Made by a program: the position numbers and the translations under genes. DNA of 64,000 nt, from the IMG/VR virus record IMGVR_UViG_3300032312_001770, positions 1 through 64,000 of that record; one strand, 5' to 3'. Positions 1 to 64,000 of the stretch are shown here, one piece after another. How positions within the stretch are numbered: the stretch's first letter is position 1; the number at the start of each line of letters is the position of its first letter. This DNA is from a virus. Its lineage: Duplodnaviria > Heunggongvirae > Uroviricota > Caudoviricetes. The notes beneath the pieces were generated by a model, which worked only from the letters and a program-made list of their open reading frames with translations, had not been told where the DNA came from and made no database searches.

Positions 1-5812: not shown

Positions 5813-6519
5813 ACTTCTTCATTATATTTTATATTAAAGTTCCAATCTCTTACAAATGATTCGGCCACTGGTAATAAATTTCCTTTATTGTTTATAAATT
5901 CTGCCTTATACCAACTATAATTTAGAAAATAAAAGTTTTGTTTTAATTCCCAAGATCTTTCAGTTCCTTGGCATTCGTTTTCATATGGTTCTTCACCTTT
6001 ATTTTGTATTCTTAATAATGAATCAATTTTCCAAAAAGCTGATTGATGATTATAATAAAAAGGAGAAGGAACTTCAAATTTCTTAACTCTTATACCATTG
6101 ATGTGGTAATTTGTATTTGATAGTATATAATTATACCAAGGTAAATACTCATTAATATGAATACAATCTACGTTATCAATATTCAAAAAGTTAAGACTTT
6201 CTTCAAATATTGATTTATCTACTCTGAATAAGGGCCAGAAATCATCTTGTGTGTATAATACAGAATTAAATCCTAAATCTTTTAGGTGATTTAGCGCCAC
6301 TACCATTCTTGTAGAAAAGTTTTTAGCTGGATTTTCTTCTTGACCAAAGAATCCAAAATTTAAAGTGGTAAACTTACCATATGGAAATATTTTATTTTCA
6401 GTTAAGATATAAATAGGCATATCTATATCCCAACACCAATTTATTTGATATGATAGTTTTAAACCTTCCCATAAATGTTCATATTTATCACAGGTTTGTA
6501 TTAAGATACATGTTTTCAT
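5809..6519 (-). CDS. hypothetical protein, possible glycosyltransferase (DDF/DxD-like segment TQDDFW)
   Basis: 236 aa; translationally coupled (ATGA overlaps) on both sides. Confidence 0.45.
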   Translation of the reverse strand: MKTCILIQTCDKYEHLWEGLKLSYQINWCWDIDMPIYILTENKIFPYGKFTTLNFGFFGQEENPAKNFSTRMVVALNHLKDLGFNSVLYTQDDFWPLFRVDKSIFEESLNFLNIDNVDCIHINEYLPWYNYILSNTNYHINGIRVKKFEVPSPFYYNHQSAFWKIDSLLRIQNKGEEPYENECQGTERSWELKQNFYFLNYSWYKAEFINNKGNLLPVAESFVRDWNFNIKYNEEV

Positions 6520-7631
6520 AATTGTTTAAGTATATTAAAATGAAAGTATTGAAAGTAATAATAAGCACCAAAATTTACCTTATTCATAAACTGGTTAATA
6601 TCATCAATTAAATTTTTTTCAACTTGTATAGTTATATGTTTTCTTGGATATATTGAACTCCATTTTAATTGTAAAACATCAATATCTTCTTTAGTTGATA
6701 TTTTAACAATTAGATAATCAAACTTTTCATCAGAATTAATAACAACATTATGATCAAAGTAAAGATTCTTTATTACTTCAATTTCTCTTGGATTAATAGA
6801 TGGTGAGAAGTAATTTATATGACAACAATCACCTTCTTTATTAAAAGGTGATAAGTAAAAAGGTGTTGTTTCATCAAAGCCTCTATCATAGTAATCTGAT
6901 ATAGAGTTTAAAGATTTTCTATCTACTCTAGAATTTGAAATCTGAAACATTCTATTAGTTTCTTCATTTATCTTATTTCCCTTTTCTGGAGTATGTGATA
7001 TAGAGTTTTCTCTATATGAATAACCATGTAAAGTTCTTGGTAGAAAAAGTACTTTTCCAATTTCTTCACAAGTTGTTATTTTAAGTACATCTTCAGCACA
7101 GTGAATCCATTCTTCTTTTTCAGAAAATTTATTAATATTATTTCTCCAAGCTCTGCAATCACCATAGTTATACTCATATGATTTATCTAGTGTTGATTGA
7201 TAGATATTGCAATTATTTTTATAATTTATATGTCTTGTAGCTCTTAAACTACCATTGACATCATTATTATAAATAATAGAATTAGTTGATATTAATTGAA
7301 CTTCTGGAAATTTTTCAAAGTTATGTTTATATACTTCCAATAACTTAGGAAACATAATATCATCAGAATCAAGAACCATAAAAATATCACCAGTTGACAT
7401 ACCAATAGGTGGGTTCCAATAGAATTCTTTTTTATAACTTGGTTTGGCCATTTTCACTTTTGGATTAGTAGAAGCTAACTCTTCTAGTTTTTTAGAAACT
7501 TCAGAGTTACTACTAAAATCATCAGATACTATCCATTCCCAATTTTTATAAGTCTGTGAGTTAACAGATTCTACTAATTGGTCAAAAGTATCTAAATATT
7601 CATAAAATCCAGTATAAATTGTAAATCTCAT
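6516..7631 (-). CDS. family-2 glycosyltransferase (GT-A fold)
   Basis: N-terminal SVNSQTYKNWEWIVSDDFS plus VLDSDD (DxD) motifs typical of GT2. Confidence 0.75.
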   Translation of the reverse strand: MRFTIYTGFYEYLDTFDQLVESVNSQTYKNWEWIVSDDFSSNSEVSKKLEELASTNPKVKMAKPSYKKEFYWNPPIGMSTGDIFMVLDSDDIMFPKLLEVYKHNFEKFPEVQLISTNSIIYNNDVNGSLRATRHINYKNNCNIYQSTLDKSYEYNYGDCRAWRNNINKFSEKEEWIHCAEDVLKITTCEEIGKVLFLPRTLHGYSYRENSISHTPEKGNKINEETNRMFQISNSRVDRKSLNSISDYYDRGFDETTPFYLSPFNKEGDCCHINYFSPSINPREIEVIKNLYFDHNVVINSDEKFDYLIVKISTKEDIDVLQLKWSSIYPRKHITIQVEKNLIDDINQFMNKVNFGAYYYFQYFHFNILKQL

Positions 7632-7645
7632 TAAATTAAATATTT

Positions 7646-7858
7646 TTATCCACCATAAGCAGAAGTCACATAACCACCACGAATAATAAAGTTAATTCTA
7701 TTTTGTTTTACATCCATTGTAAGCATTTTAGATTGACCATCAACCTCAACAACTCTTACTTCGAATCCACCATCTTTAGCATATTGTGTTGCTTCTTCTA
7801 AAGTTTTACCTAAGTATTCTCTTTCGGTAATCATACCATTATCTCTTAAATAACTCAT
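7646..7858 (-). CDS. hypothetical small protein
   Basis: 70-aa ORF. Confidence 0.35.
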   Translation of the reverse strand: MSYLRDNGMITEREYLGKTLEEATQYAKDGGFEVRVVEVDGQSKMLTMDVKQNRINFIIRGGYVTSAYGG

Positions 7859-7957
7859 AATTTAATTTTTCTTTTTATATAATAAAATTGATAATTTGTT
7901 TTTTAATAAAATTAGAAACATAGTTTTTAATATATACTTCAAACTATAAAACTTAAT

Positions 7958-8842
7958 ATGATAGATTTAAATTATAAAATTGGCGCCGATGGTCAGAAAA
8001 CATTAAGTGCTACGGGTAGTACTATACAATCAGCTTCTATAACAACAAGTGGATTTCCTGTTCAAGTAACTATTACTGGTGACGCTGAACCAGCAAGTGG
8101 TGGATGGCATAAATTACAAATCTATAGAGATTCAACAGCGATTGGTCAGATTTTACAAATAGAATCAAACGGTACTGGTAAAAACATGCCAGTTGCTATG
8201 GTTACAATTGACACACCAGTGGCTGGAACATATACATATTCTGTAAAAATGGTTGGTAGTACTGGTATGTCTGTTACATATAGTGAAAATGGTGAGTTAT
8301 CTATGATTGTTGAAGAGAAAGTTATTAGTTCACATAACTCTTTAAATTGGTTAAGAAGAGATATTAATTCGCCGGTTACTTATTATGGATATTCACATGA
8401 TGTGAATGCTGATGATACTGATGACAACTGGGCTATTAAAAAAGTAACTGTTTCTGGAACTGTTGAAACTGTTAAGTGGACTAATGGTGAATATAATACA
8501 ATTTCTAAATGGAGTGAGCGAGTTGCTTCTTTTGCTACACCTGCAGGGTCTTTAGGTTTAACTTGTAGTAGTAGTGGTTCATCTTTAAATGTTAGTTGGA
8601 ATCAATTAACAGGAGTTGATAATTATCAAGTTATCATTTCATCGAATAATATAATATATTCTGATTTAGGAACTCAACTTTATAATAATAAAAATTTCAA
8701 TTCTAGTCAAATAACTAAAGTAGTAACAAACAGCGGAAGCTATGCTTATTATCATGCCTCCGCTGGTAATACCTATACTATTACTCTAAATGCTGTTAAT
8801 GTTGCAGGTGCATCATCATCAACAGTTACTATTACTGCTTAA
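7958..8842 (+). CDS. Ig/Fn3-like structural protein; paralog of the N-terminal domain of gene 63079..>64000
   Basis: Shared segments LQIYRDSTAIGQILQIES / TIDTPVAGTYTYSVKMV versus LQLYRNSTPIGKIIQAENS / FIDTPSAGNYSYSMRTV. Confidence 0.55.
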   Translation: MIDLNYKIGADGQKTLSATGSTIQSASITTSGFPVQVTITGDAEPASGGWHKLQIYRDSTAIGQILQIESNGTGKNMPVAMVTIDTPVAGTYTYSVKMVGSTGMSVTYSENGELSMIVEEKVISSHNSLNWLRRDINSPVTYYGYSHDVNADDTDDNWAIKKVTVSGTVETVKWTNGEYNTISKWSERVASFATPAGSLGLTCSSSGSSLNVSWNQLTGVDNYQVIISSNNIIYSDLGTQLYNNKNFNSSQITKVVTNSGSYAYYHASAGNTYTITLNAVNVAGASSSTVTITA

Positions 8843-9239
8843 TAACTTCTTTGATAGATTCAGAAACCATTTTCTTGTCTGCTGGAAGAGTTGCAAATTC
8901 TTTCATGATAGCACCAATTTGAGTGATACCGGAATTAACAAGTTCTGTTACTTTAGCAGTAACTTCTTCTTTAGACATTTGTGTTGGAAGGTAAACTTCA
9001 ATAACTGACAACTCTACTTTAGACTTTTCGTCATTAGTTATAGCAATAGTTTCTTTTAGAGACTTAACAGTTTTTGTGAGAATTTTAGTTACCTCAACAT
9101 CTGAAAGGTTATCAGTACCAACATTCTTTTCTACAGTTTGAATTTCTCCTTTAACAACAGATAGTATACTTTTTGCTACCATGTTCTTAGACTTAAATGC
9201 TGTCATAAAGTCTGTGTTGATTTTTTCTTTCAGTGTCAT
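8832..9239 (-). CDS. GatB/YqeY-domain protein
   Basis: Full-length similarity to the YqeY family (MTLKEKINTDFMTAFKSKN...LSDVEV...YLPTQMSKEEV...). Confidence 0.6.
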   Translation of the reverse strand: MTLKEKINTDFMTAFKSKNMVAKSILSVVKGEIQTVEKNVGTDNLSDVEVTKILTKTVKSLKETIAITNDEKSKVELSVIEVYLPTQMSKEEVTAKVTELVNSGITQIGAIMKEFATLPADKKMVSESIKEVIKQ

Positions 9240-9706
9240 ATTATTTTATTTACTTATTTACAAATTAAAAAAAGAAGATTGTTGGAACGTCTGCCAAGTA
9301 TGGTCGAAATCCGAGAACCTTACCTTGACTTTTAGTGACCTCATCACTTAGGATTACCTTTTAATATGCTTTCGCCTCGGTTGAGCAGTGTTACCATTCT
9401 GCTCGTTTTAATCTTCTTTGAGTTGGGTTTATTTTTCTAATATTTTGAGACATCTATCACCAACACAACTTTGATATCTACACCCTTACTATTATCATAG
9501 TATATTTTACAAGGTAGTTCACTGGGTTTAACAAGGGTGTTAACTTATTTAACAGCTACTTACTACCATAATTTCGTTAAAACTCACACTTACTCATTAT
9601 ATAATGTGAAATCTTTCGACCTGCTACTAACGTAGCTTTTGTTTTGACGACTCTTTGCTAATTCTTATACAAATATAGTGACAAAGTTTTAAATTGGCAA
9701 ATTATT

Positions 9707-9718
9707 TTTAATATATAC
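9707..9718 (+). promoter_or_regulatory. TTTAATATATAC promoter-like element 3 nt upstream of the ATG (one of at least 9 copies)
   Basis: Recurs at 7926, 9707, 19038, 36550, 53548 (+) and 29218, 59296, 61014 (-). Confidence 0.45.
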
Positions 9719-9721
9719 AGT

Positions 9722-11359
9722 ATGTCAAACATGAAATATCTAATGTTATTTGAAGCTTTTGAAGCTAATGCTTTGTCAAAAATGATGGCATTTTTGACAA
9801 AAAAGACTGATAGTAATTCTAAAGAAAGATTCCGTGATAAACTAAAAACATTAATTACTAGATTAGATATTCCTATTGATAAAATTAAAGATAATGATAT
9901 TAAATATCTTAATAGAGCTCAAGCTCTTAAATTAAGGAGTGAAAGGGAATCTGATTCTATATTTTGTTTGAAGTTTTGGTTTTCAATAGATGAAGGTTAT
10001 TTAGGTTTTACTGGTACAGGTAATTTAACAATGGACTTTAATGAATATATTAGTGGAACTAGAAAAAGAAGTTCATCAGATAAAAATTCACCATTTACCA
10101 CAAGAGAATTAAATCATATTAAAAATGATTTAGATATTAATATTAAAACAGGATCTTTAGAACCAGTTAAAAACTATGAAAATTTACAACATGGTCAATT
10201 AGTCATGGGTATATTTTCAGATGATGAAGATTTAGATAGATTAGGAATAGCTAAAATTTGGAGAGATGAAAACAATTTATTTGCTATTCAAAATGTTACT
10301 TCTGGTGGAGAGCCTGGGTCTCAGATTGATGGTGTATCTTGGAGAGAATGGGGATATAGATATTCTTGGTCACTAGACAGTGTTTACTCACCCGGATCAG
10401 ACCATTGTAAGTTACATATTTATACACCATCTGATAAACCTATTCATGTAGTAGGTAATAAAAAAGAAGTTGAAGAAGTAGAAGTTAAGAGTCTATTTGA
10501 CTTTAATTTACCAGTAGATAGATATTATAGTTTAACAGAATGGGGTGATACTTCTTGGTCCATAGATAGTTATAAATCTGTTGAAAAATCAGACTTTGCA
10601 ATTGTCTTAATGATAGATGATGTTGTTAAATCAGTTGGAACTAAAGTCAGTAATGTCAGAAAATCTAGGGAAGAATCAAAAGAAGGCGCTACAAGTTTGA
10701 TGAGTGACCATCAAATTAAAGAAGCTAATATTAAAAGATATTTAATGGGATTGGTTTCTAAAATGGGTATTGCATTAGATACATCAAATCTTCAAAATCT
10801 ACAAAAGATGGTTATAAAATCTACTTGTGATGAATTTGCTTTTATTTCTATTTATAAAGAAAGACCAGATTTTGATACTTTAAATCAAATATCAAAAGAC
10901 ATTTATAACATGATGGATGTTAAATCGGAATCTGATAAAAAATATTATTTAGAAAGAGCAATATCATACTATCAAAGTTTAAATAGTATTTCTAATGATT
11001 ATAAGAAAAATTATGTTGAATCTTTAAAAGTTATTAAAAATTTTGATAATGAGCAAGTTAAAGAATTCTTTGATATAGCAATAAAAATGGGCAATAAAAT
11101 AAAAAAGTATTTACTATCTCAAAATATTCAAAGTATTGAAGATTTAAGAATGATTATTATTAAATTAAGAACTATTAAAACTATTTCAAGAGAAAACGAG
11201 TTTAGCTTTAGTGGTTTTATTAAAAGTATTTTAGATGAATTCCACTATAAAAGTGAAGTAGAATGGCTTTGCGCAAATGGCTATGGTGATAGAGATATAT
11301 CTAAAGAACTTACTAGAATTAAACACTTAGAAAGATATGTTGATTCTTTATTGAGATAA
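9722..11359 (+). CDS. hypothetical protein (N-terminal MKYLMLFEAFEA motif)
   Basis: 545 aa; promoter-like TTTAATATATAC 3 nt upstream of the ATG. Confidence 0.5.
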   Translation: MSNMKYLMLFEAFEANALSKMMAFLTKKTDSNSKERFRDKLKTLITRLDIPIDKIKDNDIKYLNRAQALKLRSERESDSIFCLKFWFSIDEGYLGFTGTGNLTMDFNEYISGTRKRSSSDKNSPFTTRELNHIKNDLDINIKTGSLEPVKNYENLQHGQLVMGIFSDDEDLDRLGIAKIWRDENNLFAIQNVTSGGEPGSQIDGVSWREWGYRYSWSLDSVYSPGSDHCKLHIYTPSDKPIHVVGNKKEVEEVEVKSLFDFNLPVDRYYSLTEWGDTSWSIDSYKSVEKSDFAIVLMIDDVVKSVGTKVSNVRKSREESKEGATSLMSDHQIKEANIKRYLMGLVSKMGIALDTSNLQNLQKMVIKSTCDEFAFISIYKERPDFDTLNQISKDIYNMMDVKSESDKKYYLERAISYYQSLNSISNDYKKNYVESLKVIKNFDNEQVKEFFDIAIKMGNKIKKYLLSQNIQSIEDLRMIIIKLRTIKTISRENEFSFSGFIKSILDEFHYKSEVEWLCANGYGDRDISKELTRIKHLERYVDSLLR

Positions 11360-11710
11360 TAAATCTATTTCTTTTTTACGCTCATCAATTTCATATATCA
11401 AAGCAAGACAATCTCTTTTTAATTTTTTAAGTTCTTTAGCCTCGGTGATACTAACTTTTTTTAATTCAGTTTCAATTCCTTGAATTTCAGTTTGTATAGA
11501 TTTGCTTATTTTATTCAACTCTGATTTTATAGTAGATTGTATATCCGGTATTAGTGATTTATAATATGGATTATCATATATAATTTCTTTGTATTGATTT
11601 GGTTCAAATTTCTTTACCAACTCAACAAGGTGCTTGAGTATATCTTCCTCAGTTAGAGAACTTTTTAATTTAATTAACAAAGGATTAATATCTTGATTTT
11701 TACGAGTCAT
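11348..11710 (-). CDS. hypothetical coiled-coil protein
   Basis: 120 aa, Lys/Glu-rich. Confidence 0.4.
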   Translation of the reverse strand: MTRKNQDINPLLIKLKSSLTEEDILKHLVELVKKFEPNQYKEIIYDNPYYKSLIPDIQSTIKSELNKISKSIQTEIQGIETELKKVSITEAKELKKLKRDCLALIYEIDERKKEIDLLSQ

Positions 11711-11711
11711 T

Positions 11712-12146
11712 TTATACTACACGACGGATCTCTCGATCCATATCTCTTTTTTTAATTGTTTCTCTTTTATCGTATAACTTTTTACCTTTAACAACACCTA
11801 ATTTAACCTTAACTCTGTTATGTGCTGTAAATATTTCTAACGGAACCATAGTTGTTCCTTTATCTTGAAGTAATTTTTCAATTCTATCAATCTCTTTACG
11901 ATTAAGAAGTAATTTCTTATCTCTATTTTCATCATGTGGTTGGAATGCGTGACTTTGTGAATATCTAGCCACTTTCATATTCTTAATCCAAATCTCACCT
12001 TTTTGTATATAAGCAAAACAATCAGCAATAGTTACATTACCAGCTCTAATAGATTTAACCTCACTACCTAATAGCATTACACCTGCGTCGAAGTTCTCCA
12101 ACACAAAGTATTCATAATAAGCTTTTCTATTAGTTGTTATTTTCAT
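11712..12146 (-). CDS. smpB: SsrA-binding protein SmpB
   Basis: Clear SmpB signature: YFVLENFDAGVMLLGSEVKSIRAGNVTIADCFAYI...KLLLNRKEIDRI...GTTMVPLEIF...VKVKLGVVKGKKLYDKRETIKKRD. Confidence 0.85.
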   Translation of the reverse strand: MKITTNRKAYYEYFVLENFDAGVMLLGSEVKSIRAGNVTIADCFAYIQKGEIWIKNMKVARYSQSHAFQPHDENRDKKLLLNRKEIDRIEKLLQDKGTTMVPLEIFTAHNRVKVKLGVVKGKKLYDKRETIKKRDMDREIRRVV

Positions 12147-12732
12147 AGTTACAAATATAGTTATAATCTTTTAATTTATCAAATGATACCAATATATCAT
12201 CACCGTTTTCACCAAATCTATTCTTTATTACTTTCATTGATTCTTCTTGCATCACAATAGCAACATCACTCAAAAAAATAGAATGACTACCACCAGAAAA
12301 ATTTGTAATACTGGAATCATCAGCATTCTTTACACTACTATTTAGTGATGTTAATATTAAAAGTTTGTAAGGCGGTGTTTGGGGATAAACACCAGAATAA
12401 TTTGAGTACATATCTTCTCTAATTTTATTTAAGATATTACCTATTTGTCTTTGTCGACCACCTAAATCTTTCCAATTATCAATTGATATATCATTCAAAT
12501 CTAAAACAAGATACTCTGGATTATTTACAGTATCTCCAGTTTCTAAAATTGATTTTAGTTTCAAATCTCTTAAAAAATATTTAAAAGAAAAAGACGAGTC
12601 TATTTCAGGAACCACCAAGTGAGGTAGTTTTGAAATAATCTCGTCTTTGAGTCTTTCCTGCTTAAATCTATATCCTAAAAGAGATATATTAGATTGGCTC
12701 AGTAGGTCAAAAAAATAACCAATATCTTTCAT
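12130..12732 (-). CDS. hypothetical protein
   Basis: 200 aa; overlaps smpB by 17 nt and abuts trx. Confidence 0.4.
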   Translation of the reverse strand: MKDIGYFFDLLSQSNISLLGYRFKQERLKDEIISKLPHLVVPEIDSSFSFKYFLRDLKLKSILETGDTVNNPEYLVLDLNDISIDNWKDLGGRQRQIGNILNKIREDMYSNYSGVYPQTPPYKLLILTSLNSSVKNADDSSITNFSGGSHSIFLSDVAIVMQEESMKVIKNRFGENGDDILVSFDKLKDYNYICNYENNN

Positions 12733-13055
12733 TATGATAAGTGACTATTGATAAGATCAGTTAATGCTTTTTTAGTTACAGCACCTTTTGTAGTCTCAAC
12801 AATTTCTCCATTTTTGTAAATGAAAATTGTTGGAATATTTCTAATACCAAGTTCCACAACTTTGTCTCTATTTGCATCTGCGTCACACTTACCAACTTTA
12901 AGTGTTTCGGAATAATCACTTGATATTTCATCAATAATAGGTGAAATTGCTTTACAAGGACCACACCAAGCTGCCCAAATGTCAACAAGTACTAATCCAC
13001 TACTAACGAACTCATCATAGTTTTCGCTGTTTAATTCTGTTATATATGCTACCAT
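12732..13055 (-). CDS. trxA: thioredoxin
   Basis: WCGPC active site (VDIWAAWCGPCKAISP) in a 107-aa thioredoxin-sized protein. Confidence 0.85.
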   Translation of the reverse strand: MVAYITELNSENYDEFVSSGLVLVDIWAAWCGPCKAISPIIDEISSDYSETLKVGKCDADANRDKVVELGIRNIPTIFIYKNGEIVETTKGAVTKKALTDLINSHLS

Positions 13056-13099
13056 ATTAATAATTTTTTTTTATTTTATATTTGAATATTGTGAAAAGT

Positions 13100-14413
13100 T
13101 TAGAAATACCAGACTTTTTCATTATTTTCATTATCAATAATCTCTTCTATATTTAATATTTTATTTACTTTACCTCTTGTATCATTAACTATTTTCTTTC
13201 TAACAGAAAGTTCTAATAACAACATTGTTTGTTCATCTAAAATAATATCTTTATCTACTTTAACACTTTCTAATATAGAAATTGCTACAATAGGATCTTC
13301 TTTAAACTTATCTAAAAACTTTTTAATAACCTCAATTTGTTCAGACATTTTTAATCCTTTAAGATTTTCAATAGAACCTGGAGCATATTTACTAAATCTT
13401 TGTAATAAATCCATATCTTCTTGGCTCACTTCACGGTCTATATAATGAACATTATCAAAAAAATAGTATAGTTTAGACCACATATCCTTTAGACCTTGGT
13501 CTTTACCGTAGATGTTTCTCATATAAAATAAAAAGTCTGTTGACTTAAATATTTTATTAAGATTATTATCTTCAAATATTTGAGGAAGATTACTGTAAAC
13601 TATTTTTTCAAAATCATCAGTCAGTGGAACCTCAGTCACTTCTGTTTTAACACCTCTAGCAACTAAATAGTAAAGTTCAACTTTCTCACCAGTTTTTCCA
13701 AATACAAATTCTTCAGCTTCTAAATCTCTTGACATTTGAAAATACTTAGAAAGCATATCTTTATGGTCCTTACACATTTCTAAATATCTATCTTTAAATC
13801 TTAATTTGATTCTATCAATGAATCTATAAGAAAGAGCATATTGAATAAGTTTGAATTCAAATTCATCAAGTTTGGCTTTTAATTCTTTAGATTTTTTAGA
13901 TATACGAACTGCTGTATGTGAAGGTGTCATTAAGTTAGAAACTTTTAACTCACCTGTTTTTAAGAAATCTTCAAATTCAGAAGTCCAGAATAACTTATCA
14001 TTATCAATATCATAGCCAATTCGAGTAGCATTGATATCAAATGACTTAATAATCAAAGAAGGATCTGATGTGTTTGATTTATACTTAATAGTATTGAACA
14101 TATCGTCTCTCTCAGACTCGACTATAGAATAGAAATCTTTAGTATAATTATTAAAATTCATACCATTGTAGTCTTCATAATACTTTGTTTCTTTTTCTTG
14201 GTAATTGAAAAGAGTTTTCTTATTGTTATCTAATTCTTTTTCAATACCGTCAAAAACAAAGATGTCAATGTCATTGACCACAGCTTTGTTACCTGATACC
14301 AATTCCCAAACAATATTTGCGATGGCGCCTCCAGCAACAAATCCGTGTAGAGGCAGACCCCACTTTTCTTTGATTCTATCTATAGCCTGTCTTCCTAGAG
14401 ATTCTATATTCAT
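13100..14413 (-). CDS. pol-beta-superfamily nucleotidyltransferase (possible tRNA nucleotidyltransferase/CCA-adding-like head domain)
   Basis: N-terminal GFVAGGAIANIVWE...NDIDIFVF matches the hGG...DxD nucleotidyltransferase motif (compare LVGGAVRD...DxD of CCA enzymes). Confidence 0.4.
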   Translation of the reverse strand: MNIESLGRQAIDRIKEKWGLPLHGFVAGGAIANIVWELVSGNKAVVNDIDIFVFDGIEKELDNNKKTLFNYQEKETKYYEDYNGMNFNNYTKDFYSIVESERDDMFNTIKYKSNTSDPSLIIKSFDINATRIGYDIDNDKLFWTSEFEDFLKTGELKVSNLMTPSHTAVRISKKSKELKAKLDEFEFKLIQYALSYRFIDRIKLRFKDRYLEMCKDHKDMLSKYFQMSRDLEAEEFVFGKTGEKVELYYLVARGVKTEVTEVPLTDDFEKIVYSNLPQIFEDNNLNKIFKSTDFLFYMRNIYGKDQGLKDMWSKLYYFFDNVHYIDREVSQEDMDLLQRFSKYAPGSIENLKGLKMSEQIEVIKKFLDKFKEDPIVAISILESVKVDKDIILDEQTMLLLELSVRKKIVNDTRGKVNKILNIEEIIDNENNEKVWYF

Positions 14414-14419
14414 AAATAA

Positions 14420-15187
14420 TTACATTAACATTTCATCGATAGCGTCAAACTCTTTCTTAGTCTCACGAACTAAGATAGCTCTTCCGTTACGAATTTGTGA
14501 TTTAACTGTTGATAGGTTTAGGTTAAGTTTATCAGAGATATCTTTATAAGACATTCTTTTTAACTCACGCATTTCGATTACATCACGATAAGGATTCTTT
14601 AATTTTTCAATGTGTTTCTTCATGATGTCAGCTTTCTTAGCATGAACCTCATACATAAAGTTGTCACCTTCATCTTCTTGAATGAAGTCTTTCATTGTTG
14701 TTCCTTCATCATCGAACTCAATATCTAATGACATTGTTTTCTTTTCGTTTTTAAGATCTTGTAATGCAAGATTTTTTGCTATTGTAAATAGCCAGGTGGA
14801 GAATTGAGATTTTTCTTTTTCATATTTCTCAATTTTCTCAAAAGCCGCCATGAATGAATCTGTTGAGATATCTTCTGCCTTTTGAGGATCATTAGTAATT
14901 TTAGCTGTAAAATAAACTAATTTTGGATAATACTTTGTGTACAATGAAGAGAAATCTTTACCCGTTCTTTCTCTAAATATTTTTTCTTGTTCACTGAATA
15001 GAATTGCCTTTTTAGGTTCCATATTTTGCCGTTTCTTTTTTTGTTGAAGAGTCATTAATTCATCCTCAATATTGCCTTCTTTTGCCGTTAATGGTGATTG
15101 CTCACCCGAATAATTTATATCATATATATCAGCAAAAGTTGCGCCTATTTCAAAGTTTTTTTCACTTTGATTTTTTATTTCTATCAT
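14420..15187 (-). CDS. RNA polymerase sigma factor, sigma-70/ECF-like family
   Basis: Region 2-like FSTWLFTIAKNLALQDLK and region 4 HTH MSYKDISDKLNLNLSTVKSQIRNGRAILVRE. Confidence 0.75.
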   Translation of the reverse strand: MIEIKNQSEKNFEIGATFADIYDINYSGEQSPLTAKEGNIEDELMTLQQKKKRQNMEPKKAILFSEQEKIFRERTGKDFSSLYTKYYPKLVYFTAKITNDPQKAEDISTDSFMAAFEKIEKYEKEKSQFSTWLFTIAKNLALQDLKNEKKTMSLDIEFDDEGTTMKDFIQEDEGDNFMYEVHAKKADIMKKHIEKLKNPYRDVIEMRELKRMSYKDISDKLNLNLSTVKSQIRNGRAILVRETKKEFDAIDEMLM

Positions 15188-15226
15188 AAAGTATTTTTTT
15201 CCATTGTTTTTATTATTAATTTATTA

Positions 15227-16198
15227 TCAGTTTTTAGTTGTTTTTGTTTTCCAAATTGATTTTACTTTTTTGTTTATATTATTAAAAGTATTATCAAGAG
15301 TCAATTGTAATGTATCTTTGTTTTGGTCTTCATCGCCTATTATTAGATTAGAAGTAATAAAATCATTAGGTCTAAGACAGTCTACTTTATCTCTGACTCT
15401 ACATAGCTCATCAGGCCAATTCAATCCGGATTGAGCAGTTCGACTAACATTAGTAATTTTAAGATTATGGTGATTTCTTGTTAGTGTTAAAATATCTTTA
15501 ACAACAGCATAAGTAAGTCCGAGATATTCTAAAGATCCTAAAAATTCTAAATCATCACATAGTGTCGATAAAGGTAAATCCTCATTTTTAATTGATTTTT
15601 TTCTAAAGCTATAAGATTGTAATAAACACATCTCATTTCCTTTAGAAGCATGTATTATTGAAGTATATGGCATAGCCTCATCATAGTAGTTATCTATCCA
15701 ATGATGAGGCTCAGACCATGGATTATTATTTGATATTGTATATGGAGCCCACGCTGATTTATTTTTAAATTCTAAAGGTGATTTATTATAAATAATATTA
15801 GATACTTTTTTAGATATATCATCAAATATACAGCAAGAGCCAAATGAAAAATCTATATTTTCATTATCTGAATAAATTTTAACCAACTTGTCAAATGTAT
15901 AACTAGGTAAAACATCATCATCATCAATTCTAAATATTATATCACCTTCCGATAAAAGACCTTGATAAAAAAAAGACTTCATAAACAAATCATATGCAGT
16001 AAATGATGTAATGTAAACCACTCTTTTATCTGGATGATGTTTCTTAAATAAATTAACAGATTCATGTACATCTAATTCACCACTATCATCAAATACAATT
16101 AGTTCCCAATTTTCATAAGATTGACATGATATTGAAGCCAAACATTCTTTAAGATAATCAACTCTCTTATAAGTTCTAACAATTGTTGTTACTTTCAT
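15227..16198 (-). CDS. family-2 glycosyltransferase
   Basis: VRTYKRVDYLKECLASISCQSYENWELIVFDDSG plus RIDDDD. Confidence 0.75.
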   Translation of the reverse strand: MKVTTIVRTYKRVDYLKECLASISCQSYENWELIVFDDSGELDVHESVNLFKKHHPDKRVVYITSFTAYDLFMKSFFYQGLLSEGDIIFRIDDDDVLPSYTFDKLVKIYSDNENIDFSFGSCCIFDDISKKVSNIIYNKSPLEFKNKSAWAPYTISNNNPWSEPHHWIDNYYDEAMPYTSIIHASKGNEMCLLQSYSFRKKSIKNEDLPLSTLCDDLEFLGSLEYLGLTYAVVKDILTLTRNHHNLKITNVSRTAQSGLNWPDELCRVRDKVDCLRPNDFITSNLIIGDEDQNKDTLQLTLDNTFNNINKKVKSIWKTKTTKN

Positions 16199-16199
16199 A

Positions 16200-16505
16200 T
16201 TAATTTATTATTTGTCTAATTTTTTTATCGCGCAGGTCAGCAAAGGTACCAAAATTAATCGGATTTACTTGACAAACTTTACCTTTGTTTTCATCATCAG
16301 AGCATATCCAAACACTTACTCGTTCAACATCATTTGACGGTGAATAAGAAGCAGTTCTTAACTCATATTCTTTACCAATAGTTATTCTAGAATCAATTTC
16401 ATCAGTCTCACCGCCTAAATAATATAAGGTTCTTTCTTCTACACTTTTTGATTGTATTTCAGAAATATATTTTATATGTGGGAATTTTATTTTATCAAAG
16501 TCCAT
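16200..16505 (-). CDS. hypothetical protein
   Basis: 101 aa. Confidence 0.4.
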   Translation of the reverse strand: MDFDKIKFPHIKYISEIQSKSVEERTLYYLGGETDEIDSRITIGKEYELRTASYSPSNDVERVSVWICSDDENKGKVCQVNPINFGTFADLRDKKIRQIIN

Positions 16506-16506
16506 A

Positions 16507-16890
16507 TTAATTTAATATCTCGTCAATTTTTTTGTTTCTTTTATCAGCATCAGTTGTAATCCAAGTAATATCATCAGAACTAACCCAAGTCTTATCAACC
16601 ATTTCTAATAATCTCTTTTTATTATATTCACTATTGTATTCAGACTGATCGGCTTTAAGTACAATTACTTCAATCTTTGATAACTTATCAGTTGATTCTA
16701 ATTCACCAATTTCATATTGGACATCAACACTTTTTGTTCTAGTTGTAAGTTCACCAGTAACAGAAAAATTCTTATGAAGTAGTCCACGTCTTGAATATTT
16801 TTCAACAACCGGCGTTGACTTTTTCTTCCACTTAATAAATCCAATTGGAAGACCTAAAATAAATCCTATTAAAATTCCTAAATATATCAT
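16507..16890 (-). CDS. hypothetical protein with an N-terminal transmembrane helix
   Basis: MIYLGILIGFILGLPIGFI hydrophobic start. Confidence 0.4.
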   Translation of the reverse strand: MIYLGILIGFILGLPIGFIKWKKKSTPVVEKYSRRGLLHKNFSVTGELTTRTKSVDVQYEIGELESTDKLSKIEVIVLKADQSEYNSEYNKKRLLEMVDKTWVSSDDITWITTDADKRNKKIDEILN

Positions 16891-16895
16891 TGTTA

Positions 16896-18725
16896 TTAAT
16901 TTAATAAACTTTCTAATTGCTCAACTGTAATAACTTCAACTCCTAAGTCAATAGCTTTCTTTTCTTTAGAAGAGCCACTACCAATTGCCTTCATTACAAG
17001 GTAAGTAGTTGTTTTCGATACACCAGAGCTAATCTTTCCACCACGAGATTCAATTGTAGCTTCTAAGTCTGGTCTACGAACTCCAGTAAAGACAAATGAT
17101 TTACCCTCAAGATCTGTACCAACTTTAACTGCTTGAACTTTTTCTACAATTGTGACAGGTAAATCTTTGATGAATTCAAAGAATGTGTCATATGAATCAA
17201 TATACGATTGAGCAGATACTTCAGCAAATCCTTCAATTGACATTACTTGGTCAACAGTTGGTTTAGTTTTGAAATCTTCTAAAAGAATTAACTTTTTAGA
17301 ACCTAATCCTTTGAAGATACCTGTAGCATGTTGTAGTTTAGACAACTGAACATCACTAACAGACTTTTGAATAGACTTATAAACAATGTCAGCTTTACGT
17401 TTACCAAAACGGTCAATCTTCTCTAAGTCAGAAGTTTTAAGAGTAAGAATATCTTTGATGGTTTTATAACCAGCTTCCCATAATTGAGTGATAACTCCTT
17501 CTGACACATTGTCTGCTTCTAAGATTTCAAAGAAAGCAACAATCTTTTTTAACTTTTGGTCGTCAGTTTCAGTTAAAGTAATTAACTCAATACCGGCTTC
17601 ATTCCAATCTACTTCAACACCTTCAATTGTTGGTTGAACAAATTCAACTGGAGTGATAACATCAGCAATGATTGGAATAACCATTCCAGAGCGTTTTACG
17701 ACTACTTTAGCTCCTACACCAAGTCCTAAGTCTTTTACAAATCTAGCGTTGTTACCAGTCACGTTAGACACAGTTACACCATCAAGTTTAACAGGATTGA
17801 TATGTAAGATTGGTTTTAATAAACCTTGTTTAGATATATTCCAAGAAATGCCGATAACATCAGTTTCGACAGATTGCTCAAAACTTGGATGTTTGAAGGC
17901 ACGAGCCCAAACTGGATTATTTGAAGAAGTTTCACGACCTAACTTATCTTGAAGTTTTAAGTTATTTAATTCGATAATCAAACCATCGATTTCATATTCA
18001 GTAGAGAACTTATGAAATAAATCAATAAGTAAGTCTTCTGATAAATCAGATAGTTGACAAATATAATATTGTACTTTTGATGCTTGTCCTTTATTAAGTT
18101 CGTTAATAACTTCTTGTTTAGTTAAAAAGTTTCTTTTACAAACAGCACCGTATTTAATATATTGACAATCTTTAAGAGAGTCACTTACAGTTTTAGAGTT
18201 TAACAAACCAGCGACTAAGTTGCGAGGATTTGCGAAATCAGCAGAGAATTTATCAATGAATACCTTTTTAGGTATCATTACTTCACCATAAGTAAAACTA
18301 AATGAATCTTCTTCTAAGTTTAAGTGATTTTGAATCAAAGCGTAATGTTCGCTTGACTTTTGACCAAACTCACCATCACCACGAGTCCAAGCCTCTGAAG
18401 TAGTTTCATTAACACATAATGAAAGACCGTCAAACTTTGGTGTGATAATAACCCATTCAGATTTTGAAATTCCTTTTAGGCGAGACCAATCATCAACATC
18501 ATTCATCGACTTGATTTTATTCATCGAAGCCATTTCAATAGGAAGACGAGATTTGCGTGTTTCATCAGCAATTTCAATACCTACTTTTGTAAGTAATTCA
18601 TCATCTGGTGATAATAAAGATAATTCGTCAACTAGTTGGTCATACTTAGCATCAGATATGATTGGTTGTCCCAATCTATAGGCATCATTTGCCTTAATAA
18701 TTTGTTCTTTTAGTTGTTCAATCAT
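16896..18725 (-). CDS. ligA: NAD+-dependent DNA ligase (LigA)
   Basis: Adenylation motif ITPKFDGLS (KxDG), 609 aa; N-terminal Ia-domain-like region, C-terminal HhH/BRCT-like region. Confidence 0.85.
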   Translation of the reverse strand: MIEQLKEQIIKANDAYRLGQPIISDAKYDQLVDELSLLSPDDELLTKVGIEIADETRKSRLPIEMASMNKIKSMNDVDDWSRLKGISKSEWVIITPKFDGLSLCVNETTSEAWTRGDGEFGQKSSEHYALIQNHLNLEEDSFSFTYGEVMIPKKVFIDKFSADFANPRNLVAGLLNSKTVSDSLKDCQYIKYGAVCKRNFLTKQEVINELNKGQASKVQYYICQLSDLSEDLLIDLFHKFSTEYEIDGLIIELNNLKLQDKLGRETSSNNPVWARAFKHPSFEQSVETDVIGISWNISKQGLLKPILHINPVKLDGVTVSNVTGNNARFVKDLGLGVGAKVVVKRSGMVIPIIADVITPVEFVQPTIEGVEVDWNEAGIELITLTETDDQKLKKIVAFFEILEADNVSEGVITQLWEAGYKTIKDILTLKTSDLEKIDRFGKRKADIVYKSIQKSVSDVQLSKLQHATGIFKGLGSKKLILLEDFKTKPTVDQVMSIEGFAEVSAQSYIDSYDTFFEFIKDLPVTIVEKVQAVKVGTDLEGKSFVFTGVRRPDLEATIESRGGKISSGVSKTTTYLVMKAIGSGSSKEKKAIDLGVEVITVEQLESLLN

Positions 18726-18753
18726 TTTACAAAGATAGTTAATTTTTTATTAA

Positions 18754-18996
18754 TTAAAGAATTTTATCAAGATTTTTATTACGATTATATGTTTTTTCAT
18801 CATAAACTTCAATTACATAACCTTCAATCTTAAATTCAGAAGCCCATTTGTCATATCCAGTTTTGTAACGAGGATTTTCTTCTAAAACTTTTTGAATAGC
18901 ATCTTCTTTGGTCTCAGAGACTACTTGATACTCCGGTCTTGATGTGTGCCAACCACCATCATTAAATGTAACTGTCCATATTTTTATCATAGACAA
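18754..18996 (-). CDS. hypothetical protein
   Basis: 80 aa. Confidence 0.4.
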   Translation of the reverse strand: MSMIKIWTVTFNDGGWHTSRPEYQVVSETKEDAIQKVLEENPRYKTGYDKWASEFKIEGYVIEVYDEKTYNRNKNLDKIL

Positions 18997-19077
18997 ATAT
19001 AAGGAATTAATTTATTAAAAACAAATATTAAAGAAATGAGTAGAATTTAATATATAAGAAAAATCAATAGATTAAAA

Positions 19078-22000
19078 ATGCCAATTCAAAGCTCATTTCC
19101 GACAGTCGCTGACCAGGTCATTTCTTCCAATAAGAATATTATAGAAATACTAGGTCAAATTAATAGTTTAACAACAACATCAGATCAATCAGTAAATATT
19201 AAAATTAATGATGAAAATGGAGTTCTAAGAACTTTTGCAGTTCCTTCATTCACATCATTAAAGGCAGATATAGATAGACTGAATAATAATATTAATTCAC
19301 TTTATAGCATTGATGCAAATGGCTCAATGATTTCAACATCTAGCCAAAATAAATATAAAAAAATAATTACTGTAGATTTAAATAGAGAACCAAATGCAGT
19401 CGGAACGCTTGGTGCGCTTACTAAATTCAAAGCTGTTAATAACTGGTTTTTTGACGGACTTATGAGTCCAATCATTTCTGTTGAATTGGATTTAACTAAT
19501 AAAGTAGAAAATAATGTAAGAAAAGTTTTAAGTAGAAGATATATTGTTGATTTTGCTTCTGATGCTTCAGGTAATTTAACGGCATTAGGTCAATCAGCAC
19601 TAAATAGCTTTAATACTCAATTTAGAGGAAACTCTTCAATATTGGTAACCGATTTTGAAAACTGGCACAATACAACACCTGGTGTTCTTTATCCTACAAA
19701 TCCTCAATTTGATGAACAAGTATTTGATTTAGATCCACATGACTTATTATATGATGGTCAGTTTTCTGTGATTAAAATACAAGAAGATAGAATTAATAGA
19801 AAGCTTTTTTACGTTTTAGACACTTTAACATATTTAGTTAGAAGTACTAATCAAACGGCTCAATTATCTATTGGCAGTGAGGTTATCATCAATTCTCCTC
19901 AAACATCAACAAGATATAAAGTAATTGAGGTATCAACTGCGGAATCTAGTCCAAGAGTTAGATTTGAAAGAGTTGAAGGTATGGAAGCTATTCCAGTTGG
20001 AATTGGAACTCTTAAAATCTACTCACCAGTTATTTATAATAAGAAAGTAAAAGTAAGTGTTGGATATAATGAAAGAAATGTAATCTTTGTTAAACCTATA
20101 AATGCAGATGTTAATTTATTAGCAAGAAATTGGAGTTTAGGTACAGGATTCTGGACAAATGATTTAACACTAGATTCAACAGCACCTGAGAACGGTCTTA
20201 CTATGGAACAATTCTATACAGATTATGTATATGACTATGGCACAGTTCTAAAAGATTTAGTTGCTAAAAAAACACCTAATTCTTTAGCTGGTACACCAGT
20301 ATCACCAACATTAAATGCTACTAACTTTAAAGTTGTTCAAATTAATAAACACTTAACAGATACGCCAAATTCTAATTTAATTAAACAAAAGCATAATTAT
20401 CAATTAACACTAAAATCTGAAATTCAACAAATTCAAGATGCTATTGTAGATAAAAATGCTAAATCTAAATTTGTTAAATTTAAATCAGAATCTGATAAAA
20501 AACAAGTTAGTTTAGAAATCGAAGAACTTTCAAGAAAGAAAGATAGTAAATCTAAATTACTCGGTACTACAACTCAAGAGATTATTCAATTATCTAATAG
20601 TCCTCAAACAAAGGTACAACCTAAATTCAGAATTAGAGGATTCTGGACTATACCATCTGCTGTTATAACAAGAGGTACAAGACCTCAAGAGATTGTACAA
20701 TTTAGAGTTCAATATAGATACTTGAGTAAAGATGGTTCTGAAGCTCCTATTGAAACATTTTCAATTGATGCTACTCAGAAAAAAGGTGCATTCTCAAACT
20801 GGAATGAATTTAAAACAGATGCTAGAAAAAGAACTTATAATCAAGGAACTGGCGAATACACTTGGGAAATTGAAGATGTTGAAAAGGCAGATACGCCAAA
20901 CATTAATCAATTAGACTTAGATATTCAAGCTAATGAGAAGATTGAAGTTAGAATTAAATCTATATCTGAAGTTGGTTGGCCCGAATCTCCAGTAGAATCA
21001 GATTGGTCTGAAATTTTAAGTATTGAATTTCCAGATGATTTAAATAACGTTTTAAATGAAAATGATTTCATATTAAAAGCAGCCACATCAGAAGATTTAA
21101 AAATTAAAATGAATCAAGAGTTATCAGCCAAGGGTTTAGATGACCATTTAGCTGACACTATTGTTGTTAATAATGTTACTTTTAATCACGATGCTAGTAG
21201 AATACTATCAGGATTTAAAGATGGTAATGGTGTATCACTTGATTTATTTACCTATTTAAAATCCTTACAAGATAGAATTGCCACACTTGAAGAAAGAATA
21301 CAAAGAGTTAAAGGTGAACTTGAAATTGTTATTCTTAGAAATAATCAAGAGTTTGTAGTTGCTAATGGTAGTGAAACTACATTTAATATTGATTGTGAGG
21401 ATTATCTTGATAGCTATACAGGATCTGGTATACCAACTGGTAGAGTTTATGCTAATAATATTTATGTAATTAAAGACTTTGTTGTTAGAGTTAGAAATAA
21501 ATCAACAAGTTCTGCATTAGGATTACTTTCTAATAGAACTTATTTACAAAATCCAAACGTTTATAACACAGGAGTTCCTCAAACATTCTGGGTTAATGAC
21601 CAGGATGAATTAATAACATCAGATGCTTCGGGTCAAACAAGAACACAATTAGATAATCAATTTATATGGACTATAAATTATGACTCGGTTTTAGAAACAT
21701 CAGTTACTAAATTAACAGAGAACATAGGAAATACATTCAACACAAACGCATCAAACTCTATTACTAACATTCTATCATCTAATGAATATAATGTTGGTTT
21801 TAACGAAACATCTATACTTTCATTTGTTAGTAATAATAAATCATTATTAGATCCATCTAAATGGATAGATACAAATATTTCAGTTTCTTCTACAACTAAA
21901 CTATTAACAACTATACATCCCGTTGTTCCTAACTTAGAAACAATTGTTGAAACAAACTCGGAAAAAGTAAAAACAGTAAATACTGGTGATGCTAACTCTA

Positions 22001-22245
22001 CTGTTATTCCAATTAACATTTATTTCAAAATGAACGCATTGGATAATAACCAACCTGCATTAAACTATAAATATATCAATCTAAATTCATCTAGACAAAC
22101 AGTACAACACGTTAAGAGGATTAAATTCTTTTTAGAAAATGAAGCTGAAAATAGACCATTTGTGTTTAGTATTAAATTTAACATAAATAGAAGTAAAGTA
22201 ATTGTTAGAAAAGTGACTCAAGCAATTAACACCTCTATCAGATAA
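19078..22245 (+). CDS. large virion structural protein (1055 aa)
   Basis: Long Asn/Ser/Thr-rich ORF with TTTAATATATAA upstream; first of three adjacent giant ORFs. Confidence 0.55.
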   Translation: MPIQSSFPTVADQVISSNKNIIEILGQINSLTTTSDQSVNIKINDENGVLRTFAVPSFTSLKADIDRLNNNINSLYSIDANGSMISTSSQNKYKKIITVDLNREPNAVGTLGALTKFKAVNNWFFDGLMSPIISVELDLTNKVENNVRKVLSRRYIVDFASDASGNLTALGQSALNSFNTQFRGNSSILVTDFENWHNTTPGVLYPTNPQFDEQVFDLDPHDLLYDGQFSVIKIQEDRINRKLFYVLDTLTYLVRSTNQTAQLSIGSEVIINSPQTSTRYKVIEVSTAESSPRVRFERVEGMEAIPVGIGTLKIYSPVIYNKKVKVSVGYNERNVIFVKPINADVNLLARNWSLGTGFWTNDLTLDSTAPENGLTMEQFYTDYVYDYGTVLKDLVAKKTPNSLAGTPVSPTLNATNFKVVQINKHLTDTPNSNLIKQKHNYQLTLKSEIQQIQDAIVDKNAKSKFVKFKSESDKKQVSLEIEELSRKKDSKSKLLGTTTQEIIQLSNSPQTKVQPKFRIRGFWTIPSAVITRGTRPQEIVQFRVQYRYLSKDGSEAPIETFSIDATQKKGAFSNWNEFKTDARKRTYNQGTGEYTWEIEDVEKADTPNINQLDLDIQANEKIEVRIKSISEVGWPESPVESDWSEILSIEFPDDLNNVLNENDFILKAATSEDLKIKMNQELSAKGLDDHLADTIVVNNVTFNHDASRILSGFKDGNGVSLDLFTYLKSLQDRIATLEERIQRVKGELEIVILRNNQEFVVANGSETTFNIDCEDYLDSYTGSGIPTGRVYANNIYVIKDFVVRVRNKSTSSALGLLSNRTYLQNPNVYNTGVPQTFWVNDQDELITSDASGQTRTQLDNQFIWTINYDSVLETSVTKLTENIGNTFNTNASNSITNILSSNEYNVGFNETSILSFVSNNKSLLDPSKWIDTNISVSSTTKLLTTIHPVVPNLETIVETNSEKVKTVNTGDANSTVIPINIYFKMNALDNNQPALNYKYINLNSSRQTVQHVKRIKFFLENEAENRPFVFSIKFNINRSKVIVRKVTQAINTSIR

Positions 22246-22260
22246 AATAAATTTTCAAGT

Positions 22261-25200
22261 GTGAAGAGCTTCGCTATATTAAGGACTAACGTAGGATTGA
22301 CAACGAATATCAAAGTAATGGTTGATAGTAGTTATAATTTATCACTTAGTAGTATTGAATCAAAAGATGAACTATCTAATAGTAAATTCAAAAAAGTTGA
22401 TTTTATTAAAAAGAACTATTATGATGAATTAGTTACTTATTTCTATGATGGTTTACCGTCAGATATTGCATTTTATATTAAATATGAAAATGACATAGAC
22501 TCAATGTCTAATGATTATTCGGTGCAGTATGATGAAATTTATCAATATGGTGCTAGAAATATAACTAATAATAAAAATTACAAAGAAGAATTTGAATATT
22601 TTGCACCACTTTATATTTCACCAAATAATCTACCAAAGAATTTTATTATTTTTAGAGTAGATGGTGCAGGTATTGATACAATAACTAAAGATAATTTTAA
22701 AAATAATATACTCAGTAAATTCAAAACAGTTAAGTTGTTTGATTTGACTAGAAATACAGGTATTGGTGAATGGTTAGATTTGAACTTTAATAAAAACTCT
22801 TTCTTTCCCTTGACTCCATTTGAAATGAGTTTTCAAAATTTAGAATTCTCTAAATGGAATGGTATAGATTATGAAACAGGTGGTTACACAAGTAAGTCTC
22901 AGTTCTTAGAATCAGTTTATGAAGAAGAAAAAGAAATATACGAACTTGAAAAGTTTGTTTTTGATGGATATCAAAATAATAAATTAGTATTTCCTAATAT
23001 TCTTAATATGTCATTTTTATTTGATGACATGCCAGCAAACTCTGATACCTTTAGAAAATGGTCTATAAATAGATATTACGGATTTTATCTAGAAGATATG
23101 ACTATGGTAAAATCAATTTCACCTTATATAACACCATTTATTAAATCCAATGTTATTATTCAAGAAGGTAATATACTTTACTCACCAACAGGTGACCCAT
23201 TTGTTGAAGGATTTTTAGACCATAAAGTATATTATGTTGAATACAATGGTGAGTATTATAAAGTTGAAAATTTTCAAGGTATAACACCAAATGTTTTACA
23301 ATCGGTTCAAAATGGAAATGTTGTTACACAACAATATACTAACAAAGTAACTGATAAGTATAGAATTATATCTGATATTGATTTAACAGGTAAACAATCT
23401 ATGTTAAATAAAGGATTTGGAACTATTGCTGGAGATGATACTGTTTATCCTAATAGATTATTAAACTATGATAATACTAACTATTTATTTGATGATTGGG
23501 ATTCTGCTGATATTTGGTTAATTGAAATTGATGGTATGTATCACAATTTAGTTAGAGAAAGTGGTCCAGAATTAGTAAATGGTGTTAAAACCAATACAAC
23601 AAGAATTAGAATCAATAGTGATTACTCATTCAAAGTAAATCAAAATGATTACATGTATTGGATTAATAAAACTGATTCAAATTACACTAAAAAAGTAAGT
23701 TTTGTAGTTGATAAAGACAATGCTCCTAAGAAGTTTAATATTTACAAACTTAAATTCACAGATATTAAAGATTTTGATGATAAAATTATTGATACTGAAT
23801 ATTCTAAATATGAGTATGAAAATAAATTTACATTAACTGATACAGATGAAACTAAGATGTATCTTACTAATTTAGATAGTAAAACTTTTCCAAAGAACTA
23901 TGATGACTTTACATATAACTCAGAAGTAGTTAATATTCCAGTTTCATCTGAATATACAGCTAACTATGAAACATTTAAGATAGATAGAGGTAATCTTTCG
24001 GAAATATGGAGAAAGAATGCTACCTATTGTAGATGGGGGTTTCAAAATTCATTATCAGCAAACGATGTTCCTTACTTATTAAATAATTCATTAATGTTTG
24101 AAGATTATAATAGAACTGCTAACCCTTTTGATCCTGATACAAAAAGAATTGAAAGAAACTTAGACTACTTCTATACTATTAACTCTTCTACATCATCTTA
24201 TATTCATCACACTTTACATGTTGAAAATCAAAAAACATCTGGAATAGATAGTACATTTAAGTTTGAAGTTAACAAATATTTGAACTTAGCAACCTACTCA
24301 GTAGGAACTGGCTCAGCAACTTATAGCTTTGACTATTTTTCTTATTTCTTTGAAAGAAATGCTAATTTTGATAATCTTAGAATAAATAAAAATGTTAAAA
24401 AATACTCAATATTTAATACAGGTAATAATTCTATACCAAACATATCACTATTTAAGGGTATTAAGTTTTTAATTTATGATATAGATGACATTAAAAAAGA
24501 TGAAACTGGAGCAATAAGTGTATTAAACTTGAAAACATCAAATAATTTTGATGGATATAAGTTTTCTATTTTATTATCTGATAATGACTGGTCAGTTGTA
24601 GATTCACCAAGTGGTAATAATATTGGCGTTTTAACACAATCTCAAAATTTAATGAACTGGACTATATTTGATGATTGGAAAATGGATAAAACTTATAAAT
24701 TAAATGATATAGTAGTAAAAGACGACATTTTATACAAATCATCAATTATAAATAATATAACAACAAACCCGGTAAGAGAATATGGATTGGCAAAAAAATC
24801 TATGTCGGCTCCTTATAACCAAGTTGGTTGGGTGCCTTACACAACAGTAAGTGGTAAATCTGTTTTTTGGAGCCCAATAGGTACTTACCCGGGCTCTGGT
24901 GTTGGTGATAATAATGATATTGTTTACAATAATGATGATTATTACTACTTTTATAATGCTGGTGGTACCAATGACTTTTGGAATCCAATTCAATCGGATT
25001 CTACTGCAGGTTACACACAAAGTGCGATTGTTTTATTTAAAGGTAAATATTACATGTCGATGACGGCTTCAAATCACTATAGACCAGACTATCAACAGCC
25101 TTATAAAATAACAAGATCTTATAGTTCAATTAGAAGTGGTTTGGAAGGTATATCTGTTTTTGAAAATGTAGGTAGTTATTATTGGGTAGAGACTCAACCG

Positions 25201-26364
25201 TCTAATCCAAAATGGAAAACAATAGGTGTTTGGAACCCAAGTGTTTCATATACTAATACTTACATTGTTCATAACCGAGTAGTTTACTCTTGTATTTCGT
25301 CAGCAACTGGAAATGAACCAGGCATATCAAATGATTGGAAAAGACAGTATAGTTTAGTACCGGATACTTCTATAGCTTACAACTCGTCAACAAATCCTAT
25401 AATTGAAATGAATGATTCTTATTATATGATTAACACCAATGCTTCAAATTCAACTTTAGAAAATGGAATTAACATTTATATAAATAAAAAATGGAAAAAT
25501 ATATTAGTTAATATAAATATTGCGGATAATACTATACCAAATATATCAGAAAGTGATAGAGATACTATGTATGGTGATCTTAATAAAAAATTAACAGCTA
25601 ATAATTTCATACAATGTATAAATGACTTATCAAATAAATTCGGATTTACAGATTATGTAAATTACATAATTATTAATGAAAATGGTAGTATTAAAAAATA
25701 TAACTATAATAATATAGAAGGTTTACCTTATCATATATCCTGTGAGACACCGGAAGAGGTTGTTATGAAACTTAATTCAATTATAAGAAAACCTATTGCT
25801 TTACCTAAGAAATTAAAGCCAATTAATATTCTATCATCTATTTCGACAAATTTATCGAATTTAAATTACTACAATAATATATCAGTAGCTGCTGAGATAT
25901 TAACAAATAAAGATACACCTAAACCAATAGCTAATTTACATGGTACCAAAAATATAACTGAAGAAGTAATTTATAGATTTAGTGGATTCTATATGCCTAT
26001 TTTTTATGATATACAGTTATTTAATAAAAATTCTTTTACAGCTTCTGTTGGTAATTACAAATTTGACACAACATTAACCGAATTTGGACTGATAAAAGAA
26101 AGAAAAGTAAGAAAAGTAAATCACAATGGTTCTGTTCTTAAATTAAAGAATGTAAAAGATGAAAAATCTATTTATCCAATGGTTCAGGAGTTTGGATATA
26201 CAACAATAAATACATTTATATTTAAGTCAACTTGGGATTTGAATTATCATTATATAACATCAAATAGTGATGTTGTTATTTCAAATTTAGAATCTAAATC
26301 AAGACTTGTTAGAAATCCTGGTTTAATAGGTGTTCAAAATCCAATTAAAAATATAAATTTATAA
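22261..26364 (+). CDS. large virion structural protein (1367 aa), GTG start
   Basis: Continuous ORF 16 nt after the previous gene. Confidence 0.55.
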   Translation: MKSFAILRTNVGLTTNIKVMVDSSYNLSLSSIESKDELSNSKFKKVDFIKKNYYDELVTYFYDGLPSDIAFYIKYENDIDSMSNDYSVQYDEIYQYGARNITNNKNYKEEFEYFAPLYISPNNLPKNFIIFRVDGAGIDTITKDNFKNNILSKFKTVKLFDLTRNTGIGEWLDLNFNKNSFFPLTPFEMSFQNLEFSKWNGIDYETGGYTSKSQFLESVYEEEKEIYELEKFVFDGYQNNKLVFPNILNMSFLFDDMPANSDTFRKWSINRYYGFYLEDMTMVKSISPYITPFIKSNVIIQEGNILYSPTGDPFVEGFLDHKVYYVEYNGEYYKVENFQGITPNVLQSVQNGNVVTQQYTNKVTDKYRIISDIDLTGKQSMLNKGFGTIAGDDTVYPNRLLNYDNTNYLFDDWDSADIWLIEIDGMYHNLVRESGPELVNGVKTNTTRIRINSDYSFKVNQNDYMYWINKTDSNYTKKVSFVVDKDNAPKKFNIYKLKFTDIKDFDDKIIDTEYSKYEYENKFTLTDTDETKMYLTNLDSKTFPKNYDDFTYNSEVVNIPVSSEYTANYETFKIDRGNLSEIWRKNATYCRWGFQNSLSANDVPYLLNNSLMFEDYNRTANPFDPDTKRIERNLDYFYTINSSTSSYIHHTLHVENQKTSGIDSTFKFEVNKYLNLATYSVGTGSATYSFDYFSYFFERNANFDNLRINKNVKKYSIFNTGNNSIPNISLFKGIKFLIYDIDDIKKDETGAISVLNLKTSNNFDGYKFSILLSDNDWSVVDSPSGNNIGVLTQSQNLMNWTIFDDWKMDKTYKLNDIVVKDDILYKSSIINNITTNPVREYGLAKKSMSAPYNQVGWVPYTTVSGKSVFWSPIGTYPGSGVGDNNDIVYNNDDYYYFYNAGGTNDFWNPIQSDSTAGYTQSAIVLFKGKYYMSMTASNHYRPDYQQPYKITRSYSSIRSGLEGISVFENVGSYYWVETQPSNPKWKTIGVWNPSVSYTNTYIVHNRVVYSCISSATGNEPGISNDWKRQYSLVPDTSIAYNSSTNPIIEMNDSYYMINTNASNSTLENGINIYINKKWKNILVNINIADNTIPNISESDRDTMYGDLNKKLTANNFIQCINDLSNKFGFTDYVNYIIINENGSIKKYNYNNIEGLPYHISCETPEEVVMKLNSIIRKPIALPKKLKPINILSSISTNLSNLNYYNNISVAAEILTNKDTPKPIANLHGTKNITEEVIYRFSGFYMPIFYDIQLFNKNSFTASVGNYKFDTTLTEFGLIKERKVRKVNHNGSVLKLKNVKDEKSIYPMVQEFGYTTINTFIFKSTWDLNYHYITSNSDVVISNLESKSRLVRNPGLIGVQNPIKNINL

Positions 26365-26365
26365 T

Positions 26366-27055
26366 ATGAGAAGAAGTTATATATCACCAGAATACACAGA
26401 ATCTTCAATATATGGAACTTTCAATATGATTGAGGAAAGTAATTTCTTTGGTGCTAAAATGTTAGAGGTTGAAGATACTATTAATATATCAAATCAAAAT
26501 ATAATTTATTATCAAAAATCAACAGGTGAGCAAATAGATATATCAATTGAATCGTCTTTACCATCTCAAGTTTATTCAGCTTCAGATAATATGAAGTCAC
26601 GTCAAAGTATTATTATGGATCCTACACAATTAGGCTACCAAAAAGAAGGTAATACTAAATGGGTGATAACAGTGGATTTGAAAAATATATTAGTAGATTA
26701 TCTTTTTGCTGTTATGAAAAGATATAGAACATTTGAGAGTATTAGTAATAACCTAACAAGAACTAATGATGTTAATACAGCAATTAGACAATACATATCA
26801 AGTAATGTTTTAAATAGATATAAATTTAGTAAGTTAGATCTTTATATTTCTTATAAAGATTTAATGCAACAAAATGTTTTAAGATATAAAAATACTTGGA
26901 ATCCTAATGCGGTGTCTGATGCTCATTTATTAAAAAAGGCTCAAAAGGATTTATCATTTGATGAATCTGAATTAAAGATTTTCTTTAGTCAAGAAAGATC
27001 ATCATCTCAATATAACTTTGAATACTACTTTAATATTTTATTTGAGAAAATCTAA
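26366..27055 (+). CDS. hypothetical protein (structural module)
   Basis: 229 aa, starts 2 nt after the previous stop. Confidence 0.5.
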   Translation: MRRSYISPEYTESSIYGTFNMIEESNFFGAKMLEVEDTINISNQNIIYYQKSTGEQIDISIESSLPSQVYSASDNMKSRQSIIMDPTQLGYQKEGNTKWVITVDLKNILVDYLFAVMKRYRTFESISNNLTRTNDVNTAIRQYISSNVLNRYKFSKLDLYISYKDLMQQNVLRYKNTWNPNAVSDAHLLKKAQKDLSFDESELKIFFSQERSSSQYNFEYYFNILFEKI

Positions 27056-27085
27056 ACAAGTGATGACTTATTCCATAAAAGTTAT

Positions 27086-27496
27086 ATGGAAAATGAAGAA
27101 TTATATCGTAGTTTAGTAATACTACTTAAAATGTTCAAAAATCGACCTTATCACTTAGCTAAGTATTTGGTAGAAAACTCTGCACTTACTGAAGAGTTTA
27201 TTAGAAAACTTAAAAATAGTGATAGACTAAAAGAACTAAATGAAGATGAAAAGTCTTCAGAACAAAAACTTTTACCAGTTCCGGTGCCTGTATATTTTGT
27301 TGATATATCTCAAATGGAGAATTTCTATAATTCCTTTGTTGATGATATTCAACAACTTTCTAAACAAAAAGGTATAGAAGAAGTCACTAAGGAACTAAAT
27401 AAAAAACTTGACGAACTAATCATAAAAGAAAAGTATGAAGAAGCGGCAAGAGTTCGTGATTACATGATGAGAAATAATATAAAAAGAAATTTATAA
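27086..27496 (+). CDS. UVR-domain protein
   Basis: C-terminal YEEAARVRDYM matches the UvrB/UvrC UVR motif. Confidence 0.45.
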   Translation: MENEELYRSLVILLKMFKNRPYHLAKYLVENSALTEEFIRKLKNSDRLKELNEDEKSSEQKLLPVPVPVYFVDISQMENFYNSFVDDIQQLSKQKGIEEVTKELNKKLDELIIKEKYEEAARVRDYMMRNNIKRNL

Positions 27497-27553
27497 TTTT
27501 TCTAAACAATTAAAGTAAAAACGAATATATTAACTTGTAACTCTATAAAAAAT

Positions 27554-28651
27554 ATGAATATGAATAATAAAACAATTGGAAATGAGGAAATGATGGACAT
27601 CTTTGATGAAACTATATTTACTCGCAAAGGCACTCGCAATAAAAGCACCAAAGAGTATCAAGAAATGATTAAACTTTATAAACTTGACGAAATCGCTATC
27701 CCTGAAGAAGGTCAAGTAGTATCAGCTAAATACGTTGGCATGTCAGCAGGTCAATTTGTGTTCAGTGTAGTTGGATACAAAGACGATGTAAGAGTTGATG
27801 ATAAAGTTGGTGAATCTAAATACTTCAAGAATTTAAACTTGAATGATATGATTGATGTATTAGTTACAGAAGTTAATCAAGATGCTTTTATGATTAAAGG
27901 AAGTGTTTCTTCTCTTTATGAATCAAGAGCTCATGCTAAACTTAAAGCACTTGTTGAAGGTGAATCAGTTATGGTTACAGTTAAGAGTCTTAACCCTGCT
28001 GGTTACGATGTTGAATTAAATCACGGTGGTGTTACACTTCCAGGATTTATGCCAAACACCTTAGCCGGAATCAATAAGTTACACGATACAATGTCTATTG
28101 TAGGACAGAAATTTAGTGTAATGATTGAGTCATATGCTCAAAACGAAGGAACGTATATTGTTTCAAGACGTAAGTATCTTCAAACACTTATTCCTGAGGC
28201 TGTTAAAGAACTTGAATATAATAAAATATATCAAGGTCACGTTACAGGAACTACACCATTTGGTGTGTTCGTAGAGTTTAATGAATGCTTAACTGGAATG
28301 ATTCACAAAGCAAACGTTAATCCAGATTGGGCAGAGAAGTTAACTTCAATCACACCAGGATTTGAAATTGACTTCTACATCAAAGAAGTGATTAAAGATA
28401 AAATTATCTTGACTCAAATTCTTCGTGAGACTCTTTGGGACAACATCAAAAACGGTCAAATCATTGAAGGTACCGTTAAAGACACCAAAGCTTTTGGTAC
28501 TTTAGTAAACCTTGATGATGAGACAGTGGGTCTTATCCACACTTCAGAAATGGAGAAACTTGGTAAGAAATTCACTTCGGGTCAACCGATTAAAGTGAAA
28601 GTTTTAAGTGTAGACCGCATGAGTAGAAAAATATTCTTAACCTTAGGTTAA
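27554..28651 (+). CDS. S1 RNA-binding-domain repeat protein (ribosomal protein S1-like)
   Basis: Four S1-like repeats, e.g. GQVVSAKYVGMSAGQFVFSVVG, GHVTGTTPFGVFVEF, GTVKDTKAFGTLVNL...GQPIKVKVLSVDRMSRKIFLT. Confidence 0.7.
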   Translation: MNMNNKTIGNEEMMDIFDETIFTRKGTRNKSTKEYQEMIKLYKLDEIAIPEEGQVVSAKYVGMSAGQFVFSVVGYKDDVRVDDKVGESKYFKNLNLNDMIDVLVTEVNQDAFMIKGSVSSLYESRAHAKLKALVEGESVMVTVKSLNPAGYDVELNHGGVTLPGFMPNTLAGINKLHDTMSIVGQKFSVMIESYAQNEGTYIVSRRKYLQTLIPEAVKELEYNKIYQGHVTGTTPFGVFVEFNECLTGMIHKANVNPDWAEKLTSITPGFEIDFYIKEVIKDKIILTQILRETLWDNIKNGQIIEGTVKDTKAFGTLVNLDDETVGLIHTSEMEKLGKKFTSGQPIKVKVLSVDRMSRKIFLTLG

Positions 28652-28673
28652 GATTAATTCTACCAGAAAAAGA

Positions 28674-28705
28674 AAAGCCTCAGATTTATCTGAGGCTTTT
28701 TTTAT
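28674..28705 (+). terminator. rho-independent terminator (AAAGCCTCAG-loop-CTGAGGCTTT then T7)
   Basis: Direct reading; immediately 3' of the S1 gene. Confidence 0.7.
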
Positions 28706-28721
28706 TTATATAGTTGTAATA

Positions 28722-29204
28722 TCATGATTTAACTTCAATTACATATTGACCGGGATAAGCTCTGAAATCTGGTTTAACCATTACCGTAATAACAGTTAAT
28801 CTAAACTCATTATCACCTGGTACTAATTGACAAACAACATTTAAGTTATTTGTTTTATTTTTAATTAAAAATCTATTAGGATCACCGGCTTTGACTCCTT
28901 TGGTTGGATAATTATCTTCCAATTGATAGATATTGAATTTATCTTGCATGAGAGCAATAGTCAATTCTTCAATTGCTAATTCAATTGTATCAATAATATC
29001 TTCGTCTTTAATTTGATTTTCTAAAGCACCGTGTCTGAATTGTCTATCACCAGCATGATTTACTTTCTCAACATCAATTCTGATTTCAACCGGCTCTTTT
29101 AAGTAAGCAATTTCCTTAGGAGGTCTACTAGCCGCAATTCTTCTATCAATATAAGGATTGTTAAAAGCTTCAAATGTTTTTAGATTTTTCATTAATATAC
29201 CCAA
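28722..29204 (-). CDS. hypothetical protein (MKNLKTFEAFNN N-terminus)
   Basis: 160 aa; TTAATATATAC element upstream on the minus strand (29218-29229). Confidence 0.45.
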   Translation of the reverse strand: MGILMKNLKTFEAFNNPYIDRRIAASRPPKEIAYLKEPVEIRIDVEKVNHAGDRQFRHGALENQIKDEDIIDTIELAIEELTIALMQDKFNIYQLEDNYPTKGVKAGDPNRFLIKNKTNNLNVVCQLVPGDNEFRLTVITVMVKPDFRAYPGQYVIEVKS

Positions 29205-29231
29205 TTTTTTGTATTGGTATATATTAATTTT

Positions 29232-29978
29232 TTATGCTAGTATTTTGAGAACAACATCTTCTGTAAACTCTTTCATATCGTTTACATTAATTGTGTCAAT
29301 AGTGTCTTTAGAAGAGTGACAATTATATAACATAGAGAAGTCTAAGTAAGTATTATCATCCCATTTAACTTGAGATTTCTTACCTTCATTCAAAGGTGGA
29401 ATAGGATTGATAACACAAGAGTCAATTCCATTCTTTCTAAAAGTAACAGAATCGTTATAAGGAGTATTTGTAATAGGACAATCAAAGATTGATTTAATAT
29501 GATTAGATAGTCGACCTGGATAATTACCAATAAAAAAATACTTACCACCTTTACCAGTTAATTCTAAGTTAAGAACCCAATCAATTTGACCGAAATAACC
29601 TTCATTAATCTGTTCTGAAGCTCTTTGAGAGCCTAAACCACCACATTCTTCACCATCTAAAAGAACAACGTTTATATGAGGCATTAGCTTCTTAATTGAT
29701 ATAGCATTAATAACAGATGCTGAGTTGTCGTTAGCATTATCAATGTTAGGATTACTAACATCGTGGTGAGCAACCACCATTCTATCAGATTCGCCTTTTA
29801 AGATAAGATTATAACAAGTAGTTCCTCTTGACTGATAAGTATCTAACTCATAGTCAATATTCTCAGACTGTAAAAGATCCATAAGAAATTGTACCCTTGG
29901 TGTAGGTTTATCTCCATTTGAGTAAACACTACCAAAGTTTCTTACTTTACAAAAATCATATATCTTATTATACAACAT
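29232..29978 (-). CDS. putative zinc metallopeptidase (M28/M20-like HxD...DGEE)
   Basis: VVAHHDVSNP and VVLLDGEECGGLGS segments. Confidence 0.35.
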   Translation of the reverse strand: MLYNKIYDFCKVRNFGSVYSNGDKPTPRVQFLMDLLQSENIDYELDTYQSRGTTCYNLILKGESDRMVVAHHDVSNPNIDNANDNSASVINAISIKKLMPHINVVLLDGEECGGLGSQRASEQINEGYFGQIDWVLNLELTGKGGKYFFIGNYPGRLSNHIKSIFDCPITNTPYNDSVTFRKNGIDSCVINPIPPLNEGKKSQVKWDDNTYLDFSMLYNCHSSKDTIDTINVNDMKEFTEDVVLKILA

Positions 29979-29980
29979 AA

Positions 29981-30550
29981 TTAAACTTTTTCATCAAAAA
30001 ATACTTCACAGTGGTCTTTAGAATAGATACCAGTAATTCCTCTTGGATAAATCTCACCGCCCATTTCTTTACTTCTACCCCATTTCATAATAGTAGACAT
30101 TTTAGAAAATGATTTAGCCCAAACTTTAATATCAGTTTTAACCCAAGAACCATTTCTTTGAAGTATATCTTTATGATCGGTGTATTCTTCTAGGTGGTGC
30201 CAGATTTCACCAGTATCTTTTCTGAATTCTTTTCTCATATTAGAGATAGATTTTTCATATCTTTTATTGAAATCATTCCATTGTTCTTCAGTCCAAGTTG
30301 ATGAATCTTTAGGATGTTTGGGAACAGTATTTGGTTGATATGAACTCATTCCACCTATTAAAAAAAATTCTTGAGCAATTTTAGGCATAGCATAAAACCC
30401 ACGACTAGCCGGTGGTTGATGATAAGTCTCTGGTTTTTTTGAGAAACCTTTTTGATTTTTCAAATCTAAACCACCAAATCTTACAAAAGTATATATGTCT
30501 TTACCTTTTAACATTATTCTAATATCTTTCTTAATTGAAATTCGCGCCAA
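29981..30550 (-). CDS. hypothetical protein
   Basis: 189 aa. Confidence 0.4.
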   Translation of the reverse strand: MARISIKKDIRIMLKGKDIYTFVRFGGLDLKNQKGFSKKPETYHQPPASRGFYAMPKIAQEFFLIGGMSSYQPNTVPKHPKDSSTWTEEQWNDFNKRYEKSISNMRKEFRKDTGEIWHHLEEYTDHKDILQRNGSWVKTDIKVWAKSFSKMSTIMKWGRSKEMGGEIYPRGITGIYSKDHCEVFFDEKV

Positions 30551-30807
30551 ATATCTAACGGCATAAAATGTTTATCATCAAATATACTAATGAATTCACC
30601 GGTTTTAACACTACTCACACTTACTAAATTCTTTTCAGACATTTCAATACAATCATCAATTTGATATTGTTCGCCAACTTCTAACAGGTATGTCATTCCA
30701 TACATCTTATCAGTTACACAAATTACAATATCTCCTTTTTTATATCTCAACACTTTACAAATGTAAGGAAAGTTTTTAAAATAAAAAAACTCTTTGAAAT
30801 TAATCAA
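30514..30807 (-). CDS. hypothetical protein (start uncertain; 5' end overlaps a terminator hairpin)
   Basis: 97-aa ORF. Confidence 0.3.
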   Translation of the reverse strand: MINFKEFFYFKNFPYICKVLRYKKGDIVICVTDKMYGMTYLLEVGEQYQIDDCIEMSEKNLVSVSSVKTGEFISIFDDKHFMPLDIWREFQLRKILE

Positions 30808-30817
30808 AGAGTTTTTT
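30787..30817. terminator. bidirectional terminator-like palindrome AAACTCTTTGA-loop-TCAAAGAGTTT flanked by an A-run and a T-run
   Basis: Direct reading; 3' of the minus-strand gene 30834..32756. Confidence 0.55.
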
Positions 30818-30833
30818 TATTAATAGAAGTTGA

Positions 30834-32756
30834 TTACTTCTTACCTTTTTTTGAAAGGTCTTCAACAGGCACATCAGTAGTAGGCACTTCTGATTTCACT
30901 GTTGTGTCGTTCATACCCTTACCAATTTGGTTACCCATCATGTTTAAGATTTGAACTCCCAATAATCCGTCTATTGCTCCGTTCCCGCTTTGTCCACCTC
31001 CATTGATTAACAAGTCTGGCATGATTTTCACACCGTTTTTACCAATCTCTTCGGTAACCTTAAATGTTGTAAAGTTTTCTTTACCCATCGCCTCAACGGC
31101 TAGCTTGTATGCTTCTGCTGTAGATTTACCCTTAGAAAGAATAGCCTCAGCTTCAGCATTACCAATCAATGATGTTCTTGTAGCATCTGCTTCTGCTTTC
31201 AACTTAGTAGACTCAGCACTAGCTTCAGCCGCAATTTTAACAGACTCAGCATCACCTTTTGCTTTCTTAACAGAAGCATCAGCGTGACGTTCAGCAATTT
31301 GAACACCTTGGTCAGCTTTTACAACTTCACCCTGCATATCCGCAATCGCAGTTTCTTTTTCAAAAGTTTGACGTGAGATAGCGGCTTTCTTTTGAGTTTC
31401 AAAAGTTACTTCTTGCTCTTGAGCAATCTTACGGTCAGTTAGTGTTTTCATCAACTCTTGTGGTGGTACGATATCACCAATCAAAGTATCAACAGCGTGA
31501 ACGTTATATTCATCTAATACTTTAGAAATGTGTTGTTTTGCCGAATCTTGGCGTTCTTTACGAGTAGTTAAGAAAGCAATAACGTCAGAATCCTGAGCTG
31601 AGTTACGGAAGTAGTTACCAATTGTTGGTTCTAGAACTTGAGATACCAAGTTATTCATATTACCAAATCGAGCAATCACTTTAGGTGCTTCTGTCATTGG
31701 AATGTGAATAATCTGTGATACATCTAAGTTGAATGGGAAACCATCTTTAGAACGAACAGTGATTGTGTTAAGTCCTTTATCTAAATTGTGAGACTCAGTA
31801 CGAGCGTTAGCCCAGTTAAGAACTAAGTTTGTTGTTGGTACTAACTCAATCTTATTTGTGTATTTATTGATTGGATATTTACCAGGTCCGAATGGTTCAG
31901 CCCAAACACCTTTCTGACCTTTACCAACTAAGTTACCGTGTTTAAAGTTAACACCAGTTACGTCAACTCCATCTTCACCAACGAAAGAGATAACAACACC
32001 AACGTGACCAATTGGAATCTCAGTCATTTGCACTTCTTCTACTTGAACAGCCCAAGGGTTTAAGTTATAAGTACCCGCTAAGATAGTTTGTTGTTGTAAA
32101 CCACGATTACCACCTTTTTCTAAGAACATATCAAAATCTTGGAAGTTATTATGTTCTTCAACATTTTTACCAGCGATTTGCCCATTCTCTAATGGCTCAC
32201 CATCTAATGTAGTAACAACACCAACCATATTCTCTTGAATAGTAGCTTGTTTAACAATAGATACTTCAAATAAGTAAGTATTGATTTTATAAACACCATT
32301 TGGAATAAAAGCTGCCTGACGACCTTTCTGACCACCGTTAGTTAAGAAGGTAACAGCATCTTGAAAGTTTTCACATTCTACTCTACGTCCTAAGATACGA
32401 CCTGTTTGTGGAACAGTACCATCTTTAGAAGAAACTAATCCAATATGACCTTCTGGAATAACTACGAAACCATGCATATCGATGTTATATTGCCAAGGCC
32501 ACATCCACCAACGAAGACCCGGAGAAAGCATTTCTGCTTGATAACCTGCTTCGCCATTTACCGCAATAATACGGTCACCTGTAAGTTCTTTGTGTTCTCC
32601 AAAAAGAACAAACTTTTTTGTTACTAAACCAATTTTGTCCTCAGGAACAATAACTAGTCCGAAAAATACTCTTAGGATGAACTTGTACATAACTAAGCAA
32701 AGTACAATTGCTCCAATCCACCAATAGTTTGCCATAAAATTTAAAATGTTACTCAT
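30834..32756 (-). CDS. SPFH/band-7 (flotillin-like) domain protein
   Basis: N-terminal transmembrane helix, duplicated SPFH-like regions, C-terminal Ala/Glu-rich flotillin-type repeats (AEADATRTSLIGNAEAEAILSKGKSTAEAYK). Confidence 0.65.
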   Translation of the reverse strand: MSNILNFMANYWWIGAIVLCLVMYKFILRVFFGLVIVPEDKIGLVTKKFVLFGEHKELTGDRIIAVNGEAGYQAEMLSPGLRWWMWPWQYNIDMHGFVVIPEGHIGLVSSKDGTVPQTGRILGRRVECENFQDAVTFLTNGGQKGRQAAFIPNGVYKINTYLFEVSIVKQATIQENMVGVVTTLDGEPLENGQIAGKNVEEHNNFQDFDMFLEKGGNRGLQQQTILAGTYNLNPWAVQVEEVQMTEIPIGHVGVVISFVGEDGVDVTGVNFKHGNLVGKGQKGVWAEPFGPGKYPINKYTNKIELVPTTNLVLNWANARTESHNLDKGLNTITVRSKDGFPFNLDVSQIIHIPMTEAPKVIARFGNMNNLVSQVLEPTIGNYFRNSAQDSDVIAFLTTRKERQDSAKQHISKVLDEYNVHAVDTLIGDIVPPQELMKTLTDRKIAQEQEVTFETQKKAAISRQTFEKETAIADMQGEVVKADQGVQIAERHADASVKKAKGDAESVKIAAEASAESTKLKAEADATRTSLIGNAEAEAILSKGKSTAEAYKLAVEAMGKENFTTFKVTEEIGKNGVKIMPDLLINGGGQSGNGAIDGLLGVQILNMMGNQIGKGMNDTTVKSEVPTTDVPVEDLSKKGKK

Positions 32757-32796
32757 TTGTTTTTGTTTTTTTTTATATTAATTGTTTATTTAATTA

Positions 32797-33285
32797 TTAA
32801 TCGTGTTCGTATTCGTCAACACTTACACCTTCTGGTGTTATTGTGATTTCAGCATGATCTCCAAATTGAGTCATAAAGAAATCTTCATCAAAGTTACTCA
32901 AAAATTCTTTAATTTCATCAGATGCTGATGCTAATTCTTTATCATAAATTAAATTCGGAACTTCTGTACGACCTTCATACTCTTTTTTCTCACGGTTCCA
33001 AGTACCATAGTTTGTAATTTTAGTTTCATTAATCCAATCAGATTCATCTACTGACTCACCATTGATATAAATGTAATCAGTATTTACTGAAAAGGTACAA
33101 CTGTCACCATCATTGAAGTAAGGCGTGTATTGATTCCAACCAAAGGATTTTACTTTAGGATGGTCTTCAAAAATTGTCTTTGTCAAATCTGTAAAGATTT
33201 TGTTAGAAGCTTCTAACATTTCTTTTTTTAACTTTTTAATTTCTTCTTGTTTCTCGCGAAGAACTGCGAATTTGTCGTTACTCAT
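32797..33285 (-). CDS. hypothetical acidic protein
   Basis: 162 aa. Confidence 0.4.
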   Translation of the reverse strand: MSNDKFAVLREKQEEIKKLKKEMLEASNKIFTDLTKTIFEDHPKVKSFGWNQYTPYFNDGDSCTFSVNTDYIYINGESVDESDWINETKITNYGTWNREKKEYEGRTEVPNLIYDKELASASDEIKEFLSNFDEDFFMTQFGDHAEITITPEGVSVDEYEHD

Positions 33286-33311
33286 ATTGTGTTTTTGTAT
33301 ATTAAGATTTT

Positions 33312-34037
33312 TTATTTTGTTTCAATTTTTTCAAGAATATCCTTTAATGACATATTCAACAGAGTCGTATAATCATCTGGTGTAATTCCTAAATTAGTAC
33401 CAGACTTTTGACAAGCCCAATCAATAATTGAAAGATGATGTCTATTTGGATCGATGACTGATTTAGACAACATACTCATTAGTTCTAATTCTTTATTAGC
33501 AACCAATTCAATTTTTCTAATATCTTTTGATTTTACAATTGCTGGCTCTTCACCGTGTAATACAGAGTTTAGTGAAATCTCACGAGCTTCTTGTGGAGAC
33601 AATTTTCTAAATTTCCAAGTAGAGAATTTTAGTGTACGAGGAATACCAACAAACTTAACTGTTTTTTCAATGCGTGTGTACGATTGTTTATTCCAACCCA
33701 TTTTTTGAGAAGATTTTGACTTTAATTCTTCAATTTGATACATACATCCTTTACCAAGTGTTTTATAACTATCTGAAGTACAAACAAGAATGTCACCTTT
33801 AGAAAGATCTTCAAATTTTAAATCTTCAATGTGTACTCTCGGAACAATAACATTTATCTTAGGTAAAGGATTTCCGTCAGTGTCAGTAAAATTATCAACA
33901 ACAAATCTACCTACTCCAAGAATGTCAACTGTGCCTTCTTGCCAACGTTGGTTAGTACCATCATTATAAAGACTACCTGTCTCATAACGAACACCTTTAA
34001 CTAATCTTTTAGTTGGTCTTTTACAAATTACTATCAT
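33312..34037 (-). CDS. hypothetical protein
   Basis: 241 aa. Confidence 0.4.
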   Translation of the reverse strand: MIVICKRPTKRLVKGVRYETGSLYNDGTNQRWQEGTVDILGVGRFVVDNFTDTDGNPLPKINVIVPRVHIEDLKFEDLSKGDILVCTSDSYKTLGKGCMYQIEELKSKSSQKMGWNKQSYTRIEKTVKFVGIPRTLKFSTWKFRKLSPQEAREISLNSVLHGEEPAIVKSKDIRKIELVANKELELMSMLSKSVIDPNRHHLSIIDWACQKSGTNLGITPDDYTTLLNMSLKDILEKIETK

Positions 34038-34038
34038 A

Positions 34039-34434
34039 TTAATCTAAATTTACTTTAATATTTCCTTTTTGTGAAAGTTTTTCAAAAGATGATGGATGAC
34101 CTTTAATACCATTTTGCATCCAATCCATAAACTCCATATTTTCAAGATAATCTTGTGGAGTTGGAATAAATCTCATGCCAAAGTCTTCTAATATATGTTG
34201 TTCACAAACATCTTTTACGGAGAATTCTTTACCTGCTGAGTTTTTCATAGTGTACCCAAAGATAGGTATCATTACTTCATGAATCCAAAAACTTGTATGA
34301 GTGAGTACTCTGTGTCTATTATCAGAAACATAAGCTTTAGAGCAATCCATCTTCATATGGATATGAAGATAATCTTCTGGTTCGCCTCCAAACTTTCGAG
34401 CAGAGGACTTTGAATGAATATAAGCGTTAGCCAT
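34039..34434 (-). CDS. hypothetical protein
   Basis: 131 aa. Confidence 0.4.
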   Translation of the reverse strand: MANAYIHSKSSARKFGGEPEDYLHIHMKMDCSKAYVSDNRHRVLTHTSFWIHEVMIPIFGYTMKNSAGKEFSVKDVCEQHILEDFGMRFIPTPQDYLENMEFMDWMQNGIKGHPSSFEKLSQKGNIKVNLD

Positions 34435-34887
34435 TTATAATTCTATATTTGTTTTATTAAAAATTTCTTGTAAATCTTCCTTAGATAATTTATCAAGTAC
34501 AAAGGTAAGGATATCTTCTGAATTGTCAAATTTATTTAAAATATAATCTTTCATAAATTCGATATAGTCAGGTTTATCAGCTATTCCAAGACTCAACATC
34601 TTTACATTTCGCTGCCATTGAATTCCACCGTTAACAACATATCTACCCTCAATATTTTTAATTTCAGTAGTAAATTTTATACGATAATCGGTTGTAGCTC
34701 CTGTATTATAATCATAAGTTTCCCAATCACGAATAGGCATTTCATGAACTCGTTCTGGATAATTATGTATATTGTCGCACAAATCCTTAGCTTCTTTTAA
34801 ACCAAGACCACTACACTCTTTTATCAACTTAACAAATGCTAACTTGTTAGGAGTTTTTTCGATTAATTTTATTTTAATAGTTTTCAT
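34435..34887 (-). CDS. protein with an N-terminal ribosomal L7/L12 C-terminal-domain-like module
   Basis: [36 protein letters not shown] aligns with the L7/L12 CTD ([36 protein letters not shown]). Confidence 0.5.
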   Translation of the reverse strand: [150 protein letters not shown]

Positions 34888-35555
34888 TAATAGTGTTTTG
34901 ATACAATTGATTGTTCAGATCTTAAATAAGAATCTATAACCATTTGGTCAATTTGATGAATTTGGTCTAATGGTCTGTGATTAAATCTACCTTCATAATT
35001 GTGAATTACGAAGTTAGCCATTCTATTTTTATCTAAATCATCAATTTCATTTCTCATTAGATAAGCAATATCTGAAACTTTATTTTTAGTTAATTCTCTA
35101 CATCTTTCCATTCGTGTAATCTTTGGACAAAAAACAACAATGCTTTTATCCATTAGTTTTTGCCAACTTCTTTCAAATAAGATAGATGAATGAAATATTG
35201 TGTAGATTGATCCTTTATTTTTTACCGAAAACTTCTCATATGCCATCATTAATTCATGTTGAGCAAAATCAATTATGATGTCAAAATCAGATTTAGCTAC
35301 TAATTTAGGATCTATATAACAAGACTTGTTATAAACATGTGGAAGTTTTCTTCTTATCTTGTCGGTAACTGTTATATCATGATTGATAATAAATTTCAAA
35401 ACGATATCTGCCTCAAAAACAGGAATTGTTAATTTTCTGAAAATATTACAAATCTGGTCAGTGCCAGAATATCTATTACCCGAAAGTCCAACTTTTATCA
35501 TTGTATAAAATATATTTAGAACTACAAATATATAAAACATTCTTAGAAAAAACAA
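34887..35555 (-). CDS. hypothetical protein
   Basis: 222 aa. Confidence 0.4.
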   Translation of the reverse strand: MFFLRMFYIFVVLNIFYTMIKVGLSGNRYSGTDQICNIFRKLTIPVFEADIVLKFIINHDITVTDKIRRKLPHVYNKSCYIDPKLVAKSDFDIIIDFAQHELMMAYEKFSVKNKGSIYTIFHSSILFERSWQKLMDKSIVVFCPKITRMERCRELTKNKVSDIAYLMRNEIDDLDKNRMANFVIHNYEGRFNHRPLDQIHQIDQMVIDSYLRSEQSIVSKHY

Positions 35556-35586
35556 CTTTATTTAAAAATCATATAAAAGTAATCTT

Positions 35587-36549
35587 ATGTACACTAACGA
35601 AGAACTTGGTTTTATCCTTTACAATAATCGCTCTGTTAAAGGTGTCGTTTCTAATTTCTTACCAAAATTAAATCCTATAAAACTTATGAAAATTGAAAAT
35701 CAATTCAATAAGTGCAAAGAGATTTTTAATAATGACAACAGAATGGTTGAAATCAACATTGATGAATTAGACACTGAAGCCGAAGATGTTATTATAACAC
35801 CTGAAGAGTTAGCATCACTTACTGACTTAATTACAGAAAATATAGGCTTATTGAATACTAATGAATTTGAGTATTTAGAAAAAAGAGGATTTGGTGAAAA
35901 AACAATTTTAGATTGGGATATATTAGGTTTATCTAATATTAAAGAAATAAGACACCATGAGATATTAGGCTCTACTTGTCATCCAGTTCTTAAAACCATA
36001 ATGACTGATGGTATTGAAAATGGTGGTATATTAATTCCACTTTTTAAAGATGGCGTTTTAGTTAATTGTGCTGTTAGAAAGATAAATTCTTCTAAGTCAT
36101 TAAAATATTCATTGGCTTGTCCTGATATTCCAGTTTGGGGATTAGATAAGTTTGAAAAAGGCAAAGAGATTTGGATTGCTGAGGGTATATTTGATACAAT
36201 AGCTCTTTTTAATTTAGGTAAAAAGTCTGTTAGTTGTTCATCTGGTATGTGGTCTGGTTTACAGCTTTATCAAGTTCTAGAAAAAGAACCAAGTTCAATT
36301 GTGGTATTTGCTGATAATGATTCGGTTGGTTTAAGAACATCAGCTATTCTAAAAGAATTCTTTACAATGAATCACATTCCAACACGAATAGTTATCAGTA
36401 AAATTGCTAAAGATCCGGCAGAACATTATTTTCAAAAAAATCAAACATTAGATAATCTTTTGGAAATTGATGTAACTCTTGATATGATTGAAGAACACAA
36501 AGATGATGTTTTTAATTTTCTCAGACATATGAAAAATAGAAAGTATTAA
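35587..36549 (+). CDS. Toprim-domain protein (primase/topoisomerase-like fold)
   Basis: IWIAEGIFDTIAL (E..D) and VVFADNDSVG (DxD) spaced as in Toprim. Confidence 0.45.
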   Translation: MYTNEELGFILYNNRSVKGVVSNFLPKLNPIKLMKIENQFNKCKEIFNNDNRMVEINIDELDTEAEDVIITPEELASLTDLITENIGLLNTNEFEYLEKRGFGEKTILDWDILGLSNIKEIRHHEILGSTCHPVLKTIMTDGIENGGILIPLFKDGVLVNCAVRKINSSKSLKYSLACPDIPVWGLDKFEKGKEIWIAEGIFDTIALFNLGKKSVSCSSGMWSGLQLYQVLEKEPSSIVVFADNDSVGLRTSAILKEFFTMNHIPTRIVISKIAKDPAEHYFQKNQTLDNLLEIDVTLDMIEEHKDDVFNFLRHMKNRKY

Positions 36550-36693
36550 TTAATATATACTTTACAAAAAATTTCTAATATTTTATGCCTAATAAATTAC
36601 AATTTTATAACGACAGTGATATCGGTTACGATATTGAATGGCACACAGATGAGTTAATGGATGAAGTTGAAATAGAAGAACAAATAGAACAAG

Positions 36694-37656
36694 ATGAAGA
36701 AGAACTTAAAAAAGTATAACGATTTTATTAATGAGTCTTTAGTTGCTAAGCCAAAATTAACTAAGCCAGAATTGGATACTATTATAAGTAAAATTATTTT
36801 AAAAGTACCTGGAAACTGGAAAGAAAAGATATCTGATTTAAGAGATGAATTTGAAGAATCAGTAGTCAATATGGCTGATTTTTTTCCTGGTTGGTTTTCT
36901 GATATGTGTAAAAGAAAAGATGCTAATCCTGAAGGTGATTACCAAGAAATGCAAAAACTACTTGATAAGAAAGGTTGGAATTTTGAATCAATTAAAAATC
37001 TATTCAGTGAAGAAGTTAATAAATTAGTTGATAAAGATTTTACTGGCTGGTTTAATAGTTATGGTCAAATAGGAAGTAAAAATGGTCATTGTGACGTTTA
37101 TCTTTATTTTACTGCTAAAAATTTAGGATTAAATACAGATATTGTTTCTTTAGGTGGTGATGGTTGGGCCAATTATAACGAAGGTGATGAGATGTATATA
37201 AGATATAGATATGGTTATCATCAAACTAAATATGGTCAATTAATGCTAGACCAAATAGGTTATACAGTAGAACAATTCAGAGAAGAAGCCTTAGTTTATT
37301 TACAACAAGATATTGAAGATAATTGGAATAATATGATTTCATCAAGTGTTATGCGTAATGGTGTAATTAATAAAGTTCCTGTTAGAAGATCTGACTTAAA
37401 TGATAATACGATAAAAAATTTAACTTCTTTTTTAAAATCTTCAATTCAAATAGAAGAATATACTTTAGTTGAAGATGATAGAATGATTATATACTCAAAT
37501 GAGATTGCTAATGATATTAATAAGGCTTTTCCAGATACAACAACATCAGAAGAAATATCATCTGGTATAGTTAAGTATTTAGAATGGGCTGGAACTGATA
37601 TTGAAGTTGTTGATGGTGATGTTATCATCTGGGGTAAATTCAAAGTTGACTTCTAA
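36694..37656 (+). CDS. hypothetical protein with a T4 internal-protein-like N-terminus (MKKNLKKYNDFINES)
   Basis: 320 aa; TTAATATATAC element at 36550-36560. Confidence 0.5.
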   Translation: MKKNLKKYNDFINESLVAKPKLTKPELDTIISKIILKVPGNWKEKISDLRDEFEESVVNMADFFPGWFSDMCKRKDANPEGDYQEMQKLLDKKGWNFESIKNLFSEEVNKLVDKDFTGWFNSYGQIGSKNGHCDVYLYFTAKNLGLNTDIVSLGGDGWANYNEGDEMYIRYRYGYHQTKYGQLMLDQIGYTVEQFREEALVYLQQDIEDNWNNMISSSVMRNGVINKVPVRRSDLNDNTIKNLTSFLKSSIQIEEYTLVEDDRMIIYSNEIANDINKAFPDTTTSEEISSGIVKYLEWAGTDIEVVDGDVIIWGKFKVDF

Positions 37657-37703
37657 ACTTATAGTTTATTAGATTGTATAAAATACAAATTAAATTAATT
37701 TAA

Positions 37704-38819
37704 ATGATAATAAATCTTAAATCGGAAACAGAACTATCTGGTTTCTACGTTGTGTATGAAGGTTCAACTAATCTTGAGAAAAAAGGTTGGTTTGGCATCT
37801 CTCACTTAATGGAACACTTAATGTGTAAAAATTTTGACCATCTTCAAGAAGATTTTGATAAAGATGGTATTGATTGGAATGCTTACACAAGTTCAAATGA
37901 AATCGTTTTTTATCTAACAGGTTTAGATGAAAAAGTAAATAAGTGGAAAGGTGAGTTTATGGACTTACTTGGCGAGTTCAATGTTACTAAAGAACAGTTT
38001 GAGAATGAAAGAAACATTGTACTTGAAGAGTATATGGATTGTTTCAACGATCAAACTCAAACACATATGTTAAATCTTAGTCGTAAATTATTTGGAGATT
38101 ATGATCCAATTGGATTAAAAGAAGATTTAGAAAAATTAAAGTATATGGATTGTTTGAACTTCTTTGAACTTCAGTATGCTAAACCTACTAAAATTATCAA
38201 CGTATCTAAAAATAAACCTTACAAAAATAATAAAATTGATTTTGCTAAGAGAGATATTAAAAAAACTATTGAGTTTGGTAATAATGATGTTGCCTTGGAA
38301 CTAAGTAATGAGTTCAAAGATAAAACATCTATTGCTATTCTTTCTCCAATAATTGAAGAAGATTTTGCTTATGTGCATTTTATTAATGCGATGTTATCAT
38401 TAGGATTAAAATCTCCTTTATATCAAGAAATTAGAGAGAAAAAAGGATTAGTTTATTATGTACATTGTTATCAATCAAGAGTTAATAATCAAGGTATTAA
38501 TACTATTTCAACTCAAACATCTAATAAAAATTACAATGGTGTAGTTGATGCTGTTAAAGAAGTAATTACAAATCCTGATAAGTATTTAACTAAAGAAAGA
38601 TTTGACTTAGTTAAAGATTACTACAAAGTAAGAATGGCTAAAGATGAAATTCTTAGATATAAAAATGTTAATCAATATATCAATCCAGAGGGTTGGTCAG
38701 TATATGAAATCTTAGATAAAGTCAATATGAAAAAGATTAAAGAAGTCTATAAAAAATATTATAATTTTGACAACTTCTATGTTTCTAATGATAAAAAAGA
38801 ATTTAAAAAGTCCAGTTAA
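37704..38819 (+). CDS. M16 (pitrilysin/insulinase)-family zinc peptidase-like protein
   Basis: Inverted zinc motif HxxEH in GWFGISHLMEHLMCKN, followed by NAYTSSNEIVFYL as in M16 N-terminal domains. Confidence 0.6.
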   Translation: MIINLKSETELSGFYVVYEGSTNLEKKGWFGISHLMEHLMCKNFDHLQEDFDKDGIDWNAYTSSNEIVFYLTGLDEKVNKWKGEFMDLLGEFNVTKEQFENERNIVLEEYMDCFNDQTQTHMLNLSRKLFGDYDPIGLKEDLEKLKYMDCLNFFELQYAKPTKIINVSKNKPYKNNKIDFAKRDIKKTIEFGNNDVALELSNEFKDKTSIAILSPIIEEDFAYVHFINAMLSLGLKSPLYQEIREKKGLVYYVHCYQSRVNNQGINTISTQTSNKNYNGVVDAVKEVITNPDKYLTKERFDLVKDYYKVRMAKDEILRYKNVNQYINPEGWSVYEILDKVNMKKIKEVYKKYYNFDNFYVSNDKKEFKKSS

Positions 38820-38859
38820 TCTGGACTTAAACTTTTTAAAATATTATTATATAAATAAT

Positions 38860-39108
38860 ATGGAAGAAAAATCAAAAAAATCACCAGTTATGAAATCTAA
38901 GACTTCTACAGGTGTAACAAGAAAAACAAAAGATACTACAGCAGAAACTGCTACAGTAACAGCTGTTTATCCAGTTAGTGAAAAAATGAGCAAATTAGAG
39001 ACTGCTTATATGGCAGCAATTAGCGGTGAAATGAAATTTGGAGAAGTTAAATCTATCTTCAAAAAACTTCACAAAGAGATTAAGAGCTCTGTGAAGTCAA
39101 AAAAGTAA
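38860..39108 (+). CDS. hypothetical Lys/Thr-rich small protein (start trimmed to avoid overlap with the upstream gene)
   Basis: Track ORF 38767..39108; Met at 38860. Confidence 0.3.
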   Translation: MEEKSKKSPVMKSKTSTGVTRKTKDTTAETATVTAVYPVSEKMSKLETAYMAAISGEMKFGEVKSIFKKLHKEIKSSVKSKK

Positions 39109-39115
39109 TCATTAA

Positions 39116-39838
39116 ATGCTTATACCTTATTTAGGCGAGAAATCTAAATTTGCGAACTTTATAGTACCAAATATTCCCACGAATATTTCTACTTATGTAG
39201 AGCCATTTGGTGGAATGTTTGGTATTTTTTTTGCCTTAGATTTTACTAAGTTTAAGGATGTTAGTTTTATCTATAATGATAAAAACAATCTAAATTATTT
39301 ACTTTTCAAAAATCTAAGAAATCCAAATTTTATTAAATTGTTTAAGAAAACTGAAGTAGATGAAGATTACTACAGGAGTTGTTTGAAGAGTATGATAACT
39401 GAGAAAGATGAAATGTTACTTTCACTTTATTGGTTAGTTGTGCTTTGTTGTTCATCTCCTTATGAAATAGGTAAAGATTCTTGGAGAGATAATACTGAAT
39501 TTAATATACTCAAAATGAAGCATCGAGCTTATGAGTATCATTTAGATAAAATTGATAAAACACACAACTACGATTATAAAAAAGTAATTGAAATGTATGA
39601 CTCTAAATCAACATTCTTTTATGTAGATCCGCCTTATATGGGAAAAGAAGAGTATTATATCAATCATGATTTTAATAAAGATACTCATAAAGAACTATCT
39701 GAAGTTCTTAATAATATTAAAGGTAAATTCTTATTAAGTTACTATTATTTTGATGGAATAGAAGACCTTTATCCTAATTGTAAATTTGATTCTAAGATAA
39801 CTATAATGGGTACAGAATTAATAATTATGAATTATTAA
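39116..39838 (+). CDS. dam: DNA adenine N6-methyltransferase, Dam (D12 class)
   Basis: N-terminal PYLGEKSKF...YVEPFGGMFGIFF (SAM-binding) and catalytic FYVDPPY (DPPY) motif. Confidence 0.8.
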   Translation: MLIPYLGEKSKFANFIVPNIPTNISTYVEPFGGMFGIFFALDFTKFKDVSFIYNDKNNLNYLLFKNLRNPNFIKLFKKTEVDEDYYRSCLKSMITEKDEMLLSLYWLVVLCCSSPYEIGKDSWRDNTEFNILKMKHRAYEYHLDKIDKTHNYDYKKVIEMYDSKSTFFYVDPPYMGKEEYYINHDFNKDTHKELSEVLNNIKGKFLLSYYYFDGIEDLYPNCKFDSKITIMGTELIIMNY

Positions 39839-40314
39839 TTATTATATTTATTTTTGTCTGTTTTTTTAATTATTTTAGGTGTGTTTTCATCATGAATTAC
39901 TAAACCAGTTACTCCCTCACTTACTAACTTATCAAAATATCTACCTGGTTGAACTAAATCATCATCAAACCAGTGACCTATTGGGGTGTTTCTAATCTCA
40001 ACATTGACCTCTGATATTACTATTAATGGAACCTCAGGTAGAAATTTATCTAATAAACCTCTACAAAAAGAAATTGACTCTTCAAGATTTGTATCTAAGA
40101 GTACCTGAACTGATAACCCTCTATGATGAGCACTTGATATTTCAACACTTGTTGGAAACTTTATAGTTCTTAGAATCTCAACACATTTTATCCAATTAGG
40201 ATTCATATTTAATGTCCCTATTGGAAACTCTCGTCTACAAATAAACATGTTCATTATGACTTTCTTCTCAATTTTACCTTCGTTTACAAAAGTACCCCAA
40301 TTCTTTATATTCAT
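39835..40314 (-). CDS. hypothetical protein
   Basis: 159 aa. Confidence 0.4.
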   Translation of the reverse strand: MNIKNWGTFVNEGKIEKKVIMNMFICRREFPIGTLNMNPNWIKCVEILRTIKFPTSVEISSAHHRGLSVQVLLDTNLEESISFCRGLLDKFLPEVPLIVISEVNVEIRNTPIGHWFDDDLVQPGRYFDKLVSEGVTGLVIHDENTPKIIKKTDKNKYNN

Positions 40315-40315
40315 T

Positions 40316-40873
40316 TTAGTAGTTAGTTTTTACCCACTCAATTAATTTAAGTAAGTTCTCAGTATTGTGGGGATATTTGTCTAATAAAGATTCTAAGAAT
40401 TTTAATCTACCTTCTTTGTATAGATTACCATAAGCTTTGAATTCTTCGTGAATACCATTTTCCCACTCTAATAATTGGTCAAAGTCTCTTTCTACGATAC
40501 TCATATCATAGTAATTAAACGACTCTGAAAGGTTTGTTGTAGCTTCGTGAGTCTTTGTATCTAAAATCATTTGTTTTACTTCTAAAACGTCTGTATTTGA
40601 TTTATCAGAGCAACATTCCATAAAGAAGTCAGCTGACTTTTCTTCGTTATCACTTTTCATTGGATCGTAAACACAATCGTGAAAGAGAGCAGTTAACATT
40701 AACTTTTCATATTCTTTTTCAGAATATTTTGATTTACTTTCATTGATTTGGTCAATCACATCATTTAAGTGATTTAGAGTGTGATAAGCTCTGTGTGATT
40801 CATTCCACATAGATAGTAATGTATTAACATCACATTTGATATTCCATTTGTTAAGTAATTCTTGTAAATTCAT
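40316..40873 (-). CDS. HD-domain phosphohydrolase
   Basis: H...HD metal-binding pattern: AYHTLNHLNDVI ... LTALFHDCVYDP. Confidence 0.55.
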   Translation of the reverse strand: MNLQELLNKWNIKCDVNTLLSMWNESHRAYHTLNHLNDVIDQINESKSKYSEKEYEKLMLTALFHDCVYDPMKSDNEEKSADFFMECCSDKSNTDVLEVKQMILDTKTHEATTNLSESFNYYDMSIVERDFDQLLEWENGIHEEFKAYGNLYKEGRLKFLESLLDKYPHNTENLLKLIEWVKTNY

Positions 40874-40896
40874 AAAGTTTATTTCTTTTTGTTCAG

Positions 40897-41157
40897 TTAT
40901 ATATTAAAAAGTCGTTTTATGGTTTCTTTCCTTAGTCTTGCTCTCTCATATTTACTATGAAGGTGTTTCCAAGCCATTAAAGAAGCTGTGGCACTTGATT
41001 TACCAGTTTGTCTACCTTTCAAAATCATAATTTGTTTACTACTATTTAGGTATCTACTAAATAAATCAATAGCTTCCTTATTTGTATTCATATAATCTTT
41101 TAATTTTTTCTTTTCGTCTTTCAATTTTGCCTCTATACTTACGAACATTCTTAACAC
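40897..41157 (-). CDS. hypothetical protein
   Basis: 86 aa. Confidence 0.3.
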   Translation of the reverse strand: MLRMFVSIEAKLKDEKKKLKDYMNTNKEAIDLFSRYLNSSKQIMILKGRQTGKSSATASLMAWKHLHSKYERARLRKETIKRLFNI

Positions 41158-41240
41158 GGATATTAAGTCTTTCTAAAATATCAGGATCAACTTTAGTAGA
41201 ACTTATCATACTGATATGGTCTACTATTACAATCTCTCTT

Positions 41241-41795
41241 TTAATCATTCAACAAGGCATTAAGTTTATCTTCTCTTTTGATAGAAGTTATTTCACTATT
41301 TAATAATTGATTCAAATTTTCAACATCACCAAGTTGAACAGATTCTTTCATAAGATTATCAACTTTCTTTTGAAATCTATCATTTAGAATTTGAGTAAAT
41401 AAACAATTGTTAGTTTTTATCTCAACTATATTATTATTCCAGTTATCATTTTCATGTTTACAATATTGAATATGTAATGTATTGAAAGGACCTTCTTTCT
41501 TATTAAGAACTAATAAATTATCTTTATTAATAACTATTGGGAAAAAATGATTAGTTTCAACTTGTGTAAATTTTTTTGGATTAACACCGGTATAAGAATA
41601 AACTTGATTATTTGTTACTTTGTGACCAGTTGATATTTTCTTCAAAATTGTTTTAAGGAGTACCAATTGTTCAACATAAGCTTTGAATCCAAGTTTATAC
41701 ATAGAAACAAAACTTGGAATTGAAATAAGTAGAGCAAACAAAGGAACGACTATTAAAAAAGCCGTAATCCAATCAACAATCGATATCTGTGACAT
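41241..41795 (-). CDS. hypothetical membrane protein
   Basis: N-terminal hydrophobic helix IVDWITAFLIVVPLFALLISIPSFV. Confidence 0.4.
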   Translation of the reverse strand: MSQISIVDWITAFLIVVPLFALLISIPSFVSMYKLGFKAYVEQLVLLKTILKKISTGHKVTNNQVYSYTGVNPKKFTQVETNHFFPIVINKDNLLVLNKKEGPFNTLHIQYCKHENDNWNNNIVEIKTNNCLFTQILNDRFQKKVDNLMKESVQLGDVENLNQLLNSEITSIKREDKLNALLND

Positions 41796-41796
41796 A

Positions 41797-42042
41797 TTAT
41801 TCTCCTAAAATTTGGTCAATAGTAGTATTTCTTTTTTGAGCTTTTTCTTTAGCCTCACGAATAGCCTTTTGTTCTTTGGATTCTTCAGTGAAGGATGTTG
41901 AGTTATAGTAAGTACTCAGTTGATTAATCAAATCAGTGTAGTCACTAATATCATATTTTGATTCAGATTTATCTAAACCATAAACCATATACTCACCGTA
42001 TTTTTTACCACCAAATATGTCTTTGTAATATTCTTCTTTCAT
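41797..42042 (-). CDS. hypothetical protein
   Basis: 81 aa. Confidence 0.35.
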   Translation of the reverse strand: MKEEYYKDIFGGKKYGEYMVYGLDKSESKYDISDYTDLINQLSTYYNSTSFTEESKEQKAIREAKEKAQKRNTTIDQILGE

Positions 42043-42043
42043 A

Positions 42044-42778
42044 TTAAATATTTTTTAAATTGTTTTTAACTTTTTCCATGCCAGTTGATGCCAATTCTTG
42101 ATAATGAGTAAATAGATGTGTCCTATATTCTGGTACATAGAAATCAGGATCTGATAAATCTACATAGTATAACTTAGCACTTTCTTTAGTCAAAAATGGA
42201 ATTGTATTAGCCGGTGATACTTTCATTGAAGTTCCAACAACAATACAAACATCACATTCTTTAGCCGCTTCTGTAGCCATATCAACAAAATCAGGATCTA
42301 GATTTTCACCAAACCAAACAATATGAGGTCTTAGTTGAGAACCACTTGTTGGACATTTATCTCCAATATTAATTGGATTATATCCCACATCAACAACTGT
42401 GTCTAATGGTGATGTTTTATGTTCATACATACAGCCTCTAGCTTTTGTTAGTTCACCATGTAAGTGAATAATATTAGTTGAACCTGCTCTTTCGTGTAAA
42501 TCATCAACATTCTGAGTTACAACAGTTACATCAAAATCTTTTTCTAATTCAGCAATTATTTTATGCGCCAAATTTGGCTCAACATCTTTCATTTGAGCAC
42601 GACACATATTGTAGAAATTAAGAACTTTTTCTTTATCTCTACGCCAACCATCAGGTGTGGCAACATCTTCAATTTTGTGATTAAACCAAAGTCCATCATC
42701 ACCAGTTCTAAAAGTAGCAACGCCACTTTCAGCTGAAACTCCTGCTCCAGTAAAAATCAATACTTTTTTCTTATCCAT
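42044..42778 (-). CDS. Sir2-family NAD-dependent protein deacylase
   Basis: VLIFTGAGVSAESGVATFR NAD-binding motif, HG motif (IIHLHGE), zinc ribbon Cys pairs; 244 aa. Confidence 0.8.
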   Translation of the reverse strand: MDKKKVLIFTGAGVSAESGVATFRTGDDGLWFNHKIEDVATPDGWRRDKEKVLNFYNMCRAQMKDVEPNLAHKIIAELEKDFDVTVVTQNVDDLHERAGSTNIIHLHGELTKARGCMYEHKTSPLDTVVDVGYNPINIGDKCPTSGSQLRPHIVWFGENLDPDFVDMATEAAKECDVCIVVGTSMKVSPANTIPFLTKESAKLYYVDLSDPDFYVPEYRTHLFTHYQELASTGMEKVKNNLKNI

Positions 42779-42865
42779 ACTATTTTACAAAGTTAATTAA
42801 ATAAAGTTTAATAACAAAGAAAGTCTTAATAAATAATATATACATAAAATCTCTTTGTTAAATAG

Positions 42866-45800
42866 ATGGCAACATATTCAGTCGATATAAATGTTAGAAA
42901 GAAAATATTTAATATTCCAATAGATCTTATTGGTGTTAGTTATACTGAACCTCGTAGTAATGTTCCTACTTTAACAAATTCAAGTATTAGCGCTATTGCT
43001 AATGTAATATCAACAAAGCCACAGTTAATAACTAGAGCTCAATTACAAAATCTTGGTAATAATATTAATCTTGTTGGTTATGATCCATTAATTGGACTTG
43101 TTACAAATTCAAATAAAACATTTAGTCCTAAATTACTAAACTGGGTTGAGCCTTATGATTTAAACGCGAGTGGTACATACAAAACTACTTTCTATACAGA
43201 AGTAAACACTGGGTTAAAAGTTGGAGATAAAGTATTTATATTAAATGGTAACTATGATAGTGATTTATTAATTCAAAATAATAAATATAAAAAAGGAAGA
43301 GATGGTTATAAAGTTCTATATGTTGATAATTGTAAAATTACCTTAGATATAGATTATACCGGAGTTCTTCCTTATAAGTCAAGTATTGATGATGATTTTA
43401 TCAAAGTATATTATATTAGAAATCAGTCAGAGTTTTTACATGCTAATAGGTCAGTGACTACAAAAAGTGGTAAGTTTGAAAATAAGTTTAGTTATTACAA
43501 CAATAATATAATTTATGTTGATGCCGTTTATTCAACATCTGAATTTTGGGGTAGAAATACAGGTGTTGCTGGGCCAGGATTTTATGTAAGAAGTTCATCA
43601 GCAACTTGGACAAGTATTACATCACCATTTACCACAACCGGTTCTTATTCATATTCAACACAATCAAATGCAAATAAAGTAAAAATAATGAACGGTGACT
43701 TTACTTATAATGGTAAAGAATACAAAGAAGGATTTATTTATAAATGGTTTGTTGGTCCAACTCAATCTGAGTGGATAACTGATGTGACTTATTTTCCACC
43801 TTACATATCTAAAAGTAATTTTAGAGATGGTGTTTTTAATGGGGAATTAAATTCAGGTATATTTGGTCAATATTATAAAAAAATTAACTGGTTTGGTAAT
43901 GGCTCTGTTTGGAACACAGGAACACTTATTAACACAAATTGGCAAAAAGGTACTTTAGATTCTTTATATACCGCCTCTCAAAGTTATTTTTCCAGTTTTG
44001 ATAATAATGGTTTACCATACCAAAAAGCTAACTCACCTAACAATGCTGGTAGAGGTTACAATTTTGTTTTAAATTCTAACATTAATCAATCAACAGTTGT
44101 TAATGGATCTATTTATTCAACAATATTTGGAACACATTCTAATGCAACTTATTCAATTGTAGAAAATGAACTATTAGAATATAGCACAACTTATTTAAAT
44201 ACTATCAAAAGTGCTTTTTTCAATAAATGTGAATTTAATAATTCATTTATTGAAAATTCAGAATTAAAAAATACAATATCTAATAACTCTAAGTTTGAAA
44301 GAGTAAAGTCTATAAACTCTTATTTTAATAAATCTGTTTTAAAAGACTCAAGCTATAATAGTGATAATATTATAAAAATATTTGCTTATGATGAATTAAC
44401 CGCATCTGAAAGTTCAAGTTTACCTGGTTTAACATACAGTAACATAAATGATGTAGTTCAAAAAGTTTATAAATTCTATATTGATAAAAATGGATATGAG
44501 AGACTTAGAACAGGTGATGCTTTTTATCTAAAAGGTATTAAAATTAATAACAATAGTAAAAATGTAATTAATTTCTTTGATAAAAAGTTTAAAATAGGTT
44601 CTTGGACGGAATACATTGAGAGTAATTTTGGAACAGTAGCAAATGGCAAAAGAGGATATCAATATTCTGCTTTTTTATCATCACCATTAGATAACAATCT
44701 CAAATTTACAAGTGCTACATTTTCAGAGACTTCTGGTCTAAAATATCAAACAATTGCTTATTCTAATAATGTTAATAGTAACTACTACTCAATTGATTTA
44801 TGGGTAAGTAATTATGATATAAACAATAATAATACTGCAGGTGAAAATTTAAACTTCAATTCAGATATGTCTGTTTATGATGCTAATTCACTACAAGGAC
44901 CAAATAGTTTAGGAAATATAATTGATGTAACATCAGCTTATATTGTTGATGCTGATTTTGATAGTGGTTTAATTGAGAACTCTGATTGGAATAGTGGATC
45001 TCACATAGAATCAAATAATGATAATAATATTACAATACCATCACTATCTGGTGGTACCTATAGTCTTTCTATTAATAGTTCTAATTATATTGTTGCAACA
45101 ACATCATATAATTCTAATTACTCTGAATCTAATTTAATAAGTATAGGTGATATTGTTTTCTTAGACTCTGTTGACTTTCAACCATCTCCAAAAATTATAA
45201 CAACCACTAGTAGTTTGTTTCCAGATACACAAGTTGGATTTACAACGTTTTTTACTTTTACTCAATCGTATGATAATATTTTAATAACCGGTTCTTCGTC
45301 TACAACATCATTTGATGGTACTTTTGATTTATTTTATGAAAGTGGCACTTATCCAACCTCAACATTAATAGATAATCTATTAGGTAAATATATGGATTAT
45401 AACACCACATATAACTTTAGCATACCACTTTCCGGTGTTAGTGCTAGTAATTCTATACGTTTTTATATTAGTGATGGTGGTTTAGATAATTTGAATTTTC
45501 AAATAATAAATTTAAATGATTCTTCAAGAATTCCAGACACTTACAAAGTTATGTCAAATACTAATGGTGTTTATCAATTAAAAGAAATAGGAACTGTTAG
45601 TAACATAATTAGTTTATCTGCTTCTAATGGTTCTTTTTATACAAAGAATGCTCAGAACAGATATGGTCATATTAAAAAGTTAAAAATTGACAAAACAAAT
45701 ATTAAATCAGGATTTTTAAGAAGGTCTTATATAACAGGTTCATTAATACAAAATATAGATTTGAACTACTTAGATAAAGATTTAACTAATTTAGAAAATA

Positions 45801-48424
45801 TTAAAAGCTTAGTTGTAACTGATTCAATATTCTCAGATAACGGAAATATATTATCTAATGCAACATATGAAAACTCTTTCTTCTTAAATGATGGATCAGA
45901 TATATGGAATAGTGGTATTATACAAAACTCTATATGGGTTAATGGTACATTTAGTAACGGTGTTATTAGAGATTCAAGATGGATTAACGGTAAATTTTTA
46001 AATGGTTGGTTCTATAATTCAAGAACATTTAATGGTAATGCAAATGTTTCAAATCCTTATTACTATTCAGAAAATATAAACTCTTATTATAAAAATGGTG
46101 GATTGCCTAATAATAGAAATTCTTGGCAGAATGGTACTTTTGTTGATGGTGAGTTTTACAAGAGTGATTGGGAGTTTGGTACATTTAGTAATGGTAGATT
46201 CTACTATTCTAATTTCTATAACGGTTATATTAACAATGGTGTTCTAGGAAATAATCAAGTATCAACATTAGATACCAGAATATACAACGGAACGGTAAGT
46301 TATGCTACTGTTGATAATGCTACATTATATGCAGTTGATACAAGTTATCCTAAAAATGTTAGTCAGAACATATCTTGGTTAAATGGTAATTTTAATAATG
46401 GTGTATTTGGTTCTGATATAACACAAGGCATTACTCACTCGGCTATTTGGTACAATGGTTCATTCTTTGGTGGTCAATTTATAAGTATGGCTAAATGGAA
46501 AAATGGTACTTTTAATGGTGGTAAGTTTTTATCAGCGTATGGTTGGTCACAAAGTAATTCAACATCTCAATCAGATTATGGTTGGGAAAATGGTGTATTT
46601 AATGGTGGTGAATTTGGTAATGCTAATGGTTTAACTAACTCAACTTGGTATAAAGGCGAGTTTGATGGTGGTATATTTAGAGGAAGAGTTTGGAATGATG
46701 GTGTTTTCACATATGGTGAATTACAAGGCAGTGGTGTAAGTAGTCCAGTATCTGGATTGATTTGTGCAAATGCTAATGCCTTTGTTGATACATTTACCTA
46801 TTCATATTGGGGTCTTTGGAGAAATGGTTTAGTAACCAATACAAAAGACAGACTTATTAAAGATAGAAAGTTTTTTACAAAACAACTTAGATCTGTAAAC
46901 TTAGAAAGATTTAATGCACCACCTAAAACAGCAAAAATTAAAAATGCTTTATGGTTATCAGGTACATTTAGTCACACAAATGGAGAAATGAATAATTCAG
47001 TTTGGTTAGATGGTGCTTTTGAAAAAGGTAATTTTGTTAGTAGTTCATTTAACCCTTATGTCGAAAGAAGTCAACTTAATATATCTCCTACTTTATATAG
47101 TTCAGAATTATTATATAATGGTGGATTTAATCAGGGAACTACGGTATCTAGTGTAGGATGGGCTACTTCATCAGGAATTGGCGTAACCGGACCCTTAGCA
47201 AGTATAAAGTTAAAAATACCATATCTACCGACAGATGCTTTTTTTGGTGAAAATTATTTTGATGCTGGTTTTTGGTTTAATATAACTACATCTGGATTTG
47301 GTAATTTAAGTTTTACTTTTTCTTCAAATACACCAAGTGGACCTGGATTTTTAGATGCAATTTTTCTAGCTATACCAGTGATAGAATCAAGTTCTATAGG
47401 AACCTATTATAATTTAAGTTCTGGTAATGATGGAACTTATGATTATATTTTATTTGAAGCAGCTAATAGTGGATCGGCTTATAATATAACTTCTTTTAAC
47501 TCAAGAACTACAAGCGCTGATCCAGGCGAAGCAAATGGATTTTTTGATAATAATACAAGTGCTATTCCTTCTGCTGTATCGTCTGCTTTTAGTGCTGGAT
47601 TTGGATCTCCAACATTTAGTTTAGCACATTATATTGGTGGATCGGCTTCACCAGGATTATACTTATATAATACAGTTACTAGATTGAATCCAGGTAAATA
47701 TGAATTTGATTTAAATGTACTAACACATTCATCTAATATAAATCTAAAAGTAAATATAGGAACATATTCATATTTTAGTTCATCCGCTCCATTAACTTTA
47801 GGTTCAAATATATTTGAAGCCAAAACAACTACAGGTGGTAGTGTATCAATATATGTTGATACTAATGGATTAGGCGGATCGATATCTATTGATTCTCTTT
47901 CTATAAAAGAAAAGATGAGAACATTTAATTTAAATGATGATACTTGTTATTGGGAAAATGGTACTTTGAATAATAGTGATTTCTATATTTCTCAATGGAA
48001 AAACGGTAAGTTTATTATAGGAACAGCAACCGGTATGATTTGGAAAAATGGTATTTCTAACTATATGAATGCGTTTAATGTTTTCTGGGAAAATGGTACT
48101 TGGAGAAATGGTAACTGGTATGGTTCCTCGTTTGTGTATAATGGTTCAATTACAGAAGACTATGTTTTGCAGATATTAGATAGAGGTGAAGATTGGAGTG
48201 GAACATCATCAGCACATATTTGGAATATATTTTTACAACCTGGTGATTTTGAGGCATCTATATCATCTGTAATAGCCGCTACACCATCTTATGGAGCAAC
48301 CGATGCTGTTTTAGATATAACAGGCTGGGTATCAAGTGGATATGATCCATATTCTATACAAACATTGCCTGTTTTTGAATATGTGAGTATTGAAGATGTG
48401 AGTCCGCCTATATTATCAGGGTAA
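42866..48424 (+). CDS. giant (1852 aa) fibre/structural protein with NG-rich beta-helix-like repeats
   Basis: Repeats of WxNGxFxNGxF / SxWxNGxF between roughly aa 1000-1300; Asn/Ser/Thr-rich. Confidence 0.6.
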   Translation: MATYSVDINVRKKIFNIPIDLIGVSYTEPRSNVPTLTNSSISAIANVISTKPQLITRAQLQNLGNNINLVGYDPLIGLVTNSNKTFSPKLLNWVEPYDLNASGTYKTTFYTEVNTGLKVGDKVFILNGNYDSDLLIQNNKYKKGRDGYKVLYVDNCKITLDIDYTGVLPYKSSIDDDFIKVYYIRNQSEFLHANRSVTTKSGKFENKFSYYNNNIIYVDAVYSTSEFWGRNTGVAGPGFYVRSSSATWTSITSPFTTTGSYSYSTQSNANKVKIMNGDFTYNGKEYKEGFIYKWFVGPTQSEWITDVTYFPPYISKSNFRDGVFNGELNSGIFGQYYKKINWFGNGSVWNTGTLINTNWQKGTLDSLYTASQSYFSSFDNNGLPYQKANSPNNAGRGYNFVLNSNINQSTVVNGSIYSTIFGTHSNATYSIVENELLEYSTTYLNTIKSAFFNKCEFNNSFIENSELKNTISNNSKFERVKSINSYFNKSVLKDSSYNSDNIIKIFAYDELTASESSSLPGLTYSNINDVVQKVYKFYIDKNGYERLRTGDAFYLKGIKINNNSKNVINFFDKKFKIGSWTEYIESNFGTVANGKRGYQYSAFLSSPLDNNLKFTSATFSETSGLKYQTIAYSNNVNSNYYSIDLWVSNYDINNNNTAGENLNFNSDMSVYDANSLQGPNSLGNIIDVTSAYIVDADFDSGLIENSDWNSGSHIESNNDNNITIPSLSGGTYSLSINSSNYIVATTSYNSNYSESNLISIGDIVFLDSVDFQPSPKIITTTSSLFPDTQVGFTTFFTFTQSYDNILITGSSSTTSFDGTFDLFYESGTYPTSTLIDNLLGKYMDYNTTYNFSIPLSGVSASNSIRFYISDGGLDNLNFQIINLNDSSRIPDTYKVMSNTNGVYQLKEIGTVSNIISLSASNGSFYTKNAQNRYGHIKKLKIDKTNIKSGFLRRSYITGSLIQNIDLNYLDKDLTNLENIKSLVVTDSIFSDNGNILSNATYENSFFLNDGSDIWNSGIIQNSIWVNGTFSNGVIRDSRWINGKFLNGWFYNSRTFNGNANVSNPYYYSENINSYYKNGGLPNNRNSWQNGTFVDGEFYKSDWEFGTFSNGRFYYSNFYNGYINNGVLGNNQVSTLDTRIYNGTVSYATVDNATLYAVDTSYPKNVSQNISWLNGNFNNGVFGSDITQGITHSAIWYNGSFFGGQFISMAKWKNGTFNGGKFLSAYGWSQSNSTSQSDYGWENGVFNGGEFGNANGLTNSTWYKGEFDGGIFRGRVWNDGVFTYGELQGSGVSSPVSGLICANANAFVDTFTYSYWGLWRNGLVTNTKDRLIKDRKFFTKQLRSVNLERFNAPPKTAKIKNALWLSGTFSHTNGEMNNSVWLDGAFEKGNFVSSSFNPYVERSQLNISPTLYSSELLYNGGFNQGTTVSSVGWATSSGIGVTGPLASIKLKIPYLPTDAFFGENYFDAGFWFNITTSGFGNLSFTFSSNTPSGPGFLDAIFLAIPVIESSSIGTYYNLSSGNDGTYDYILFEAANSGSAYNITSFNSRTTSADPGEANGFFDNNTSAIPSAVSSAFSAGFGSPTFSLAHYIGGSASPGLYLYNTVTRLNPGKYEFDLNVLTHSSNINLKVNIGTYSYFSSSAPLTLGSNIFEAKTTTGGSVSIYVDTNGLGGSISIDSLSIKEKMRTFNLNDDTCYWENGTLNNSDFYISQWKNGKFIIGTATGMIWKNGISNYMNAFNVFWENGTWRNGNWYGSSFVYNGSITEDYVLQILDRGEDWSGTSSAHIWNIFLQPGDFEASISSVIAATPSYGATDAVLDITGWVSSGYDPYSIQTLPVFEYVSIEDVSPPILSG

Positions 48425-48477
48425 CTAATCAGAATGAAAACAGATAATAAAAATATATAATAAAAATAACTTAAAAA

Positions 48478-51400
48478 ATGACATCATTCATCAGAAGATC
48501 AGGTAGATTAAGTTTACCAGTATCAACCGCACCTACATTTGCACTGGATCCATCCCTTTTTACCAATGCGTTACTTGATTCTGGTTATAGCTATTGGGTA
48601 TATGACGCATTACCGACTCCTGGTAGATTACATGTTGATTCAACTGCTATTGATGGAAGAGCACCAGGTGGAACTGGCGGTGTTAGAGGTATATTTATTT
48701 TAAAACATAACAATCCAAGCGCATATACTTATTCTCCTGATAAAACATATCAAATTATAACTAATACAGTTAATGTTTATGCGACAGCCGCTTCTTTTTC
48801 AGTTAGTTTTAATTGGGGTGACCAATTAAACTATTCAAGAGGAATGACAGCCGCTTATGGCGCTCCCGGCACTGCCACTCAAAGTTTTGTTCATTACTCA
48901 ACACCTCCTGAAAGATTGACAACAAGAAATGATGTTATTTATAAAGCCAATGGTACTTTTAGTAATGCCGGAACTACTCAGAATAATAGAGGGATAGTAA
49001 GCTATACGGTCAATGAACTAGATTTTAGGATTTTAGGATTCTCTTATTATAAAATGCAATACTTTGAATTATCAAGAGAAGAGTTAAAAAATTCACTTGG
49101 TTGGTATTACGATAAACCAAGTGATATATATTTTTGGTATGATAGAGTATCATCAACATCATCAAATGATTCTTTAGGTTATTTTCCAGTTGGTGGTAAC
49201 AATAATAGTAAGGTGGCTAATAAAGGTTATAGACTTAATAACGCAATATATAAATTTGTACCATATACTTATTTTAACTTGAATTTTAACTATCAAAATA
49301 CAACATCTTCACCTTTAAGAGTTTATTTATCACCATCACCACCATCAACATTGATACCTTCTGCTGCAAACTATAATGCCGGTATTTACACACCACCAAA
49401 TGGTAGTACTTTAATAGCCACAATAACTCAGAGTTCTTATGGTACATTCTCTTCTACAGATAGTTCTGTGCCAGTTGGATTTTATGGAATAAGAGGTAAT
49501 CAATATTTAATATTTGTTGGTCCGTTTATGGGCGCGACTTCTTCTTCTAGTGCAACAGCATCTGTATATTTACAAAATATAATAGTTGATGGTGCCTATC
49601 ATCCGGGTAATAACAGACAATATGTAATGACATCTGGACTTACTTACTCAACAACGGTTACTGGTTTAACAGGAGCAACTTACGCAACAATTGTTGGCAA
49701 TGGAAATACTATTAACGCAACATCATCCTTATCAATTGGTAGAATATTTTCAAAAATTGGAAACGGTAGTTTCAAAGCAGGTATATGGGAAAATGGAGTT
49801 TGGAATAGTGGTTGGAGAGTTGATGATGGAATGTTTGAGTTTTATAATGTTACTAGCTTTTTTAGTTATAACAGAAATAAAAGATGGAGAGTTCAAATAT
49901 CGGGGCCTTCTGAATCTGTTTCTAATTTCAATATTGGTGATAATGTCGCCATAGGCAATATTATTGCAATTGATATAAATGAGGATAGAAAATTATTAAA
50001 AGGATATTATACTATTATTAATAAAACATATAATAGTATAGTTGTTGAGTTTGATAATAATTTTCCTATAAGAAGAATTGAAAAAGATTCGGATAATCAT
50101 AGAATCTTTATAACTAAAAATGTTTGGTTGTCTGGTGCATTCTTAAACGGTTATTTCAAAGGAGTTTGGAACTATGGATTATTCAAAGGATATCCTTTAA
50201 TTACTGAGATGTATGATTCTCATTGGATTGATGGTATATTTGATGGTGGACATTTTGTATCAGATCCTTATATACTTCCTGATTTTATAGATACCTTTTT
50301 TAACTCTGGTGGTGTTGGTTTACAATTTGCAACAAATAGCACACCTCACGGTTTAGTGGTTGGTGATTTAATTACTGTTGATAAAAATAACAAATCATTA
50401 AATCCTCAATACGATGGCGATCACAATGTTTTAGAAGTTATTAATAATTACCAAGTAGTAATAGATGTTGATTATGGATCTGATTCAACTTTAGAAGGTG
50501 GTAAGGTTTATATAGATAAGAACAAAGGACTTTTACAAAGAGTTGATTTTAAATCAAATAACGTATCAAAAATAACATCTGCTAATTCCACAGATTCAGG
50601 ATCGGTTTTTGTTTATAATTCTTGGATGGATGTAAATTATGATCCTTCTTATGCCACAAATATTGGAAAACCTCAATCCACATTAAATCCATTATCGAGA
50701 AAATCTTTCTCTGAAAATAATTTATATGGTTATACAACAAATGATGTTTTAGAAAGTAATTCAACATTTAGAGATAGTTTCTCAACAACAATTAGAAGAT
50801 ATAAATTAGGAACAAAGTATAAAATATTTGCTGATTTTATTGGAGATGCTGGTAAATTTGAAGACGAGTTTGGTGGAACATTTAGTGATGCGGAGAGTAC
50901 ATTTTTAAAAGAAGGTTGGACTTTCTCTAGAACAAATATATCATCATTAACATTTTCTAGAACAACTCCTGCTGATAATGAACCATTAATAACTGGTGAG
51001 GAACTAATAGTACAAGCTAGAAATAGTGGAGGTATATTGGATATTACACCATTTAGTGATGATTATATAGCAAACAGAACTTATGAAGAGGTTCAAAAAT
51101 TAAGATATACAAAAGTTGAATTTGATGTAATTACTTTCTCAGGTCCCATAACAACATATGGTGATAATTATAATTATTTATTTACATTTAATAATTTTTA
51201 CAGACAGCCACCTATACACTTCAATAATTTAAACTTAATCATAAGACAGGTTTACACATCTGGTATTAGCTACCGAACAATAGATTATGCTAAATTTTTA
51301 CCGGTATATGAAAATGTGAATCACTTGAATACTAGAAATAAAAAGAAAGTAGAGTATTTCTATAATAAAAGAAATTTAAGTATGAATTTTGCAGGTTTGA

Positions 51401-52104
51401 ATTATCCTCTAAATGGCGATACTTCAGCATCTGAGTATGTAATAGATAACTTACACTTTTATGAGATTGATATGATACCATTTTTTCAATATTTTACAGA
51501 TAATAATATCAATAAAAGTGTTCAAGTTCCATTTCAAGGAATATCACCATTTATTGATTATTCAAATGTTGGATTTAACTTTGTTGATAATCTTACAATT
51601 GGACTAGATAGTATTAGAACAGAGAACTCTAATGATATAGTCAGTGGAGTTGGTGCGGGTATTGGTAACATAGGTAGAGCTACTTCGGGATCTATCGGAG
51701 GAGGAAGTATTTTTACTTCACCCGCAATCGAAGCACCATTATCATCATTAGTAATTGAACCGGGTGGATTTGCTCCACTATTACCATATACAATATTTGG
51801 CGACACATCAACAACTTCTGCTACTATAACAGGTACTATAACAGTCAATACAGCACCAGTTACTATTAATTTAACTTCATCAGCGAGCGGAGGCTCTATT
51901 TTTAGTATCAGATTCACTACGGCTACTTTAGTTATAGGTGGTACTGGAACTATTACGGGTGTTGGTAGAACAATGGTACATAACTCTAATAGTGTGTCAT
52001 CATCAATATCTACTACAAGAACGTTAACACAGAATACAACATACCCTTATACTTTAAGTATAACAAGAACCGGAACAGGATTAGCATCGTTTTCTTTATC
52101 TTAA
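48478..52104 (+). CDS. large (1208 aa) structural protein sharing the same WxNGxF-type repeats
   Basis: FKAGIWENGVWNSGWRV, VWLSGAFLNGYFKGVWNYGLFKGY. Confidence 0.55.
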   Translation: MTSFIRRSGRLSLPVSTAPTFALDPSLFTNALLDSGYSYWVYDALPTPGRLHVDSTAIDGRAPGGTGGVRGIFILKHNNPSAYTYSPDKTYQIITNTVNVYATAASFSVSFNWGDQLNYSRGMTAAYGAPGTATQSFVHYSTPPERLTTRNDVIYKANGTFSNAGTTQNNRGIVSYTVNELDFRILGFSYYKMQYFELSREELKNSLGWYYDKPSDIYFWYDRVSSTSSNDSLGYFPVGGNNNSKVANKGYRLNNAIYKFVPYTYFNLNFNYQNTTSSPLRVYLSPSPPSTLIPSAANYNAGIYTPPNGSTLIATITQSSYGTFSSTDSSVPVGFYGIRGNQYLIFVGPFMGATSSSSATASVYLQNIIVDGAYHPGNNRQYVMTSGLTYSTTVTGLTGATYATIVGNGNTINATSSLSIGRIFSKIGNGSFKAGIWENGVWNSGWRVDDGMFEFYNVTSFFSYNRNKRWRVQISGPSESVSNFNIGDNVAIGNIIAIDINEDRKLLKGYYTIINKTYNSIVVEFDNNFPIRRIEKDSDNHRIFITKNVWLSGAFLNGYFKGVWNYGLFKGYPLITEMYDSHWIDGIFDGGHFVSDPYILPDFIDTFFNSGGVGLQFATNSTPHGLVVGDLITVDKNNKSLNPQYDGDHNVLEVINNYQVVIDVDYGSDSTLEGGKVYIDKNKGLLQRVDFKSNNVSKITSANSTDSGSVFVYNSWMDVNYDPSYATNIGKPQSTLNPLSRKSFSENNLYGYTTNDVLESNSTFRDSFSTTIRRYKLGTKYKIFADFIGDAGKFEDEFGGTFSDAESTFLKEGWTFSRTNISSLTFSRTTPADNEPLITGEELIVQARNSGGILDITPFSDDYIANRTYEEVQKLRYTKVEFDVITFSGPITTYGDNYNYLFTFNNFYRQPPIHFNNLNLIIRQVYTSGISYRTIDYAKFLPVYENVNHLNTRNKKKVEYFYNKRNLSMNFAGLNYPLNGDTSASEYVIDNLHFYEIDMIPFFQYFTDNNINKSVQVPFQGISPFIDYSNVGFNFVDNLTIGLDSIRTENSNDIVSGVGAGIGNIGRATSGSIGGGSIFTSPAIEAPLSSLVIEPGGFAPLLPYTIFGDTSTTSATITGTITVNTAPVTINLTSSASGGSIFSIRFTTATLVIGGTGTITGVGRTMVHNSNSVSSSISTTRTLTQNTTYPYTLSITRTGTGLASFSLS

Positions 52105-52135
52105 AAAATCCACTTATTTAATAAGTGGATTTTTA
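52103..52135. terminator. bidirectional terminator palindrome AAAAATCCACTTA-loop-TAAGTGGATTTTT between convergent genes
   Basis: Direct reading of the sequence. Confidence 0.65.
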
Positions 52136-52858
52136 GGTTATAATTAAATTTTCTTTTTTTAATAAAAGATAACCAACCATTCCGGCTACATCTTTAGAGC
52201 AATTTCCCATAGATTCAATTTTAGTTTCATCACCGGTTAATTTAATACCTGATAGTTTTTGTTTACCTAAAATTCGTTTCTCGCCATTACATTTTTTACA
52301 AGGTGTTAAACCTATTTTACCTTTACCGTTACAAAAGTTACAAGAATCACCTTTGTAGTCTTTTCCAGAACCTTCACAGAAGTCACATCCATCATCAGCA
52401 TCAAATGTTCTTAGAATATTACCATCATTGTCTTTAATAATAATTTTAGCAGAAAGGTCTTTACCCGTACCATCACAAGTTTTACACTTAACCCATCTTT
52501 CATATTCCAAAGTACCATCAAAGTCATCATCTATAGTAAGATAAATATCTAAAACTTCATTCTTTTTAAATTTCTCAAAATTAGATTTTTCTTTATTATA
52601 ATCAAAATCTATGTTAATATCAAATAATTCAAAATATTCATTATAGTTTTTACCAAACTTACTTTTAACATCATAGTCTTTTCTTTTCTCACCGCAAAGA
52701 ATATCGTAAGCTTCAGTCATTTCACCAAAAACTATAGGATCGCCATTCTTATCAGGATGATGCGTAAATGATAATTTATAATAAGCTTTTTTAATAGTCT
52801 TTTCATCAGAGTTATTATCAACTCCAAGAATTGAGTAATAGTTTTTATTCAAATTCAT
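52133..52858 (-). CDS. DnaJ-like protein: N-terminal J domain plus CxxCxGxG zinc-finger repeats
   Basis: YYSILGVDNNSDEKTIKKAYYKLSFTHHPDKNGD (HPD motif); CKTCDGTGKD, CDFCEGSGKD, CNFCNGKGK, CKKCNGEK. Confidence 0.65.
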   Translation of the reverse strand: MNLNKNYYSILGVDNNSDEKTIKKAYYKLSFTHHPDKNGDPIVFGEMTEAYDILCGEKRKDYDVKSKFGKNYNEYFELFDINIDFDYNKEKSNFEKFKKNEVLDIYLTIDDDFDGTLEYERWVKCKTCDGTGKDLSAKIIIKDNDGNILRTFDADDGCDFCEGSGKDYKGDSCNFCNGKGKIGLTPCKKCNGEKRILGKQKLSGIKLTGDETKIESMGNCSKDVAGMVGYLLLKKENLIIT

Positions 52859-53060
52859 AGAATCCTACTTCTTTCAGTTTTTGTTTCATCTCTTGTTTGT
52901 TCTTTATTTCGCTAATAATATTACAAACTTGGTGAGATATACCATCACACTCTATAATAAGAGCATCAGGTTTTGTTACATATCCAATTAAATAGTCTAA
53001 TCCATTAGAAGCGGCTGATAATAAACTACTTTTACTTATAAATCTTTTATTGAAACTCAT
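52845..53060 (-). CDS. hypothetical protein
   Basis: 71 aa. Confidence 0.3.
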   Translation of the reverse strand: MSFNKRFISKSSLLSAASNGLDYLIGYVTKPDALIIECDGISHQVCNIISEIKNKQEMKQKLKEVGFYEFE

Positions 53061-53370
53061 CTAATATTTGATTAATTTTTTTCTCTCTAAGTAGTGATTT
53101 GTTTGTTTTTTCAAACTCACCTCTTTTATCTTTATATCCACAATCTTTACAAACTGATATACTGTCTTGAGTTGGTTTGGAACCATCTACCGGTATAAAG
53201 AACTTCCAAGATATGTTTTTACTTTTACAATTAGGACAACCCGATAAATCCTCTAAAGGTTTTATAAAGCCGACCTTTTGTAGTTTTCCTAAATCATATG
53301 TTTTATTACTTTGATTTGGAAATAAACTAAGTAACTTATTAATCATTATTTCTGTATTTCTCTTGAACAT
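53047..53370 (-). CDS. zinc-ribbon protein (CPNC...CKDC)
   Basis: Two CxxC pairs. Confidence 0.4.
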   Translation of the reverse strand: MFKRNTEIMINKLLSLFPNQSNKTYDLGKLQKVGFIKPLEDLSGCPNCKSKNISWKFFIPVDGSKPTQDSISVCKDCGYKDKRGEFEKTNKSLLREKKINQILDEFQ

Positions 53371-53527
53371 ACTTAGCTTTATTAATCTCAGCTCTTCTTT
53401 TTACAGATCTTTTAGTGAACTCTTTTCTATCTCTTAATTCTCTAAGAGTTTTAGTTTTGTCCCATTTTCTTTTAAGGGTTTTAAGAGCTTTCTCAATTGT
53501 TGTTCCTTCTACTTTTACTAATAGCAT
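53339..53527 (-). CDS. rpsU: ribosomal protein bS21 homolog
   Basis: 62 aa; MLLVKVEGTTIEKALKTLKRKWDKTKTLRELRDRKEFTKRSVKRRAEINKAKYV parallels the bacterial S21 pattern (MPVIKVRENE..ALRRFKR.CEK.G.L.E.RRR.FYEKPT..RKR). Confidence 0.7.
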   Translation of the reverse strand: MLLVKVEGTTIEKALKTLKRKWDKTKTLRELRDRKEFTKRSVKRRAEINKAKYVQEKYRNND

Positions 53528-53591
53528 ACTAAAATCTTTTTTTGTATATTATATATTTAATATATAGTTATATCAATAAAATATAACATAG

Positions 53592-55118
53592 TTGAAAATG
53601 ATTAAAAAATATTCAGACTTCTTAAAAGAAAACTTAGAATTCATCATAGAATCTAATGTTGTTTTCTCTGATAACTTCAGAAAAGCAATGACCAGAATTG
53701 AACATCCAATGGCTAAAGCTATTTTAGGTGTTGAAAACAATGATATCACAGTTCAGGCTAACTACCTTGATATTGAATTTTCAAAAAACGATACAATTAC
53801 TTTTACTCCTGATAGAAAAGCTCAAGAGATTTTAGGTGATACTAAAGAAGTAGTTAGATTCACTGGTTCAGGTGGTGGTTGGTTAAAACACAAAGATTCA
53901 AATGCTAAATTATTTACTCGTCTAGGTTATACATTTGAAGAAGGTTCTAATCCTTACCAGCCTAATTCTAGAGATTTGGGTGAAATAGTTGCTAAAGTAA
54001 CATCTGAAACAAGTGGTAAAGTTTATGCTTGGGTTAAATTTAAAGACCAATCAGGAAATGAAGTTGGTGAAGGTGTTTATAATAATGAAAAACTAAGAGT
54101 TGTTGATGAAAGAATTAAAAAGATTTGGTCATCTAATAGACAGGAGATTAAAGTAGGTAGAGCAATGAGAGCACTTTTGAAAGCGGCTGGTGCTGAATTT
54201 GCTGATAAAGACTTTGAACAATTTGTTAATTTATATAAAGCAACTATTGATAAGATGAATGATAAGTTTTCTTATATTGAAGTTGTTAGAGGTTCAGATA
54301 TTGCTCACTGGTATCACAATGAAAATTACTTTCAAAGAAGTGGCACTTTAGGTTCATCTTGTATGGCTAGTGCTCCTGAGAGTTGGTTAGAAGTTTACAC
54401 TGCTAATCCAGAAGTTGGTTTAGTTATTTACAAATCAATTGATGATACTGAAAAAATTATTGGTAGAGCCTTACTTTGGAAATTAAAAGATGGTAAAGAA
54501 TACTTGGATAGAATCTATACAGTAAATGATTCTGATGTTCAATTATTTAGAGATTATGCTAAAGAAAATGGTTGGTACTATAAAGAAAATAACAATAGCT
54601 CAGATAGTAGTAATGCTATAGCACCAGATGGAAGTAGAGTTAACTTAGACTTAATTGTTAATTTAACTGATGCTAGTATGGATAATTTTCCTTACTTAGA
54701 TACACTTAAATATTTTAATCCAAGAAGAAAAACAATTTCAAACTTTGATACTGGTGGTTGTTACTTCTTAGAAGATACAGGCGGTGATTATGTCAGACCT
54801 TGTGATACTTGTGGTGGATCAGGTAGAACAGAATGTCCCGATTGTGATGGAAACGGTGATTATCAATGCGGAAATTGTGATGGTGATGGAGAAGTTGACT
54901 GTAATGAGTGTTATTCTGGTAAAGTAGAGTGTGATAACTGTAGTGGCTCAGGTGAAGTAGATGATGAGCCTTGCCGCGATTGTGATGGCGAAGGTAAAGT
55001 TAACTGTTCAGATTGTGGTGGAAGTGGTAAAGAACAATGCAGTACTTGTGATGGTGACGAAAGAGTAAAATGTGATAACTGTAGTGGTAGAGGACAAGTT
55101 GACTGTTATGACTGCTAA
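53592..55118 (+). CDS. hypothetical protein with an MKMIKKYSDFLKEN N-terminus and a C-terminal array of about 8 CxxCxGxG/CxxCDGDG zinc-knuckle repeats
   Basis: Residues ~405-508: CDTCGGSGRTECPDCDGNGDYQCGNCDGDGEVDCNEC... Confidence 0.5.
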   Translation: MKMIKKYSDFLKENLEFIIESNVVFSDNFRKAMTRIEHPMAKAILGVENNDITVQANYLDIEFSKNDTITFTPDRKAQEILGDTKEVVRFTGSGGGWLKHKDSNAKLFTRLGYTFEEGSNPYQPNSRDLGEIVAKVTSETSGKVYAWVKFKDQSGNEVGEGVYNNEKLRVVDERIKKIWSSNRQEIKVGRAMRALLKAAGAEFADKDFEQFVNLYKATIDKMNDKFSYIEVVRGSDIAHWYHNENYFQRSGTLGSSCMASAPESWLEVYTANPEVGLVIYKSIDDTEKIIGRALLWKLKDGKEYLDRIYTVNDSDVQLFRDYAKENGWYYKENNNSSDSSNAIAPDGSRVNLDLIVNLTDASMDNFPYLDTLKYFNPRRKTISNFDTGGCYFLEDTGGDYVRPCDTCGGSGRTECPDCDGNGDYQCGNCDGDGEVDCNECYSGKVECDNCSGSGEVDDEPCRDCDGEGKVNCSDCGGSGKEQCSTCDGDERVKCDNCSGRGQVDCYDC

Positions 55119-55135
55119 AAATATATTAAAATAGA

Positions 55136-55167
55136 AAAAGCCTCTGATTTCTCAGAGGCTTTTTTTA
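55136..55167 (+). terminator. rho-independent terminator (AAAAGCCTCTGA-loop-TCAGAGGCTTTTTTT)
   Basis: Direct reading of the sequence. Confidence 0.7.
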
Positions 55168-55455
55168 TATTCCTAAGTCATTTAATCTTTTCTGTCTAAT
55201 AATTTGTGTTAGTGAATGAGTGTCATAAATACTAACTTCATACTTACTCATACAGTAGTCATCAATCATTTTATCAAATTTATTATAATCAAAAGCTTCA
55301 ACTTTATCACCAATTAATAACTCATATAAATTAACTGAGTATTTACGTTCTTCATCTCTAGCATTAGCCGCTTTCTCATAAATCTGGCGACTAACGGCGT
55401 CCTTCTTTTCTTTCTTAGCGTTAAGATATAACTCTAATATGTTATCAATTTCCAT
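55165..55455 (-). CDS. hypothetical protein
   Basis: 96 aa. Confidence 0.4.
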   Translation of the reverse strand: MEIDNILELYLNAKKEKKDAVSRQIYEKAANARDEERKYSVNLYELLIGDKVEAFDYNKFDKMIDDYCMSKYEVSIYDTHSLTQIIRQKRLNDLGI

Positions 55456-57193
55456 AATTAAGATTAACTTCTTCTATTGATGAAAACACTTCTTTATTAA
55501 TCTTTAATATTCTATCAAACATCTCTTGGTTCAAAATAGCATGGTGAACAACAAAGATATTAATGTTATAATCATTTGCGAATGATTTTAAGAGCGCCAA
55601 AATAGAATCTATACCTTCGATATCAATTGATGAGAAAACCTCATCTAAGAAGAGTATATTGATATGACGTTTAGTTCTGATTAATTTTAAGTAAGCAATT
55701 AAGATACTAATATTTACTTTCTTAGTTTCACCAGTTGATAAAGAATCGTGTTCAATTTGAGAACCTAATTGTTTAATCTCGGCTGTGAAAGTCTCATCTA
55801 ATTTCACCTCAAATGGTAAACCCATCTTTTTAATATTCTCAGCAATAAAGTGATTGATTGGTTTGATAATACCAGATATGATAGATTTTTTAACGCCATC
55901 TTCACCAAAGATTCGATTTAACTCTTTGTAGTAAAGTTCTTTTTCTTTACAAACTGTGATATTATCAGTACTAACTACTTTCTTTTCTTGAAGTTCTTCA
56001 ATAGTATCTTGAAACTCTTGAATATTGACAGAAGGTGCTGTATTAACTGGAACAGTTTGACTTGCTTTCTTTTGGTTTAATTTATCAATTTCTGATTTAT
56101 AGTTTTTTAATAAGTAACTTAAATCATTAAAAGTAGTAGTTGTAGTTTCGGATAAACCTTTTAGCTTAACTTGTCTTTCTCTAACTTTAGTAACATTAGC
56201 TTCAATTTCAGCTTTGATATTTTCAAATCCTAATTTCTTTTCTTCTAAAGCTGTTCTTAAATTAGCAAAGTGAACTGAATCAAAATCTGTTTTACAAGTT
56301 GGACACTTACCAGAATCATATAAATCTAATTCTCTTTGAACATTCTTAATATCATTCTGACAATTAATAAGTTGTCTTTTTTCTTTATCCATTTCATCAG
56401 AAAGTTCAGAATCCTTTTCTTTGATTCTATCTATCTTTTCTTTCAAAGATTTATAATCATCTTTTCTAGAATTCATCTCACCAGTGATTCTATCAATCTC
56501 TGCTTGAATATCTTCTTTCTCTCTTTCTAAGGCTAATCTAGCCTCTTCTTTTTGTCTTTCAATGGCTTTATCAATAGACCTTTGAATAGATAAAATTGAG
56601 TCATCTAAGGTTCTAATTTCAGCGTCAAAAGAAGCGGCTCTAGTTTTATTGTTTTTTGCGATATCTTTTAAGATACCATTTAAGATATTGATAACTTCTA
56701 AGTTAAACAACTTGTCTAAAAGAAGTTGTTTTTCTTCATTTGATAAAGAGATAAAGTTTTTGAAGTCATTGATAGACATTGAGATAAATGATTTGAAAGT
56801 TTCGATATCCATACCGATATACTTTTCAATCTTTTCATCAATGTTGCCTTTACCGGCTCTTTCATTGACTACTCCATTTTCGGTAAGTTCTAAGACACCA
56901 GGTGATATGCCTCGTTTAATTTCAACATCGGTACCTAAAGAATTAAATTTAATTCTATTAAGTAGTTCACCGTTAATTCTGTTTGGAAGTGTTGATAAAG
57001 TGGCCCATTTCTTTTTACGACCTCTAACTTTACCATAAAGTGTGTAATCGAAGGAATCTAACAAAGATGATTTACCTGCTCCGTTATTTCCAACAAGAAG
57101 AATCAATTCTCCTTTTTCTGTATTTAATTTTAAGACTTGTTCGTTATTACCATAACTTTTGAATCCTCTAATTCCTAATTCACTAATAAGCAT
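55445..57193 (-). CDS. SbcC/Rad50-like recombination ATPase (T4 gp46-like)
   Basis: Walker A LLVGNNGAGKSSLLD, long coiled coil with a CPTC zinc-hook-like motif, C-terminal LFLDEVFSSID (Walker B/D-loop). Confidence 0.65.
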   Translation of the reverse strand: MLISELGIRGFKSYGNNEQVLKLNTEKGELILLVGNNGAGKSSLLDSFDYTLYGKVRGRKKKWATLSTLPNRINGELLNRIKFNSLGTDVEIKRGISPGVLELTENGVVNERAGKGNIDEKIEKYIGMDIETFKSFISMSINDFKNFISLSNEEKQLLLDKLFNLEVINILNGILKDIAKNNKTRAASFDAEIRTLDDSILSIQRSIDKAIERQKEEARLALEREKEDIQAEIDRITGEMNSRKDDYKSLKEKIDRIKEKDSELSDEMDKEKRQLINCQNDIKNVQRELDLYDSGKCPTCKTDFDSVHFANLRTALEEKKLGFENIKAEIEANVTKVRERQVKLKGLSETTTTTFNDLSYLLKNYKSEIDKLNQKKASQTVPVNTAPSVNIQEFQDTIEELQEKKVVSTDNITVCKEKELYYKELNRIFGEDGVKKSIISGIIKPINHFIAENIKKMGLPFEVKLDETFTAEIKQLGSQIEHDSLSTGETKKVNISILIAYLKLIRTKRHINILFLDEVFSSIDIEGIDSILALLKSFANDYNINIFVVHHAILNQEMFDRILKINKEVFSSIEEVNLNYGN

Positions 57194-57242
57194 TTAATAC
57201 TGACTATTTTTTATTTATATCTAAATAACCAATAATAGTTTA

Positions 57243-57599
57243 TTATTCTTCTTTAATATCGTCTTCGTTTATGTCTTCGGCTTCTGTTGATTCTATACTA
57301 GCTTCAGTATATTTACTAATATCAATTTCATCTAAACGATTGATAATCTCGTTATAAGGTACAACTTTTTTAAGTATTGAAATAATTAAATTTCTATATC
57401 CATCCCAGAATTCAATTTTCATACCTAAATCTTGTTCAATACTTTCATCAACAGTTAAAGCTAGTGCTTCGTTTGAATAATAAATAGTACCTTCGGTAAA
57501 GTCACCTTTATAACCAATAGTTAAAAGCACAAGAACACCATTCTCGTATTTACCAAGATAGTCTAAAATATCAGCCGTTATTTCAAGTTGATTTTCCAT
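57243..57599 (-). CDS. hypothetical acidic protein
   Basis: 118 aa. Confidence 0.4.
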   Translation of the reverse strand: MENQLEITADILDYLGKYENGVLVLLTIGYKGDFTEGTIYYSNEALALTVDESIEQDLGMKIEFWDGYRNLIISILKKVVPYNEIINRLDEIDISKYTEASIESTEAEDINEDDIKEE

Positions 57600-57600
57600 A

Positions 57601-57879
57601 TTAAATTTTTTCGTTTACTAGAAATTCTAATTTTTTAAATTTATCATCAGTATCTGTAAAAATGATTTGAATCTTATCAATATCTACAAATTCTTTGGAT
57701 TCACCTGATACTTCATTTACCATTACATCTTTTTTGTAAACAACTTCAATTCCTGGTTCCTCACCTAAAAATCTACGCATTTCTTCTTTAATTTTTGGTA
57801 GTTTCCAATCATCATTTTTAAAATCAATCTTGGAGACGTATTCTCTAATTGCCATTTCTTTCATTGAACTCATATTCAA
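57601..57879 (-). CDS. hypothetical protein
   Basis: 92 aa. Confidence 0.4.
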   Translation of the reverse strand: MNMSSMKEMAIREYVSKIDFKNDDWKLPKIKEEMRRFLGEEPGIEVVYKKDVMVNEVSGESKEFVDIDKIQIIFTDTDDKFKKLEFLVNEKI

Positions 57880-57908
57880 AAGTTTATTTTTTATTTATAT
57901 TCTATTTA

Positions 57909-58244
57909 TTAATATAGTTTACCAGTTTCTAAGTAGTAAGTATTATGTGTAGTTATCATCTCTAAAGTATCATGTGATAATCTACATTTTTCAATAAATG
58001 ATTTTACATCATCATCTGTTAAATCAAACCACTCGCCATTTATTTTTTTACTTTTGAATGTTCTGTGTAACTGTGATTCTATTTTAGTTCCCCATTTTGA
58101 CTTAAAATAATCAATAACATACATCTCAGAACCGTTACCAGTTTTCAACTCTTTTACTCTTTTAGAGACATCTCTTCTTGTATAACCTATTTTATACAAT
58201 CTTCTTCCTTCAAATTCGGCGCATATCAAATAAACATTTATCAT
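57909..58244 (-). CDS. hypothetical protein, possibly GIY-YIG/T5orf172-like (YLI..YKIGYT)
   Basis: Weak motif match only. Confidence 0.3.
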   Translation of the reverse strand: MINVYLICAEFEGRRLYKIGYTRRDVSKRVKELKTGNGSEMYVIDYFKSKWGTKIESQLHRTFKSKKINGEWFDLTDDDVKSFIEKCRLSHDTLEMITTHNTYYLETGKLY

Positions 58245-58274
58245 TAGAGTATATATTACTCTAACATGTTTTCA

Positions 58275-58520
58275 TCACCAGATTTGTGGAAAGTTTGCGG
58301 GTCCTCCTTTTGGAGTAGAAGTTATAATAATATTAGAAACATCTATATCAAATATTTTACCTATTTTTATTCTTCTTGAATATCTTTTAAAAAAAATTTG
58401 TCTAACAATAGATATATCTACTTCTTTAAGAAAAACTCCTGGACTTTTATATACTGCCATTTCTCTTCTTCTTTTTACTTCTTCTTGTTTTCTTGTGAGA
58501 TTTAGATGACTCATCACCAT
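58275..58520 (-). CDS. hypothetical protein (overlapping ORF; real start may be downstream)
   Basis: 81-aa ORF. Confidence 0.25.
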   Translation of the reverse strand: MVMSHLNLTRKQEEVKRRREMAVYKSPGVFLKEVDISIVRQIFFKRYSRRIKIGKIFDIDVSNIIITSTPKGGPANFPQIW

Positions 58521-58932
58521 ATTTATAATCTAAATAGAATAAAGTACCTGATGGACCAGACATTGGAGTTACTCCTTTTTTCATCAACTCTTTATATTCT
58601 TCATCATCTTCTAACTTCTTTTCACTAAATTCACCGCCTTCAATAATAGCTTCAATTTTACCATCACGATTTTCAGATTGTACTTTCTTTTTAACCTCAT
58701 CAATTTCTTCTTTTGTAGCAAATATTAAATCATTTGATATTGTTCTAGCGGCTACTTTCATAGCTATTGGTAATAATGTTGAAAAATCTTCTGATTTAGA
58801 TTCTTCTAATATTTGATTTGATTGATTTTCAGCTAACTGTGATAAATTATCTAATTGAGATCCAGTCATACCCATAGACCCTAAGATGGAAGTCCACTTT
58901 TTCGTTATATCTTCTTTATTTGTTTGTTTCAT
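58447..58932 (-). CDS. hypothetical protein with a Lys/Arg-rich C-terminus
   Basis: 161 aa; overlaps ORF 58275..58520 by 74 nt. Confidence 0.4.
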   Translation of the reverse strand: MKQTNKEDITKKWTSILGSMGMTGSQLDNLSQLAENQSNQILEESKSEDFSTLLPIAMKVAARTISNDLIFATKEEIDEVKKKVQSENRDGKIEAIIEGGEFSEKKLEDDEEYKELMKKGVTPMSGPSGTLFYLDYKYGDESSKSHKKTRRSKKKKRNGSI

Positions 58933-58938
58933 AAAATA

Positions 58939-58972
58939 AAAAAACTTTTCTTGTTATAGAAAAGTTTTTATT
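58939..58972. terminator. A-run plus hairpin AAAACTTTTC-loop-GAAAAGTTTT plus T-run (bidirectional-terminator-like)
   Basis: Direct reading of the sequence. Confidence 0.55.
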
Positions 58973-58977
58973 TTTGT

Positions 58978-59292
58978 TTAGTAGTTAAAGTTTAAGAACT
59001 CATACTCTTTTAGTATCAATTGTTTAACTTTCTCAAAGTTTTCATCAGATAAAGAATAATACTTTTTCTGAAACCAACTAATCATATGATTAATAATAAC
59101 ATCCTCTGCCTCACCGTTTCCAGTTCTTGAATAATATTCGGGATCTTCTTCATCTGGTTTCCATTGATTAATTTCATCATTTAACATATCTTGTATTTCA
59201 GATTGGTCTGGAAATCTTCCTTTAATTTTAGCAATAGCAAACTCAGGATCTTGTTGTTCTTGATTTTCGTTATATTTTTTTAAGTATTTCAT
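58978..59292 (-). CDS. hypothetical protein (MKYLKKYNENQ N-terminus)
   Basis: 104 aa; GTATATATTAA element immediately upstream. Confidence 0.45.
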   Translation of the reverse strand: MKYLKKYNENQEQQDPEFAIAKIKGRFPDQSEIQDMLNDEINQWKPDEEDPEYYSRTGNGEAEDVIINHMISWFQKKYYSLSDENFEKVKQLILKEYEFLNFNY

Positions 59293-59307
59293 AATGTATA
59301 TATTAAT

Positions 59308-60051
59308 TTATATTCCAAACATATCTTTCATCTGAGAAAGAAAATTATTAACAAAATTTTTATCTTTTTCAGAACCATCTTCAAGTATATTTTTCACCCA
59401 TTCTTTGTTCTCAATATATTGATAAGCTTGTAGTTTATCCGAGTAATCAAAATCATCCATTTTCTTTCCAATATATGATTCAATATCCTTTTCAAATTCT
59501 TCTTCAGAAATCCACATGTCATCTGTTTCTTTTGACAATCTATCGTCTAGACCAGCAATAGCATCATCAATATCACTTATATCAATATCAGAAATACTAA
59601 GATTAGATTCATCAGAAGTATAAATCCAAGTCTCATCCATCTTATTTAAGATATGGTTAGCTTCTTTTCCTAATCTCATAATATCTTCTTCATCTCTTTC
59701 CTCATTATCTAATAAACTATTAAAACAAGATATCAAATCATCTAAATGACTAAAAATAGATTCTTCATAAGAAGAAAGTAAATCTTTACCATAAACTTCT
59801 TTTTCAAATAAATTAATTACAGATAAGTATTCTTCAGTAATTTTATATTCACCTTTAACAGCACTATCAATTAAATCATTCAATGAAGCTTTAAATCTTT
59901 CATAAGATGATAGTTTATTATCATCATAACACTTTTTCTCATGAAGTTGAACTATTTTAATAATAGCTTGTTTCATTTTACCAATGTTTGCTAAAAAATC
60001 AAAATCAAAATCATTTGACTCTAAAAATAATTTATAGTTTTTAATTTTCAT
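59308..60051 (-). CDS. hypothetical acidic protein (MKIKNYKLFLESNDF N-terminus)
   Basis: 247 aa. Confidence 0.45.
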   Translation of the reverse strand: MKIKNYKLFLESNDFDFDFLANIGKMKQAIIKIVQLHEKKCYDDNKLSSYERFKASLNDLIDSAVKGEYKITEEYLSVINLFEKEVYGKDLLSSYEESIFSHLDDLISCFNSLLDNEERDEEDIMRLGKEANHILNKMDETWIYTSDESNLSISDIDISDIDDAIAGLDDRLSKETDDMWISEEEFEKDIESYIGKKMDDFDYSDKLQAYQYIENKEWVKNILEDGSEKDKNFVNNFLSQMKDMFGI

Positions 60052-60053
60052 TA

Positions 60054-61010
60054 TTATTTTAATTTTATATGTATGTAAACATAATATGATGTTGGTTTAA
60101 CACTAATTAAAACTCTACTGCTCCATTTCTTAGTAAGCAACCAAGTTGTGAAGTTATTTTTAATATTCATAAATTCACCTTCATCAAATTTACCATTATC
60201 CCATTTACCTAAACCTTTATATCCAAAAGATATTATCTTATCTTGAATTTTCACAACATCTTTTGATTCGTGATAACCAGGATTAAATCCTTTCATATCT
60301 GATTTAATCTTACCTAATGTCATTACATCAGCTAAACTTAGATTAACTAACTCTTTCTTTAATGAGTGAGCTGATTTAGATTCAATTTGACAAATCCATT
60401 TAATAACAGATTGATTCAACTTAAATTGACCAATTGGTGTTAGTACATCATAATGTAAACCATATTCAAAACTACCATCACATTTGATACCAAAGTATAA
60501 ATCAACTTCATTCTTTTGATAATCAACATGGTCTAAGTATCTACTTAAAGACTTGAATCTTGAAAATACTTGTTTTACATGTTCTGATTGTAGATTAGGG
60601 TAGTAATAGTATAATAAAAAGTCATCTGGAGATTTAGACCAGTTTGGTCCTAATTCTTTTTGACCTAAACTGGTTAAAGCTTTTAGGAAAGAAGTAAATA
60701 TACCTTTTCCAGCAACTGTAATTTCTGATTCAGTTAATTCTTCTAAATCAGTTGAAACTAAGAACTCAGGTTCTTTTTCTTCAATACCATTTTGTAAGTA
60801 ATTATCAATTTGATATTTAATTTCATTTTTAGTATTATCATCTAAGATATTAATAGCATTTGATAAGTCAATAGAAGCGTCAGAATCTTTTGTATAACGA
60901 GCTACTATGTTTCTAACATACTCATCATCTATAAGAGATTCAATCCACTCTCCAAGTGAATTAAAACCATTGAGATTTTCTTTTATAAATTCTAAATATC
61001 TTTTAATCAT
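60054..61010 (-). CDS. hypothetical protein (MIKRYLEFIKENLNGF N-terminus)
   Basis: 318 aa; GTATATATTAAATT upstream at 61014-61027. Confidence 0.45.
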   Translation of the reverse strand: MIKRYLEFIKENLNGFNSLGEWIESLIDDEYVRNIVARYTKDSDASIDLSNAINILDDNTKNEIKYQIDNYLQNGIEEKEPEFLVSTDLEELTESEITVAGKGIFTSFLKALTSLGQKELGPNWSKSPDDFLLYYYYPNLQSEHVKQVFSRFKSLSRYLDHVDYQKNEVDLYFGIKCDGSFEYGLHYDVLTPIGQFKLNQSVIKWICQIESKSAHSLKKELVNLSLADVMTLGKIKSDMKGFNPGYHESKDVVKIQDKIISFGYKGLGKWDNGKFDEGEFMNIKNNFTTWLLTKKWSSRVLISVKPTSYYVYIHIKLK

Positions 61011-61028
61011 AATGTATATATTAAATTG

Positions 61029-63077
61029 TTAAATTTCATAAATGTCTCTATCAGCTTCAAAGTTTTTAGAAACATCAGAAGCACTTAAAGCAGAACTATA
61101 CAATCTCACTATACCCATTTTACCACTAAACCATTGTTGAAATGTAGCACCTCCATTATATGATCCTATATGTAAATTTGTAGATGTATTTTGTAAGCTT
61201 GTATAAGAATGTGTTGTTGTTGATGAGAATTGACCATTTACATACGAAATTATATTATTATTTGATACATTATTAAACACATAAGTAAATTGATACCAAG
61301 TATTTAATGTTAAAGCATAGTTTAAGGTACTTACTGCCGAAAAGGCACCACTATTAAAGTCAGCTCGAATATTACCATTTAATATTCTAATAGCATATGA
61401 TATATCTGAAGAGTTACCACCGGGTGCAATTTTTCCCAAAACAACTCTACTACCTGTGTAGTTGGATACATTTATCCAAACTTCCATAGTCCAGTCCCCT
61501 GAGCCCGGTTCTAATAAAGAATTATCAGTAATAGTAATTTGTGAACTAGTTCCATTAAAAGTTAGATATGGTGCCGTAAATGTGTTATTTGACAAAGTAC
61601 CATTTAGAGAATTACCACTTAAATCACTAATATAATTTGGATAATTTAAATCTCTATTAGGGTTAAAATAAAGTACTAAGTTAGTATCTACAAAATTAGA
61701 ATATCTGTTCTTAACACTATTGTGATTTTGTAATATCTCAGAAGATGATAAAGCGACTTTATAAACAGAAGCCAAACCAATTCTACCATCCCAAAAATTA
61801 TCAGCAACACCAACATTCTCAGTACTTCCTGATAAATATTGAGAAAAGGTATTAGTGTCAGTTCCAACTGGCTGACCATTAAAGTAATAACTTACTAAAT
61901 TACCGGTAGTATGTGTTACAGCGGCAGTGAACCAAGTGCCTGGTGTAAAAGTTAAATTACTACTAAATCCACCTTGACCACCAGCAGAATAATGGAGTTG
62001 ATAATTACCGATATTATCTCTATATAAATAAAAGTTAAAATTTCTACTACCAGCTGAAGAACCCAAAATTGCTCTAAAAGTACTATTAATCATGTTACTT
62101 GATAGATAAGCAGTGACAAATACAGTTTTACCAGAGTAAGTCACATTATATTTAGCGGATGTTAATAATCCTTTACTATTTATAGTACCATTAAATGTAA
62201 AATAACCACCATTTACACTAGTATATGTTGTGTTTGACATTGTAGCATAATTATCTTGTACACTTAAATCATACCAAACACTACCAGAACCTGGATAAGA
62301 TGACGCAGATCCAGCATCTAAATAAAGTATTGTGTTATTTGTAATAAATGTATCATATGCCTCTCTGTTTGTGTTATAATTTAAAAGAATTTCAGTGTTA
62401 TCAAGAGGACCATCCCATATTCTCCAAACGCCTATATAACCTTTAAAATGACCTGTTGAACCACCAAGGTAATTAGTAGCCAAACCTGGTCTACCTAAAG
62501 ATAAATAAGTACTTGATGGATTTGACTTAACACCAATACTACTACCAACTGAAACACCATTAACATATTCTATCAATGTATTACCATCATATGTCATTAC
62601 TATATTATACCATGTATCAACCAAGAATGTAGGACCTGTAATATAATTAGGTGTGAAGTCATTTGGATCGAATAATCCTACATTAATTTTATTTGAAACA
62701 AAAGCCATTTGATTATCATTCCAAAGACTACTTGTTGCTGCTTGTCCGGTTTCTAATAAAAGAACTCCATTTGATGAGGTACCTGGGCGAGCCCAAACTT
62801 CATAAGTAAACCCTGTGTCTAAAATATTACCAAATCCATTTGTTGGAAATATGTATTCATTTACACCATCTAATGAAAGAACAATTTCACCATTTATGGA
62901 ATCCGTAACAACTGAACCATAAAAACTAGCGTCGTTATTATATGATGATTGGTCTTGCCAAGTTATTTCAGATAGTCCAATTTTTGATCGTAAATCTAAA
63001 ATCAAATTATTTTGGTCTAAATTTCTTTTGAATAGAATTGATAAAGGTCCTGAAAAATTACTAATTCTTGATAACAT
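61029..63077 (-). CDS. structural protein with three concanavalin-A/LamG-like jelly-roll repeats
   Basis: Three repeats of the pattern (F/Y)T(F/Y)EVWARPG / WTMEVWINVSN / WFTAAVTH...YFNGQPVG. Confidence 0.45.
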   Translation of the reverse strand: MLSRISNFSGPLSILFKRNLDQNNLILDLRSKIGLSEITWQDQSSYNNDASFYGSVVTDSINGEIVLSLDGVNEYIFPTNGFGNILDTGFTYEVWARPGTSSNGVLLLETGQAATSSLWNDNQMAFVSNKINVGLFDPNDFTPNYITGPTFLVDTWYNIVMTYDGNTLIEYVNGVSVGSSIGVKSNPSSTYLSLGRPGLATNYLGGSTGHFKGYIGVWRIWDGPLDNTEILLNYNTNREAYDTFITNNTILYLDAGSASSYPGSGSVWYDLSVQDNYATMSNTTYTSVNGGYFTFNGTINSKGLLTSAKYNVTYSGKTVFVTAYLSSNMINSTFRAILGSSAGSRNFNFYLYRDNIGNYQLHYSAGGQGGFSSNLTFTPGTWFTAAVTHTTGNLVSYYFNGQPVGTDTNTFSQYLSGSTENVGVADNFWDGRIGLASVYKVALSSSEILQNHNSVKNRYSNFVDTNLVLYFNPNRDLNYPNYISDLSGNSLNGTLSNNTFTAPYLTFNGTSSQITITDNSLLEPGSGDWTMEVWINVSNYTGSRVVLGKIAPGGNSSDISYAIRILNGNIRADFNSGAFSAVSTLNYALTLNTWYQFTYVFNNVSNNNIISYVNGQFSSTTTHSYTSLQNTSTNLHIGSYNGGATFQQWFSGKMGIVRLYSSALSASDVSKNFEADRDIYEI

Positions 63078-63078
63078 A

Positions 63079-64000
63079 TTAATTAAATGAATTTATTTGA
63101 CCTAAAACTTGAGTAGGAATACCACTATTTGTATAGATAAAACTAAATCCAATTATATCAACCTTATTAGCACTACCAGAAGCTGTACCACCAGCCCACT
63201 TAATAGTAGAAGAAGTTCCATTAATTCTCACAGCTGTTGGTATATAAGCAGTTCCACCTTGAGCAATAACAACAGTTGTAGTTATTGTTCTAAAGTTTGT
63301 AGTAGGTACATTTATAAAGTTTGCTGTATAATTCTGTGATGCGGTTCCATGATACCAAATATTACCACCCGAAAAATCATAAATTACCGTTGAAGCAGTG
63401 GCTCCAGATGGTGTTGGATTTATAACTTCTGTTACTTCTGTAAATGTTGATTGACCATTAACAATTAAATTACCACTTAATGTTAAGTCAGTTGAAGGTG
63501 ATGTACCAGATGTGCCAGCAGAACCTGATGTTCCAGATGATCCACTTGTACCAGAAGAACCTGATCCAGTTAATTCAATCATTGTTAAAGTTGGTCCATC
63601 AACTTCTCCAAAGTTCATAGTACCACCTATAGTGCTAACAGTTCTCATACTATATGAGTAATTTCCAGCACTTGGGGTGTCAATAAAATGTAGACAATAT
63701 GGTACGTTCAAGTTTGAACTATTTTCAGCTTGTATAATCTTACCAATTGGTGTTGAATTTCGATATAATTGTAATCTCACAAAAGATGTAGCACCACTTG
63801 GATTAGCATCACCAGTAACTGTAACACTTATTGGACCACCAGTAGTAGATATAGTACCACTAATAATAGTTGTACCAATTGTAGTAACACCATTTAATAT
63901 TGATCCTAATACTTGAACATAGTTTTGGCGAGCTGTTGGAGTAGTGCCACTTGTGCCGGATGTTCCTGAACTACCTGATATACCGCTCGATCCAGATGTA
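63079..64000 (-). CDS. collagen-like plus Ig-like fibre protein, 5' partial (frame stays open upstream to the window edge)
   Basis: GSGSSGTSGSSGTSGSAGTSG collagen-like triplets; N-terminal domain homologous to 7958..8842; the reverse-complement translation continues without a stop beyond 63780. Confidence 0.55.
   Translation of the reverse strand, partial: TSGSSGISGSSGTSGTSGTTPTARQNYVQVLGSILNGVTTIGTTIISGTISTTGGPISVTVTGDANPSGATSFVRLQLYRNSTPIGKIIQAENSSNLNVPYCLHFIDTPSAGNYSYSMRTVSTIGGTMNFGEVDGPTLTMIELTGSGSSGTSGSSGTSGSAGTSGTSPSTDLTLSGNLIVNGQSTFTEVTEVINPTPSGATASTVIYDFSGGNIWYHGTASQNYTANFINVPTTNFRTITTTVVIAQGGTAYIPTAVRINGTSSTIKWAGGTASGSANKVDIIGFSFIYTNSGIPTQVLGQINSFN

Follow-up and report, generated by a model that had tools for sequence, protein, structure and literature searches.

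A repeated element that is almost certainly a giant phage's own promoter, with a position that suggests leaderless messages

The repeated sequence TTAATATATA found in a 64,000-nt stretch of viral DNA (hereafter the window) is almost certainly the own promoter of a giant phage, and the position of this box suggests that transcription often begins on the A of an ATG, yielding leaderless messages. The window is part of a megaphage related to 630-735 kb Bacteroidetes phages, and the complete 642-kb relative LR756502.1 (LR756502) served as the genome-scale reference. Taking the three parts jointly, we consider it likely that TT-AATATATA-N4-A is the core promoter of this lineage, that transcription starts at its A, and that a gp55-family sigma is the likeliest reader.

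Copies of the element in the window

Counts in the window were compared with those in dinucleotide-preserving shuffles. TTTAATATATA(C/G) occurs in 4 exact copies versus 0.12 expected, the 11-mer TTAATATATAC in 6 versus 0.25, and the 10-mer TTAATATATA in 11 versus 2.07, a number that none of 100 shuffles reached. Every one of the 11 exact copies of TTAATATATA falls between genes and points towards a start codon downstream of it. The original prediction had described a repeated element upstream of genes, and this element is real. The 8-mer core AATATATA is near expectation overall (19 copies versus 16.7) and is instead redistributed: 14 of the 19 copies lie wholly inside non-coding DNA, which makes up 8.5% of the window, 17 are upstream of a gene in sense orientation and just 2 lie within genes. 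It is the top non-tRNA 8-mer for enrichment in the non-coding DNA of the window. The 10-mer with one mismatch permitted shows no excess in the window (48 versus 43 expected). This last figure, the unremarkable total of the core and a G+C content of 30% are what would be expected if TATATA-rich strings without function simply piled up in AT-rich intergenic DNA; we give this explanation practically no weight, given the uniform sense orientation of the exact 10-mers and further evidence from related genomes presented below.

The copies are as follows, spacing being the number of nucleotides between the TTAATATATA-type 10-mer and the start codon.

1027-1036, plus strand: copy ATAATATATA; spacing 25 nt to the ATG of a gene for a collagen-like tail-fibre protein (1062-2018); the fifth base after the box is A
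3067-3076, minus strand: exact TTAATATATA, 12 nt before the ATG of a 24-aa ORF (2980-3054, minus)
4768-4777, minus strand: exact TTAATATATA, 5 nt before the ATG of a 34-aa ORF (4658-4762, minus); kept before the ortholog in relative L002
7927-7936, plus strand: exact TTAATATATA at a divergent junction; spacing 21 nt to the ATG of 7958-8842
9708-9717, plus strand: exact TTAATATATA; spacing 4 nt to the ATG of 9722-11359; predicted leaderless class; kept before the L002 ortholog
19047-19056, plus strand: exact TTAATATATA; spacing 21 nt to the ATG of 19078-22245 (1055 aa)
29218-29227, minus strand: exact TTAATATATA; spacing 25 nt to the ATG (at 29192) of 28722-29192 (minus)
35525-35534, plus strand: doubtful copy CAAATATATA; spacing 52 nt to the primase-like gene 35587-36549
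36550-36559, plus strand: exact TTAATATATA, abutting the stop codon of 35587-36549; spacing 25 nt to the ATG of 36585-36719 (acidic, 44 aa)
40898-40907, minus strand: exact TTAATATATA, 24 nt before the ATG of 40316-40873 (minus; phosphohydrolase-like)
42833-42842, plus strand: copy ATAATATATA; spacing 23 nt to the ATG of 42866-48424 (1852 aa); divergent junction, the opposite arm having a host-type TAACTTTG box (42788-42795, minus)
48450-48459, plus strand: copy AAAATATATA; spacing 18 nt to the ATG of 48478-52104 (1208 aa)
53550-53559, minus strand: copy TAAATATATA, 22 nt before the ATG of 53339-53527 (minus; ribosomal protein bS21)
53557-53566, plus strand: exact TTAATATATA within TTTAATATATAG (53556-53567), before gene 53592/53598-55118; 25 nt to a TTG at 53592 or 31 nt to an ATG at 53598
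58250-58259, minus strand: copy GTAATATATA, 5 nt before the ATG of 57909-58244 (minus; GIY-YIG/T5orf172); predicted leaderless class
59297-59306, minus strand: exact TTAATATATA(C); spacing 4 nt to the ATG of 58978-59292 (minus); predicted leaderless class; lies within a 15-nt gap between genes on the same strand
61015-61024, minus strand: exact TTAATATATA(C); spacing 4 nt to the ATG of 60054-61010 (minus); predicted leaderless class; lies within an 18-nt gap between genes on the same strand

The sequence CAAATATATA at 35525-35534 is the reverse complement of the host-type TATATTTG box of the minus-strand gene 34887-35501, and is therefore probably no promoter of this kind. Among the window copies outside the 4-5 nt class, a count by eye finds A at the fifth base after the box in 10 of 12.

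This inventory amends the copy list of the original prediction. Its copies at 7926, 9707, 36550, 29217/8, 59296 and 61014 are present, while two others were 8-9 nt off: the one placed at 19038 truly lies at 19046/19047, and the headline copy, given as 53548-53559 on the plus strand, is really at 53556-53567, the former range covering the minus-strand TAAATATATA at 53550-53559. The list also lacked the exact copies at 3067, 4768 and 40898 (all minus) and the one-mismatch copies at 1027, 42833, 48450 and 58250 (the last minus). The arrangement TTAATATATAC-NNN-ATG at 9708, 59296 and 61014 was correctly described, and the 17-mer said to be shared by the latter two sites is indeed present at both, at 59290-59306 and 61008-61024.

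Spacing, sequence context and the predicted start site

The pattern is far stronger at genome scale. In LR756502, 215 of the 339 copies of AATATATA fall in the 7.7% of the DNA that is intergenic (p ~1e-148), and an unbiased k-mer scan returned AATATATA as by far the most intergenic-enriched 8-mer. The distance from AATATATA to the start codon is bimodal, with 120 sites at 3-8 nt (mode 4 nt, 55 sites), 67 at 17-26 nt and a near-empty gap at 9-16 nt holding just 9 copies. The 3-8 nt class takes up 35% of the motif copies versus 1.5-11% for the reverse orientation and 13 control 8-mers of the same composition, none of which has such spacing peaks, a difference that speaks against strings without function.

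Alignment of these sites yields the consensus TT-AATATATA-N4-A. The two positions before the box prefer T (69% and 83% in the LR756502 logo), and in long-spacing sites the fifth base after the box is A in 84%, versus about 40% in background copies. At a spacing of 4 nt this fifth base is the A of the ATG itself. At 5-6 nt it shows no A enrichment, which counts against a fixed start at this base; the start would there have to shift by 1-2 nt. Box copies without a nearby ORF have neither the flanking TT nor the downstream A, a specificity for gene-proximal copies that again argues against accumulation by composition alone. No -35 partner was detected: no position from -50 to -3 relative to the box start exceeds 0.4 bit across the 120 and 67 sites, and a -35 signal was likewise not found in 43 pooled sites. 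Scans for the enterobacterial sigma-70 arrangement (TTGACA-N17-TATAAT) gave 123, 104 and 118 sites versus 105, 122 and 122 in shuffled sequence, and because these -35/-10 scans find no enrichment, the motif is not an E. coli-type promoter.

We propose that a single A/T box in the -10 region, with no -35 partner, would constitute the core promoter of this megaphage lineage and that transcription would start at the A five bases after it, which would place the box at -12 to -5 and the TT at -14/-13. Two classes of message are predicted. Where the start A coincides with the A of the ATG or lies close to it, the mRNA would be leaderless or carry a leader of 1-4 nt; in the other class, the start would be followed by an A-rich leader of about 13-22 nt. 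Leaders of intermediate length are almost absent, presumably because they would suit neither mode of initiation without Shine-Dalgarno pairing. The term leaderless as used here points back to two features, the 4-nt spacing peak and the one conserved A of the long-spacing sites. The 3-nt spacing emphasised in the original prediction is compatible with leaderless mRNAs, but only this class had been noticed, and the second class, with a predicted leader of 13-21 nt, accounts for the majority of the window copies.

Two other geometries were weighed. An archaeal or eukaryotic TATA box read by a TBP/TFB-like factor, with a start about 22-25 nt downstream, would make the 17-26 nt class leaderless; the centre of the box in that class is about 25-27 nt before the ATG, close to the roughly 26 nt of archaeal leaderless promoters (PMC6028130), and a figure legend in a huge-phage survey lists TFIIB among huge-phage genes (PMC7162821). 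Such a factor would, however, start the larger 4-8 nt class (120 sites) inside the ORF and leave the conserved A of the long class without a role. Neither a TBP/TFB-like factor among the proteins of the window nor an archaeal-type polymerase signature was found. We rejected this explanation on the geometry of the short-spacing class and regard it as scarcely credible.

The box could also act in RNA and be no promoter at all: it might enhance translation, stand in for a ribosome-binding site (perhaps in connection with bS21) or serve for processing by an RNase. Shine-Dalgarno sequences are absent, upstream regions are A-rich, the phage encodes bS21, and a distance of 4-8 nt to the ATG resembles Shine-Dalgarno spacing. 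A ribosome-binding element would nevertheless hardly produce a 17-26 nt class and a near-empty gap at 9-16 nt. According to GeneMarkS-2, the Bacteroidetes non-Shine-Dalgarno motif precedes all genes, first and internal alike (PMC6028130), whereas the box precedes only a subset. It also occurs in both orientations at divergent junctions, interchanges with a known promoter box, and its core is purged from coding DNA. Finally, it heads self-contained units of box, short ORF and strong terminator, in which a promoter is needed exactly at the box. Action in RNA thus seems very unlikely, and a promoter remains our preferred interpretation.

Conservation supports a functional element. Upstream of the 1055-aa gene, TTAATATATA is the sole invariant block among five relatives whose protein identity goes down to 47-53%, an invariance in diverged regions that functionless strings would not be expected to show. 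In LR756502 the box stands 19 nt before the ATG of the portal and terminase (TerL) genes and 29 nt before that of the major capsid protein (MCP), while gp43 and gp47 have no box. Altogether, about 190 phage-type and about 30 host-type promoters are predicted in this genome. The TAG-recoded Lak-A1 shows neither an intergenic nor a spacing signal for the motif, which is therefore not common to all Mahaphages. A scan of IMG/VR for TTAATATATACNNNATG returned, among the matches listed, scattered single matches in unrelated contigs. The original prediction proposed a phage-specific promoter, and the element behaves like one: it is used across the clade, is conserved at orthologous genes, and has the location, orientation and fixed spacing of a promoter.

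Related promoter systems and candidate factors for reading the box

A second, host-type promoter class coexists with the motif. The NAD-ligase gene has such a Bacteroidetes-type -7 box, TATCTTTG, 4 nt upstream of its ATG, and this box is conserved in relatives L001-L004; similar boxes occur on the same strand.

18730-18737, minus strand: TATCTTTG, before the NAD-ligase gene 16896-18725 (minus)
18994-19001, 12152-12159, 42788-42795 and 996-1003, all minus strand: similar host-type boxes

TAnnTTTG is the second enriched intergenic k-mer family in LR756502, where it also peaks 4-5 nt before ATGs, and host-type boxes are found on the arm of divergent junctions opposite the motif. In flavobacteria TAnnTTTG occupies -12 to -5 (PMC9723704), the position we predict for the motif, and both boxes are 8 bp long. 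Both are located 4-5 nt before ATGs here and they interchange at an orthologous site: in LR756502, TATATTTG stands in place of TTAATATATA before the orthologous Ser/Arg short ORF. The box might consequently be a strong host-promoter variant read by unmodified host sigma-A and used for early or constitutive phage expression, an explanation to which this swap lends support, as does a tentative alignment sharing A(-11), T(-8) and T(-6) with TAnnTTTG (PMC9723704). Unlike the Bacteroidetes sigma-A promoter, which has TTTG and a weak TTTG at -33, the motif lacks TTTG, terminal G included (PMC7366714, PMC9723704), and the sigma-A motif variants of F. psychrophilum all vary around TAnnTTTG (PMC9723704). 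The motif is also a separate and far more abundant k-mer family, and the host-like TATATTTG class is maintained alongside it, which argues for two specificities. Recognition by host sigma-A alone is accordingly rated quite improbable, and we retain a phage-specified reader.

The T4 late promoter TATAAATA is recognised by gp55 together with gp33 and the gp45 sliding clamp, and T4 late mRNAs have Shine-Dalgarno leaders. The likeness to this box drawn in the original prediction is apt, since the motif too is a single A/T box without a -35 element, predicted to lie in the -10 region. More precisely, both are 8-bp A/T-only boxes without -35 conservation and with A/T-rich DNA just downstream, and the position predicted for the motif matches the -10 position of the T4 box (PMC2988020). 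The 187 sites per 642 kb of LR756502 amount to one per 3.4 kb, as in T4, and both systems have internal promoters directly before individual genes. The lineage also resembles T4 in its replication and virion genes, and it has both a gp44-like clamp loader and a sigma of the gp55 family. The differences are equally clear: AATATATA preceded by TT replaces TATAAATA, the T4 late box lies at -13 to -6 and not at the predicted -12 to -5, and for a large class of genes here box and start codon are fused. TATAAATA itself occurs in 277 copies in LR756502, 3.2% and 5.4% of which fall in the two spacing classes, as for controls.

The early promoter of the phiKZ-like phage AR9, AAATATATATTAT-N6-G(+1), is read by a virion multisubunit RNA polymerase. 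It too is an extended, highly conserved, A/T-only single element near the start without a -35, and its consensus contains AATATATA (PMC5312081). The AR9 start, however, lies 11 nt after the AATATATA string, an offset that would fall inside the ORF here, and AR9 leaders are 26-491 nt long. Moreover, phiKZ-like phages encode their own polymerases, whereas this lineage shows no DFDGD motif and falls in the polymerase-less T4-like group (PMC7824862); no sign of the split beta/beta' RNA polymerases of phiKZ and AR9 was found in LR756502 or the window. The leaderless promoters of Actinobacteria and Deinococcus (GeneMarkS-2 group C) also have a -10-type box at a fixed distance of about 10 nt from the start codon, placed before the first genes of operons and implying 5'-AUG mRNAs (PMC6028130). 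Group C boxes are host sigma-70-type TANNNT in high-GC bacteria, while the box described here is phage-specific, belongs to phages of a presumed host phylum that is seldom leaderless, and has a second discrete leader-length class.

Because the phage shows no sign of an RNA polymerase of its own, the host core enzyme would have to be redirected. The DFDGD/NADFDGD polymerase motif is absent from all six frames of both LR756502 and the window. The four giant ORFs of the window, considered as candidate phage RNA polymerases, were rejected on this ground and for want of any Pfam, PHROG or PDB sequence match. The likeliest specificity factor would be the gp55-family late sigma of the lineage, making the promoter a variant of the T4 late promoter. 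LR756502 encodes a 121-aa gp55-like protein (L133:17128-17493) that matches PHROG 234, 'late sigma transcription factor' (E=9.7e-6), and is colinear with residues 10-120 of T4 gp55 (pairwise E=5e-4). Homologs are annotated as late sigma in jumbo phages XacN1 and Xoo-sp13, and the gp55-family 'late sigma' of close relatives lacks region 4. Of 286 related IMG/VR stretches, at least 80 carry a copy with 93-98% identity, one of them being the 476-kb contig that is closest to the window. The gene is not in the window, and its presence in the exact source genome is predicted from these relatives. LR756502 further encodes T4-like gp43, gp44, gp46, gp47, UvsW, TerL, portal, sheath and MCP. The gp44 clamp-loader homolog (E=2e-17) was found by tblastn with T4 proteins, which gave no credible match for gp45 or rpbA. 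Iyer et al. placed Lak megaphages in a group of T4-like jumbo phages without a polymerase and with gp55-like and gp33-like factors (PMC7824862). Activation by a clamp is possible, as is a role in late or bulk expression of the phage. The genes with the box serve diverse functions (tail fibre, bS21, GIY-YIG, phosphohydrolase, tRNA leaders), so that a strict 'late' label would be premature; in the window the box precedes the tail-fibre-like gene and the giant ORFs, but also many non-structural genes. Since most proteins of motif and host-box genes have no annotation, an early/late split is suggestive only.

The original prediction had instead assigned the box to the sigma factor encoded at 14420-15187 in the window. 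This protein is a group-4 ECF sigma with Pfam regions r2 and r4_2 (NCBIfam sigma70-ECF, 81 bits versus a cutoff of 42.9). ECF sigmas read bipartite promoters, in which a conserved -35 and a short -10 stand a fixed distance apart. These are typically an AAC-type -35 and a CGT-type -10 (PMC9723704, motif SM6; also general knowledge), whereas the motif has no -35 signal and no G/C in the box. The same promoter could still be read by this ECF-type sigma, which host polymerase would first make from host-type promoters: its gene lies within a 7.6-kb minus-strand block (11348-18996) in which host-type TAnnTTTG boxes occur but TTAATATATA does not, as a cascade would have it, and orthologs are found in every motif-using relative, while the Lak ortholog is just ~30% identical and Lak has no motif pattern. 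The gp55-like sigma follows the same phylogenetic gradient, and since both genes track the motif equally across relatives, co-occurrence does not separate the two candidates. Having regions 2 and 4, the ECF sigma belongs to a class that needs a -35, none of which appears in the 187 aligned sites, and some 190 target promoters per genome would make an unusually large ECF regulon. We therefore judge it an unlikely reader, the gp55-family sigma being the better match.

Possible consequences for translation and putative tRNA-leader units

The complete lack of Shine-Dalgarno sequences noted in the original prediction is borne out, an SD-like 4-mer occurring at -20 to -4 in 2 of 66 genes versus a background of 7.8%. 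In the hosts, just 3.7-5.5% of mRNAs have a very short leader or none (PMC7366714, PMC9723704). We tentatively extend the promoter model, at slightly less than an even chance, to a lineage-wide design in which a gp55-type promoter is welded to the start codon, leaderless mRNAs follow their own route to the ribosome, open to tuning by phage translation factors such as bS21, and tRNA clusters are gated by leaders. More than 100 genes per genome would then be expressed as 5'-AUG mRNAs, or about 13% of the crude gene calls in LR756502, and leaderless genes would represent about two thirds of its motif promoters.

The papers searched contain no reported promoter for uncultivated 500-735 kb megaphages, nor any report of this motif or of tRNA-leader attenuators, such absence being no proof of novelty. 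The motif would provide a first transcription map for megaphages, from which operons and regulatory classes become predictable from sequence alone, and would link megaphages mechanistically to T4-type late transcription. If our interpretation of the spacing is right, a large share of phage genes bypasses leader-dependent initiation, in a presumed host phylum with no Shine-Dalgarno pairing and few leaderless mRNAs, which bears on how huge phages 'redirect translation'. Being short, strong and portable, the element may also serve as a Bacteroidetes expression signal once its sigma is identified.

Two copies of the box head short ORFs located next to tRNA clusters.

2980-3054, minus strand: MKTIKTSSKSSSRSSKMSEVRLCS, 24-aa putative leader peptide, followed by a strong intrinsic terminator at 2924-2963 (minus)
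4658-4762, minus strand: MTTNRTHKHFSKSSKWFSNQFGTERVLRDLKDVI, 34-aa putative leader peptide, followed by a terminator at 4600-4626 (minus)

The unit starting from 3067 (minus) consists of the promoter, a Ser/Arg-rich short ORF, the terminator, a tRNA-Arg and four tRNA-Ser. Beyond the terminator at 4600-4626 (minus) are tRNAs for Phe, His, Phe, Trp and Trp and four for Lys. The resemblance of these short ORFs to leader-peptide attenuators suggests that they gate the phage tRNA clusters. Ribosome-sensing leader peptides would then open a cluster only when the corresponding tRNAs run short, and the two units suggest demand-controlled expression of viral tRNAs.

Placement of the box in the window

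The window (30% G+C) is densely coding on both strands and, unlike Lak, reads well in the standard code; A-rich sequence precedes its genes, a trait also of Bacteroidetes. The ECF-type sigma ORF at 14420-15187 shares 75% protein identity with its counterpart in the complete 642-kb megaphage LR756502.1 and 71% with that of LR745206.1 (635 kb), with remoter kin in the 636-735 kb genomes of a huge-phage survey and in Lak megaphages. These genomes form the 'Mahaphage' clade, whose predicted hosts are Bacteroidetes (PMC7162821).

The element recurs in the window above chance, as originally noted: 4 copies of the 12-mer were found against 0.12 expected, 6 of the 11-mer TTAATATATAC against 0.25 and 11 of the 10-mer TTAATATATA against 2.07. 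All 11 exact TTAATATATA copies are intergenic and oriented to a start codon at a distance of 4-34 nt. The 8-mer core AATATATA is relocated rather than in excess (19 copies, 16.7 expected): 14 of the 19 lie wholly within the 8.5% of the window that is non-coding, where it is the top non-tRNA k-mer, and 17 are upstream of a gene in sense orientation, only two being within genes. Six of the eight coordinates first listed for the element stand, while two are 8-9 nt off, among them the leading one, 53548-53559: the plus-strand copy is at 53556-53567 and the former range overlaps a minus-strand copy. Several further copies had been missed. The copy at 35525-35534 is better explained as a host-type box of the other strand, seen here in reverse complement. 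The reported lack of Shine-Dalgarno sequences was upheld: of 66 genes, only 2 have such a core upstream, a lower share than the background of 7.8%.

Genes and signals of note in the window, tRNAs apart, include the following.
19078-22245, plus strand: giant ORF, 1055 aa
22261-26364, plus strand: giant ORF, 1367 aa
42866-48424, plus strand: giant ORF, 1852 aa
48478-52104, plus strand: giant ORF, 1208 aa
16896-18725, minus strand: NAD-dependent DNA ligase
30834-32756, minus strand: 640-aa SPFH/Band-7 protein
36585-36719, plus strand: 44-aa, very acidic ORF (…DELMDEVEIEEQIEQDEEELKKV) driven by an exact box copy and overlapping, in a different frame, the start of the next gene (36694)
42044-42778, minus strand: Sir2-like protein
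53339-53527, minus strand: ribosomal protein bS21 (Pfam E=6e-11; NCBIfam above cutoff); copies of the promoter box lie back to back at its divergent junction
55445-57193, minus strand: T4 gp46/SbcC-like protein
57909-58244, minus strand: GIY-YIG/T5orf172 protein with a box of the leaderless class
28670-28703 and 55135-55164: strong hairpins, rich in G+C and with T-runs, where gene ends converge; the former reads as a terminator on either strand

Three of the four giant ORFs carry the box. None of the four matched Pfam or PDB sequences, and only the first matched a PHROG, itself of unknown function.

Spacing, probable start site and host-type boxes

Spacing was taken as the distance between the core's last base and the first ATG after it that begins a reading frame of 50 codons or more. 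In a pooled set made of the window and 40-kb pieces of four relatives, it is bimodal, with 19 copies at 3-8 nt, 21 at 17-25 nt and 2 between. In an unbiased scan of intergenic 8-mers over the whole of LR756502.1, AATATATA came out far ahead of all others, 215 of its 339 copies falling within the intergenic 7.7% of the genome (p ~1e-148). There the short class peaks at 4 nt (n=55) and declines through 5 nt (30), 6 nt (17), 7 nt (11) and 8 nt (5); only 9 copies in total lie at 9-16 nt, and 67 lie at 17-26 nt. Neither the reverse orientation nor 13 control 8-mers of the same composition showed this pattern in LR756502.1, and Lak-A1 lacks it.

Gene-proximal copies prefer TT directly before the core, and the logo held no conserved position further upstream, hence no -35 element. 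Among long-spacing sites, 84% have A as the fifth base after the core, against about 40% of copies without a nearby gene; in the 4-nt class this position is the A of the ATG, and in the window, counted by eye, it is A in 10 of the 12 copies that fall outside the 4-5 nt class. The simplest reading of this conservation is that the A may be +1, which would put the core at -12 to -5, make the short class leaderless or give it leaders of 1-4 nt, and give the long class leaders of about 13-22 nt. In Flavobacterium psychrophilum, the sigma-A box of the host phylum, TAnnTTTG, lies at -12 to -5, and leaderless mRNAs make up only 5.5%; in Bacteroides thetaiotaomicron the commonest 5' UTR is 23 nt and leaders under 10 nt occur in only 3.7% of mRNAs (PMC9723704, PMC7366714).

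The second enriched intergenic k-mer family, TA(t/a)(a/c)TTTG, is a conserved element matching this host -7 box. It occupies the opposite arm of divergent junctions at about 1000, 19000, 35540 and 42800, is kept upstream of the ligase gene and of two more genes, and in LR756502 also peaks at 4-5 nt before ATGs. The following minus-strand copies lie 3-9 nt before ATGs and are kept in relatives.
996-1003, minus strand: host-type -7 box
12152-12159, minus strand: host-type -7 box
18730-18737, minus strand: host-type -7 box
18994-19001, minus strand: host-type -7 box
42788-42795, minus strand: host-type -7 box
Given these distances, the phage's host-type promoters, too, would seem to yield mRNAs with no leader or almost none.

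Across relatives whose protein identity falls as low as 47-53%, nothing upstream of the 1055-aa gene is invariant except the TTAATATATA block, with its spacing kept at 21-24 nt; the block is also retained before orthologs of gene 9722 and of a 34-aa ORF. Before other genes it is gained or lost. An orthologous Ser/Arg-rich short ORF has TTAATATATA upstream in the window (3067-3076, minus strand) and the host-type variant TATATTTG in LR756502.1 (375393-375400), an exchange that is a promoter swap. Two box copies head full mini-units of box, short ORF and strong terminator. That the element acts in RNA as a ribosome-binding signal, and not as a promoter, is hard to reconcile with these data, since two discrete spacings with a near-empty gap ill fit such a role. 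The predicted phage-specific promoter is thus borne out in kind by conservation, host-box swap, mini-units and discrete spacings, and the element is very probably a genuine phage promoter box, conserved and abundant. The full statement, with the start site and a gp55-type reader included, is likely, the reader being its weakest link.

Candidate reading factors and known promoter systems

The window's own sigma factor (14420-15187), originally proposed to read the motif, is a group-4 (ECF) factor with region 4. ECF factors use bipartite promoters, and none was seen at the motif sites; that assignment is probably wrong. LR756502 encodes a 121-aa gp55-family protein (LR756502.1 217128-217490; 17128-17493 in its piece L133) that matches PHROG 234, 'late sigma transcription factor' (E=1e-5), and is colinear with T4 gp55 residues 10-120; its homologs in jumbo phages carry the annotation late sigma. 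Its T4-like genes comprise gp43, gp44, gp46, gp47, UvsW, terminase, portal, sheath, capsid and gp4, gp46 being also present in the window, and no DFDGD polymerase signature was found in any frame of LR756502. According to Iyer et al., Lak megaphages are among the T4-like jumbo phages without polymerase, a group carrying minimal and RpoD-like sigmas plus gp33 (PMC7824862). Because of the T4 late-type architecture without -35, the gp55-family protein with its T4-like gene set and the missing DFDGD signature, we favour the gp55-like sigma as a reasonably likely reader; the ECF sigma is an improbable one, and some other factor is possible though doubtful. Motif co-occurrence across relatives fails to separate the two sigmas.

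Across the best 80 of 286 related IMG/VR stretches, the gp55-like protein keeps an identity of 93-98%; among them is a 476-kb contig with a 1055-aa gene that shares 91% identity with the window's. Other proteins of these phages show 50-90%, so that the gp55-like protein stands out as exceptionally well conserved. The lineage is evidently abundant in public metagenomes.

In LR756502, the box lies 19 nt before the ATG of portal and terminase and 29 nt before that of the capsid gene; gp43 and gp47 have none. Motif-bearing genes are mixed (a tail-fibre-like protein, giant ORFs, bS21, a GIY-YIG protein, a phosphohydrolase, tRNA leaders), and 'late' would be a label by analogy, weakly supported by the co-expression of bS21 with structural genes in other Bacteroidetes phages (PMC9723584).

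The T4 late promoter is an 8-bp TATA box at -10 without -35 and with A/T-rich sequence downstream, an architecture that the box would share; T4 has one such promoter per 3.4 kb, a density equal to that of the 187 boxes in the 642 kb of LR756502. However, the T4 sequence TATAAATA is not used in LR756502 and, unlike the T4 promoter, the box is fused to start codons. AR9/phiKZ virion-polymerase promoters resemble it as a single long A/T block, and the AR9 consensus contains AATATATA (PMC5312081), but their polymerase and start-site distance do not fit. The short-spacing class recalls leaderless promoters of Actinobacteria (GeneMarkS-2 group C; PMC6028130), while the long class matches archaeal TATA geometry (group D; PMC6028130) coincidentally, an archaeal reading leaving the larger short class and the conserved A unexplained. 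The box is best filed as a variant of the T4-type '-10-only' late promoter, and its distinctive geometry would imply widespread leaderless expression.

Putative leader ORFs before tRNA clusters

Units of promoter, short ORF of 17-35 codons and strong terminator, two of them in the window and headed by the box, precede tRNA sub-clusters, and the short ORFs abound in exactly those amino acids that the tRNAs after them carry. LR756502 has six such units.

Leader units of the window and of LR756502.1
4600-4777, minus strand, window: ...HKHFSKSSKWF..., then Phe, His, Phe, Trp, Trp, four Lys
2924-3076, minus strand, window: MKTIKTSSKSSSRSSK..., then Arg and four Ser
LR756502.1 units: 372915-373090, 375400-375560, 388948-389105 (22915-23090, 25400-25560, 38948-39105 in piece L136); 401142-401330, 421958-422125, 422937-423055 (1142-1330, 21958-22125, 22937-23055 in piece L137)
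LR756502 leader KHKHFSKLNKWF, then Phe, His, Lys
LR756502 leader TSSRSRSSKS, then Arg, Ser, Arg
LR756502 leader IETIGYTGYEGAYSE, then Glu, Tyr, Ile, Gly, Ala
LR756502 leader NLNMNLNTLTVVNNTL, then Asn, Leu, Val, Ile, Thr
LR756502 leader VVVDQDQPD, then Pro, Asp
LR756502 leader QQQQQQQ, then four Gln

The true pairing of leaders and clusters is the best of all 720 permutations, and several units are significant alone (p 5e-8 to 2e-3). In several, if the terminator is kept from forming, its 5' arm can pair instead with the 3' part of the ORF. The units look like classical ribosome-mediated attenuation of phage tRNA genes, in which a stalled ribosome would signal a tRNA shortage and transcription would run on into the genes of that tRNA. 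A literature search for tRNA-leader attenuation found no description, and these units are probably the most unusual feature here. They need a promoter directly before the leader ORF and so support the promoter reading of the box.

The tRNA array (2472-4600, minus strand) is larger than default ARAGORN output: Rfam and relaxed ARAGORN added tRNAs at 2571-2657, 2660-2746, 2750-2834, 3298-3438, 3451-3562 and 4103-4185. Several of these reach 110-140 nt through inserts within the anticodon loop or close to it, and further tRNA-like sequences, uncalled or ambiguous, lie at ~3105-3233 and ~4500-4585. An identical string, TTTTTGTTTTTATATGG, follows both leader terminators (4590-4606 and 2915-2931, minus strand) and continues directly into the start of the tRNA or tRNA-like gene that comes next; it may be a processing signal, belong to the terminator tail or act as a weak promoter.

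Follow-up and report, generated by a model that had tools for sequence, protein, structure and literature searches.

A recurrent N-terminal tag resembling the T4 capsid-targeting sequence on unrelated proteins of a megaphage lineage

Tag-bearing genes of the window

The stretch of DNA analyzed here (the window; 64,000 nt of IMG/VR record IMGVR_UViG_3300032312_001770) contains 71 ORFs, eight of which (about one gene in nine) encode proteins that begin with a common short peptide, hereafter called the tag (Table 1). These carriers can be aligned with each other over their first 13–14 residues only, have nothing else in common, and gave no meaningful family in scans of Pfam and PHROGs. The tag lies within residues 1–15 in all of them, and seven combine an aromatic residue with a Phe at position +3, the exception being 58978-59292, which has no such Phe.

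Among the other products encoded in the window are (i) an M16 peptidase that retains an intact HxxEH (as HLMEH, at residue 34) and whose gene lies 47 nt downstream of carrier 36694-37656, (ii) a DnaJ, (iii) an SPFH/Band 7 protein and (iv) immediately downstream of a tag-gene cluster, a truncated paralogue of a gp23-type capsid protein. The latter is similar to the capsid protein of phage LR756502, a 642-kb relative (blastp 6e-8), and has a weak match to Pfam Gp23; its ortholog LR_315773_316270 (2.4e-26) occupies the same position. A megablast search of GenBank phages with 9 kb of the window produced only a 214-bp match, and relatives came from protein searches.

Table 1. Coordinates of tags, promoter-like sequences and associated genes in the window
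Feature	Position	Strand	Context	Matrix score
Tag MIKKYSDFLKE	53598..53630	+	N-terminus of 506-aa protein 53598-55118	18.0
Tag MKKNLKKYNDFINE	36694..36735	+	N-terminus of 320-aa protein 36694-37656	22.1
Tag MIKRYLEFIKE	60978..61010	-	N-terminus of 318-aa protein 60054-61010	18.1
Tag MKIKNYKLFLES	60016..60051	-	N-terminus of 247-aa protein 59308-60051	18.0
Weak tag MKYLKKYNEN	59263..59292	-	N-terminus of 104-aa protein 58978-59292	8.4
Tag MKNLKTFEAFNN	29157..29192	-	N-terminus of 156-aa protein 28722-29192	13.9
Borderline tag MSNMKYLMLFEAFEA	9722..9766	+	N-terminus of 545-aa protein 9722-11359	7.3
Borderline tag MNIKNWGTFVNEG	40276..40314	-	N-terminus of 159-aa protein 39835-40314	6.8
Promoter-like TAATATATAC	9709..9718	+	3 nt before ATG 9722	
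Promoter-like TAATATATAC	61014..61023	-	3 nt before ATG 61010; heads tag-gene cluster 61010-58978	
Promoter-like TAATATATAC	59296..59305	-	3 nt before ATG 59292	
Promoter-like TAATATATAC	29217..29226	-	24 nt before ATG 29192	
Promoter-like TAATATATAG	53558..53567	+	30 nt before ATG 53598	
Promoter-like TAATATATAC	36551..36560	+	25 nt before 44-aa ORF 36586-36720	
M16 peptidase	37704..38819	+	Pfam Peptidase_M16 2e-9, M16_C 1.4e-13	
Truncated paralogue of gp23-type capsid protein	58447..58932	-	161 aa; N-terminal ~120 residues	

The first-pass annotation had listed eight N-termini as sharing, or resembling, a recurrent motif. All eight were confirmed as read, with starts corrected for three (53592, 28722- and 9722). 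The ORF at 53592 most likely starts at ATG 53598 (MIKKYSDFLKEN), where the public gene call (506 aa) also begins. Its tag is of class 2, i.e., similar to the T4 capsid-targeting sequence (CTS); it ends with F-L-K-E, conforms to Y.[DE]F[LI].E, is followed by a second site (I-I-E) at residues 16–18, and is kept in the ortholog LR_321131 and the paralog LR_251650. The most likely start of ORF 28722-29204 is ATG 29192, and the corrected N-terminus of 9722 reads MSNMKYLMLFEAFEA, with MKNKHILLFEAFTSK at the beginning of its ortholog LR_368380. Within the cluster, the gene 59308-60051 is located 2 nt downstream of 60054-61010, and 58978-59292 carries a “MKYLKKYNE” variant of the tag, which is common in LR756502; the ortholog LR_315393 begins with MKYLRRYNED.

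The tag is specific to protein N-termini. Three N-termini of the window (36694, 53598 and 60054-61010) match the strict pattern derived from T4, Y.[DE]F[LI].E, which is absent from 18,368 internal residues, and the broader pattern [YFW]..F[LIVM].E is matched by five N-termini and by no internal site; shuffling of residues 2–21 within each protein left a mean of 0.10 regex matches (maximum 2), compared with the five observed. The N-termini were also scored with a matrix of 13 columns, for which LR756502 was the sole training genome (threshold 8.3). Six carriers exceed this threshold (58978-59292 barely), while 9722 and 39835- are borderline, yet clearly set apart from the remaining N-termini, the best of which scores 2.4; only 2 of 17,176 internal segments of the window exceed the threshold. 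The recurrent motif is thus real, since a matrix built from another genome recovers seven of the eight listed proteins, six of them above the threshold. This matrix gives no support to the inclusion of 30514-30807 (TTG start, LINFKEFFYFKN), and adds one carrier absent from the earlier list, 39835-40314 (MNIKNWGTFVNEG), whose tag matches the broader pattern.

The tagged protein set of LR756502 and related records

In LR756502, the N-termini of 156 of the 938 ORFs exceed the matrix threshold vs. 44 of 163,826 internal segments. A recount made for the controls gave 159 ORFs; with shuffled N-termini the mean was 3.5, and of 2,985 pseudo-starts at internal Met residues, 9 passed. The tagged share is therefore about 17% of ORFs (156–159/938), spread over about 130 unrelated families; the seven-protein set originally proposed for the window held in its membership (six pass, 9722 is borderline) but underestimated the size of the phenomenon in a complete genome.

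The tag is appended to otherwise unrelated proteins. After it was trimmed off, 167 carriers of LR756502, the shortest of 60 aa and the longest of 797 aa, formed 133 blastp components, one of which consists of 19 small proteins encoded in tandem arrays (13–42 kb of LR756502). Pfam domains were found in few carriers; these are cytoplasmic-type enzymes (PPK2, Rnl1 RNA ligase, NUDIX, methyltransferases, SET, GNAT and HNH), apart from one PQ-loop membrane protein. At its N-terminus, the Rnl1 homologue is about 22 residues longer than T4 RnlA, and it is this extension that carries the tag. The carriers show a tendency toward acidity, their median pI being 5.46 vs. 5.96 in other proteins. The commonest class of tag, MKHLKxYxxFES / MKHLKKYNES, often lacks [LI]-x-E; an example of a class-1 tag is MKHLKTYKIFES.

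A search of IMG/VR with a DNA pattern of the tag returned 107 matches, 88 of which are at the start of an ORF, and among 1,083 neighboring ORFs 203 were tagged, whereas the reversed-order control returned 20 matches with none at an ORF start and no tagged ORF among 185 neighbors. A compositional artifact, named in the first-pass annotation as the explanation that would undo the motif, thus failed in the internal-position, shuffling, internal-Met and reversed-pattern controls, and is further ruled out by the lack of tags in samples of the AT-rich T4, PTm1 and Lak genomes. No tags were found in 50-kb samples of Lak-A2, PTm1 and S-PM2, all with T4-type capsid proteins, hence the tag is not general to T4-type heads. 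PTm1 is a cultured, AT-rich Tenacibaculum (Bacteroidota) phage, sampled over its first 50 kb. No description of the tag was found in the searchable literature.

Selection on the tag peptide

The conserved residues of the tag are the aromatic residue, Phe at +3, Ile/Leu/Val at +4 and Glu at +6. In LR756502, matrix column 0 is occupied by Y92/F51/W6, column +3 by F in 107 of 156 tags, and the aliphatic position by L89/I59/V7, never by F or M. Synonymous codons within the tag broadly track genome usage, with Leu encoded by TTA, CTA, CTT and TTG, although some third positions are biased past it (84% A in the codon preceding the aromatic one, and enrichment of C in the His/Tyr codon). This codon usage, together with the exclusion of Phe and Met from the aliphatic position, shows that selection acts on the peptide; despite the few biased third positions, the codon evidence rules out a purely nucleotide-level motif.

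In two families the conservation boundary lies directly after the Glu. Among 120 homologues of 36694, with identity down to 55%, residues L5, K6, Y8, F11 and E14 are nearly invariant (entropy 0.07–0.15), while residues 19–60 are variable (entropy often about 1.5 or more). Likewise, the tag of 60054-61010 is almost invariant across 120 homologues, and variability within the initial 45 columns peaks at the two residues that follow Glu11 (entropy 1.6 and 1.8). The AF2 models predict a helix at residues 2–12 and a linker at 13–23 in 36694, and a helix at residues 2–9 in 60054-61010 (pLDDT below 50 for residues 1–12); in both, the tag helix is poorly packed or of low confidence. The tags do not fit two known kinds of N-terminal signal: (i) Sec/Tat/lipoprotein signal peptides, as the tags alternate charged and hydrophobic residues (e.g., MIKRYLEFIKE) and have no hydrophobic stretch, and (ii) M16-processed presequences of the MPP type, which are basic amphipathic helices essentially without acidic residues, as the tags hold conserved Glu/Asp at +2, +4 or +6.

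Promoter-like motif upstream of the tag genes

The motif TAATATA was found upstream of 71 of 159 tag genes of LR756502 vs. 119 of 779 other genes (p = 6e-15), and in 54 of these 71 it is located 5–9 nt before the ATG. This motif, or a close variant of it, also stands ahead of the genes for the portal, capsid protein, protease, sheath and terminase. TATATA is missing upstream of 70 of the 159 tag genes; where a tag gene has an upstream neighbor on the same strand, the gap is 10 nt or less in 67 of 107 cases, so many tag genes are operon-internal. Seven of the eight carriers of the window belong to units headed by the motif, and the 10-mer TAATATATAC ends 3–4 nt before the ATG in three of them. 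The copy nearest to 36694 precedes a 44-aa ORF (36586-36720) that overlaps the start of this carrier.

Correspondence with the T4 CTS and T4-type head genes

The T4 internal proteins (IPs) IPI, IPII and IPIII carry the CTS (Mullaney & Black 1996, as reviewed in PMC9026906, PMC3012670), in which residues 4 and 7 are responsible for targeting and residues 8 and 10 for processing, with gp21 cutting after L/I-x-E (PMC9026906). The conserved positions of the tag coincide with these four residues (Y4, F7, I8, E10); the T4 sequences themselves were verified in this analysis. When 243 T4 ORFs were scored with the LR756502-trained matrix, IPII (11.3), IPIII (10.9) and IPI (9.4) ranked first, second and fourth, all over the threshold; the likeness to the IPI–III targeting sequence pointed out in the first-pass annotation is thereby put on a quantitative footing, and the tag is equivalent to the CTS in sequence. 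Like the CTS, it comprises about 10–14 residues at the extreme N-terminus, is common to otherwise unrelated proteins and follows the pattern M-(basic)-x-[Y/F]-x-[E/D]-F-[I/L]-x-E; unlike the CTS, most megaphage tags have 2–3 extra residues (MKHLK.../MIKK...) ahead of the aromatic residue. Sequences that fit the anticipated cleavage site were found in part: 51% of LR756502 tags have [LI]-x-E within 20 residues vs. 22% of other N-termini, but about half have no clear one. Similarly, the tags of 36694 (FINE), 53598 (FLKE), 60054 (FIKE) and 39835 (FVNE) end with [LIV]-x-E, but those of 59308, 58978, 28722 and 9722 lack it.

The lineage has T4-type head genes, located in LR756502, outside the 64-kb window: a portal gene (Portal_T4, 1.3e-57), a capsid gene (Gp23, 3.7e-28; both Pfam) and, between them, a protease gene whose product is matched by S-PM2 gp21 at 9.9e-16 (phmmer). 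The N-terminal domain of this gp21-type protease is encoded at LR756502 225272-226000. The protease aligns with T4 gp21 in the motifs GELNHP (GEFDHP in T4) and VSSRG (VSSRA in T4), which we take to carry the catalytic His and Ser. A PDB sequence search with this protease gave no match, the identification being made by phmmer with T4 and S-PM2 gp21. Matches to gp55-like late sigma factors are present in the clade, while no gp22-like scaffold was detected in the search for T4-type head genes of the lineage; a 699-aa protein is a candidate protease/scaffold. Together with the portal, capsid protein and gp21-type protease, the relatives share with T4 a T4-late-like A/T promoter motif.

The M16 and M28-like peptidases of the window had been proposed as processing enzymes of the tag. 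Nothing ties the M28-like peptidase, a member of an aminopeptidase-type family, to the tag, and the M16 peptidase is an alternative candidate; the gp21-type serine protease of the relatives appears to be a better candidate than either.

Head and ejection proteins of phiKZ-like giant phages (phiKZ, 201phi2-1, SPN3US) have N-terminal propeptides comparable to the tag. Many different proteins of these phages enter a large head and are cut behind a Glu by a diverged protease of the gp21 type, 19 being processed in 201phi2-1, and the propeptides are thought to be CTS-like (PMC9026906, PMC5694885). The propeptides are mostly long (often >100 residues), have no short consensus and are cut at S/A-x-E, in contrast to the short and strongly conserved megaphage tag.

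Possible function of the tag

The tag may be a modular N-terminal targeting peptide of the T4 CTS kind, a reading to which we assign about an even chance. Prohead packaging, as originally suggested, is partly supported and appears to be the best-supported interpretation, because of the specificity of the tag, its match to the T4 CTS, and the T4-type head genes and gp55-like sigma factors of the lineage. The tag would fold as a short amphipathic helix, basic at its beginning, that presents an aliphatic residue, an aromatic residue and a Phe on one face and in many cases ends with [ILV]-x-Glu. Late in infection, tagged proteins would be produced alongside the head proteins, the tag would bind the scaffolding core of a T4-type prohead, and the cargo would be enclosed; a gp21-type prohead protease would then cut after the Glu, freeing the cargo within the capsid for delivery with the DNA at the next infection.

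Caution is required in extending this interpretation to all tagged proteins, because of their number, their acidic character and the presence of cytoplasmic-type enzymes. A share of about 17% of ORFs is far above any known set of packaged proteins: there are 3–4 such proteins in T4 vs. about 150 in the 642-kb relative. T4 IPs are basic, whereas the megaphage cargoes, known here from sequence alone, are mostly acidic, reach about 800 aa and include enzymes. In addition, the similarity between the tag and the T4 CTS could be convergent.

An alternative that we consider unlikely is that the tag is a modular amphipathic-helix signal for a destination other than the prohead, such as a phage-specific compartment or assembly, a chaperone (e.g., the phage DnaJ) or the M16 peptidase acting as processing enzyme; enzymes that process presequences are among the members of the M16 family. 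The modular nature of the tag, the selection on its peptide and its detached N-terminal helix agree with such a role, and for very many cargoes, including cytoplasmic-type enzymes and a membrane protein, general intracellular sorting fits better than packaging. An M16 peptidase, apparently active as judged by its motif, adjoins carrier 36694, and a DnaJ and an SPFH/Band 7 protein are encoded in the same window. However, the match to four functional residues of the T4 CTS and the retrieval of the T4 IPs by the matrix would then have to be coincidence, the acidic residues of the tags are foreign to M16 presequences, and we know of no phage sorting system of this type with the tag motif. That the carriers represent one ancient gene family, with the N-terminal helix as the last recognizable part of a common fold, is highly improbable. 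The 19-protein component in tandem arrays and the poor detection of remote homology by BLAST could speak for common descent, but a single paralogous family was rejected on the basis of the 133 components among 167 carriers of such different lengths, of carriers in well-defined unrelated enzyme families (PPK2, Rnl1, NUDIX, SET, HNH, GNAT) and of the position of the tag on an extension relative to T4 RnlA; moreover, the two AF2 models differ in fold, and the tag helix of 60054 has pLDDT below 50.

It is also rather improbable that the tag is mainly an expression feature, i.e., a 5' coding sequence favored for translating late mRNAs, many of them leaderless, in a host that does not use Shine-Dalgarno sequences, spread together with its promoter as a mobile regulatory cassette, with the peptide itself of little function. 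The short distance of TAATATA (54/71) and of TAATATATAC (three window carriers) from the ATG would be expected in this case, as would the third-position bias before the aromatic residue and in the His/Tyr codon. Mobile regulatory cassettes (PeSLs) are documented for T4-type genomes (PMC2839356). They resemble the tag genes in that a conserved promoter-proximal sequence recurs before many small genes, unrelated to each other, where the genome is plastic, but they are non-coding early promoter/stem-loop units, whereas in the megaphages it is a translated peptide that is conserved, with selection at the amino-acid level, and structural genes share the promoter-like motif linked to it. Further arguments against an expression feature are the tag genes without TATATA upstream (70/159) and the many operon-internal ones (67/107), the retention of amino-acid classes through differing codons (four for Leu; Ile/Leu/Val but never Phe/Met; Tyr/Phe/Trp), the invariance of the tag in homologues down to 55% identity in which the next 40 residues vary, and the lack of the tag in the samples of Lak-A2 and the AT-rich Bacteroidota phage PTm1.

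If prohead packaging is the function of the tag, a more far-reaching proposal can be put forward tentatively: the >630-kb clade, which comprises the largest known phages, including that of the window, might load about a hundred different proteins into the capsid via the T4-CTS-like tag and inject them as a pre-made takeover and anti-defense proteome. Most megaphage genes are ORFans, and the phages are uncultured. A tag present on about one-sixth of the genes and matching the only experimentally defined capsid-targeting signal would allow ORFans to be classed from sequence, would suggest that the injected proteome is unusually large and, if the hundred-protein proposal is true, would serve as a sequence-only predictor of that proteome in uncultured megaphages. 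If packaging is the wrong interpretation, the tag is still a new, very abundant, clade-specific sorting or expression signal. The proteins that would make up the hundred-protein cargo are mostly ORFans, accompanied by RNA ligase, PPK2, NUDIX, methyltransferases and a LigT/Acb1-like phosphoesterase.

Relatives of the window and gene starts

The window corresponds, in reverse complement, to positions ~46,216-110,215 of the 110,473-bp metagenomic scaffold ENA ERZ28593923 KRAE22-1 scaffold_29. Its G+C content is ~30%, no Shine-Dalgarno-like sequences were found upstream of its genes, and it encodes ten tRNAs and ribosomal protein bS21. Among deposited phage genomes, only two uncultured megaphages, LR756502 (642 kb) and LR745206 (635 kb), are related to it, with amino acid identities of 64% (60054 protein) and 40% (the 1,208-aa protein). 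Both were grouped with the largest known phages in a preprint that does not mention the N-terminal motif analyzed here. The N-termini quoted in the first-pass annotation are present in the window, with three starts corrected: the ORF placed at 53592 most likely begins at ATG 53598, ORF 28722 most likely at ATG 29192, and ORF 9722 begins MSNMKYLM.

An N-terminal tag in the window and in megaphages

The patterns searched for were derived from T4 and not from window proteins. Y.[DE]F[LI].E was found at 3 window N-termini and at 0 of 18,368 internal positions; the motif is thus not equally frequent inside proteins. The wider [YFW]..F[LIVM].E matched 5 N-termini and no internal position, versus a mean of 0.10 matches when residues 2-21 of every window protein were shuffled. 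The proteins starting with this tag (carriers) align to one another over the first 13-14 residues only and are not paralogues. Window N-termini were scored with a 13-column matrix built from LR756502 without window sequences (threshold 8.3; Table), the next best ORF reaching 2.4. These scores therefore confirm the seven carriers listed previously, with two changes: ORF 30514, said to resemble them, is unsupported and ORF 39835 joins. One further carrier of the MIKK...F[IVL].E class (129 aa; N-terminus MIKKYLQFIKEADETTEAQ) lies on the same contig ~9.8-10.2 kb past window position 64000 (L001 848-1237), with orthologs in LR756502 (309113) and LR745206.

In the whole LR756502 genome (642,428 bp; 938 ORFs called), a loose regular expression matched 26 N-termini versus 1.8 expected (p = 1.6e-21), and 24 internal sites across 186,338 residues. 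The iterated matrix identified 156 tagged N-termini versus 44 of 163,826 internal windows, and a recount gave 159; carriers therefore comprise 156-159 ORFs (~17%). In controls, N-terminal shuffles yielded a mean of 3.5 and internal-Met pseudo-starts 9/2,985. The main forms are M-K-[HY]-[LI]-K-x-[YF]-x-x-F-E-S and M-I-K-K-[YW]-x-x-F-[IVL]-x-E. Near one genome end (10-45 kb), small genes with the MKHLK.Y..FES tag form dense tandem arrays, partly paralogous (one blastp component, n=19) and frequently overlapping by 4 nt.

In 50-kb samples of other phages, the matrix was passed by 8/56 ORFs of LR756501 (735 kb) and 8/58 of LR745206, by 1/65 of Lak-A2 and 1/56 of Tenacibaculum phage PTm1 (both background level), and by 0/57 of S-PM2. 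A DNA pattern for M-I-K-[KR..]-Y-x-x-F-I-x-E gave 107 matches in IMG/VR, 88 of them at ORF starts, on mostly AT-rich contigs, many >100 kb, where 203/1,083 neighbouring ORFs were tagged; with codons in reversed order, 20 matches were obtained, none at ORF starts, and 0/185 neighbouring ORFs were tagged.

Modularity and conservation

After trimming of the tag, 167 carriers fell into 133 blastp components. Pfam domains were present in only about a dozen of the 150 carriers scanned, representing unrelated enzymes (PPK2, Rnl1 RNA ligase, NUDIX, methyltransferases, SET, GNAT, HNH, LigT/Acb1-like, DHH) and one PQ-loop protein. Compared with T4 RnlA, the Rnl1 homologue of LR756502 is extended by ~22 residues at its N-terminus, and the tag lies within this extension. 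The motif is therefore real, N-terminus-specific and modular.

Selection acts on the tag peptide: its Leu codons (TTA, CTA, CTT, TTG) follow roughly genome usage, the aliphatic position holds L, I or V, never F or M, and the aromatic one holds Y, F or W. The bias at a few third codon positions exceeds that expected from genome usage, and a minor constraint at the RNA level is therefore possible. Conservation among homologues agrees with this. MIKRYL[ED]FIKE is almost unchanged across 120 homologues of the 60054 protein, whereas the two residues following the Glu vary more than any others in the first 45 columns; among 120 homologues of the 36694 protein (≥55% identity), L5, K6, Y8, F11 and E14 are nearly invariant and the following 40 residues vary. 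In AlphaFold2 (AF2) models of both proteins the tag is predicted as a short N-terminal helix (60054, pLDDT <50 for residues 1-12; 36694, mean pLDDT 57 for the first ten residues, with a linker after the helix).

Comparison with T4

The T4 internal proteins (read from AF158101) begin MKTFKEFTST (IPI), MKTYQEFIAEARV (IPII) and MKTYQEFIAEASV (IPIII). In their capsid targeting sequence (CTS), residues 4 and 7 mainly govern targeting and 8 and 10 processing, and gp21 cleaves after L/I-x-E (PMC9026906). The same four positions are conserved in the best window tags (YSDFLKE, YNDFINE and YLEFIKE, compared with T4 YQEFIAE). Run on 150 kb of T4 (243 ORFs), the megaphage-trained matrix ranked IPII (11.3), IPIII (10.9), gp61.1 (MKTFKEFIKED; 10.6) and IPI (9.4) highest, with only 2/38,185 internal windows above threshold. 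The likeness to the T4 CTS proposed earlier thus holds, and the tag is equivalent to it in sequence. Gene 61.1 (L017 18966-19130 of the AF158101 record) encodes a hypothetical 54-aa protein scoring like the known internal proteins, and may be an unrecognised CTS-bearing protein.

LR756502 encodes a portal (Portal_T4, 1.3e-57), a capsid protein (Gp23, 3.7e-28) and, between their genes, a 699-aa protein whose N-terminal domain is matched by S-PM2 gp21 (9.9e-16); GELNHP and VSSRG align with GEFDHP and VSSRA of T4 gp21, the motifs (GE..HP, VSSR) that contain its catalytic His and Ser. T4-like gp17, gp18, gp4, gp41, gp43, gp44, gp46/47, gp32 and UvsX, and two gp55-like late-sigma matches, were also found. 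The tag thus occurs in a lineage with T4-type head assembly. The 64-kb window itself contains none of these head genes; as a relative of LR756502, the window phage would be expected to possess them.

Promoter-like motif and function of the tag

In LR756502, TAATATA occurs within 60 nt upstream of 71/159 tag genes versus 119/779 others (p = 6e-15), and it or a close variant precedes, usually by 20-28 nt, the portal, protease, capsid, sheath, terminase and large fibre-like genes. In the window, 12/14 TAATATATA sites are followed at a distance of 4-31 nt by a correctly oriented ORF, and 7/8 carriers are in units headed by this motif; the exact 10-mer TAATATATAC occurs 8 times versus 0.74 expected. 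The 9-mer ends either 4-5 nt or 21-31 nt before the ATG, the shorter spacing suggesting leaderless mRNAs. The T4 late promoter consensus is TATAAATA, and the motif is probably a T4-late-type late promoter of the clade. The tag is independent of this context: TATATA is absent upstream of 70/159 LR756502 tag genes, and of the 107 that have an upstream neighbour on the same strand, 67 begin no more than 10 nt away from that gene.

The best-supported mechanism, to which we assign roughly even chances, is that the tag would direct carriers to the prohead and a gp21-type protease would then cleave it. Several observations weigh against it: (i) the very large tagged share of ORFs, (ii) the acidic tendency of the cargoes, (iii) the cytoplasmic-type enzymes among them, and (iv) the L/I-x-E site, clear in only about half of the tags. 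Alternatively, the tag could be a different sorting or recognition signal or an expression cassette, or the carriers a cryptic superfamily, but none of these accounts for the agreement with the functional residues of T4. No paper linking a CTS-like tag to megaphages was found in the searchable literature.

Other features of the window

The fibre-like or large structural-looking proteins of the window, several of them encoded behind the promoter-like motif, include a 682-aa Laminin_G_3 protein, repeat proteins that resemble one another, and 1,852-aa and 1,208-aa ORFs with no Pfam match. Lys and Phe, served by four and two of the tRNA genes, respectively, are abundant in the window proteome and the tag. 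A preprint reports that these megaphages have a putative peptidase in common, which may or may not be the M16 enzyme of the Table. The truncated capsid paralogue shares the pattern KKW..L..MG.TG ... LLP.AMK.AA.TI, is conserved at the corresponding position in LR756502 (315773-316270) and may be prohead-associated.

Table. Tag carriers (with matrix score), promoter-like TAATATATA[C/G/A] sites and other window features
Feature	Position	Strand	Remarks
Carrier	36694-37656	+	22.1
Carrier	60054	-	18.1
Carrier	53598-55118	+	18.0; C-terminal DnaJ-type CxxCxGxG zinc-finger repeats, like neighbouring phage DnaJ (blastp 3e-7)
Carrier	59308	-	18.0
Carrier	28722	-	13.9
Carrier	58978	-	8.4
Carrier	9722	+	7.3
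Carrier	39835	-	6.8
Promoter-like	1028-1037	+	
Promoter-like	7928-7937	+	
Promoter-like	9709-9718	+	
Promoter-like	19048-19057	+	
Promoter-like	36551-36560	+	
Promoter-like	42834-42843	+	
Promoter-like	53558-53567	+	
Promoter-like	29217-29226	-	
Promoter-like	40897-40906	-	
Promoter-like	58249-58258	-	
Promoter-like	59296-59305	-	
Promoter-like	61014-61023	-	
Promoter-like	3067-3075, 4768-4776	-	Upstream of and within tRNA array
tRNA array	2472-4493	-	Ten genes
Acidic ORF	36586-36720	+	44 aa (MPNKLQFYNDSDIGYDIEWHTDELMDEV...), 25 nt after promoter-like site; overlaps start of 36694 in another frame
M16 peptidase	37704-38819	+	Small, 371 aa; intact HLMEH zinc motif; immediately downstream of carrier 36694-37656
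Phage DnaJ and bS21 genes	52133-52858, 53339-53527	-	bS21 gene between DnaJ and carrier 53598-55118
Truncated capsid paralogue	58447-58932	-	161 aa; N-terminal ~120 residues of gp23-type major capsid protein; directly after three-gene tag cluster
Fibre-like/structural-looking	1062-2018	+	
Fibre-like/structural-looking	7958-8842	+	
Fibre-like/structural-looking	42866-52104	+	
Fibre-like/structural-looking	61029-63077	-	
Fibre-like/structural-looking	63079-63780	-
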